The notes beneath the pieces were generated by a model that saw only the letters and a program-made list of their open reading frames with translations, was not told the DNA's origin and did not search any database. A stretch of DNA of 37,959 bases from Candidatus Moraniibacteriota bacterium (GTDB taxonomy: Bacteria > Patescibacteriota > Minisyncoccia > Moranbacterales > DUUL01), in assembly GCA_046497225.1 (NCBI GenBank), contig JAWOGA010000050.1:1-37959 (forward strand). The letters are read 5' to 3'. Made by a program: the position numbers and the translations under genes. Shown piece by piece: positions 1 through 37,959 of this stretch (within the stretch, counting starts at the first letter, position 1; every line of letters begins with the position of its first letter).

Positions 1-55
1 AAATACCAACTAACCAAAATTAAAACCGAGGAGACAAAACTTTTAATTTTAAGTT

Positions 56-451
56 CTATCTCATTAAAAAATACAATTCTATCATTATTACGGCTCCCAC
101 AGCCAACAAACCATCCCACCAAGTCAAAATTCTAAAACTCTGCATTACCAATAGAGCTATCATCAACATGCTCAAAAGAAATCCTTGCCTAGCTGAAATC
201 TTCGCTAAAAAATCCAGCTCTTTTTTTCTAAGATCTTGTCTTTTCCACCTTCTCACCCAAAACAAAAGCAGAGAAAATCCGGCAAAGAAGGACAAAAAAA
301 GTCCCGTTTCCAAAGCAATCACGTTGGTTGTTATCAACCTTCCCGTCTCTTGGTTTTGGTAAGGAGAAGCAAATAAAACAACACCCGCCACTCCCAACAA
401 AGACCCAACAGCCAAAAAACGCATTCCCCATAAAAAATGTTTGTATGACAT
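56..451 (-). CDS. hypothetical integral membrane protein
   Basis: 131-aa ORF with several long hydrophobic stretches (FLAVGSLLGVAGVVLFA, GLFLSFFAGFSLLLFWV, GFLLSMLMIALLVM, LLAVGAVIMIELYF). No family motif recognised. Confidence 0.45.
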   Translation of the reverse strand: MSYKHFLWGMRFLAVGSLLGVAGVVLFASPYQNQETGRLITTNVIALETGLFLSFFAGFSLLLFWVRRWKRQDLRKKELDFLAKISARQGFLLSMLMIALLVMQSFRILTWWDGLLAVGAVIMIELYFLMR

Positions 452-573
452 TGCCAGTTTTTTAGTTTTGATTATTTTTCAATCAAACCCATCTTTAAAG
501 AAGTTTAAAGCAAAAACAACTTTTTAGCAACATTTAATCAAAATTTATCAAAATACAACTTAAATGAAAACCG

Positions 574-1878
574 CTAGTAATCTTTTAATTTTTCCATACC
601 ATTCATATTTCTGATTTTATCCAAAGCCTTGGCTTCAATCTGGCGAATTCTCTCCCTGGTAACTCCGAATTCATTTCCCACTTCTTCTAAGGTGTGTACC
701 ACACCATCTTCCAGACCAAACCTAATCCTAAGAATCTTTTGCTCTCTTTGAGTGAGTTGATCTAAAACTTCATTTAAGTGCTTTTGAAGCAAAGTGCGAG
801 ATGCAATTTGATGAGGCATTATTGATTCAGTGTCTTCAATAAAATCACTTAAAACACTCTCGCTGTCATCGTCACCAATAGAGGTTTCAAGAGAAATGGT
901 TTCTTGGGAAACTTTCATTATGTGTCGCACTTTTTTGATATCCAAATTCATTTCAGCGGCAATCTCTTCCGGAAGAGGTTCTCTCCCTAGCTCTTGAACC
1001 AAATTTCTAACTACTTGGATATATTTATTAATCGTTTCCACCATGTGGACAGGAATGCGAATTGTCCTGGATTGATCGGCTATAGCTCTTGTAATCGCCT
1101 GCCTAATCCACCAAGTGGCATAAGTAGAAAATTTGTAGCCTTTTCGATAGTCAAATTTTTCCACCGCGCGAAAAAGCCCAATGTTACCTTCTTGAATTAA
1201 ATCCAGAAAGGAAAGGTTCTGGCTTCTGCCTACATACTTTTTAGCAATAGAAACCACCAGCCGAAGATTGGCTTCGGTTAATTTTTGCTTAGCGGATTGA
1301 TCACCTTGTTCAATAGCCTTGGCTAAGGCAATTTCTTCATCAGAGCTCAAAAGCCCCACCTTGCCGATTTCGCGTAAATACATCTGGATAGAATCAGCAT
1401 CCTGGAAATTCATATTATCTTCCTTTTTAACCTCTTTTTTTAACTCCTTTTCATTATTTTTGTCAATTTCTTCTTTTTTAGTCTCTCTTTCTATTTCATC
1501 TTTCAGAACACTCTCGGAAGAAATTACTTTTATCCCGCATAAATCAGCTTTATCATAAAGCTGTTCAAGCCTGTCCAGATTTTCTTCTATATTTCCTAGT
1601 TCATGCAATATCTCTTCCTCAGTTACAAACCCTCTCTGCCTTCCCCTTTGAAGTAATTTTTTGACGGATTTATCCTTAATATTAGCAAAGGAGATTTTTT
1701 TTTGATTCTCTAAGGCAGCTTCTTTTCTCTCGCTTGCAGTCTGTCTTTTGGGTGCTGTGGAATTCTTTTCTAGATTTTCTTCCCCGGAATTGCTGCTTGA
1801 GTCTTTTGAGCCTTTCTTGCCGGCTTGTTTATCAACCAAGGAAGAATCTCGTTTTAAAGATTGTTTATTATTTGCCAT
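574..1878 (-). CDS. rpoD: RNA polymerase primary sigma factor (sigma-70 family)
   Basis: 434-aa ORF. Region 2 is [33 protein letters not shown] and region 4.2 is [24 protein letters not shown]. It has a charged N-terminal extension and lies directly downstream of dnaG, the classical dnaG-rpoD order. Confidence 0.95.
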
Positions 1879-2181
1879 ATTTTTACCTAATAAAGCTTAT
1901 GTATTAAAAAAGAAGTTCCTTCTTAAAAAAATAATATTTTATTTATAGCCATTGCGATCATATTTTTTGGCTTTTAAGAAAATTCTAAGACCTAAACTAG
2001 CTACTTTACGCCTTAAGCGCTAAATTGCAAATCAAAATTATTTCTAAATAAATTTCAAACCAATTTTTAATAAAATAAAAACTTCGACTAAATTTTTTAT
2101 TTTTCAAAAATCCTAAAATCAGAAAGTTTTCCCGCAAAAAAAGCTCAACGAAATACACACCCAACAAAGCACCAATTAGTT

Positions 2182-3993
2182 TTAATTCTCTAATTCTTTT
2201 AATTCTCTGGACAATTGGCTAAAATATTCCATTAAAAGTTCTAGGTTCTGACTATCTCCCTCTTCTTCAGCTTTTTTAATATCCCAAACAATTTCGTTCA
2301 ACTGCTTCCTCTTTTTTTCTTGAATGAGATAATTCAAGGTTTTCTCCCATTCTCCAACAGGATCAACCTCTAATTCCGCAAAACCCGCTTTGTCATCATA
2401 GTCATATTTGACCTTAACTTCATACTTGCCAACCTTGTCTTTCACCTCGCCTAAATCACCTTCAATTATTTTGTTCCAAATTTTAAGATATTCCTCGTCA
2501 AAGATTCCGCTATCAAACCCTTGGATCTTATCCTTTAATTCTTCTCTATATAAACTAAAAAGACCCAGCAACCTTTCTTGCAAACTAGATACTCTATCTT
2601 GTGATGTTTTTTTGGTATTTCCGCCTAACGTTTCTTTCCTTTCAGATTTATTTTCATTTCTCCCAACACTATTTATTTTAACTTTTTCTAGAACTTGCGT
2701 CAATGTATCTTCTTCCACTTGTATTTTTTCCGAAAGCTTTTTAATCCAATAGCTCTGCTCTATGGGGTCACTAATGTGTTTAATTATATTTAAAAATTCA
2801 TGAGCAATAAGCCTTTTCCCTTTAACATTATTACGGTCATACTTTTTTGTTATTACAGAAAAAAAGTACTCCATCACGGGATATGATCCCTCTATTGATT
2901 TTTCCCAATCCCGAGAATTATAAATAACGAGATCGTTAACATCCTTAAATCCTTCCGGAAGTAAAATAATCTCCGTATCAACTTCTTTTTCCAGGCAGGT
3001 TTGCACACTTTTTGAGATAGCATTTTGACCCGCTTCATCCATATCAAAGCAAAGTTTAACATTTTTAGTATATCTTTTTAAAATATCCACCTGCTGAGGA
3101 GTAAGCGCGGTACCTGAAACCGCTACAACATTTTCTACTCCGGAGGCAAAAGAAGCAATAACATCTAAATTTCCTTCTACGACAATTACGAAATCCATCT
3201 TTTTAATCGCCGTTTTCGCTAAATCAAGACCATACAAAATTCGGCTTTTATCATATATCTGAGTTTGGGGAGTATTTATATATTTGGCGCTTGACTCATC
3301 CGCTCCCGGCAAAACTCTAGCCGAATGACCAACCACCTTCCCCACTTGGTCAGTCACGGGAAAAGTAATTCTCCCCCTGAAACGATCATAATAATCATTT
3401 TTTTTATCCCCTAGAGTATTATTTTTTTGAACCACAAGTCCGGTTTTGGCAATATCAACAAGATTACAGCCTTTGTTTAAAAGAAAATCCAACAAGTAAC
3501 TCCAGCTCTCCGGAGCTAATCCAATACGAAACCTTTTCGACAAGTCTTTATCTATATGCCTACCCGCAAGATAATTGACAACTTTCTCGCTATCTGAGGA
3601 ATTTTTCCAAAGTTGTTCTTGAAAAAAATTGTTGGCAATTTCAGTGATTTCGTAAAGTTTTTCTTTTTGGTTTTTTTCCTGTTGGTTAACTTTTTTGTTA
3701 AATTTCGGAATTTCCACGCCAGATCTATCCGCCAATCTCTCCAACGCCTCCCTAAACTCCATTCCCTCCATTTCCATTATAAAAGTAAAAATATCACCAC
3801 CTTTTTGACAGCCGAAACAATACCAAAAATTCCTCTCCGGATTTACCATAAAAGAAGGGGTTTTTTCATTATGAAAAGGACACAGGGCCTTATAATTAGT
3901 CCCCGCCTTTTCCAACTTTAGATAATCACCGATTAACTCGACAACACTTAGTCTTTCTTTAATTTGGTCCGTTACATCAGACATTAATTTCAA
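2182..3993 (-). CDS. dnaG: DNA primase
   Basis: 603-aa ORF with a CHC2 zinc finger (CPFHNEKTPSFMVNPERNFWYCFGCQKGGD) and TOPRIM motifs (VIVVEGNLDVIA, DMDEAGQNA). The ORF-track start at 3993 is a TTG; an ATG three codons in (3984) is equally plausible. Confidence 0.95.
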   Translation of the reverse strand: MKLMSDVTDQIKERLSVVELIGDYLKLEKAGTNYKALCPFHNEKTPSFMVNPERNFWYCFGCQKGGDIFTFIMEMEGMEFREALERLADRSGVEIPKFNKKVNQQEKNQKEKLYEITEIANNFFQEQLWKNSSDSEKVVNYLAGRHIDKDLSKRFRIGLAPESWSYLLDFLLNKGCNLVDIAKTGLVVQKNNTLGDKKNDYYDRFRGRITFPVTDQVGKVVGHSARVLPGADESSAKYINTPQTQIYDKSRILYGLDLAKTAIKKMDFVIVVEGNLDVIASFASGVENVVAVSGTALTPQQVDILKRYTKNVKLCFDMDEAGQNAISKSVQTCLEKEVDTEIILLPEGFKDVNDLVIYNSRDWEKSIEGSYPVMEYFFSVITKKYDRNNVKGKRLIAHEFLNIIKHISDPIEQSYWIKKLSEKIQVEEDTLTQVLEKVKINSVGRNENKSERKETLGGNTKKTSQDRVSSLQERLLGLFSLYREELKDKIQGFDSGIFDEEYLKIWNKIIEGDLGEVKDKVGKYEVKVKYDYDDKAGFAELEVDPVGEWEKTLNYLIQEKKRKQLNEIVWDIKKAEEEGDSQNLELLMEYFSQLSRELKELEN

Positions 3994-4237
3994 CTTATTA
4001 TTAGTGATTATTTTTTCGCCGAATAAATTGGCAAAGTAACAAATAGTTATTTAAAGCTATAAATTTCAAAAACGTCCAACATTAGCAACAAAAGAGTTAT
4101 ACACAAAAAACAACACTCCAAGAAATCCTCGAGAGAGCTGGGACATGATAAACCCAATTCATAAATTTTTATAAACCACTAATAAGATCACCTTCTTTAA
4201 ATCACCAAACCTTAAAATTGTCAATTCCGATCCCCAA

Positions 4238-4408
4238 CTATTCCTTCCATTCCTTAATAACAATAGTGTTATTTTTAAATTCAACTAGAACCTTCTTTTT
4301 TTCATTCCACTCTAATTTCTTAATCATCCCTTTAGGTAACGTTAATGCATAACTATCACCGGTTCTAAATATTTTACGCGCTTTGCTTTGAGTTAATTTT
4401 TTTTTCAT
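4238..4408 (-). CDS. AbrB/MazE/SpoVT-type small DNA-binding protein (antitoxin-like); hand-translated, below the ORF-track size cutoff
   Basis: ATG at 4408, TAG at 4240-4238, 56 aa: MKKKLTQSKARKIFRTGDSYALTLPKGMIKKLEWNEKKKVLVEFKNNTIVIKEWKE. The segment GDSYALTLPKGMIKKL followed by a V-x-V-E strand is the pattern typical of SpoVT/AbrB swapped-hairpin domains. Confidence 0.55.
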   Translation of the reverse strand: MKKKLTQSKARKIFRTGDSYALTLPKGMIKKLEWNEKKKVLVEFKNNTIVIKEWKE

Positions 4409-4550
4409 AAAATTGAAACAGTTTAAATTATTAATTAGCTATTAGTACTTTCAAACAATCAAATTATTTGTACGGGATTTTAGTTGAAATAACTTTACAA
4501 GTATAGCAAAATTATTAATTTTTTAGTTTAAGATTATTAATCCCTGAATT

Positions 4551-4579
4551 TTGACTTGAAATAATTTTGGGTATATATT
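4551..4579 (+). promoter_or_regulatory. sigma-70-like promoter (TTGACT, 17 nt, TATATT) upstream of the DUF5320 gene
   Basis: TTGACT at 4551-4556 and TATATT at 4574-4579 with a 17-nt spacer. An 8-bp inverted repeat, GGGTATAT (4569-4576) / ATATACCC (4591-4598), overlaps the -10 box. Confidence 0.4.
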
Positions 4580-4661
4580 CATAATAAATAATATACCCCC
4601 TAGAAATTTAAATAATATTATGAAAATACCTATGAACTATTACGGAAAGGAGGTGATATTT

Positions 4662-4898
4662 ATGCCAAGATTTGATGAGACCGGTCCAACTGGAATGGGA
4701 CCCGGCACCGGAAGAGGAATGGGCCCTTGTGGTGGAGGATCCGGTTGGGGTCGTGGCAGAGGCTTTGGCCGAGGAAGAAGGTTTTGGTCTAGGAAGAATG
4801 AACTTCAAGCTCTGGAAGGAGAAAAGGAGATGCTCAAAGATGAATTAGAGGCTATCAAAGAAGAAATTGAAGCCTTGAAAGAAGAGAAAAATCAATAA
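4662..4898 (+). CDS. DUF5320-family protein (Gly/Arg-rich N-terminus plus C-terminal coiled coil)
   Basis: MPRFDETGPTGMGPGTGRGMGPCGGGSGWGRGRGFGRGRR followed by LEGEKEMLKDELEAIKEEIEALKEEK. I chose the ATG at 4662 because AGGAGGTG lies 6-7 nt upstream. The track start at 4620 has no such site. Confidence 0.75.
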   Translation: MPRFDETGPTGMGPGTGRGMGPCGGGSGWGRGRGFGRGRRFWSRKNELQALEGEKEMLKDELEAIKEEIEALKEEKNQ

Positions 4899-4910
4899 CA
4901 ATAAGCCCTT

Positions 4911-4935
4911 CCTTCCGCTTGCAAAAAGCGGAAGG
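4911..4935 (+). terminator. perfect 10-bp GC-rich hairpin after the DUF5320 stop codon (possible intrinsic terminator or attenuator)
   Basis: ccttccgctt / gcaaa / aagcggaagg. The downstream tract is T-rich but not a clean U-run (tggaattattattat). Confidence 0.4.
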
Positions 4936-5003
4936 TGGAATTATTATTATAAAAACATCTAAGAAGGCTAAATTTATTATAACATTTCCTTAGTTCAATT
5001 TCC

Positions 5004-5285
5004 ATGCCAAGATCTAAAATGTGCAGACGAATAAAATTCAACCCCAAAGTCACTTACTTTAAACCCCGAGGAGTGCCAATAAGAAATCTGGAGTTGATTC
5101 ACCTCTCAACAGAAGAAGCCGAAACCTTAAGACTTAAGGATGTTTTCAATTTAAGTCAAATTGAATGCGCCAAAAAAATGAACACCTCGCAGAGCACTTT
5201 CCAAAGAATTCTCTCCCGGGCCAGAAAAAAAGTTTCCCAGGCGATTATTCAGGGAAAATCGATTGAGATTGAAATCGAAAAGTAG
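5004..5285 (+). CDS. DUF134 (UPF0251) family putative DNA-binding protein
   Basis: 93 aa. MPRSKMCRRIKFNPKVTYFKPRGVP matches the characteristic DUF134 N-terminus. It is followed by an HTH-like LSQIECAKKMNTSQSTFQRILSRARKKV. Confidence 0.8.
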   Translation: MPRSKMCRRIKFNPKVTYFKPRGVPIRNLELIHLSTEEAETLRLKDVFNLSQIECAKKMNTSQSTFQRILSRARKKVSQAIIQGKSIEIEIEK

Positions 5286-5319
5286 AAATTAAAATTATCA
5301 CAGAAATACCGCCAGAAAA

Positions 5320-5916
5320 TCAGAGCGAGGTGTTTTCTTCCAATTTTAAATCTCCTCTTATCCTCCTTGCTCTTTTTACAGCCCTTTTAATTTCCAATAA
5401 GCTATCATCGGAAGCCACGCATCCTTGGTTTTTAAGTAAATTTGTAAAATCCCCTTTCCCAAAATCCTCTGATTTTCGATCCAAATCTTTACTTGCCTCT
5501 GCTAAAATTTCATCTGAGCTAAAATCATAATCGGAACTAATTTCTTTAATTTTGGAGATTTCTTTTTCCAGCGCGCTTTTTTCTTTAACAATCTCGTTGG
5601 AAAGCGCATCCACCCATTTCTTAAGATTAAGATTATCAACCTCCCCACCTGCCAGCAAAGCCCTCGCTTCTTCTTTGTAAAATCCGTTACTTAAAAGAAA
5701 ATTCTCGGTATTGAGACCGCTCTTTTTCTTATCAAGATAAGCATCTTCGACTTTTTGCCTAGCCTCTTCTTCTCCTTTTATTTCTTTTTGGTGAACTTTA
5801 TCCTTCTCCTCCCGACTCATTAAATCTCCCCCATCCCCTTCAGAGTCAACCTGATTGTCTTTCGCAAACCCTTCTTTAGGTTTTTCTTGCTTAAAAAAAT
5901 CTAGCTTTTCTTTCAT
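5320..5916 (-). CDS. hypothetical charged protein
   Basis: 198-aa ORF rich in E/K/D. No TM segment and no recognised motif. It ends 7 nt upstream... more precisely, its start at 5916 lies 7 nt below the stop of the membrane-protein gene at 5923. Confidence 0.45.
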   Translation of the reverse strand: MKEKLDFFKQEKPKEGFAKDNQVDSEGDGGDLMSREEKDKVHQKEIKGEEEARQKVEDAYLDKKKSGLNTENFLLSNGFYKEEARALLAGGEVDNLNLKKWVDALSNEIVKEKSALEKEISKIKEISSDYDFSSDEILAEASKDLDRKSEDFGKGDFTNLLKNQGCVASDDSLLEIKRAVKRARRIRGDLKLEENTSL

Positions 5917-5922
5917 AATTAT

Positions 5923-6414
5923 CTAATAATTTTTATATTGTTTATAAAAAAAATGAATGAATAAAATCGCAGCAACAGCTCCTAGAAAATTAAAAACGAG
6001 ATCAAGGGCAGTGTTGGCGTAGCCTCCGACGTTGGTTTCCGGAAAAGCGACGACTGCAATGAATTCCACTATTTCGTTTATCGCGCCTAGGCCCATGCCG
6101 GCCACGGCTATGATCGGATAGACCACTTTCCAGTTGGTTTTTTGATTGAGGTAGGGTTTTAAAAGATGATAAACTACCAGGACGGAAATGGCAAATCCAA
6201 AAAAATGCACAGCTTGATCGTATTTCAGGACTATCGTATTTTGAATTTCAAGAATGGGAAACAGTTTTAAGGAGTAAAGCACATCTCCTCCGATTTTTAA
6301 TCCTCCTCCGGCCATATGCAACAAACCCCACAAGGAGAGGCCGCCGAGAATAATTTCGTCAAATTCAGAGCGATACAAAGTGACCGCTATTAGAACAAAA
6401 AACAGCATCAACAC
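5923..6414 (-). CDS. hypothetical multi-pass membrane protein (start codon uncertain)
   Basis: 163-aa ORF with at least 4 hydrophobic helices. The track start is a GTG. The frame stays open upstream to 6558 and encodes another TM-like helix, with no ATG/GTG/TTG in that stretch. Confidence 0.55.
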   Translation of the reverse strand: MLMLFFVLIAVTLYRSEFDEIILGGLSLWGLLHMAGGGLKIGGDVLYSLKLFPILEIQNTIVLKYDQAVHFFGFAISVLVVYHLLKPYLNQKTNWKVVYPIIAVAGMGLGAINEIVEFIAVVAFPETNVGGYANTALDLVFNFLGAVAAILFIHFFYKQYKNY

Positions 6415-6585
6415 CGCCGCGTACCATAGAAATTCGTAGTTTTTAATACTGATATAGTAGACCGTAAATCCGGCTATGTACAGGAGTGTAAAAATAAGTA
6501 TTCTCCACTCTGATTTTTTTAATTTGAACAGAAAATAAAAATTAATTTTAAATTTGATTAGAAAACTGTAAAGGATTCATCCTTT

Positions 6586-7059
6586 TTATTTTAGACCTTT
6601 CTTATATTTCTTATATTTTTTCCAAAATAAAAATGCAACAAAAGTCCAGAATGCTATTTGAAAAAACTCCCCACCAATGTCTCCAGTCGTTTTCACTATA
6701 TCATCAGAAGTAACCTCGGCAATTTCAGTTAAAGAAAACACGTGGCTAATAATATCAATAATATTTTTTATTAAAAAACCAACAGCTCCAGCTATTAAAA
6801 TATTCGTTTTATGAAATTTTAAATTCCAAGCAAAAATTGCTCCAACAAAAATAGGAATACTTGAAATTAAGGCAATTATACTCGACAATAGATCAAAAAC
6901 ATCTTTGTCAGTCTCTACATCAAATATAGCGCTCAAAATATACTGCACCCACTCATATCCGGAGTGGGCAAAAAAACCAAAGGAAACAAAAAACAATACT
7001 AAACATAATAAAGTTACGGTGGCCGATTTTTCATTTTTTTGATTTGCTTGTTTTTTCAT
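6586..7059 (-). CDS. hypothetical membrane protein
   Basis: 157-aa ORF with four hydrophobic segments and a K-rich C-terminus (WKKYKKYKKGLK). Confidence 0.5.
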   Translation of the reverse strand: MKKQANQKNEKSATVTLLCLVLFFVSFGFFAHSGYEWVQYILSAIFDVETDKDVFDLLSSIIALISSIPIFVGAIFAWNLKFHKTNILIAGAVGFLIKNIIDIISHVFSLTEIAEVTSDDIVKTTGDIGGEFFQIAFWTFVAFLFWKKYKKYKKGLK

Positions 7060-7131
7060 TTTTTGTTTTTATTTATTAATAAACGAAACCGTTTTTACTC
7101 CGCCAACCCACACTTGAAATTCAATAAAATT

Positions 7132-7332
7132 TCAAAATCCGCCCAAAGCGGAAGAATAAATGCTTATCACTTTGGGAATAACGATAGCAAGGCCAATTAA
7201 AGGCAAAACAATAGCAGCTACCGAAATTATTAAAGTCCATAAAAAATACTGCCTGGTTTTTTCCACTGAGAAATAAATCTCTTTTAATAGTTTATCTTGA
7301 TCATCAAGACGTTTTTTTGTTTCCGGATCCAT
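7132..7332 (-). CDS. small hypothetical membrane protein
   Basis: 66 aa. Charged N-terminus, then one long hydrophobic span (FLWTLIISVAAIVLPLIGLAIVIPKVI). Confidence 0.4.
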   Translation of the reverse strand: MDPETKKRLDDQDKLLKEIYFSVEKTRQYFLWTLIISVAAIVLPLIGLAIVIPKVISIYSSALGGF

Positions 7333-7468
7333 TTTTTGATTCTTAATTTAATTTCACAGCAATTGATTATTGATAATTTATCACATTTTTTCAAAAGCAC
7401 AAAACAAGCAACTGACACCACACAAAAAGGCGTTATCAAAAACCTGCAAAATCACCTCAAAATTAAGG

Positions 7469-10138
7469 CTAATCGTCATCTTTTGAAATAAACAACTTCT
7501 TTCCGATTTCATAAATCGCAAGACTAACAATAGCATAAGTCCCCAGAATCAGCCATTCTTTTACTCCCAAGGGAACAGTACCGAGCAGCTCATTTAAGAA
7601 GGGTACATAAATTGCCAAAGCGATCATTAAAAACCCAAAGACTGTTGACCAGTTCACTAGTTTATTTTCGAAGGGATTGTAGGAAAAAATAGAGCGAGTT
7701 AGTCCACGAGCTGAAAAAATATACAACCGGGAAGCTATTCCTAGACCAACAAAAGCAATTGTTTGAGAATAAGACACATCTTGCGACAACCTCCAAGCAA
7801 TAAAAAACAATAAAAATAAAAGTCCGTCAGAAATAGCGGCAAAAAATAAAATCATTTTTTTCATACTTTTATTCAAAATCATTTCTCCAAACTTGCGGGG
7901 TTTTCTTTTCATAGCATTTTTATCCGTCGGATCAAAAGCTAGAGCCATAGCAGAAAAAGGTTCTTCTATTATTTTCATCCACAAAATTTGCACTGGTAAA
8001 AGAGCCAAAGGTAGGCCAAAGAGAATGGAAAGTCCTATCAATATTATCTCTGTAAAAGAACTAGACAAAAGATACAGTGTTATTTTCTTGATGTTGTCAA
8101 AAATCCCCCTTCCTCTTTCAATAGCTTTTACAATGGTTTTAAAATTGTCATCCAGTAAAACCAAATCGGCAGTCTCCTTGGCAATATCAGTTCCGGAGCC
8201 AACCGCAACTCCAATATCGGCTTTTTTAAGCGCCGGCGCATCATTGATTCCATCTCCCGTCATGGCAACAATCTCCTTTTTGCTTTGCAGCGCTTTAATT
8301 ATGCGAATTTTGTGTTTAGGCTCCACTCGAGCAAAAATGATAATTTTATCAATGGCTTTATTTAAATCCCTGTCAGACATATTTTTCATATCCACTCCCT
8401 CTAAAACATTTTTCTCTCCAGCCTCTAAGCCGAGCTCTTTAGCAACAGCCAACGCAGTCAACTTATGATCTCCCGTGATAATCATCGGCCGAATGCCGGC
8501 ACTCCAACAAGTTTTAATCGTTTTTTTTACCTCCGGACGAATGGGATCTTTGAGTGCTATAAAGCCAACAAAGACAAAGTTTTGGAGCTTGTTTTTACTA
8601 AGACTGAAATTTTGATCATCGCCTTTTTCTTTCTTGTAAGCAAGCGCTATCACTCGCAGTCCCTGGGCGGTCAAGTTATTACACTTCTCTTCAATGGATT
8701 TCTTTTTTTCCTCCGTCATCTCTAATACTTTTCCCTCTTTATCGAAATGAGAAATGAAAGACAAAATTCTCTCCGGGGCTCCTTTAAGATATTGAACTAT
8801 TTCATTTTGACCAAATTTGTGAGCAGTCGCCATATACTTATTTTTTGACTCGAAAGGAATTTCAGCCACACGAGGCATTTCTTTTTCAAGAATCCTTCTG
8901 TTTAATCCAGCAGATATCCCTCCTAAAAGCAAGGCTTTCTCAGTCGGATTGCCCGAGATCGACCACTTGTCAACTCTCTCTTCTGAATTTTCTACAATAG
9001 CATCATTACATAATACTCCAATTTTTAAAGCAGTGACATAACTAGCATTATTTGACAAATCAACTCCTCCGGAAAAACCCTCTCCTCCAATTAATATTTC
9101 CTTTTTCTCGGTTACGATCCTGGACATCCTCATCTTCCCCTTGGTTAAAGTTCCAGTCTTATCAGAACAAATAACGGAAATTGACCCTAGAGTTTCAGTG
9201 GTAATCATTCTTCTGATTAACCCTCTCTCTTTGGCCAATTTTTGCATTCCCACAGCTAAAATAACCGTCATGGCCGGCAAAAGACCCTCGGGAATGGCTG
9301 CTACAACCATAGCAACCGAGGTTAAAAACATTTCAAAAAAAGGCTCACCCTTAAAGACACCCAGCCCGAAAATAAAAATATTAACAACAATTAAGAATAT
9401 CCCTATAATTTTACCAAAAGCAAGCATCTGCTTTTGCAAAGAAGTTGTCTCCTCTTTTGTCTCCTGAACCAAATTAGCAATTTGCCCGACTTTAGTCGTG
9501 GCTCCGATTGAAACAACAACCGCAAGTCCAGTTCCTTGGGAAACTATGGTTCCCATATAAACCATGTTTTTCCTATCGGCCATGGCGGTTTTCCTGTCTA
9601 AGGTTTTGGTGTGCTTTAAAACCGGCGTAGACTCACCCGTAAGAGCCGCTTCTTCTACTCTTAAATTTGTTGCTTCAAATAAACGCGCATCTGCCGGAAT
9701 TTTGTCTCCAGAGCTTAATTTAATAACATCTCCCGGAACAACTTCTTCCTGCTTTATAATTATTTCTTTTCCTTCTCGAAGCACCTTAGCTTTGTACTTA
9801 ATCATTTGCTTTAAACGAGAAAGAGCAGTATTAGCTTTATATTCCTGCAGAAATCCAACCACAGTATTGATTGCAATTACAGCTGAAATTATCCAACCAT
9901 CGGTATAGTGCTTGGTGGCAAAGCTGATTATTAAAGCAAAAAATAAAATATAAATTAAAGGATTTTTAAATTGACCTAAAAAAATACCCAAGACCGAAAA
10001 ACGCTTCTTTTCAGGAATTTTATTAAAACCATAAATATTCAGCCTTTTTTGGACCTCGCTAGAAGAAATTCCCTCTCTTTTTGACTTGAGTAATTGGAAG
10101 GTTTTATCAATAGAAAAATAATGGTATTTCTTTGACAT
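7469..10138 (-). CDS. P-type cation-transporting ATPase (P2-type, Ca2+/Mg2+-like)
   Basis: 889 aa. Motifs: actuator LTGESTPV, phosphorylation site CSDKTGTLT, MITGDHKLTA, hinge TGDGINDAPALKKADIGVAVG. About 10 TM segments. Confidence 0.95.
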   Translation of the reverse strand: MSKKYHYFSIDKTFQLLKSKREGISSSEVQKRLNIYGFNKIPEKKRFSVLGIFLGQFKNPLIYILFFALIISFATKHYTDGWIISAVIAINTVVGFLQEYKANTALSRLKQMIKYKAKVLREGKEIIIKQEEVVPGDVIKLSSGDKIPADARLFEATNLRVEEAALTGESTPVLKHTKTLDRKTAMADRKNMVYMGTIVSQGTGLAVVVSIGATTKVGQIANLVQETKEETTSLQKQMLAFGKIIGIFLIVVNIFIFGLGVFKGEPFFEMFLTSVAMVVAAIPEGLLPAMTVILAVGMQKLAKERGLIRRMITTETLGSISVICSDKTGTLTKGKMRMSRIVTEKKEILIGGEGFSGGVDLSNNASYVTALKIGVLCNDAIVENSEERVDKWSISGNPTEKALLLGGISAGLNRRILEKEMPRVAEIPFESKNKYMATAHKFGQNEIVQYLKGAPERILSFISHFDKEGKVLEMTEEKKKSIEEKCNNLTAQGLRVIALAYKKEKGDDQNFSLSKNKLQNFVFVGFIALKDPIRPEVKKTIKTCWSAGIRPMIITGDHKLTALAVAKELGLEAGEKNVLEGVDMKNMSDRDLNKAIDKIIIFARVEPKHKIRIIKALQSKKEIVAMTGDGINDAPALKKADIGVAVGSGTDIAKETADLVLLDDNFKTIVKAIERGRGIFDNIKKITLYLLSSSFTEIILIGLSILFGLPLALLPVQILWMKIIEEPFSAMALAFDPTDKNAMKRKPRKFGEMILNKSMKKMILFFAAISDGLLFLLFFIAWRLSQDVSYSQTIAFVGLGIASRLYIFSARGLTRSIFSYNPFENKLVNWSTVFGFLMIALAIYVPFLNELLGTVPLGVKEWLILGTYAIVSLAIYEIGKKLFISKDDD

Positions 10139-10586
10139 TTATTATTTTTTATTTTAACAGCCCCTAAGACTTCGACAATTTGGGTCAATTTGGGTTTTGA
10201 GTTTTGGTGTAATGTTTCTCCCTAAGCCCTCTATTATGATCCTACACACTACCCAGAAAGTAAGTCTAGAAATATTTGAAATAAAAAAATTATTTTTGTT
10301 CCATTTAGCATTTATCCATTCTCTCCACCTGAACCGGTAAAATAAAACATCGAACCAATAGCCCCAAGTAAGGTATTATTTTAAATGTTTTCTAAGGATC
10401 TTCTTCAAAGTCTCGTAAAAATTGAAGTAATATTGATTAATATTTTCCATTTTTTGGGACCTCGGGGATTGCGCTTTTAATCACAACTTCCAAAAAATTA
10501 AATAAGCTTTATCAAACCATCCTAAATAAATAACGCGGCTTCCAGTAAACCAAAAAGATTAAGCCAGTAATTTACTTAATTTATTA

Positions 10587-11120
10587 TTATTTGTTACTTT
10601 TCTTGGTATTCACATCGCCATTGGGCTCTAAATAGCCGTCTTTTGAATTCTTCGCTTTTTTGATATCTAATTCTTCTTTTTTGCCATCTTCTTTCATTGG
10701 TTCTCCCATTTCTCTATAAACAGCGCCTAAAACTCCGTTCACAAAACCTCCAGAACTTTCTCCTCCATAGCCCTTAGCTAACTCAATAGCCTCATTTATA
10801 GCTACCTTGGGAGGAACTTCTTCATAATCCCCAAAAAGCAACTCATAAATACCCAGCCTCAAGATATTCCTATCTACAATAGTAATCTGTTCAAGCGGCC
10901 ACTCGGGAGCGCACTTTTCAATAATGGGATCAATTATATTTCTTTTTTTTAGGATGCCTTCAATGTTTTTTTCTACAAACTTGTCGCCTTTTAATTTAGG
11001 GGCAAATTCCTCAATATTATGCTTTATAATCTCCTTTATCTCTTCATCTTTTTTCTTGTTAAAGTCCCATTCATATAAACTTTTCATTATAACAGCTCTT
11101 GCTAAGTGGCGATTTCCCAT
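10587..11120 (-). CDS. nusB: transcription antitermination factor NusB (with Lys-rich C-terminal tail)
   Basis: RHLARAVIMKSLYEWDF at the N-terminus, then AINEAIELAKGYGGESSGGFVNGVLGAV, the conserved NusB C-terminal helix region. Confidence 0.9.
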   Translation of the reverse strand: MGNRHLARAVIMKSLYEWDFNKKKDEEIKEIIKHNIEEFAPKLKGDKFVEKNIEGILKKRNIIDPIIEKCAPEWPLEQITIVDRNILRLGIYELLFGDYEEVPPKVAINEAIELAKGYGGESSGGFVNGVLGAVYREMGEPMKEDGKKEELDIKKAKNSKDGYLEPNGDVNTKKSNK

Positions 11121-11261
11121 TTTTAAAAGTTAATATTTAAGGTATTTAATCAAAAAAACAACAAATGTTTTAGCCTTATCCCGCATCCGCAAAATGCAAA
11201 TATTGCGCGCTCTTTGCACAAAATAATTACAGTTAATACAAAAGAAATAACACTTTAGATG

Positions 11262-11462
11262 TTATTTAGAGTTTTTTTTGCTTACTTTGGGAGTAATAAC
11301 TTGTTTTCCCGCATAAAAACCGCAATGAGAGCAAACTCTGTGAGGAAGAATGGGCATAGAACAATTGGAACAAAAAACGGCTTTAACCTCTTTTAGCCTC
11401 ATTTGCCCGCCTCTTCTTCTGTCTCTCCTGCTCTTATTTTGCCTTTGCTTTGGTACTGCCAT
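11262..11462 (-). CDS. rpmF: 50S ribosomal protein L32
   Basis: MAVPKQRQNKSRRDRRR N-terminus plus two CxxC pairs (CSNC, CSHC), i.e. the zinc-ribbon form of L32. Confidence 0.9.
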   Translation of the reverse strand: MAVPKQRQNKSRRDRRRGGQMRLKEVKAVFCSNCSMPILPHRVCSHCGFYAGKQVITPKVSKKNSK

Positions 11463-11597
11463 AAAAATAAATTAATTTCAAAACAATGTCTATTATAGCA
11501 AAACAAAAAAATTTAGCAAGAGCAAAATCGAAATACCCAGTTTTGACACCTTTTAATCCTAGTGTTAAAATTAAAACGTCAATGTTAAGATAAAATT

Positions 11598-13091
11598 ATG
11601 ACTCTATTGCAAAGAAGGCTTTTTATGCTTTTTTTTATAATCCTTTTTACTGCAATTGCCCCTGTGGTGGTGCTTTTTGCTAAGGGATATCGTTTCAATT
11701 TAGAAAAAGGGATTTTTGTATACAGTGGCTCAATTACCATAAAAAGTTGGCCCAGAGACGTAAACATATACTTGAATGGAAAAAGACAAAGCAACAAAAA
11801 TTACAATATAATCAACGATGCTTACACTATTAATGGAGTAAAACCGGGAAAATATACTCTCAGTTGCCGCAAGGAAGGCTACACAAACTGGGAAAAGGAG
11901 ATCTGGGTTCACTCCGGAATTTCCACCGAATTCTGGAATGTCTTACTGTTTCCCGAGGAAGATACTAGAGAAACCCTCTCTTATAACACCGCCGGAATAG
12001 AAGGATTTTTTCTTTCTCCCAGAGACCAGAAAGAGATTATTTATTTCACAAAAGACCGAGAAGGGGAATCCCGCAATGTCAAGTTATTAAACACTGAAGA
12101 TAATGAAACTTCCACCCTTTATTCCACAGACAAGCTAAACTTTTTGATTGATGAAAAAGAAAATATCGAGTGGAACTCTGATAATAAAAAGATTCTTTTT
12201 CCTTTTGAGGACCAAAATGGAGAAAAAATATATATATTAGGAGAAATGGAAGATGATGAAATTTCGGAAAGTTTCAACTTAAATCAAATTTTCAAAAAAA
12301 GCAAAGGCGCTGAATCTATCAGAAAAGTTCGTTGGATGTTCAACAAAAAAGATGAAATGGTAATTTTAACCAAGGACAAAAAACTTTATCACTTTGACTA
12401 CAAAGAGCCGGAAGAAAAAACTCTAATAAGCGATAATGTCAGCGGATTTGATTTTGCCGGAGATGAACTTTACTATTCCCAGCTCCCCAACAATATTATT
12501 TGGAAATCAAATCAAAGCAGTCTTGACAAGAAAAAACAAATTACAAATAGTAATTTCCCAACACAATCAAAAGAAGATTTTGTAGAATTAACAGCTTATG
12601 ATGAAAATAGAATTTTTGTTAAAACCAAAAATAATGAAGGTTTTTTGTTTAATAAAAATCCCAACAAGAATCAAACTGAAAAATTCAAATTATCTGAAAA
12701 TATTAAAAATGTTCAATTTTCCGATGATGGAAAAAAAATTCTTTGCTGGAATAATCATGAAATCTGGTACTATATGCTGAGAGATTGGGATATTCAACCC
12801 AAAAGAAAAAGCGGAGAAAAAATAACCATCACTCGCTTCTCCAATTCCATCAAAAATATTCAATGGATGGAAAACTATGAAAATATTATTTTTACTGTCG
12901 GTGACACTATAAAATCCATTGAAGCCGATCCTCGCAATCAACTAAACCTCAAAGATATGATTACAACCAGCCAAAGCTTCCCTGAAAAATCAGTTATTTA
13001 CGACAAGGGCAATCAAACTCTTTATTATATAAAAAATAATAAATTAAATTCGACTGTTTTGATAAACAAATTGGGTTTTCTAGGATTTTAG
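11598..13091 (+). CDS. membrane-anchored PEGA-domain protein with a beta-rich C-terminal region
   Basis: N-terminal TM (LFMLFFIILFTAIAPVVVLFA). PEGA-like module (ITIKSWPRDVNIYLNGK...YTINGVKPGKYTLSCRKEGYTNWEKEIWV). Long W/Y/N-rich C-terminal part that could be a beta-propeller (inference). Confidence 0.65.
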   Translation: MTLLQRRLFMLFFIILFTAIAPVVVLFAKGYRFNLEKGIFVYSGSITIKSWPRDVNIYLNGKRQSNKNYNIINDAYTINGVKPGKYTLSCRKEGYTNWEKEIWVHSGISTEFWNVLLFPEEDTRETLSYNTAGIEGFFLSPRDQKEIIYFTKDREGESRNVKLLNTEDNETSTLYSTDKLNFLIDEKENIEWNSDNKKILFPFEDQNGEKIYILGEMEDDEISESFNLNQIFKKSKGAESIRKVRWMFNKKDEMVILTKDKKLYHFDYKEPEEKTLISDNVSGFDFAGDELYYSQLPNNIIWKSNQSSLDKKKQITNSNFPTQSKEDFVELTAYDENRIFVKTKNNEGFLFNKNPNKNQTEKFKLSENIKNVQFSDDGKKILCWNNHEIWYYMLRDWDIQPKRKSGEKITITRFSNSIKNIQWMENYENIIFTVGDTIKSIEADPRNQLNLKDMITTSQSFPEKSVIYDKGNQTLYYIKNNKLNSTVLINKLGFLGF

Positions 13092-13386
13092 ACAATAAAC
13101 AAATAAATAAGTTAATACGGTACCAACAAAGCCCCATCAAATATGAAACAGTTGAACCTTATCATTTTGGGCTTGAAAGATAAGGTATTGCCCTTATTGT
13201 GAAGCTGAAATGAAACTTGTACGGTATTCCGAGAACACAGAAAGAATTGAAAGATTGGCTTAGTCAGAAATAAGAAATACCAAAATTTATCACCTAGAAG
13301 GAACTATCTTGCTCCACCTCTACATTCTTCTATATTCATCGGTAATTCACCCTATGTGGTCTGTTCTCTAGTTCCTGGCAGAATAG

Positions 13387-14277
13387 TTAACGTGCACCAG
13401 CACATTCAACACAACCCGAGGCCGTTTCCATTTTAATAACTTTTCCTCCTGAGCAATAAATACCCTTTTTTGTTGCCCGAGAGACGCATTTGTTGCAAGT
13501 TTTAAAACAATACGGCCAATCATCCCAACAGCTTGGGTACCATCCATTCCAATCGCAGGAGATATCTCCTCCTGCCGAACCGACTTGGTCATCTACATAC
13601 TCCTTAGTCGCCGCATCTCTTCCGCTTGTTGGCCAAGATAGATTTGATATGTCTCTATAGTTCATATCAATATCCGCACGAACGTCTATCGGCTTTTTCC
13701 AACCGGTAGGATAGATATTGTCAAGATAGATTCTGCCGACATGCAATATATTACGACCGTTCATGTCCAGGTGGTCATACATATCAATGCTACCATATCC
13801 ACTCTTATAGATATCATTTAATCTAATATCATCCACATTAGTTATGTCATGTCCTGCCATGTTCAAATTCCCTCCGGCATAGTGAGTTCCGGAGTCTCCA
13901 ATATATTCATCTTCAGCCGTCACACATCCTCCGTCTTCAATACAAATCTTGTCTCCGGATTTATACAAATCTTGCCAGCTAGAACGACAGTCATTGCCAA
14001 TGCAAACCCTATTGCCTTTGACATAAGACCAAGAATAGTCATCAGCAATTACAGCTTGGTCTCCTTCTAGTACCGTGGCTCCAATGCCGGAACTTTTGTA
14101 CTGAGGTTGGCCCCCGGTATTTATCGGCGCGCCAATGTTGCTGTTGGGCGGATTACTGGGCGGACTTACCCAGGCTTGGGTGAATTGAATAAAGACTCCT
14201 AGGGATAATCCGATGGTTACTACACCCAGCCACCAAGAGATTTGGTCGGTGATTTTTTTGAGTTTGAGGTTTTTCAT
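13387..14277 (-). CDS. membrane-anchored/secreted protein with phage-tail-fibre-like repeats and a Cys-rich C-terminus
   Basis: N-terminal TM (ISWWLGVVTIGLSLGVFIQF) followed by AWVSPPSNPPNSNIGAPINTGGQPQYK. Three repeats: NMAGHDITNVDDIRLNDIY, DMNGRNILHVGRIYLDNIY, DMNYRDISNLSWPTSGRDAATKEYVD. Ten Cys in the last ~60 aa. Confidence 0.6.
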   Translation of the reverse strand: MKNLKLKKITDQISWWLGVVTIGLSLGVFIQFTQAWVSPPSNPPNSNIGAPINTGGQPQYKSSGIGATVLEGDQAVIADDYSWSYVKGNRVCIGNDCRSSWQDLYKSGDKICIEDGGCVTAEDEYIGDSGTHYAGGNLNMAGHDITNVDDIRLNDIYKSGYGSIDMYDHLDMNGRNILHVGRIYLDNIYPTGWKKPIDVRADIDMNYRDISNLSWPTSGRDAATKEYVDDQVGSAGGDISCDWNGWYPSCWDDWPYCFKTCNKCVSRATKKGIYCSGGKVIKMETASGCVECAGAR

Positions 14278-14338
14278 TTTTTTGCTTCAGTTATTAAATA
14301 TATCTTTAAAAAATATAAGGTATTATTTTTTATTAGAT

Positions 14339-14785
14339 TTAAGACTGCTTCAGTTCTTCTAATTCCTTCAATTGCTGTTTTATTTCTTCTTCCGACATTG
14401 GTTCGCTTTCTTGCTTGAGTTTATCCAATTCTTGAAGCTGGCTTTCTATGTCAGATTCATTTATATTGTTGTCTTCTTGGGTTGGATTGGTTTCTGTTTC
14501 TTGATTGTCAGTATTTGAGTTTTCTTCACTTTCTAACTGCTTCTTTTTTTCTTTTATGGCATCCAGCTGATTTAATTGATCTTCTATTTCTTCTTGATTG
14601 AATTCTTCCTGTTCTTCTTTCTGAGCAGATTCTTCTTGTTTTTTTTGAATTTGCAGTTCTTGTTCTTTTTGGGCTTCTTTTTCTTGTCTAACCTTCTCTT
14701 GAATAGAGAGATAGATAAATACTCCCGCTATGGCAAAGAGGGTAATTCCGAGGATTAGCAAGAAGATATCTCTTTTGTTTTGCAT
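14339..14785 (-). CDS. single-pass membrane protein with an acidic E/Q-rich coiled-coil ectodomain
   Basis: 148 aa. The TM anchor FLLILGITLFAIAGVFIYLSIQEK is paralogous to that of the next gene. The rest is low-complexity E/Q/K. Confidence 0.5.
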   Translation of the reverse strand: MQNKRDIFLLILGITLFAIAGVFIYLSIQEKVRQEKEAQKEQELQIQKKQEESAQKEEQEEFNQEEIEDQLNQLDAIKEKKKQLESEENSNTDNQETETNPTQEDNNINESDIESQLQELDKLKQESEPMSEEEIKQQLKELEELKQS

Positions 14786-14875
14786 ATTTTTTTTGATTGT
14801 TTTTAAATAATCCTTGACCTTAGTTTATATTTTTTTTGGGGTGTGTCAAGGGGAGATTTTTTCTTTTTTAAATTA

Positions 14876-15649
14876 TTATTCTTGATTAACTGCTTCGTCA
14901 ATCTCCTCTTGCTGAATTTGCTCTCCTTGTTCTTGGTTGGAGTTTTCTTCCTCGGGAGCAGGAACTTGATCTGTACTAGATTCTTCCATTGCATTTTCTT
15001 TATTTGCCGGTTTTTCTTCAAACACTTCAAATTCAATTTCAGCAGCGGTCAGTTGGGTTTTTTCGCGAATATCTTCATTGGCAAGCACAGTAATATATCG
15101 GCCTTCTTTTAGGTCTTGCAAGGATGCCTCAGAGCGGTTAAAAGGTTCCGGAGGATTTTGATTTTCTTCAAAATTTTCTTCATTGAAAGCTTCCGGATTT
15201 TCGGTAAGTTTATAAATTGAAGTTTCGTCAGTAATCTTTGCAGTTCTTTCCAGTCTGGTTTTATCGGCAAGAGGCGAAACGGAATCTGTATTAATTTTTA
15301 CTTGATTGTTTCCTGTGGAAATTATTTCTCCGGAAACGGAAGTTATTTCTTCTTCACTGCTTGGAGTAAATCCTAATGCTGCCAATCTCTTTTCTGCGGC
15401 TTCCCAGCCTGCTTGGAAAGTGTCTTTACTTTCAGATTTTAGTTCTTGATAGGTTTTGATTTGCGATTCCATTTCCTCATCTTTAGGAAGATTTTTTCCG
15501 GGTTCAGTTTCATTTTCAGAAAAGGATTTTTGACTTGACTGCTGATCTCTTGCCGCTTTCTCTTGAATGGAAAGGTAGATAAAGACTCCCGCTATGGCAA
15601 AGAGAAAAATGGAAAGAAGTATCAAGACTGTATTTTTTGTACTTTGCAT
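14876..15649 (-). CDS. single-pass membrane protein with an acidic extracellular region (paralogous anchor)
   Basis: 257 aa. Anchor is VLILLSIFLFAIAGVFIYLSIQEK, followed by an acidic S/E-rich region. Confidence 0.5.
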   Translation of the reverse strand: MQSTKNTVLILLSIFLFAIAGVFIYLSIQEKAARDQQSSQKSFSENETEPGKNLPKDEEMESQIKTYQELKSESKDTFQAGWEAAEKRLAALGFTPSSEEEITSVSGEIISTGNNQVKINTDSVSPLADKTRLERTAKITDETSIYKLTENPEAFNEENFEENQNPPEPFNRSEASLQDLKEGRYITVLANEDIREKTQLTAAEIEFEVFEEKPANKENAMEESSTDQVPAPEEENSNQEQGEQIQQEEIDEAVNQE

Positions 15650-15784
15650 TTGTTTGTTTTATTTATTGATAAATAATTTACTTTCATTTTAAAAAATTTT
15701 AAGAGAAAGATCAAGCACTCTAAAGCAATCAATTTGATTTGCAGAAAAATTCTCTTTTACTGCCTCTTTTTTGTTCTTAGAAGA

Positions 15785-16930
15785 TTATTCGTTTTCTAAA
15801 TCACAAACTGGGACGCAAACAGTAGCGCAAACATCGGCGCCGGGCTCGCATCCGGATCCGCATTCATCAAATGCTCCACCCTTTTCTTCACAGTCTTTGG
15901 CCAACAAGGAGGTGTCTTGGTTTTCTTCGTAAACAATTTTATTTTCAAATTCTTCTTTTGCTTCAACTTGAGCTTCTTCTTTCAATGCCCTCAACACTTC
16001 TTCTCTTAAGCCCTGTTCTTTTTCTTGATCAACAATAGCATCTTTTTCATATCCGTTAATCATACGAAACGCCCACCCGAAAAGACTAAAGCCTTCCTCG
16101 TTTTCTTGAATAAAATTCTTCATTTCTTCTCTTTCTTCCATTAAAAGCGCAATTTGATCCTGAACAATCTGCTTATTTTCCTCATCCTCCATCTGGCTTA
16201 AAGTTTGAGTTAATTGCCTAATCTGATTTTCATTCCGAACAAGACTGCTTCTTAGTTGACCCAGGTTTTTGTAATCACTCCCTATGATAAACTCTGCCAC
16301 TCCTTTTCTTTTTTCAACTTTCTCAATCGCCCTGGAAGTATCTTCGCCCTCTTCTTGTTGCTGTTTTGCTACTTGATTTATTCTATTTTGAATTTTCTCA
16401 GATTCTCCTTGAGCTGCTTGTTGCAACCTTTGAGCTACTTCATTGGAAATTGATTTATGCAGCCCGGATTTATTTCCTTTTGATTGGGAAATTTTTTCTT
16501 CAATTTTTTGATGAGCTTTATTTAAAGTTTCTTTTGATGAGTTAATTTGCTTACCCTTGTTATCAACGCCTCTTCCGGATGCGTCTTCCTGTTTCTCTTG
16601 AATTTGTATCCGATTTTCCTGATTTTCTCCTTGATTTTTTAAATTATTATTCTCATTATTGGCATTTCCCGGAACATTTCTGCCGGAATTACCCGGGCTT
16701 TCATTATTGGAATCACCATCATTTAAATTTCTCTTTTCAACAGAAGAACTTGGGTCATCTTTCAAAGTGGGTGTATTATCTTCTTCGGTATTTTCATTGC
16801 TGTTCCCTCCGGCGTTATTAGACGGATTTACTACTTGTTGAGCATATGCCGCCCCGAGATTAAATACCAAGGCTCCCAAAAAACTCACTGCAACAAAAGA
16901 TAGTACTTTTTTACTTATTATTATTTTCAT
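15785..16930 (-). CDS. secreted low-complexity/coiled-coil protein with a Cys-rich C-terminal knot
   Basis: Signal-peptide-like N-terminus (SFVAVSFLGALVFNLGAAYA/QQ). N/E/Q-rich middle. C-terminus is CEEKGGAFDECGSGCEPGADVCATVCVPVCDLENE (8 Cys). Confidence 0.55.
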   Translation of the reverse strand: MKIIISKKVLSFVAVSFLGALVFNLGAAYAQQVVNPSNNAGGNSNENTEEDNTPTLKDDPSSSVEKRNLNDGDSNNESPGNSGRNVPGNANNENNNLKNQGENQENRIQIQEKQEDASGRGVDNKGKQINSSKETLNKAHQKIEEKISQSKGNKSGLHKSISNEVAQRLQQAAQGESEKIQNRINQVAKQQQEEGEDTSRAIEKVEKRKGVAEFIIGSDYKNLGQLRSSLVRNENQIRQLTQTLSQMEDEENKQIVQDQIALLMEEREEMKNFIQENEEGFSLFGWAFRMINGYEKDAIVDQEKEQGLREEVLRALKEEAQVEAKEEFENKIVYEENQDTSLLAKDCEEKGGAFDECGSGCEPGADVCATVCVPVCDLENE

Positions 16931-17073
16931 TTTCTTTTTTTAATTTTTATTAAAATCTACCTATAAAAAATATTACCATTTTAAAAAAATATGTCAAAAT
17001 TTCCTATTTCTGCTTTTTTAAAAATATTTTTCAAACTTCAAAATTATTTGATAATATTTTGATTTAATTTAAA

Positions 17074-17562
17074 TTAATTTTTGTGCTTTTTCATTAAAAA
17101 CAAACTCAAAAAAGGCAAAACCGTCCATATGAGTTTAGCGTTCTCTGAAATTAACATCTTCTTGGAAAATGGTGTAAAAAAATCTTGAAGCTCTTTAGCA
17201 GAAAACCAATCCAAAGACATACTGCTTATCATTCCAACCACCAGCAAAGACAAGAAAAGTGTCTGTGCCCAAACAATAATCTTCTTGCCTTTAATTGAAA
17301 AATTAAACATCTTTTTCAACCCGGTATAACAAAGCCAGATAAGAACCCCAAAGAAAACAGCTTTCAGGCCGCCCTCTCCTGGAATAAAATAAGCAAAAGA
17401 AAGAATCACATAAGCTACATATACAGATAAAATTAATGCTCCCAGGTTTTTCTTATTAATTACAACCAAAAGAGCCATACCCACCACCACAAAAACCAAA
17501 AAGAGCCAAGTATCCCCTGCATAAGCGCCCGGGACACCGATTTTTGTCAAAAAATCAATCAT
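17074..17562 (-). CDS. hypothetical multi-pass membrane protein
   Basis: 162 aa with at least 4 hydrophobic helices. Divergently transcribed from lgt. Confidence 0.5.
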   Translation of the reverse strand: MIDFLTKIGVPGAYAGDTWLFLVFVVVGMALLVVINKKNLGALILSVYVAYVILSFAYFIPGEGGLKAVFFGVLIWLCYTGLKKMFNFSIKGKKIIVWAQTLFLSLLVVGMISSMSLDWFSAKELQDFFTPFSKKMLISENAKLIWTVLPFLSLFLMKKHKN

Positions 17563-17663
17563 TTTATTTTTGTTAAATTTTTAAATAATGTGTTATTATA
17601 AGCATTCATCCAGACAATTTTAATAATATCATAAATTGCTTAAACACAAAAGCAAAACTGATT

Positions 17664-18512
17664 ATGCAAAATTTTTTAAATCTATGGCAAAGCCTGCCTT
17701 TAAAAATAGACCCGGAAATAGCCGAAATCTGGATATTCTCCTTGCGCTGGTATTCTATCGGCTATTTACTCGGTTTTCTTACTGTTTTTTTATTAATTTA
17801 TTATCGCCTCCGTCAAAAAGAGCTGCCCCGCTTTTCTCATTTTAAATTAACTCGGAACCAAGCAACAGACCAGCTTTTCAATCTTTTCATCGTATCCGCA
17901 ATAGGAATTCTTGTGGGAGGCAGACTGGGCTATTTTTTAATTTATGACTGGCAAGGATTAATAAATAATCCCATCGAAATTTTTCTCCCCTTACAAAACG
18001 GCCAAATTCAGGGATATTTTGGAATGTCCTTCCACGGAGGAGCCATTGGGGCTTTATTGGGATCTTTCTTTTATTGTCAAATTAAAAAACTTAATTTTTG
18101 GAAATTGTCGGATTTTATTCTTCCCGCTATTCCTTTGGGATATTTCTGGGGCAGAATGGGAAATTTTTTCAATGGAGAGTTATTTGGGAAAACTACCGAA
18201 AAGCCTTGGGGGATGCATTTTAATTCAAGTGATGGTCCCCTGAGGCACCCCACCCAGCTTTACGAAGCTTTTTTCGAGGGTTTAGTTATATTTTTAATTC
18301 TCTGGCCACTGAGAAATAAACAATTTTTAAAAGGAAAATTTCTAGGTTTATTTCTAATTATTTATTCTTTCTTTAGGTTTTTTATAGAATTTTTAAGACA
18401 AACGCCGCCCGAGCAAATTGTCTTTCAATTTTTTACCACGGGTCAAATATTGAGCCTGGCGATACTTGCTTTCGGGCTTTATTTAATGTATAATAAAAAG
18501 CCTAATATTTAA
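17664..18512 (+). CDS. lgt: prolipoprotein diacylglyceryl transferase
   Basis: LRWYSIGYLLGF, GGRLGYFLIYDW, HGGAIGALLG, GRMGNFFNGELFGK and RHPTQLYEAFFEG are canonical Lgt motifs. Confidence 0.9.
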   Translation: MQNFLNLWQSLPLKIDPEIAEIWIFSLRWYSIGYLLGFLTVFLLIYYRLRQKELPRFSHFKLTRNQATDQLFNLFIVSAIGILVGGRLGYFLIYDWQGLINNPIEIFLPLQNGQIQGYFGMSFHGGAIGALLGSFFYCQIKKLNFWKLSDFILPAIPLGYFWGRMGNFFNGELFGKTTEKPWGMHFNSSDGPLRHPTQLYEAFFEGLVIFLILWPLRNKQFLKGKFLGLFLIIYSFFRFFIEFLRQTPPEQIVFQFFTTGQILSLAILAFGLYLMYNKKPNI

Positions 18513-18547
18513 GCTTCATTCTATAATTTTTAGCTAACTAGATCAAT

Positions 18548-19657
18548 ATGCTAATCCTTGCTTTAGAGACTTCCTGTGATGAAACTTCCGCAGCTGTTCT
18601 GGAATTTCAACCAATTTCTGATAAATTTCAACTTCTCTCCAACGTTGTTTCCTCTCAAGTAAAAATCCACTCGGCATGGGGAGGCGTAGTTCCCAATCTT
18701 GCCGCGCGAGAGCACCTCAAGAACATTCTTCCCATTATTGAAAAATCAACAGAGGAGGCAAAAACAAACCTGGAAAAAATTGATTTGTTTTGCATTACCC
18801 AAGGACCGGGACTTATTCCCGCATTACTAATCGGAACCAATGCAGCTAAAACTTTGAGCTATTATTACCAAAAACCCCTTTTGGGAATTCATCATATTGA
18901 AGGCCACATCTACGCTAATTTTCTCAAAAACAATAAAAACGGATCTTTAAATAGACACGCATTTCCTATTTTAAATCTGGTAGTTTCGGGCGGACACACT
19001 CAATTAATCTTAATGAAAAACCATCTGGACTACCAAATAATCGGCCAAACTCAAGATGATGCAGCAGGAGAAGCTTTTGATAAAGTAGCAAAAATCTTAA
19101 ACTTAGGCTATCCCGGCGGACCCATTGTTTCAAAAAAAGCTGAGGAGGCTAAAAAAATAATTGCAAATAATAAAGAGTTCTCTCAATTGGAGTTTCCCCG
19201 CCCTATGATTAAATCCGGAAATTCTGATTTTTCTTTTTCGGGGCTTAAAACCGCTGTTTTATACTTTTTTAAAGAATTGGAAAACCAAAATCTTGATGAA
19301 GAGAAAATGGAAAATTGGAAAAAAGTGATTTGTAAAGCCTTTCAAGATGCGGTTATTGACGTTTTGGCCCAGAAGACGCTAAAAGAAGTTAAAAAAAGGA
19401 ATCCAAAAACAGTGTTGCTCTCCGGCGGAGTGGCAGCTAATAAAGAACTCAGAAAGCAACTTGAGAAAGAAATAAAAAAGGAGCGCTCTGAAGTAAACTT
19501 CTCTTGCCCGGAATTGAATTTTTGCGGAGACAATGCCGCTATGATAGCCGTTGCCGGGTTGGCGAGATTTAAAAAATTATCCAAAGAGAAAAAACTGAAT
19601 CAGCTAAAAACCAACTGGAGGGACCTGGAAGCCAACTCTAATCTGCAAATCAATTAA
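18548..19657 (+). CDS. tsaD: tRNA N6-adenosine threonylcarbamoyltransferase
   Basis: ILALETSCDETSAAV, HHIEGHIYA, VSGGHTQL, DDAAGEAFDKVAK and SGGVAANKELR are TsaD/Kae1 signatures. Confidence 0.95.
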   Translation: MLILALETSCDETSAAVLEFQPISDKFQLLSNVVSSQVKIHSAWGGVVPNLAAREHLKNILPIIEKSTEEAKTNLEKIDLFCITQGPGLIPALLIGTNAAKTLSYYYQKPLLGIHHIEGHIYANFLKNNKNGSLNRHAFPILNLVVSGGHTQLILMKNHLDYQIIGQTQDDAAGEAFDKVAKILNLGYPGGPIVSKKAEEAKKIIANNKEFSQLEFPRPMIKSGNSDFSFSGLKTAVLYFFKELENQNLDEEKMENWKKVICKAFQDAVIDVLAQKTLKEVKKRNPKTVLLSGGVAANKELRKQLEKEIKKERSEVNFSCPELNFCGDNAAMIAVAGLARFKKLSKEKKLNQLKTNWRDLEANSNLQIN

Positions 19658-19666
19658 TTTACTACC

Positions 19667-20644
19667 ATGATTTCAAATTCCGACAAAAAGACCATTCAGT
19701 GCCTAGTTATCCTGGGACCAACCTCTTCCGGAAAATCCGAAACAGCTGTACGCGCAGCCCAAAAAAACAATGGAGAAATCATCTCGGCTGACTCTAGACA
19801 AATTTACAAGGACATGGACCTGGGAACCGGCAAAGTTGAAGGCAAATGGATAAAAACGCGCGATACAAAAATATTTATATACAAAAATATTCCCCATCAC
19901 TTAATAGATTTTCAAGACCCCAAAAAAGACTATAACATCTCCCACTTCAAAAAGGACTGCGAAGAAAAAATTATTGAAATATATCAAAGAGGCAAACTTC
20001 CTATTATTTGCGGAGGAACAGGTTTTTGGATTTCCTCAGTGATTCATGGTATCTCTCTGCCCCAAGTCAAACCGGATCCGGATTTAAGAAAAATTCTTCA
20101 GGAAAAAAATAATCAAGAATTATTTCAAAAATTAGAAGAACTGGACCCAAGGAGGGCTGAAAAAATTGACCCGAGCAATAAAGCCAGACTTATAAGATCT
20201 ATAGAAATTGCCCAAAAGATGGGCAAAGTTCCTCAATTAAAAACAAAATCTCAAACCAATGGCAACATCACAACCAGAGAAATTAAAGATTATGAAATTA
20301 ACTTCTATCAATTTGCCCTGGATATACCCTTTGAAAAACTTGAAAAAAAGATAAAAGAACGAATAAATAAAAGATATAAGCAAGGGATGGTAAAGGAAGT
20401 CAAATATTTAAAAGAAGAACGCAGATTAAGTTTTGAGAAAATTCAATCTTTTGGATTAGCTTATTATTGGATGCCCCTTTTCTTGCAAGGAAAAATCACC
20501 GAGGAAGAAGTTTTGGAAAAAATTTATTTAGCTGAAAGACGGTATGCCAAAAAACAATTAACATGGCTTAAAAAAGAAAAAGGGATCAAGTGGATTGATA
20601 AAAATAAAGATCTTATTTCTTTAGACAATTCTATGGATAAGTAA
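19667..20644 (+). CDS. miaA: tRNA dimethylallyltransferase
   Basis: P-loop ILGPTSSGKSE, plus SADSRQIYKDMDLGTGK, HHLID and CGGTGFW. Confidence 0.9.
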   Translation: MISNSDKKTIQCLVILGPTSSGKSETAVRAAQKNNGEIISADSRQIYKDMDLGTGKVEGKWIKTRDTKIFIYKNIPHHLIDFQDPKKDYNISHFKKDCEEKIIEIYQRGKLPIICGGTGFWISSVIHGISLPQVKPDPDLRKILQEKNNQELFQKLEELDPRRAEKIDPSNKARLIRSIEIAQKMGKVPQLKTKSQTNGNITTREIKDYEINFYQFALDIPFEKLEKKIKERINKRYKQGMVKEVKYLKEERRLSFEKIQSFGLAYYWMPLFLQGKITEEEVLEKIYLAERRYAKKQLTWLKKEKGIKWIDKNKDLISLDNSMDK

Positions 20645-20958
20645 TATTGCCGGCTATTCTTATATACATCTTTTAATTCCAAATGACAAAATCCTAATGA
20701 CAAATCAAGTTCAAAGACCAAATGATAAAATAATGAAAGAACCTGTTTTTTTGATTCATATAGCTATAGACTCCTTATTTACAATTGATTAAAAGAATCA
20801 TTTGACATTTAGCCATTTAATCCTAGAATTCTATTATATTTACCTGCAATTTTCTCTGAAAGAGCCAAAGATCTTAATCTCTTGTTTTTTAAAAAAATTG
20901 CAGAAAAACAAAATATCCATAAAGCTTATTTTTATCCAAAAAAATCCAAAAAAACAAT

Positions 20959-20987
20959 TTGACACAAATCAACAACCGTGATATGAT
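20959..20987 (+). promoter_or_regulatory. sigma-70-like promoter (TTGACA, 17 nt, TATGAT) about 225 nt upstream of the 21213 gene
   Basis: TTGACA at 20959-20964 and TATGAT at 20982-20987 with an exact 17-nt spacer. Confidence 0.4.
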
Positions 20988-21212
20988 TAATTATCAAATC
21001 AGATGTCGGACGATTAGAATTCAAACATTCCGACTTATTAAATTTGAGGATAATAATTTTAAATAACTCAAAGAAGCAGTACAACTGATTGAAATCAATA
21101 ATCCGAATAACTCGGAAATAATTATTTAAGTTTATATAAATTTACTTTATATGCACTGAATTATCAGGATTTCAGCAAAGGATAAATAATTTAAATTCAC
21201 AAATTTCCATTT

Positions 21213-22325
21213 ATGAAAATAACAAGAAAAAATTTAGATAAATTGACTTGGGATGTCTTAAGCCAAGCAAGAGAAAGGGGGCAGAAGGTTTTCATTTTGA
21301 GATTTGGATTGAACGGAAAACAACCTTGGTCTTTAGCTAAAATCGGGAAATCAATGAATATAACCAGAGAACGAGTTAGACAAATAGAGTCGGAAAACTT
21401 TAATAAAATAAAAAAGTCTCAAAAAGGAGAAGACTTTGATAAATTTGAACAAAAAGCTCTGGCAATAATCCAAAAAAGGCAAGGTATCTGCGAAAAAATG
21501 CTATTAAAAACATCTTTAGTAGACAATCCCTCAGAAAAAGAAATTAATCAGTTAATATTCTTATTGAATTGTTCTAAAAAAATCAACTATAAAAAAGAAA
21601 CCGTTCACTTACAAGGATATTGGACAATAAATAACGAAATTAATCCTCAAAAAATTTCCGCTTTCAGTGAATTATTAACTAAAATAATTAAAAAACAAAA
21701 AAAACCTTTGTTATTTAATGAGATAAAAAATATTATCCAAAAAGAGGAAATTGATTCTTTTTTCAAAAAGAATGGAATTCTAGAAACTTGCTTAATATTA
21801 AACAAAAACCTAAAAAGAAACATTTTGGGAGAATGGGGACTAAAAAGCTGGTCGACCGTTTCAGAAAGAGGAAATAAAGAAAAGGCTTATTTGGTTTTAA
21901 AAAAACAACAAAAAACTCTTTACTATAAAGATATAACTAATTATATAAACAACTACTGGTCCACCAAGCCAAATCCGGCAATACTTGATGAAGTCGCCTA
22001 TCGCCAAACTTATGAAGAAAAAAACAGAAGGTCTCTTGCGCAAACTGTTCATAATGAACTCATTAAAGATGAAAGATTCGTACTAGTAGGCAGAGGTATC
22101 TATGGACTCAAAGAATGGGGGCTTAAAAAAGGAACTGTCAAAGAGCTGATCATAGAATTACTAAAGAATAAACAAGAGCCTCTCCATAGCAAAGAAATTA
22201 TTGATTATGTGCTTCAAAATAGAAAAGTTAAGAGAATGACAGTATTGGTAAACCTTGCCGATAAAAATATCTTTGAAAAATTATCAAAAGGGCGTTATAC
22301 TTTAAAGGCAGAAAATATAAAATAA
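21213..22325 (+). CDS. DNA-binding protein: sigma-70 region-4-like HTH plus HARE-HTH/winged-helix modules
   Basis: N-terminal FILRFGLNGKQPWSLAKIGKSMNITRERVRQIESENFNKI resembles sigma region 4.2. The middle part, AYLVLKKQQKTLYYKDITNYI...TVHNELIKDERFVLVGRGIYGLKEWG, fits the HARE-HTH pattern (D-x-RF...G-x-Y/W-G-L-x-x-W). A second similar module lies at the C-terminus (ELIIELLKNKQEPLHSKEIIDYV...KGRYTLK). Confidence 0.65.
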   Translation: MKITRKNLDKLTWDVLSQARERGQKVFILRFGLNGKQPWSLAKIGKSMNITRERVRQIESENFNKIKKSQKGEDFDKFEQKALAIIQKRQGICEKMLLKTSLVDNPSEKEINQLIFLLNCSKKINYKKETVHLQGYWTINNEINPQKISAFSELLTKIIKKQKKPLLFNEIKNIIQKEEIDSFFKKNGILETCLILNKNLKRNILGEWGLKSWSTVSERGNKEKAYLVLKKQQKTLYYKDITNYINNYWSTKPNPAILDEVAYRQTYEEKNRRSLAQTVHNELIKDERFVLVGRGIYGLKEWGLKKGTVKELIIELLKNKQEPLHSKEIIDYVLQNRKVKRMTVLVNLADKNIFEKLSKGRYTLKAENIK

Positions 22326-22340
22326 TTTTTAATATAAAAA

Positions 22341-23711
22341 ATGCCTGCCGCTAAAAGAAATCCGGAAAAAGAATATAAGAACTTCATCCTCTTCTTGATT
22401 GGGTTGGGGGTTTTAGTATTTGCCGCTTCTTATTTTTTTGTTACCTCGGAAGAATCAGTTATTCTTGTTTACACTTGGAAAATTCTGGCCAACTTATGGT
22501 GGATAATTTTTCCTATACCTCTTTGGATGATTTTTCAAAAAGCTTGGTTTGAATACGGAGCCTTCTCTTTTGGCAGTAAGCAGGATTATGTTTTTCTTGA
22601 ATTTATCCCTCCCATTGATGTAGAAAAAAGCCCCAAAATTGTAGAACAAATATTCACGGGAATTCACACTTGGAGCGCGCCTAACTTATTTGAAAAATAC
22701 TGCGGGTGGAGGCCGTTACAGGATAAATTCAGTTTTGAAATTGCTTCCACTGGAGATGAGGCAGTTCACTTTTTCGTCCGTTGTCCAAAAGCGGCCAGAG
22801 ATTTAGTAGAAGCTCAAATTTACGCCCAATATCCGGATGCTGAAATATTTGAAGTAGACGATTACACCAAGAATATCCCCAAAAATATCCCCAATAAAAA
22901 CTGGGATGTTTGGGGAACTGTTTTGACCCTTTTGGATATGAAAAACCCCAAACCCATTAGAACTTACAAAAACTTTAAGGAGGACGTCACCGGTTATATG
23001 ATAGATCCTTTAGGCTCGTTAGTAGAAGTTATGAATAAACTCTCCCCGCATGAGCAAATCTGGCTTCAAATCATTATCACTCCCGACAATGAACCCAATT
23101 GGAGACCTCCGTTTAAAGAGAAAATAGATGAATTTTGCGGTCTTAAAAAAGCCACCTCCCCGGGAGCAGGAACTGTACTTTTTACAACAATTTCGGATTT
23201 TTTTGCCAATATTTTCAGGGCCGCCGGCGGGAAAGAATTGCAGTACACGGAATTAAAAGAAGAGGAAAAAAAAGAATTTAATGTAAACCAATTAACTCCT
23301 GTTCAACAAAATGTAGTGGAAGAAATGGAGAGGAAACTATCCAAACCTGGATTTAAAACAACAGTCAGAATTGTATATGTTGGCAGGAGAGAATTCTTCA
23401 ATAAGGCTAGAGGAGTAGCAGGAACTATGGGCGCAATCAAGCAATTCAACGATTCAAATCTAAATGCATTTTTGACTGATAATAGAACCAAAACTTTTGC
23501 CAATTACTATTTTGGAGAACCTAGGCTGAAATTTCGGCAAAGAAAAATTGTAAGCGATTTTAGAGGCAGGGACGGAGCCGGAATCAGTTACATTTTTATT
23601 CCGGAAGAACTTGCCAGCATGTACCACTTCCCGGATATGTCTGTTAAATCAAGTGCTATCCGAAGAGTGGAGGCTAAAAAGAGCGAAGCCCCGACTAATC
23701 TACCAATGTAA
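22341..23711 (+). CDS. hypothetical 2-TM membrane protein, predicted partner of the downstream coupling-type ATPase
   Basis: Two N-terminal TM helices (FILFLIGLGVLVFAASYFFV, ILANLWWIIFPIPLWMIF), then a ~380-aa soluble domain. It starts 15 nt after the HTH gene and ends 90 nt before the ATPase gene. Confidence 0.55.
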   Translation: MPAAKRNPEKEYKNFILFLIGLGVLVFAASYFFVTSEESVILVYTWKILANLWWIIFPIPLWMIFQKAWFEYGAFSFGSKQDYVFLEFIPPIDVEKSPKIVEQIFTGIHTWSAPNLFEKYCGWRPLQDKFSFEIASTGDEAVHFFVRCPKAARDLVEAQIYAQYPDAEIFEVDDYTKNIPKNIPNKNWDVWGTVLTLLDMKNPKPIRTYKNFKEDVTGYMIDPLGSLVEVMNKLSPHEQIWLQIIITPDNEPNWRPPFKEKIDEFCGLKKATSPGAGTVLFTTISDFFANIFRAAGGKELQYTELKEEEKKEFNVNQLTPVQQNVVEEMERKLSKPGFKTTVRIVYVGRREFFNKARGVAGTMGAIKQFNDSNLNAFLTDNRTKTFANYYFGEPRLKFRQRKIVSDFRGRDGAGISYIFIPEELASMYHFPDMSVKSSAIRRVEAKKSEAPTNLPM

Positions 23712-23801
23712 GAATAAAATCTTTTTTAAATTTAATATCTCTATACCCCTCAATCGATTCTCTCTATTTTTAATACAAGACGAATAAAACAAGTTAGCAA
23801 T

Positions 23802-25577
23802 ATGAACAAAGAAATAAACTTTTTCGCAAAAACCAATTTTCGCAACAAGGAAAGGGTTTTCGGTATAAAAACCGATGACAGGAGGCGCCACTCTTATGTA
23901 GTGGGTAAAACCGGAATGGGCAAAACCAACCTTATTCAAAATATGGCCATGCAAGATATTCGGGACGGGAAAGGCGTAGCAATTGTAGATCCACACGGAG
24001 AATTTGCAGAAGAGTGTTTAAAAGCGGTTCCGTCAAGCAGAATTAATGATGTCATATATTTCAATCCGGCTGATACGGACTTCCCTATAGCTATGAATGT
24101 AATGGAGAAAGTGGACTCGGAGTATAAACACCTAGTAGCTTCCGGGCTAGTAGGAGTTTTCAAAAAAATATGGGCTGATTCCTGGGGACCTAGATTGGAA
24201 TATTTATTAAGAAACGCCATCCTAGCACTTCTTGAGTACCCCACTTCTACCCTACTGGGAGTTCCAAGGATTTTAATAGACAAGTCTTACCGAGAAAAAG
24301 TAGTAGAAAAAGTAACCGACCCGGTAGTAAAAGCTTTTTGGACCGAAGAATTTTCTAAATACAACAACAACTTCGCTACAGAAGCAATCGCCCCGATACA
24401 AAACAAGGTCGGCCAATTCTTGTCCAGCTCTCTGATTAGAAATATTGTAGGACAAACCAAATCAGCTTTTTCTATGAGAGAAGTTATGGATAATAAGAAG
24501 ATCCTAATAATGAATCTCTCCAAAGGAAGAGTCGGAGAAGACAACAGCGCTCTTTTAGGAGCTATGATGATTACCAAGATTCAATTATCAGCCATGGCCA
24601 GAGTGGACATGCCTGAAAATAAAAGAGAGGACTTTTATATGTACGTGGACGAATTCCAAAACTTTGCCACAGAGTCTTTTGCTAATATTTTATCAGAGGC
24701 CAGAAAATACCGACTGAATTTAATTTTAGCTCATCAATATATTAGTCAACTTGATGAAAAAGTGCGAGATGCGGTTATGGGAAACGTTGGCACCATTATA
24801 ACCTTCAGAGTAGGAGCCGCCGATGCTGAATTTTTGGAAAAAGAATTTGAGCCAGTCTTCTACGCCAACGATTTAGTAAATTTGGCAAAATACAATGTTT
24901 ACTTAAAGTTAATGATAGACGGGGTTTCCACTCAACCATTTTCCGCAACCACATTACCTCCGGTTGAAATAGAGAGCACCTATGAAAATCTGGAAAAAAT
25001 CGTTAAAGTATCCAGAGAAAGATACGCCTCTCCGCGAGCCGAAGTGGAAGAAAAAATCTCCAGATGGAGCGGTTTTTTGAAAAGCGAAGTTAAAAGCAAA
25101 GTTAAAGAGCTCGTAAAAGAAGAAAAAAACTTCCAAAAAACCGATACCCCAAAGCCAGTCGACAGCAACCAAGAGCAAAAAAAACAGGAAACGAGGAAAG
25201 AGTCTCCCTCCGAGAAAGACACCGAAAAACAAAAGAAGAACGAAAAAGAGGGAGCATTAGACGAAAAGGGTCGCGAACTACACAAAACAAACTGCTCCGC
25301 CTGTGGAACTGAAATTGAAGTTCCCTTCAAACCCGACGGCAGTAGACCGGTTTTCTGCAAAGAGTGTCTAAGGGAATATAGACGTCAGCAAAGTCAACTT
25401 CAAGAAGATTTAACAAAAAATAATACCCCCTCCGGAAAACAACCAACTAAGAAACAACCAAACAAATCCAATTTTTCCAAAAACAATGATTTGCAACCAA
25501 ATTATTCAAAAAACAAAAATGATAACTCCTTAAAAGAACTGATCAACCAAGCAATGGAAGACAAAAAAGATAAGTAG
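23802..25577 (+). CDS. VirD4/TraD/TraG-like (type IV coupling protein-like) P-loop ATPase lacking TM helices, with a C-terminal CxxC-x17-CxxC zinc ribbon
   Basis: Walker A VVGKTGMGKTNL, VDPHGE, Walker B FYMYVDEFQNF, and ILAHQYISQL...GNVGTIITFRVG, which is TraG-D_C-like. A K/E/Q-rich linker leads to CSACGTEIEVPFKPDGSRPVFCKEC, followed by a K/N-rich tail. Confidence 0.8.
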   Translation: MNKEINFFAKTNFRNKERVFGIKTDDRRRHSYVVGKTGMGKTNLIQNMAMQDIRDGKGVAIVDPHGEFAEECLKAVPSSRINDVIYFNPADTDFPIAMNVMEKVDSEYKHLVASGLVGVFKKIWADSWGPRLEYLLRNAILALLEYPTSTLLGVPRILIDKSYREKVVEKVTDPVVKAFWTEEFSKYNNNFATEAIAPIQNKVGQFLSSSLIRNIVGQTKSAFSMREVMDNKKILIMNLSKGRVGEDNSALLGAMMITKIQLSAMARVDMPENKREDFYMYVDEFQNFATESFANILSEARKYRLNLILAHQYISQLDEKVRDAVMGNVGTIITFRVGAADAEFLEKEFEPVFYANDLVNLAKYNVYLKLMIDGVSTQPFSATTLPPVEIESTYENLEKIVKVSRERYASPRAEVEEKISRWSGFLKSEVKSKVKELVKEEKNFQKTDTPKPVDSNQEQKKQETRKESPSEKDTEKQKKNEKEGALDEKGRELHKTNCSACGTEIEVPFKPDGSRPVFCKECLREYRRQQSQLQEDLTKNNTPSGKQPTKKQPNKSNFSKNNDLQPNYSKNKNDNSLKELINQAMEDKKDK

Positions 25578-25606
25578 GACCCCCTCTTGTCTAACTAACA
25601 TTTCGA

Positions 25607-25635
25607 TTGACCGTAGGGTATTTTAATGATATTAT
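25607..25635 (+). promoter_or_regulatory. sigma-70-like promoter (TTGACC, 17 nt, TATTAT) upstream of the tRNA-Cys/tRNA-Leu pair
   Basis: TTGACC at 25607-25612 and TATTAT at 25630-25635 with a 17-nt spacer. It lies ~155 nt upstream of tRNA-Cys. Confidence 0.4.
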
Positions 25636-25792
25636 TTCAATCAGTTGTAATGGTTTACTTGAAGACTAGGAGAGAATTGGAAGATACTTTTAAAGAATCA
25701 AGGCAAGAAGAAGTCGGTTAGAACCGCCAAAAATTAAACCTGCCTAAAAAAGGAAAAAATCTCGCAAATTTCCAAGAAATATAACAATATTA

Positions 25793-25864
25793 GGTCGCGT
25801 GGCCGAGTGGCTTAGGCAAGGGTCTGCAAAACCCTGTACCCCGGTTCAATTCCGGGCGCGACCT
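25793..25864 (+). tRNA. tRNA-Cys (GCA)
   Basis: Hand-folded cloverleaf. Acceptor GGTCGCG/CGCGACC; anticodon stem AGGGT/ACCCT with loop CTGCAAA; T arm CCCGG-TTCAATT-CCGGG; discriminator U, as expected for Cys. No encoded CCA. Confidence 0.9.
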
Positions 25865-25958
25865 CAGGTTTGTTGCTTAGTCTTCTAGTTATCTAGTTTG
25901 CTTGTAGTTTATATATTAACGGAAAAGCCAATTAATCAGATAACTGAATGACTAGATT

Positions 25959-26045
25959 GCCCGGGTGGTGGAATTGGTAGACACGAGGGACTTAAAATCC
26001 CTTGGGATTTATCCTGTGCGGGTTCAAATCCCGCCCCGGGCACCA
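25959..26045 (+). tRNA. tRNA-Leu (TAA), class II with long variable arm, CCA encoded
   Basis: Acceptor GCCCGGG/CCCGGGC; anticodon stem AGGGA/TCCCT with loop CTTAAAA; long variable arm; T arm GCGGG-TTCAAAT-CCCGC; ends A-CCA. Confidence 0.9.
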
Positions 26046-26060
26046 TTTTTCTCTAAAAAA

Positions 26061-26085
26061 CAGTGATTCTAAATCACTGTTTTTT
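26061..26085 (+). terminator. rho-independent terminator after tRNA-Leu
   Basis: cagtgatt / cta / aatcactg followed by TTTTTT. Confidence 0.75.
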
Positions 26086-26446
26086 AGTTAGAAAAATGAG
26101 TGCCCTGCTGGAAAAATACCACTCCAGAAATAAAATCCCTAGAAAAAGATTATTGTTCAGAACTTGAGCAATACGCGGTTAGCGTATTGCCTCTGAATAA
26201 TCTTGCATCTTGGATAGCGGGGCTCCACGTAAAATTCCTAGTACTCGACTATTACGTGGTAGTAGCGTGGTTTCATTGAAACTTTACGGGGCGCTTGCGA
26301 ACAATTAACACAGTTAAAAAATTGACAATTAACCTCTTGAAAATTAACTAATTCAAAAAAATCAATATCCAAAAAGACTTTTTTAGGAAAATGAATTCAC
26401 AAAAAAGAAAGCCCAAACATTTAATTCCTAATAACGACACCTAAGC

Positions 26447-26477
26447 GCCTGTCAATATCTTTTGGCAGGCCTTTTTT
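26447..26477 (+). terminator. orphan rho-independent terminator (no annotated plus-strand gene upstream)
   Basis: gcctgtcaa / tatctt / ttggcaggc (9 bp with one G-U pair) followed by c-TTTTTT. Confidence 0.55.
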
Positions 26478-26612
26478 GTTGGACTTTGTGTTGAAGTGTA
26501 TCTTCGACCCGGTCCAAGGATCCTAAAATCTCCTAAAAAAGCGCTAATATTTTAATTCCTTGGTTTAAAAACGAAAAAAAGCCCGCGGCCGCTGCCGAGG
26601 ACTTTTTGGATT

Positions 26613-26891
26613 TTAGCAAATTATTTTTAAAACGAAATTGAATTCTAAGCCTTCCCGCCCTAGGCGATTGGAAATAACCTCCTTGATTTCTCTGGGAGGA
26701 TGCTCCATGCCGTAAAGAATAAAAGCCTCCTCTTTTGAGGCGAGTCCCATTATTTTTGCAATGTCAGCCTTGGTTAGCTGATTTTCTAAAGTACTGGTTG
26801 GGTTTCTGTTGAAGATAATTTTTAAGCTTTTTTCAATTACATTAACAACGATAACCGGTTCTGATAGTCCTATATTTGTTTCAACTTCCAT
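26613..26891 (-). CDS. hypothetical protein (92 aa), last gene of the udg cluster
   Basis: I trimmed the track ORF (26613-27011) to the ATG at 26891. GGAGG lies ~7 nt upstream of it, and the longer version overlaps the UDG 3' end by 98 nt. No motif recognised. Confidence 0.45.
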   Translation of the reverse strand: MEVETNIGLSEPVIVVNVIEKSLKIIFNRNPTSTLENQLTKADIAKIMGLASKEEAFILYGMEHPPREIKEVISNRLGREGLEFNFVLKIIC

Positions 26892-26913
26892 TGCAAAACC
26901 TCCAAATTCAGAT

Positions 26914-27540
26914 TTAAAGCAAAGAACTTTGCCTGGACTCTTCTTTCTCTCGAGATGATTTGCCCTCCTCTTCTTCCTTGATAATTTTAACAACTTTGGT
27001 GATTTTGGCAAAATCTGTAAAGAGAGTGTCTTTTAAGCCTCCATTATACAATGCGGCAGCCGGATGATAGCAAGGGAAAAAAACTACTTTTCCAAAGGGT
27101 GGAAATTCTTTACGCAAGGCTCGACCGTGATGTTCTGTGATTCTGGCTTTTGGCAAAAACCTTTGCAAGCTATGCCGACCAAGTAAAACAATTAGTTTTG
27201 GCTGAATAATAGAAATTTGTTTTTCAAGCCAAGGCCAACAGGTATCAACTTCCTGTGGGAGAGGATCTCTATTCCCGGGCGGACGGCATTTTACAACATT
27301 GGCAATATAGACATCTTTTCTTTGAAGATTATTTTGAGCCAACATTTCATCCAAAAGCTTGCCGGCAGCTCCAACAAATGGCTCTCCTTGCAAGTCCTCA
27401 TTTTTCCCCGGTCCTTCTCCAATGAACATAATTTCCGCCTTGGGATTTCCAGATCCGGGAACCACATTGGTCCTACCTTCTGAGAGCTGGCAGGCAACAC
27501 AGGTTTTGATTTGTTTTTCCAATTCTGCAAAACTTTTCAT
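26914..27540 (-). CDS. udg: uracil-DNA glycosylase, family 4 (Fe-S type)
   Basis: CVACQLSEGRTNVVPGSGNPKAEIMFIGEGPG, GEPFVGAAGKLLD, VVKCRPPGNRDP and the HP motif (CYHPAAALY) are family-4 UDG signatures. Confidence 0.9.
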   Translation of the reverse strand: MKSFAELEKQIKTCVACQLSEGRTNVVPGSGNPKAEIMFIGEGPGKNEDLQGEPFVGAAGKLLDEMLAQNNLQRKDVYIANVVKCRPPGNRDPLPQEVDTCWPWLEKQISIIQPKLIVLLGRHSLQRFLPKARITEHHGRALRKEFPPFGKVVFFPCYHPAAALYNGGLKDTLFTDFAKITKVVKIIKEEEEGKSSREKEESRQSSLL

Positions 27541-27548
27541 TGTAATTA

Positions 27549-27857
27549 CTAAAACTTATACTTGCTTCCTCGTTCTTCTGAAACTTTATTAAATTTTTCT
27601 TTAATTAAATCCGACATAGAATATCCTAGTCTCGTACAAAGCAAGTCGGCATAAATTACCACATCAGCCACTTCTTCAGCAATATCTTTTTTGTCAATAC
27701 TTTCTCCCCGTCTCAACTTCTTTATTTTATTGCAAGCCTCTCCGCATTCGCCGGCCATAGCGTTGCCCCAATCCGAATAAGACCAGTCTTCCAGCTTGTG
27801 AAAAACCTCATCGCACCGCTTTTTGTTTAATTCGGAAAATTTTTCAAAATCAAACAT
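27549..27857 (-). CDS. MazG-like nucleoside triphosphate pyrophosphohydrolase (small all-alpha type)
   Basis: 102 aa. ExxE (AGECGEACNKIKK) and EExxD (AEEVADVVIYADLL) metal-binding helices are typical of MazG-type NTP-PPases. Confidence 0.7.
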   Translation of the reverse strand: MFDFEKFSELNKKRCDEVFHKLEDWSYSDWGNAMAGECGEACNKIKKLRRGESIDKKDIAEEVADVVIYADLLCTRLGYSMSDLIKEKFNKVSEERGSKYKF

Positions 27858-28057
27858 AAAAAATGCTTTAATTATAGCTATCTTTTTTTGGTTACTGTTA
27901 CCTTATTTTAATATTTTTCTTTTCTTTCGGAATTAAAATCACAAAACACAAATTACAAATCCCAAACAATAAACAAATTCAAAAGCACAACACGCAAACA
28001 TTTAAACTTGTGTTAAAATTTTGATTTGCTTGTTCATTATGGATTAGAATTTGTAGA

Positions 28058-28909
28058 TTATTTATCTAAAAAATTTCCAGTTCTTTTTAAATCTTCAATT
28101 ATCTTATCATGCTTGGTTTCCAGATACAAATTGGCTTCCAGTTGTTGAGCTTTTTGCGCTACTGCTTTCATTCCATTTTTCCCTATTTTACCTTCTCCTA
28201 TGTGTTCATGGCGATCAATGTGAGAGTTAAAATCAGCCTTGGAGTCATTAAAGTGAATGCACTTCAAATTTGCCAATCCAATTTGATCATCTATTTTTTG
28301 AAAAGTTTCTTCTACATCATTCGGGGTTCTCAAGTCGCAACCGGCGGAAAAAGCATGGCAAGTATCAAAACAAAAACCCAATTGAACACTGTTATCCAAG
28401 GCTTTCTTAAAAAAGAAATTAAAATCTTCCAAATTATCTCCGACTATGTTTCCGCTTCCGGCGGCAATTTCCAAAACAAGCAAAGCTTTGCCTTGATAAT
28501 CTTGATGAATTGCGGTTAAACCTTCCAAAATTTTTTCTTGAATTTGTTTTTGATATTTATTTTTGTCTAAATCTCTGGAACTGCCCAAATGCGTAATCAC
28601 ATATGGACATTTAATTTGATTAGCAACTTCCAATTCTTCTCTTAAAACACGAATAGAATTATTAAAAATTTTCTGATCTGCGCTAGCTAAATTAACATAA
28701 TAAGGAGTATGGATAATGTAATCTCTTCCAACATTAAAACCATATTTTTTACACTCTTGAAAAAATTTTTCTTTGTCAACTTCCTTTCTCTTCCCACCTC
28801 TTGGGGATCTGGTAAAAATTTGAAAGCATTCGCAATCGATTTCCGCAGCGTTTTTAGGAGATTTTTCCACTCCTCCGGCAATGGAAACATGAGCTCCGAC
28901 TTTGATCAT
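28058..28909 (-). CDS. nfo: deoxyribonuclease IV (endonuclease IV, AP endonuclease)
   Basis: MIKVGAHVSIAGG, IHTPYYVNLAS, VITHLGS, LEIAAGSG, CFDTCHAFSAG and HFNDSK...DRHEHIGEG are the Nfo metal-ligand motifs. Confidence 0.95.
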   Translation of the reverse strand: MIKVGAHVSIAGGVEKSPKNAAEIDCECFQIFTRSPRGGKRKEVDKEKFFQECKKYGFNVGRDYIIHTPYYVNLASADQKIFNNSIRVLREELEVANQIKCPYVITHLGSSRDLDKNKYQKQIQEKILEGLTAIHQDYQGKALLVLEIAAGSGNIVGDNLEDFNFFFKKALDNSVQLGFCFDTCHAFSAGCDLRTPNDVEETFQKIDDQIGLANLKCIHFNDSKADFNSHIDRHEHIGEGKIGKNGMKAVAQKAQQLEANLYLETKHDKIIEDLKRTGNFLDK

Positions 28910-29013
28910 AGCTTTATTTTAGCTTTTAGCTGATTAGCTTATCAACTTTATAGTAAAAATAATAGATTTTAGTTTATGAATAGATAGTCTGAAAGACGCT
29001 CGCCACGTGGCTT

Positions 29014-29245
29014 GCTGCTCTCCTCCACGGAAAACTACCGTTTTCCGACCCTTTCCCGGTTCGAATTAACTTGATTTATTATAATGTGCGGAGGCGGAGG
29101 GAATCTCACCCATCTTGAGAACCCACGGTTCTCAACGCTCACCGCTATCGCGTTTCGCTGCTCTCCTCCACGGAAAACTACCGTTTTCCGACCCTTTCCC
29201 GGTTCGAATTAACTTGATTTATTATAATGTGCGGAGGCGGAGGGA
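29014..29245 (-). repeat. two perfect 89-bp direct repeats (29014-29102 and 29157-29245, period 143 bp); the second overlaps the 3' end of tRNA-Ser(TGA)
   Basis: gctgctctcctccacggaaaactaccgttttccgaccctttcccggttcgaattaacttgatttattataatgtgcggaggcggaggga occurs twice, identically. The 54-nt unique segment between the copies, together with the flanks, resembles a degenerate tRNA-Ser. Confidence 0.9.
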
Positions 29246-29319
29246 TTCGAACCCCCGGTTGCCGATAAGACAACAACGGTTTTCAAGACCGCCGCTTTCG
29301 ACCACTCAGCCACGCCTCC
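29232..29319 (-). tRNA. tRNA-Ser (TGA), class II
   Basis: Minus strand: GGAGGCG-TG-GCTGAGTGGTCGAAAGC...; anticodon loop CTTGAAA; long variable arm; T arm GGGGG-TTCGAAT-CCCTC; acceptor CGCCTCC; discriminator G. No CCA. Confidence 0.9.
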
Positions 29320-29418
29320 GTTATTTTAGCTTTTTAAGTTGCCAATTAGCTACTTGCAATTAAATTAATTATTTTGATACTTAACAAAACCAATAATGGA
29401 GTAACAACTTGGAAACTT

Positions 29419-29741
29419 TTATAAACCCTCCCATTCATCATCAATCTTTCTGATTGAAAATCCTCCAATAGGAAAACCTGTTTCATCATAAATAGCTTTA
29501 TAAACAACAGGGTACATGATTTTTCCTTTGGGGTTCTGGCCTTCTCTGGTGTACTCCAGTTCTATTTTTTCTTCTCCCGTTTCCAGCTCAACTCTGAAAA
29601 GAAGTAATCCTTTTTCATCTTCTTTTTTTCAATTTCATTAAATTCCGCTCCTCCCAAAAGCTTTTCAAAAACTGTCTTCACCTCCTCTAAATTTGGTGCT
29701 TCTCTCTTTTTTTCAAAATTTGGCATGAATTTTTCACTCAT
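29419..29741 (-). pseudogene. ~108-codon hypothetical gene interrupted by a 1-nt frameshift in an A7 run (T7 on the plus strand, about 29623-29629)
   Basis: Hand translation. MSEKFMPNFEKKREAPNLEEVKTVFEKLLGGAEFNEIEKK reads through to a stop 20 codons later. Adding one A restores ...EDEKGLLLFRVELETGEEKIELEYTREGQNPKGKIMYPVVYKAIYDETGFPIGGFSIRKIDDEWEGL ending at TAA (29421-29419). The span is 323 nt, one short of a multiple of 3. Confidence 0.6.
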
Positions 29742-29965
29742 ATTTTTTTAATAAAATATTAGAATTAAAGGTAGAAAAAACAAATTCGTCCTGCACCCTC
29801 CTAGCTCCATATGCATTCCACGCACGCAGAACAAACCCGTAGAGTTGTTTACAATAAAAACTACCGATTTCCACCTGTACGGCTTTGACGAAACCCTTTC
29901 ATAGTTCGAATCTCAAAAAGTTGGACATTCAGGAATACTTCTTGTGTAATAAGATGAAAGTACCA

Positions 29966-30035
29966 TGCGGTGAGGGAGGGATTCGCCCGCTATTCAGCGG
30001 GCGCCCGGCGTATGCCGGGCAAAACCCTCGTTAAC
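29966..30035 (-). other. duplicated tRNA-Ser(GGA) 3' fragment (T arm plus acceptor 3' strand) with a 37-nt double GC-hairpin insertion in the T loop
   Basis: Minus strand: CGAGGGTT-[TTGCCCGGCATACGCCGGGCGCCCGCTGAATAGCGGG]-CGAATCCCTCCCTCACCGCA. Without the bracketed part it equals the last 28 nt of the adjacent tRNA plus one flanking base. Confidence 0.7.
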
Positions 30036-30037
30036 TG

Positions 30038-30123
30038 CGGTGAGGGAGGGATTCGAACCCTCGGTAGCTATAAACTACACACGCTTTCCAAGCGTGCGCC
30101 TTCGACCACTCGGCCACCTCACC
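30038..30123 (-). tRNA. tRNA-Ser (GGA), class II
   Basis: Minus strand: GGTGAGG-TG-GCCGAGTGGTCGAAGGC...; anticodon loop TTGGAAA; long variable arm; T arm GAGGG-TTCGAAT-CCCTC; acceptor CCTCACC; discriminator G. No CCA. Confidence 0.9.
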
Positions 30124-30298
30124 AAATTCAATTTTGAATTTAAAATTTTGAATTTTGAATGACTATAGAAACTAATAGACCGGGCCAGAGGCCCGCTCCA
30201 GCGAAAACCTATCAATTAGCACAGAATCGATTCTAATAAAATATATCCAACCTACAGCCCGCGAAGACGGGCGAAATTGCAAATTGCAAATTACGAAA

Positions 30299-31591
30299 TC
30301 ACTCAATTCCCCAAATTAAACTTCCTTTTCTTTTAACGCTCTTATCATCAGACTTCAATTTTAAATGAACATCTTCTTGTCTCAAGCAAGCAAGCTTCTT
30401 GGCATCTTTTAGATTATCAACTTTAATAATCCTACTCTTCTTCTTTTCTTCTTCTTTCCGCAACTGGAAAATCATTTTAGCAAACTTTCCCACCTTTTTC
30501 AATGGCTTATCGTTATAAGGAGATTTTTCGGTATTTTCTATCACGCGAACTGCTGTTTCAACGGCTTTAAGTGGGTATTTTCCAGCAGCTGTTTCATTGC
30601 TAAACATTATAGAATCAGCACAATCTACAACTGCGTTGGTGACATCTGAAATTTCCGCCCTGGTTGGACGAGGATTCTCCACCATAGAAGCAAACATTTG
30701 GGTGGCCACGATGACCGGTTTTTCTTTCTTGAGACATTTGTTGATTATTCTCTTCTGCAAAACTACTACTTCTTCTTGAGGCATTTCTATAGCTAAATCT
30801 CCCCTGGCTATCATTATAGCATCTGATTCTTCAATAATTTCGTCAATATTCTTAATAGCCTCTTTTGTTTCAACTTTAGAAATTATCCAAGGATAAGCCA
30901 ATCCGCTATTTTTTGCTTTCACTGATCCTTTCCTGGACCGTTGTAGATTTTTTTCTTTTTGAAGAGTTTTTCTAATTATGTGCCTTAAATTCTTTAATTG
31001 TTTAGCATTAGAAACAAAAGAAGCCGCCAAGAAATCCACTCCCAAAGGAAGAATAAATTCTATATCTTTTATATCTTTATCCGTTAAAAACCCCATATGG
31101 CTTGAAGCTTTGGGAATATTAACTCCCTTATGAGATTTAACAACTCCTCCTGTGATTACCTCTGCTACACATCCATCTTTTTTCTTGTCTATCACCTCTA
31201 ATTCTTTCAGCCCATCTTCAATATAGATGCGCTCCCCTAAGTCCACAAAATTGTAAAAATTATCCCAATCAAGTTGGAGTTCCTTTTTAAAACCATAGGT
31301 ATGAACACATTTCTCATCCGTTACAAAAACATTCTCTCCTTTCTCCAATTTCAAAGAACTTTTATTAGCAACTCTAATTCTAGGTCCTTGGATATCAGCT
31401 ATTATCCCAACATTCTTTTTCACTTCCTTGGAAGCTTTTCTGATATTCTTGATTGCCTTTTTATGCCACTCATGTTCTCCATGAGAAAAATTAAGCCGAC
31501 AGACATCCACTCCCGCCTCTATGATTTTTCTTAAGTTCTTAATACTTTCCGTTGCCGGGCCGATGGTGGCCGTGATTTTTGTTTTTCTCAT
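30299..31591 (-). CDS. pyk: pyruvate kinase (short, divergent C-terminal domain)
   Basis: MRKTKITATIGPATES, CRLNFSHGEH, IADIQGPRIRV, MIARGDLAIEMP and VATQMFASMVENPRPTRAEISDVTNAV...SNETAAGKYP are canonical PK motifs. 430 aa, TGA stop. Confidence 0.9.
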   Translation of the reverse strand: MRKTKITATIGPATESIKNLRKIIEAGVDVCRLNFSHGEHEWHKKAIKNIRKASKEVKKNVGIIADIQGPRIRVANKSSLKLEKGENVFVTDEKCVHTYGFKKELQLDWDNFYNFVDLGERIYIEDGLKELEVIDKKKDGCVAEVITGGVVKSHKGVNIPKASSHMGFLTDKDIKDIEFILPLGVDFLAASFVSNAKQLKNLRHIIRKTLQKEKNLQRSRKGSVKAKNSGLAYPWIISKVETKEAIKNIDEIIEESDAIMIARGDLAIEMPQEEVVVLQKRIINKCLKKEKPVIVATQMFASMVENPRPTRAEISDVTNAVVDCADSIMFSNETAAGKYPLKAVETAVRVIENTEKSPYNDKPLKKVGKFAKMIFQLRKEEEKKKSRIIKVDNLKDAKKLACLRQEDVHLKLKSDDKSVKRKGSLIWGIE

Positions 31592-31699
31592 GGTTAATAA
31601 TTGTTATTCTTTAAAAAATAGATGATAAATCCAAAAACAACACTTATACTCAAAATAAGTACTTAAACACCTTTTCCTCCTCCATTCAAATGAAGATTG

Positions 31700-32128
31700 T
31701 TATTTTATAATTTCAATTTTTCCAATCAGGGGCAGAGGCTTGGTTTTTTCTTTTACTCCATTGATAATTCCCATGATAGCAAATATTATTACAGCCAAAC
31801 CACCGAACGGTAAAATAATAAACCAACCCAGAATAGGTATTATTCCACCAACAATGTTAACTGCAATTGCAGTAAGCAATAACACTAATTGCTGATTAGC
31901 ATGATATTTGGAGTAATGATTTTGCTTCAACTCCTCCATAACCAGAGGAACAAAAAATAAAATAGGAAAAATATAGCCCACAATACTCCAGAGTTTGGCA
32001 TCGCCGGAAACATTTCCTTCTTTGCTTTTTTCTCCGGAGGATTGTTGAGATTTTTCGGGCTGAGCGGAGCTCTTCTCTGAATCTTCTCTTTGTTTTGAAT
32101 TTTGGTTTTTATCAGTCATTTTTTTCAC
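31700..32128 (-). CDS. DUF4870-like small membrane protein (tandem paralog 1)
   Basis: Charged N-terminus, then AKLWSIVGYIFPILFFVPLV...YSKYHANQQLVLLL...GGIIPILGWFIILPFG. The family call is from memory of the H-x-x-Q motif, so confidence is moderate. Confidence 0.55.
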   Translation of the reverse strand: MKKMTDKNQNSKQREDSEKSSAQPEKSQQSSGEKSKEGNVSGDAKLWSIVGYIFPILFFVPLVMEELKQNHYSKYHANQQLVLLLTAIAVNIVGGIIPILGWFIILPFGGLAVIIFAIMGIINGVKEKTKPLPLIGKIEIIK

Positions 32129-32167
32129 CTTCCTTTCTAGGTTTATGTTATTAAATTAAACCTCGCC

Positions 32168-32605
32168 TTATTTTATAATTTCAATTTTTCCAATCAGGGG
32201 CAGAGGCTTGGTTTTTTCTTTTACTCCATTGATAATTCCCATAATGGCAAAAACAAAAATTGCCAGATTTCCAAAGGGAATAATAATAAACCAACCCAGA
32301 ATAGGTATTATTCCACCAACAAAATTAACAGCCAAGGAAGCAATCAACAAAACTAACTGTTGATTAGCATGAAATTTGGAATAGCTGTTATTTTTCAAAT
32401 CTTCTATAACCAGAGGAATAAAAAATAAAATAGGAAAAATGTAACCTACAATGCTCCAGAGTTTGGCATTACTTGTTGCATTGATTTGGGAATTTTGCTG
32501 TCCTTGCGCTTGATCTCCCTTCTCCTCAGAGCCAACCCCTGGTTGCTGCTCTTGATCCTGGTCTTCTTTTTCGGATTCTTGAGTATTTTGATCTTTTTCG
32601 TTCAT
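32168..32605 (-). CDS. DUF4870-like small membrane protein (tandem paralog 2)
   Basis: Same architecture as 31700-32128. The last 25 codons are identical at nucleotide level. Confidence 0.55.
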   Translation of the reverse strand: MNEKDQNTQESEKEDQDQEQQPGVGSEEKGDQAQGQQNSQINATSNAKLWSIVGYIFPILFFIPLVIEDLKNNSYSKFHANQQLVLLIASLAVNFVGGIIPILGWFIIIPFGNLAIFVFAIMGIINGVKEKTKPLPLIGKIEIIK

Positions 32606-32859
32606 ATTTCCACCTGCCTTTCTAGTTTTATATTGTTAGCTATTTGTAATTGGTAATTTGTAAATTGTCTTATTTTTATTTAAACATATAAATTTAAAAT
32701 TGAAAATAGTGATGATTTTATTGTTCTATTTTTTAACAAATAAGAGGTTGAATATTCTCACCAAATCCAAACTCTGCTTAATTAAACATAGCCTTGGTAA
32801 AAATTTAGCAACTGGCCAGTAAAGCAATATTTTACCGGAAATATCCTTCAAAGTTCTAT

Positions 32860-33786
32860 TTACAAATTACCGGCTGAAGACGCCATTCCTCTTAACTTTT
32901 TAATACGTTCTTCAACAGGCGGATGAGTCATAAATAGTTTAGCCGTAAAGCCTTTAGCCCTTTTTCCCTTGAGAGGATTGGCAATGTACATATGAGCGGT
33001 AGCTTTATTAGCCTTCCGAAGCCCGACATTGTCTTGAGAAATTTTTTCCAAAGCATTAGCAAGTCCGTCTGGGTAGCGAGTCAAAAGCGCTCCATCCGCA
33101 TCCGCTAAATACTCTCTTTTTCTGGAAATAGCCAACTGCATTATAATCGCCGCAATAGGAGCCAAAATAGCTAAAGCCAAAGCAACAATGGTTATTGCCA
33201 ACTGCACCCTCCCATCTCTGTTATCGCTATTTCCTCCGGATAATCCTCCAAATATGCTCCATCTTAAAAAAAAGTCTGAAAGTAGAGCTACAAAACCCAC
33301 CAAAACAGTTACCACAGTTCCAAGTAAAATATCTCTGTTGCCGATATGTGACAATTCATGCGCTATTACCCCCTCCAGTTCAGTTTTTTCCAGTTTGTCC
33401 ATCAAACCGGTAGTCAAAGCGACTACGGCATGATCAGGATTCCTTCCGGTAGCAAAAGCGTTGGGGGAAGAATCTTCTATGATATAAATCTTGGGAATTG
33501 GCAACCCGGCTGTAATGCAAAGATTTTCCACTAAATTATAAATTTCGCGAGCATTTTCCCTCTTCACCTCTTTAGCCCCGTTCATAGCCAACACGATCTT
33601 ATCACTCCACCAGTAACTGGCAAAATTCATTAAAACCGCAAAGATTACCGCTCCATAAAGAATATAAGAATTCCCCATGGCTTGAGAGAAAATCCAGCCC
33701 ACGCCAATTATAAAAACCAAAAAACCAACCAGGTAAGCCCAGGTTAAACGAACATTTCTATCTTTTTCGTTGTATAAAGTTGGCAT
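32860..33786 (-). CDS. htpX: zinc metalloprotease HtpX (M48 family)
   Basis: HExxH motif (VIAHELSHIGNRD), EYLADADGA, MTHPPVEERIKKL. Four TM segments. Confidence 0.9.
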   Translation of the reverse strand: MPTLYNEKDRNVRLTWAYLVGFLVFIIGVGWIFSQAMGNSYILYGAVIFAVLMNFASYWWSDKIVLAMNGAKEVKRENAREIYNLVENLCITAGLPIPKIYIIEDSSPNAFATGRNPDHAVVALTTGLMDKLEKTELEGVIAHELSHIGNRDILLGTVVTVLVGFVALLSDFFLRWSIFGGLSGGNSDNRDGRVQLAITIVALALAILAPIAAIIMQLAISRKREYLADADGALLTRYPDGLANALEKISQDNVGLRKANKATAHMYIANPLKGKRAKGFTAKLFMTHPPVEERIKKLRGMASSAGNL

Positions 33787-33865
33787 GGGTTTGAAATAAT
33801 CAAAACTAAATCAATTAAAATTGATTCAAAATTTAAAATTTGTAATTTAAAATTCGAGCTCGCGA

Positions 33866-34420
33866 TTAGAATTTCACCTCCACATTTTCCTTTTCTTCAC
33901 CTTCTGCTTCAAAGAATTCTCTTTCTTTAAATCCCAAAATTCCGGAAACTATATTGTTGGGGAAGGTTTGGATTTTGGTATTAAAATCGCGAACATTGCC
34001 GTTATAAAACCTTCTGGAAGCCTGGATTTTGTTCTCCGTATCAGAGAGCTCTCTTTGAAGCTCCAAAAAATTCTGATTGGCTTTCAAGTCCGGGTAATTC
34101 TCAGAAACAGCAAACAAGGATTTAAGCGTTTCAGATAAAGCATTCTCCGCCTCAGCTTGCTCTTTAGTGTCTTTAGCGCTCATCGCTTTGGCTCTCATTT
34201 CGGTAACTTTTTCCAAAGTTTCTCTTTCATGTTTAGCGTAACCCTTAACAGTGTTGATTAAATTAGGAATTAAATCATACCGTCTTTTTAATTGGACATC
34301 AATGTCCGACCAGGCCTCTTCAACTCTGTTTTTGAGCCTAACTAGGCCATTGTAGATAAAAATCAACCACACCAAAAACAAACCCAGAACCGCACCTAAA
34401 ATTACTAACACAACATTCAT
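33866..34420 (-). CDS. lemA: LemA family protein
   Basis: N-terminal TM, then [47 protein letters not shown]...[23 protein letters not shown], the LemA signature. The usual LemA-HtpX/M48 pairing is present. Confidence 0.9.
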
Positions 34421-34636
34421 AAATTTTTATTAATATTTAACCTAAATTTATTATGAATTAAATTTTTTTATTTATCTAATAAACTCTCCCAACGTAATTG
34501 ATTATTTCAAGATCAATACTAATAAAATAATACCTCATAAACAGTAATTTGCCAATAGGCTGAAATAATTATTCACTTTTTGAAAAATAAACAATTGTAG
34601 AAATATCCTTATTGACGAAAAAATGAACATTCTCAA

Positions 34637-35410
34637 TTAAATATCCAATCTTTTTTCCGGTATCTGCTCCAGTGTTGATTTCACAACTTTTTCAACTTTT
34701 TTAATTGAACCAAAAGGCATTGAAACTTTCACTACTTTTTCCTGGGAACTAGCCAAAAAAAGCCTCAATATTTTTAACGAATTTTTATCTATTTTTATTT
34801 CCTGAAAAAAATCCTTTTTTTCTATATTTAAACAAGCCCCACAAGAAACTCCATAAGGCACAAAGAAAGAATAGAAATTTAGTTCTTCTATTTTTTTGCC
34901 ACAGTTAAAGCATTTAAAAATCCCGGGCTGATACCCAAGCCAATTAATTATTTTCCAATATACAGATAGCTTAATCTTTAGATTGTCTAACTCGACAAAA
35001 CTTCTTTTTTCTAAAAATTGTAAATAGAAATAAATTAGATCATATGCTTTCTCATTAACCTCACTCTCCAAAGATTTATCTGCAAAAATTTTTTTAATAT
35101 TGTTAAAAAATTTCTTGGCTTCATTAATTTTAGTGAAATCATTTTTTATCCCGGGAAACTGATCTTTTATTATGACCCCCGTTACTTTATCAAAACCTCT
35201 TCCATGAGCCAAAAAAATTTCCGAGGCGGTAATCGGCTCCAACCCTCCTGCCAATTTAGCCTTGGGTTTCCTGACGCCTTTGGCTACAACAACTTTTTTG
35301 CCAAAATTATTAGAGAAAACTTCATAAAGTCTATCGTACTCCTTGCAATCATAAGATCTCAACACAATTGATTCATCCTTATAAGTCATTTTATTTAAAA
35401 AATTAAACAT
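34637..35410 (-). CDS. recO: DNA repair protein RecO
   Basis: OB-fold N-terminus (DESIVLRSYDCKEYDRLYEVFSNNFGKKVVVAKGVRKPKAKLAGGLEP) and a Cys4 zinc module (CFNCGKK...CGAC). The start may be the ATG at 35389 (MTYKDES). Confidence 0.8.
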   Translation of the reverse strand: MFNFLNKMTYKDESIVLRSYDCKEYDRLYEVFSNNFGKKVVVAKGVRKPKAKLAGGLEPITASEIFLAHGRGFDKVTGVIIKDQFPGIKNDFTKINEAKKFFNNIKKIFADKSLESEVNEKAYDLIYFYLQFLEKRSFVELDNLKIKLSVYWKIINWLGYQPGIFKCFNCGKKIEELNFYSFFVPYGVSCGACLNIEKKDFFQEIKIDKNSLKILRLFLASSQEKVVKVSMPFGSIKKVEKVVKSTLEQIPEKRLDI

Positions 35411-35439
35411 AACAAAAAATCCTATCGTGATAGGATTTT
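35411..35439 (-). terminator. rho-independent terminator downstream of 5S rRNA, abutting the recO start
   Basis: Minus strand: AAAATCCTAT-CACG-ATAGGATTTT followed by TTGTT, then the recO ATG. Confidence 0.6.
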
Positions 35440-35475
35440 AGCATACTTCTTCCTTTTTATTAATTTATGTTCATT

Positions 35476-35595
35476 GTTCCCGGCGCCGTCCTACTCTAAT
35501 CCCGAGAACTCGGGACTACCATCGGCGCAAACGAGCTTAACTTCTGAGTTCGAGATGGAGTCAGGTGTTTCCTCATTGCTATAGGCACCGGAAAC
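35476..35595 (-). rRNA. rrf: 5S ribosomal RNA
   Basis: Minus strand: GTTTCCGGTGCC...CCTGACTCCATCTCGAACTCAGAAGTTAAGC...GATGGTAGT...AGAGTAGGACGGCGCCGGGAAC. Helix I pairs end to end. Confidence 0.9.
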
Positions 35596-36007
35596 AATAA
35601 ACACAAATTCAAAAAGCTTGAATAACCGGAGAAGAAAAAACAAAAGCTAATGTACAAAATGCCAAAATGCCAAAAATCATTAAGACCAATTCTAAAGTAT
35701 TATTCTTAATCATGCCTATTTCTTCTTAATTTAAATAAAAATATTTCAGGTTATTGAATGTTTAAATTTTACCAAAGAATAACAAAATATAAAAGTAAGT
35801 ATAATCTAATCTTTATAAAATATCAAGTCCAAATATTTTCAATCCCTGATATTTGCCAGTCTAAGTTCTCAAAGACTGCTACAATAATGCAGTAATCTTA
35901 GAGAACAAAAGCAAGAATACTCCATAGTTTATTAGTACTTCTCGGCTAAATACGTTGCCGTACTTATACCTGAAGCCTATCAACCCGGTCTTCTTCCGGG
36001 AAACTAT

Positions 36008-36157
36008 CCGTTGCACAGCAACGGAATTTCGAATTTTAAATTTTGAATTTCGAGTAAATAAATAATTTTTGAATTTTAAATGATTAAAGCATTTAATTAT
36101 TCAAAATTGATTCAAAATTCGAAATTCTATCTTCAAAATTCCGATGCTGTGCATCGG
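36008..36157 (-). other. 23S insertion 1 (3'-terminal variable helix, about H98): 116-nt AT-rich core between two near-identical 17-nt GC-rich palindromes
   Basis: ccgttgcacagcaacgg (36008-36024) and ccgatgctgtgcatcgg (36141-36157) flank the core at 36025-36140. The core's two halves are imperfectly complementary (aatttcgaatttt...aaaattcgaaatt). Confidence 0.8.
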
Positions 36158-36176
36158 GGTTGCTTTATCTTGAGGT

Positions 36177-36213
<37 letters not shown>

Positions 36214-36740
36214 ATGAACATAGCTACCCAGCTGTGCCCTTGGCAGGAACAACTGGTACACCAGAGGTTGCACTCTTTCCGGTCCTCTCGTACTAGGAAA
36301 GAATCCTCTCAAGCAACAACGCCTACGGCAGATAGAGACCGACCTGTCTTACGACGGTCTGAACCCAGCTCGCGTACCTCTTTAATTGGCGAACAGCCAA
36401 ACCCTTGGGACCTGCTACAGCCCCAGGATGAGATGAGCCGACATCGAGGTGCCAAACACCGCCGTCTATATGAACTATTGGGCGCTATTAGCCTGTTATC
36501 CCCGGGGTAACTTTTGTCTGCTGATCTTCTGCGCTACTATAAGCGACAGTCGGTTCACTAAATCCTGCTTTCGCAACTGATCGACTGATGAGTCTTTCAG
36601 TAAAGCCGGCTTATGGTTTTGTCCTATCGATCCGATTTCCATCCGGATCTAGCCGACCTTTGTGAGCACCTCCGTTACATTTTAGGAGGTATCCGCCCCA
36701 GATAAACTACCCACCAGGCACTGTCCCCGGACTGGTAACA

Positions 36741-36857
36741 AATTTCGAATTTCTAATTCTGAATTTTAAATCAATTTTAAAAAAATAAATTCAAATTTTC
36801 AAAATTCAGTCATTTGAACTTCAATCAAAATTCAAAATTTAGAATTCAAAATTTATT
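36741..36857 (-). other. 23S insertion 2 (about H79 region): ~117-nt AT-rich imperfect hairpin
   Basis: It lies between the conserved GGAATACCACCCTG... and GGACAGTGCCTGGTGGGTAGTTT tracts (minus-strand sense). E. coli has only a short hairpin here (from memory). Confidence 0.75.
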
Positions 36858-37321
36858 AACAGCCCAGGGTTAGCATTCAAAATTATGCAGGGTGGTATTC
36901 CACTGATGACTCCATCCCGACCGGAATCGGGACTTCAAAGTCTCCCACCTATGCTCGGCAGCATAATCTCGAACGCAATGCCAAGTTGTAGTAAAGCTCC
37001 ACGGGGTCTTTTCGTCTTGCCGTAGGTAGAGGGCATCTTTACCCCCATTGCAATTTCACCGGGTCCTTCGTTGAGACAGTTGCCTAGTCGTTACGCCTTT
37101 CATGCGGGTCAGTAATTAGCTGACAAGGAATTTCGCTACCTTAGAACGATTATAGTTATCGCTGACGTTCACCGGCGCTTCGGGGATTGGCTTGCACCGC
37201 TCCCGTTAACGTTCCGGCACTGGTCAGGCGTCAGCCCCTATACATCCCCTTGCGGGTTTGCAGAGACCTGTGTTTTTGGTAAACAGTCGCCAGGCATCTT
37301 TAGCTGCGGCCGATCGCTTCG

Positions 37322-37494
37322 CATCGCGCTCCGCGCGATGACTCGCTCAAATTCAAAAATTAAAGTTCAAATGTCAAAATTTTGGTGTCCTGAATGTTCG
37401 GGATGGATTTAAAATAATCATCCCGAAGGGATACCTTCATTTTGATTTTTGACTTTTACATTTTGAGTTTAGTGAGTATCACACGTAGTGTGAT
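37322..37494 (-). other. 23S insertion 3 (about H63 variable region): AT-rich arms with a central GC hairpin, bounded by two GC mini-hairpins
   Basis: Bounded by catcgcgctccgcgcgatg (37322-37340) and atcacacgtagtgtgat (37478-37494). The core is 37341-37477 and contains ttcgggatgg...catcccgaa. Confidence 0.75.
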
Positions 37495-37868
37495 GCGAAC
37501 GAACGGCGGTCCTTATCCCGAAGTTACGGACGCTGTTTTGCCGAGTTCCTTAACGAAGGTTCTCCCGTTCACCTTGGGCTACTCGCCCTGTCTACCTGTG
37601 TCGGTTTGCGGTACGGTTGCTATGCTATTAACTTTAGAAGTTTTTCCTGGCACCCTGCTCACTTTTGTTCTCCCGAGTAAACTCGGTTTTCCAGACATTT
37701 CTTGGTGTATTGCCGGACGGATTTACCTATCCGACCACCTCAAAATGCCTACCGGAATCCAATAACCGGCAAAAGCTACTAGGATGCGTCACTCCATCAG
37801 ATAACATAGCAGTACAGGAATATTAACCTGTTGTCCATCGACTACCCCCCAGCGTTCGCTTCGCGAAC

Positions 37869-37959
37869 TTTAATTTCGAATTTTTAATTTAAAATTTCGA
37901 ATGAAATCCTAATGTCTTAATGATTAAATAATTAAAAATTAAAACATTTAAAATTGATT
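37869..37959 (-). other. 23S insertion 4 (domain III, 5' of the GTAGTCGATGG tract), truncated by the window end
   Basis: The GC mini-hairpin gttcgc-ttc-gcgaac (37854-37868) is followed by the same tttcgaattt/aaaatt-type AT-rich sequence to the end of the window. Confidence 0.6.

Follow-up and report, generated by a model that had tools for sequence, protein, structure and literature searches.

A conserved chromosomal gene trio of Patescibacteria that may encode a long-form type IV coupling protein in two pieces

What is the function of an ATPase resembling a type IV coupling protein (T4CP) when its gene lies amid housekeeping genes? This question is raised by a contig from a tiny genome of the Moranbacteria (CPR), of which a stretch of 37,959 nucleotides, here called the window, was analyzed. 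Genes A (21213-22325), B (22341-23711) and C (23802-25577) are adjacent and co-oriented on the + strand, as are all features given below, and are separated by gaps of 15 nt (A-B) and 90 nt (B-C). The ORF translations confirmed all three where the original prediction had located a three-gene module. The remainder of the window contains rpoD, dnaG, nusB, lgt, tsaD, miaA, four tRNA genes, UDG, the genes for pyruvate kinase and RecO, and 5S and 23S rRNA genes. Domain searches of the window genes did not detect VirB4, VirB6, VirB8, a relaxase, a pilin or an integrase, in agreement with the original prediction.

Gene C encodes a protein of 591 amino acids, in which a tail follows the TrwB/VirD4-type ATPase half. 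It was matched above the gathering scores by the Pfam models TrwB_AAD_bind (PF10412; E 2.7e-15) and TraG-D_C (PF12696; E 2.5e-6), and its best sequence matches in the PDB were TrwB and then DotL. The hallmarks of a coupling protein that had been claimed could be read from the translation, i.e., a Walker A motif, GKTGMGKT (residues 35-42; 23904-23927), a Walker B motif, YVDEFQNF (residues 281-288; 24642-24665), which was also located by alignment to a fused paralogue (see below), and the sensor-like motif AHQYISQL (residues 310-317; 24729-24752). An alignment of the fused paralogues has invariant columns at the counterparts of Walker A (G441, G444, G446 and K447 by the numbering of its first sequence) as well as at the D-E pair and the Q. 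The protein is under strong constraint, the top 120 clusters being 58-80% identical to the query. Models AAA_10 and CagE_TrbE_VirB gave no significant match. Hydropathy analysis revealed no hydrophobic segment in C, so the ATPase indeed lacks an N-terminal membrane anchor.

Such an anchor was supposed to be supplied by the separate upstream gene, and this holds as far as a membrane hairpin is concerned. B is a DUF8128 protein (PF26449) of 456 amino acids, whose top matches show ~41-75% identity to the query. Its hydropathy profile contains one strong hydrophobic segment (residues ~15-34) and one weaker segment (~45-66), and its AlphaFold2 model starts with helices at residues 8-35, 39-56 and 58-80. 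Together, these data point to a hairpin of two hydrophobic helices at residues ~15-66 (22383-22538). B is, however, more than an anchor. The hairpin is followed by an α/β domain (residues ~83-430; 22587-23630; pLDDT 79.6), in which no NTPase motifs were found and which represents the N-terminal domain of a long-form T4CP family. The N-terminus and the C-terminal domain of B are predicted to be cytoplasmic, because paralogues fuse a B-like domain directly to a cytoplasmic ATPase. In Foldseek, the top 12 matches of the model were all TrwK/VirB4 proteins (E 7e-6 to 9e-4), but with TM-scores of only 0.31-0.37, and sequence comparison with solved structures gave no support for this likeness. Thus, B appears to resemble VirB4 at the level of the predicted fold only.

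The relation between B and C becomes apparent from a fused paralogue of ~850 amino acids, which is widespread in Patescibacteria and in which a B-like domain is seamlessly joined to a C-like ATPase. This family, with DUF8128 and T4CP domains, yielded 2,169 matches. In an 852-residue member, P0388, residues 95-455 of B (E 2e-19) and 13-419 of C (47% identity; E 1e-137) align to consecutive parts with a junction of ~10 residues, and a single PHROG profile, phrog_5156, spans both B (positions 74-289) and C (402-818). Since such Rosetta-stone fusions join B-like and C-like parts, they support the idea of a split coupling protein that had been put forward for this locus; judged by these alignments, B and C are the halves of a single protein. 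On superposition, the C-like half of the fused-paralogue model covers nearly the whole soluble domain of TrwB (~410-440 columns; TMt 0.59-0.64; rmsd 5-6 Å). The split point is the inter-domain linker. B carries near its end the motif EELASMYHFPD (residues 422-432; 23604-23636), which is near-invariant in 31 B orthologues and aligns to ELASIYHFPL in the fusion and to PELAALAHLP in a T4CP of Embleya. In the fused homologues, the counterpart of this motif stands immediately before the ATPase domain.

The long architecture is also found on mobile elements of monoderm bacteria. The fused paralogue aligns over its full length to an 812-aa T4CP of the actinobacterium Embleya (hhalign E 2.7e-49), which is encoded in a plasmid T4SS cluster comprising PrgI, a VirB4-like ATPase, the T4CP, Replic_Relax and NlpC-P60. 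It also aligns over its full length to gp156 of Bacillus phage G (E 1.5e-38), which adjoins the VirB4-like gp155; B alone is homologous to the N-terminal domain of gp156 (hhalign probability 96%; E 5e-9). In SPO1-like phages, a homologue of 906 amino acids is followed by a Replic_Relax gene. These alignments and gene neighborhoods show that the long architecture represents a genuine coupling-protein family tied to DNA-processing genes. These proteins, including those of phrog_5156, share the N-terminal and nucleotide-binding domains and the ELAxxxHxP linker with the B-C pair, but they are single polypeptides that adjoin VirB4-like ATPases and/or Replic_Relax proteins. The long-form proteins gave no zinc finger in Pfam scans, no A-like partner was present among the flanking genes shown, and no characterization of these proteins was found in the literature.

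In contrast to these elements, the trio is inherited vertically and does not reside on a mobile element. In 80 species-level genomes, B was preceded by A in 70 of the 75 loci that could be tested and followed by C in 69 of 72; the complete A-B-C order was intact in 62 of the 68 genomes in which it could be tested. This arrangement is far beyond chance. The flanking genes vary among genomes (secDF/secA, dnaX, mnmA, alaS, efp), no T4SS, relaxase or nickase genes were found in the window or, in relatives, up to 10 kb from the trio, and B was not found on viral contigs. Hence, the trio is conserved across Patescibacteria, chromosomal and remote from secretion machinery. Its predicted chromosomal nature and its independence of a neighboring conjugative element are borne out by these data.

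Two features of C had been overlooked previously. The first is a treble-clef zinc finger, CxxC-x17-CxxC (residues 491-525; 25272-25376; PF23477, E 7.8e-14; TIGR04272, E 1.2e-14), flanked by Lys/Glu-rich low-complexity linkers and present in 117 of 118 close C orthologues. Domains of this type bind zinc in small proteins of Methanosarcina (PMC12704099). The second is SLKELINQAM (residues 576-585; 25527-25556), a short conserved motif in which the disordered tail ends. In its strict form, it occurs in 67 of the 118 orthologues, with no background matches elsewhere in the same proteins, and most of the listed orthologues without it have the variant NLDEVRxLIK. By analogy with the tail of TraD, which binds TraM, it may be a docking helix. 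Both features characterize the A-associated split copy and have no counterpart in 120 fused paralogues. The zinc finger and the Lys-rich tail vaguely hint at contact with nucleic acids.

A, a protein of 370 amino acids, combines a sigma-70 region 4.2 domain with HARE-HTH winged-helix domains, consistent with the multi-HTH composition that had been predicted. The sigma region 4 HTH (residues 21-68; 21273-21416; PF04545 Sigma70_r4, E 1.7e-10) has region 4 of RpoD/SigA as its closest solved structures (e.g., 1tlh, E 6.5e-9), and contains the most conserved segment among 68 A orthologues, IG..Y.ITRERVRQIE. This region also resembles the sigma factor MzaA. HARE-HTH was matched over three stretches (PF05066; E 8e-14), with the top score at residues 307-364 (22131-22304); a second conserved HARE-HTH-like block spans residues ~195-302, of which 257-302 resemble RNAP delta. 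Model TIGR04567 scored 40.3 bits, slightly below its cut-off of 42. From these domains, A is predicted to be a DNA- and/or RNA polymerase-binding partner or regulator.

Upstream of A, the best promoter-like site (20959-20987) consists of TTGACA, a 17-nt spacer and TATGAT with a TG extension (11 of 12 matches); a second site (20802-20829; TTGACA-16-TAGAAT) also has 11 of 12 matches. In 43 orthologous upstream regions, perfect TTGACA occurred 43 times in forward and twice in reverse orientation, where shuffling predicted 2.7. At 4.5 per kb, it is denser there than upstream of other genes of these loci (0.74 per kb), and TGnTAnnAT usually lies ~17 nt further on. A near-consensus sigma-70 promoter was present in 38 of the 43 loci. 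Presumably, these sites are the promoters of the operon, which would then be strongly expressed.

Taken together, the favored reading, to which a probability of roughly 0.55 is given, is that B and C form a two-piece long-form T4CP, encoded with A in a domesticated chromosomal operon. B would provide the membrane hairpin and a cytoplasmic N-terminal domain of ~350 residues (DUF8128, VirB4-like fold), and C the TrwB-type motor, in which a helical domain is inserted into the nucleotide-binding domain. As the break lies in the linker, the conserved ELAxxYHFP tail of B is expected to hold a ring of C ATPases on the cytoplasmic side of the membrane, provided that the two proteins assemble and form a hexamer, as seems likely. 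The split copy would have gained its flexible Lys/Glu-rich tail, with zinc finger and docking-like motif, which the fused paralogue lacks. A, built from a -35-reading HTH and RNAP-delta-like HARE-HTH domains, may bind DNA or a DNA-bound RNA polymerase, and would either present a nucleoprotein substrate to the tail of C or regulate the operon. The B-C complex would then spend ATP to engage or move the substrate at the membrane and, in genomes with a Patescibacteria-type T4SS, probably pass it on to that system. We infer that DNA is the substrate, that A is the adaptor and that a T4SS cooperates; the TRERVRQIE segment and HARE-HTH domains of A and the zinc finger and tail motif of C would fit the handling of nucleic acids. 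A may simply be a transcription factor, and its link with C is a proposal.

How does such a two-piece protein compare with known systems? With TrwB of R388, TraD of F and VirD4, C has in common the TrwB-type P-loop domain (the C-like half of the fusion superimposes on TrwB with a TMt of ~0.6) and, as in TraD, a flexible tail with a conserved terminal element. Unlike these canonical T4CPs, C has no transmembrane domain, its membrane part being the product of a separate gene that carries an extra domain of ~350 amino acids absent from TrwB; the zinc finger is a further difference, and the trio is unlinked to relaxase or VirB genes and is chromosomal and vertically inherited in nearly all Patescibacteria. 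T4CPs without a transmembrane domain but with a separate anchor are an already recognized subclass, exemplified by TraJ and TraI of pIP501, encoded by adjoining genes for a soluble ATPase and its presumed membrane anchor (PMC7434980; PMC13037476). However, such anchors are described as small, whereas B has a large conserved cytoplasmic domain that in paralogues belongs to the same polypeptide as the ATPase, and TraI and TraJ are encoded within a 15-gene conjugative tra operon, whereas the trio is isolated. VirB4 proteins such as TrwK of R388 also have a membrane-associated N-terminal domain preceding a RecA-like ATPase, and TrwK was the top structural match of both the B model (E 7e-6) and the whole fusion model (E 4e-14), but the TM-scores of ~0.3 and the lack of sequence-level similarity in the N-terminal domain separate them, as does the nucleotide-binding domain, whose alignment to T4CPs (E 2.7e-49) is far stronger than that to a VirB4-like ATPase (E 1.8e-6).

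Orphan VirD4-like genes have previously been reported in Patescibacteria, i.e., 5,713 in 2,918 of 3,035 genomes, only 148 of them near virB4 (Quinonero-Coronel et al., 2025; PMC12102498). They are very probably the same genes as those described here, as their number, about two per genome, fits a split copy plus a fused paralogue. The original prediction of an uncharacterized apparatus has to be revised in this respect; the literature yielded no account, however, of the trio itself, of how the split and fused forms are related or of the partner A. The main text of the survey does not contain the terms HTH, sigma or zinc, and the sections consulted do not describe the DUF8128 partner or domain, the split/fusion relation or the three-gene operon (PMC12102498). 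The module stands alone as a locus but probably not within the genome, as the Moranbacteria genomes surveyed carry VirB3-TrsD-VirB4(-VirB6) hundreds of genes away.

Along the lines of the original prediction, the trio may instead encode an autonomous machine independent of a T4SS, in which B hairpins, 12 helices per hexamer, and a ring of C would form a minimal translocase for uptake, export or segregation of DNA or nucleoprotein selected by A, comparable to FtsK or Streptomyces TraB with the parts encoded separately. T4SS genes never adjoin the trio in relatives, and the strong conservation, housekeeping context and near-consensus promoter suggest a core cellular function. Yet, to our knowledge, no T4CP has been shown to carry DNA across a membrane alone, a pore-forming component is not evident, as B enters the membrane only with a short hairpin whose external loop is minimal, and the homologues on mobile elements adjoin VirB4-like ATPases. 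In the survey, VirB4 was found in 2,417 and T4CP-like genes in 2,918 genomes (80% vs. 96%), so that at least 501 genomes, a number inflated by incomplete MAGs, keep the ATPase without a T4SS, which argues against obligate coupling to such a system; some VirB4-negative Woesebacteria retain T4CP-like genes, and exaptation could not be ruled out by the authors (PMC12102498). In Southlakia epibionticum, a T4CP homologue was reported to be non-essential, whereas the T4SS is essential (PMC12102498); the two paralogues, either of which may be the one concerned, could mask each other. On balance, an autonomous machine is considered unlikely.

Slightly more doubtful is that B-C couples protein effectors to the T4SS, with A acting as the transcription factor of the operon, e.g., one that competes for the perfect -35 box and so controls its own operon. 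The T4SS of Patescibacteria lacks relaxases and is thought to be co-opted for non-conjugative roles, the protein-coupling T4CPs DotL and Cag-beta are both among the structural matches, and A has a -35-reading helix with perfect TTGACA upstream of its gene. However, the long-T4CP relatives on mobile elements are paired with DNA-processing Replic_Relax proteins and, as a weaker argument, the tail of C suggests contact with nucleic acids. Furthermore, a protein of 370 amino acids with four HTH-type domains, conserved over many lineages of Patescibacteria, would be unusual as a simple local repressor.

An FtsK/HerA-type translocase for chromosome segregation or repair, with a partner of known type, an alternative already named with the original prediction, is very improbable. 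DUF87/HerA models matched the P-loop region of C weakly and HerA was among the structural matches, but TrwB outscored HerA in sequence and structure, no Pfam match to FtsK_SpoIIIE was found at E up to 1, and NurA, the HAS-barrel and the FtsK gamma domain are all absent. Transcriptome studies of the Saccharibacterium TM7x reportedly discuss FtsK, suggesting that at least some Patescibacteria may have an FtsK of their own. The assignment of C to the T4CP-type ATPases is thus supported, its structural part via the model of the 47%-identical fused paralogue. Finally, an anti-phage defense module can practically be dismissed: in PADLOC, C matched mad8 of the MADS system (residues 17-367; E 1.4e-18) and A shows the likeness to MzaA mentioned above, but all other MADS or MZA genes are absent, no methyltransferase or nuclease is encoded in the locus, the best match of B (E 0.028) is not significant, and phylum-wide vertical inheritance at 58-80% identity in a housekeeping context is unlike that of defense islands.

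The original interpretation is thus partly supported, with the two-piece long-form T4CP as the favored reading. The operon may descend from a coupling protein that was once carried by a conjugative element or a phage of monoderms and has since been domesticated. Although the machine itself is known, the trio represents a genuine variant of it that has largely escaped description.

The genes A, B and C are located on the + strand of the window at 21213-22325, 22341-23711 and 23802-25577, respectively, B starting 15 nt after A and C 90 nt after B, and these open reading frames (ORFs) of the original prediction were borne out by translation of the window. The trio lies between miaA and tRNA-Cys. 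By gene content, the annotated 37,959 bp are ordinary chromosome, with the housekeeping genes rpoD, dnaG, those for a P-type ATPase, nusB, lgt, tsaD, miaA, tRNA-Cys, tRNA-Leu, UDG, MazG, an AP endonuclease, two tRNA-Ser, pyruvate kinase, an M48 peptidase and LemA, recO, and the 5S and 23S rRNA genes. A terminator scan gave no convincing + strand candidate for an intrinsic terminator after C, and the promoter and terminator totals in the region did not exceed shuffled expectation. Elsewhere in the window, both strands of the 1.3 kb between dnaG and a 198-aa ORF (3994-5319) lack ORFs of ≥100 aa, and Rfam models do not match there at gathering threshold. The partial 23S rRNA gene (35913-37959, - strand) covers model positions 1405-2925 (1,521) in 2,047 nt and thus has ~500 extra nt, which match no curated intron family. 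Inside this gene, at 35984-36188, a microRNA-precursor model matches weakly in either orientation, suggesting that the gene contains a long hairpin or inverted repeat.

A genome scan detected B in at least 582 species-level genomes. Among the testable cases in 80 fetched loci, A is directly upstream of B in 70 of 75 and C directly downstream in 69 of 72; both neighbors are present in 62 of 68, so the trio does occur together in relatives, and the three genes are co-oriented in all these cases. Identity to the window protein is 58-80% for the best 120 clusters of C, ~41-75% for the top matches of B and roughly 30-45% for A (tblastn). The flanking genes are housekeeping genes that depend on the lineage (secD-secF, secA, a divergent dnaX operon in Moranbacteria, mnmA, alaS, efp), and no integrase, relaxase or type IV secretion system (T4SS) gene recurs beside the trio among the loci compared. 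The module was originally described as stand-alone. This holds for the immediate surroundings, as no T4SS, VirB4 or relaxase gene is found in the 38-kb window or within 10 kb of the trio in relatives, but probably not for whole genomes, since related genomes carry a T4SS elsewhere, with VirB3/TrsD/VirB4 hundreds of genes distant.

In about 33 of the 80 loci, secD-secF is located directly upstream of A, and in about eight (within L006-L085) secA is found a few genes beyond; this neighborhood could reflect inherited synteny or a functional link with the Sec system. In the window, lgt-tsaD-miaA takes the place of secD-secF. The closest relative on a long contig (L001, 1.3 Mb) has two tandem paralogues of 440-458 aa directly after C (13327-14703 and 14773-16095), each with an N-terminal VirB2-type T4SS_pilin domain (26.9 bits, cut-off 26.6). 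Such genes follow the trio only in the L001 lineage and are absent from the window and the other 80+ loci.

C resembles the motor of type IV coupling proteins (T4CPs). The family models that it matches above threshold are TrwB_AAD_bind and TraG-D_C, with 56.6 bits for PF10412 (cut-off 20.5) and 27.8 bits for PF12696 (cut-off 22), and its top PDB sequence match is TrwB, with DotL next. The Walker A, Walker B and AHQ motifs quoted in the original prediction can all be read in its translation. Walker A and B are ~240 residues apart, and the region between them is helical (H512-H640) in the model of a 47%-identical fused paralogue, to which TrwB aligns over about 410-440 of its roughly 420 residues. 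Hydropathy analysis revealed no hydrophobic or transmembrane (TM) segment in C; the membrane hairpin is in B. What had been overlooked is a C-terminal treble-clef zinc finger (CxxC-x17-CxxC). A treble-clef domain of this type was experimentally shown to bind zinc in small proteins of Methanosarcina (PMC12704099). Of 118 close orthologues of C, 117 carry the zinc finger, whereas 120 fused paralogues all lack it, as they do a short terminal motif of C that reads SLKELINQAM in the window and NLDEVRxLIK in other lineages.

B consists of an N-terminal hydrophobic hairpin followed by a large soluble domain, according to hydropathy and an AlphaFold2 model (pLDDT 79.6). In precomputed annotation, a database protein identical to B (P0001) and most homologues carry PF26449/DUF8128, a domain of which no mention was found in the papers searched. 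B matched nothing significantly in the searched Pfam, NCBIfam and PADLOC libraries, of which the Pfam copy presumably lacks PF26449. When the B profile was run against a representative library, the best 150 of 3,235 clusters were all stand-alone B, with no new remote families, and no relatives were found in 2.9 million viral contigs. In Foldseek, all 12 matches of the model with E ≤1e-3 were TrwK/VirB4 chains, with TM-scores of only 0.31-0.37. As the B profile matches no PDB sequence at E up to 10, the likeness to VirB4 is to be read at the level of the fold only.

The relation between B and C became apparent from a separate protein of Patescibacteria in which both parts are fused. Upon clustering of the ORFs of related loci, B and C merged into one cluster through an 852-aa ORF of one locus (L039). 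Residues 79-408 of this protein align to residues 95-455 of B (E 2e-19) and, ~10 residues further on, residues 419-831 align to residues 13-419 of C (47% identity, E 1e-137). In addition, a single 824-position PHROG profile covers B at 74-289 and C at 402-818. Because of these fusion alignments and this profile, the window operon is, on sequence grounds, a split version, with the break in the inter-domain linker just past the conserved motif ELAxxYHFP. The fused form is a large family, well conserved in Patescibacteria (2,169 matches), and the best 120 of these are mostly ~830-890 aa long, 55-100% identical to the query and contain DUF8128 and T4CP domains. The ten top Foldseek matches of the fusion model (pLDDT 78.7, pTM 0.53) are full-length TrwK (E 4e-14 to 3e-11, ~900 aligned columns, TM ~0.3), followed by TrwB, which superposes on the C-like half (TMt 0.59-0.64, rmsd 5-6 Å).

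The fused paralogue is found in a housekeeping setting near dnaX, and no A-like gene adjoins it in the loci inspected. In L039 (84-2642), L086 (10001-12547) and L087 (10001-12508), three related loci, this protein of ~850 aa without zinc finger is flanked by small conserved ORFs that match no family. Some lineages possess a third paralogue, which corresponds to C only, is 478-481 aa long and 41-44% identical to C, lacks the zinc finger and is encoded just downstream of C (5563-6999 in L049 and about 8358-9608 in L070, two further related loci).

Relatives of the C motor were also found by tblastn on plasmids of Streptomyces, Bacillus, Staphylococcus, Clostridium, haloarchaea and Sulfolobus. 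On an Embleya plasmid, the matching region is the C-terminal half of a T4CP of 812 aa, encoded in a cluster with PrgI (VirB3-like), a VirB4-like ATPase, Replic_Relax and NlpC/P60. The alignment of the fused-family profile with this T4CP is full-length (probability 100%, E 2.7e-49). With the B profile by itself, the alignment (E 1.2e-3, probability 19%) is collinear with the N-terminal domain (NTD) of the T4CP and ends at the linker motif common to both. A match on a Sulfitobacter plasmid (39% identity), a stand-alone ATPase of 395 aa beside transposases, was uninformative. In Bacillus phage G, gp156 (825 aa), annotated as 'MsbA-like', is a full-length homologue (E 1.5e-38), whose NTD is matched by the B profile (E 5e-9, probability 96%), and its gene adjoins that for the VirB4-like gp155 (L090, the phage G locus, 720-4862). 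SPO1-like phages encode a 906-aa homologue, downstream of a ParM-like gene and followed directly by Replic_Relax (PF13814), as in the Bacillus phage CampHawk (L091, 2247-5784). These look like conjugation-type ATPase modules in lytic phages. Thus, VirB4-like ATPases and DNA-processing proteins recur as partners of the long T4CP on mobile elements.

The fold of B raises the question of whether B and C form a split VirB4 rather than a split T4CP. Neither B nor C matches the CagE_TrbE_VirB, AAA_10 or P-loop_TraG models at E up to 1, and AAA_10 gives no better than E 0.049 with the fusion, whereas these models do recognize the true VirB4-like neighbors in Embleya and phage G. Moreover, when the fused-family profile is aligned with a true VirB4-like ATPase, only the nucleotide-binding domain (NBD) aligns (E 1.8e-6), and membership of the VirB4 family was rejected on this ground. 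Given this NBD-only alignment and the lack of a PDB sequence match for B, the B-C motor is assigned here to the T4CP clade, and the likeness of its NTD to VirB4 is taken as one of fold only.

Like VirD4/TrwB-type T4CPs, C possesses a TrwB-type NBD with Walker A and B and is recognized by the family models. However, these T4CPs have their TM domain in the ATPase chain, which C does not, the hairpin being joined to the ATPase only in the paralogues, and they are genetically linked to VirB4 and/or a relaxase, a link not seen for the trio over the stretches compared (38 kb in the window, 10 kb in relatives). T4CPs without TM domain that operate with a separate membrane protein are a recognized subclass, e.g., TraJ/TraI of pIP501 (PMC7434980, PMC13037476). 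The TraJ/TraI type shares with C and B a soluble T4CP adjoining a membrane-protein gene, but its membrane protein is small and encoded within a tra operon, whereas B is large and domain-bearing and the window has no tra operon. Altogether, we consider it about 85% probable that B and C constitute a two-piece, long-form T4CP anchored by B.

Residues 21-68 of A form a sigma-70 region 4 domain, and Pfam models identify HARE-HTH domains as well. The nearest relatives of its region 4 are the primary sigma factors RpoD/SigA, and the motif IG..Y.ITRERVRQIE of the sigma4.2 recognition helix is the best-conserved part of the whole protein (68 orthologues). Nevertheless, A is not a sigma factor, since regions 2 and 3 are missing: Pfam and NCBIfam models matched region 4 alone, with no match to Sigma70_r2 or Sigma70_r3. 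The genuine rpoD of the window (574-1878) has all sigma regions. As an RNA polymerase (RNAP) delta subunit (RpoE), A scored below the cut-off (TIGR04567, 40.3 bits vs. 42, residues 257-302 only); RpoE has a single N-terminal HARE-HTH domain and an acidic C-terminal tail, whereas A combines sigma region 4 with several HARE-HTH domains. The idea that A is a diverged Replic_Relax protein was rejected for lack of similarity.

The region upstream of A contains a predicted near-consensus promoter. In the window and 42 related loci, the 43 regions together have 43 perfect TTGACA hexamers on the forward strand vs. two on the reverse strand, with 2.7 expected from shuffles, and their density is ~six-fold that found before the other genes of these loci. 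An extended -10 element typically follows ~17 nt after TTGACA. A scan of window positions 20645-21212 gave 20959-20987 and 20802-20829 as the top promoter-like sites before A. From its sequence, it is conceivable that A, with a -35-reading sigma4.2 helix, autoregulates or competes at its own promoter.

The function of B-C is much less certain than the structural reading. A coupling or translocation role linked to nucleic acids is favored, mainly because long T4CPs are paired with VirB4-like and DNA-processing proteins on mobile elements. B-C would probably cooperate with a chromosomal T4SS where one exists, and A may serve as an adaptor or regulator that binds DNA or RNAP. As the split copy with its tail is almost always preceded by A, and the fused copy has no tail features and, in the loci inspected, no adjacent A, we infer that A might dock on the tail of C, by analogy with TraM, which binds the tail of TraD.

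The main rival to a coupling role is a function of the trio that is independent of any T4SS. The operon behaves like core genes, and T4CP-like genes are more widespread than VirB4. In a survey of 3,035 Patescibacteria genomes, VirB4 was reported in 2,417, and 5,713 VirD4-like T4CP homologues in 2,918, only 148 of them near virB4 (Quinonero-Coronel et al. 2025, PMC12102498); at least 501 genomes therefore have a T4CP-like gene without VirB4. Its Table S3 includes Moranbacteria with two T4CP-like genes far from the VirB3-TrsD-VirB4 cluster and VirB4-negative Woesebacteria that still carry a T4CP (PMC12102498). According to the same survey, the one genetically tractable species requires its T4SS for epibiotic growth, the T4SS is unconnected to conjugation, the T4CP homologue of Southlakia is non-essential, its exaptation being something the authors could not exclude, and nearly every genome has about two orphan coupling-protein genes (PMC12102498). 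These two copies fit the split copy plus the fused paralogue. The terms HTH, sigma and zinc do not occur in the main text of that survey (PMC12102498), VirD4 and T4CP are absent by name from Wang 2023, and nothing relevant was found in the literature on HARE-HTH combined with sigma.

In one form, the T4SS-independent explanation holds that the trio is a core machine of Patescibacteria, in which A would tether DNA or transcribing RNAP, via the zinc-finger tail, to a membrane-anchored, T4CP-derived motor that moves or organizes nucleic acid at the membrane. A would then combine a sigma region 4 that binds the -35 element or the beta-flap with RNAP-delta-like HARE-HTH domains, and the machine might serve, e.g., for exchange with the host or for dealing with DNA that has been imported. 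We consider this unlikely. If true, a conjugation motor would have been domesticated for a new housekeeping function, which would also explain the presence of T4CP-like genes in ~96% of Patescibacteria genomes even without VirB4.

Less likely are effector coupling and FtsK/HerA-like or defense functions. HerA-type matches of C are partial (DUF87, E 2e-8) or weak (HerA_C at the P-loop, 0.031), and no gene for a NurA partner is present in the window, so that membership of this family was not accepted. FtsK_SpoIIIE (PF01580) does not match C and reaches only E 0.022 on the fusion, at the P-loop; the idea of a split FtsK, a protein discussed in TM7x transcriptome studies, was dropped, C being of the T4CP type. 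Consistent with the original prediction, C does not cluster with FtsK or HerA. As for defense, C matches the mad8 model of PADLOC (E 1.4e-18), but in MADS the Mad8-like ATPase belongs to an eight-gene mad operon including methylation functions, and this idea was dropped on context, as the window has no other mad gene.

Patescibacteria (CPR) account for a sizeable part of bacterial diversity and have an epibiotic lifestyle. The operon is real, conserved and largely undescribed, a T4CP variant and not a categorically new system. The makeup of the orphan T4CPs can now be described: there is a long fused form, and a split one, B plus C, with a zinc-finger tail, a dedicated sigma4/HARE-HTH partner A and a near-consensus promoter. 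The family is traced to uncharacterized long T4CPs of an actinobacterial T4SS cluster and of Bacillus phages, and a T4CP family with a VirB4-like NTD bears on the evolutionary relationship between VirB4 and VirD4. A vague annotation is thus turned into specific, experimentally testable questions on the assembly of B with C, the docking of A, the dependence on DNA and the roles of the two paralogues. Should the motor turn out to operate independently of a T4SS, it would clearly exemplify the domestication of a conjugation component for core functions of the cell.
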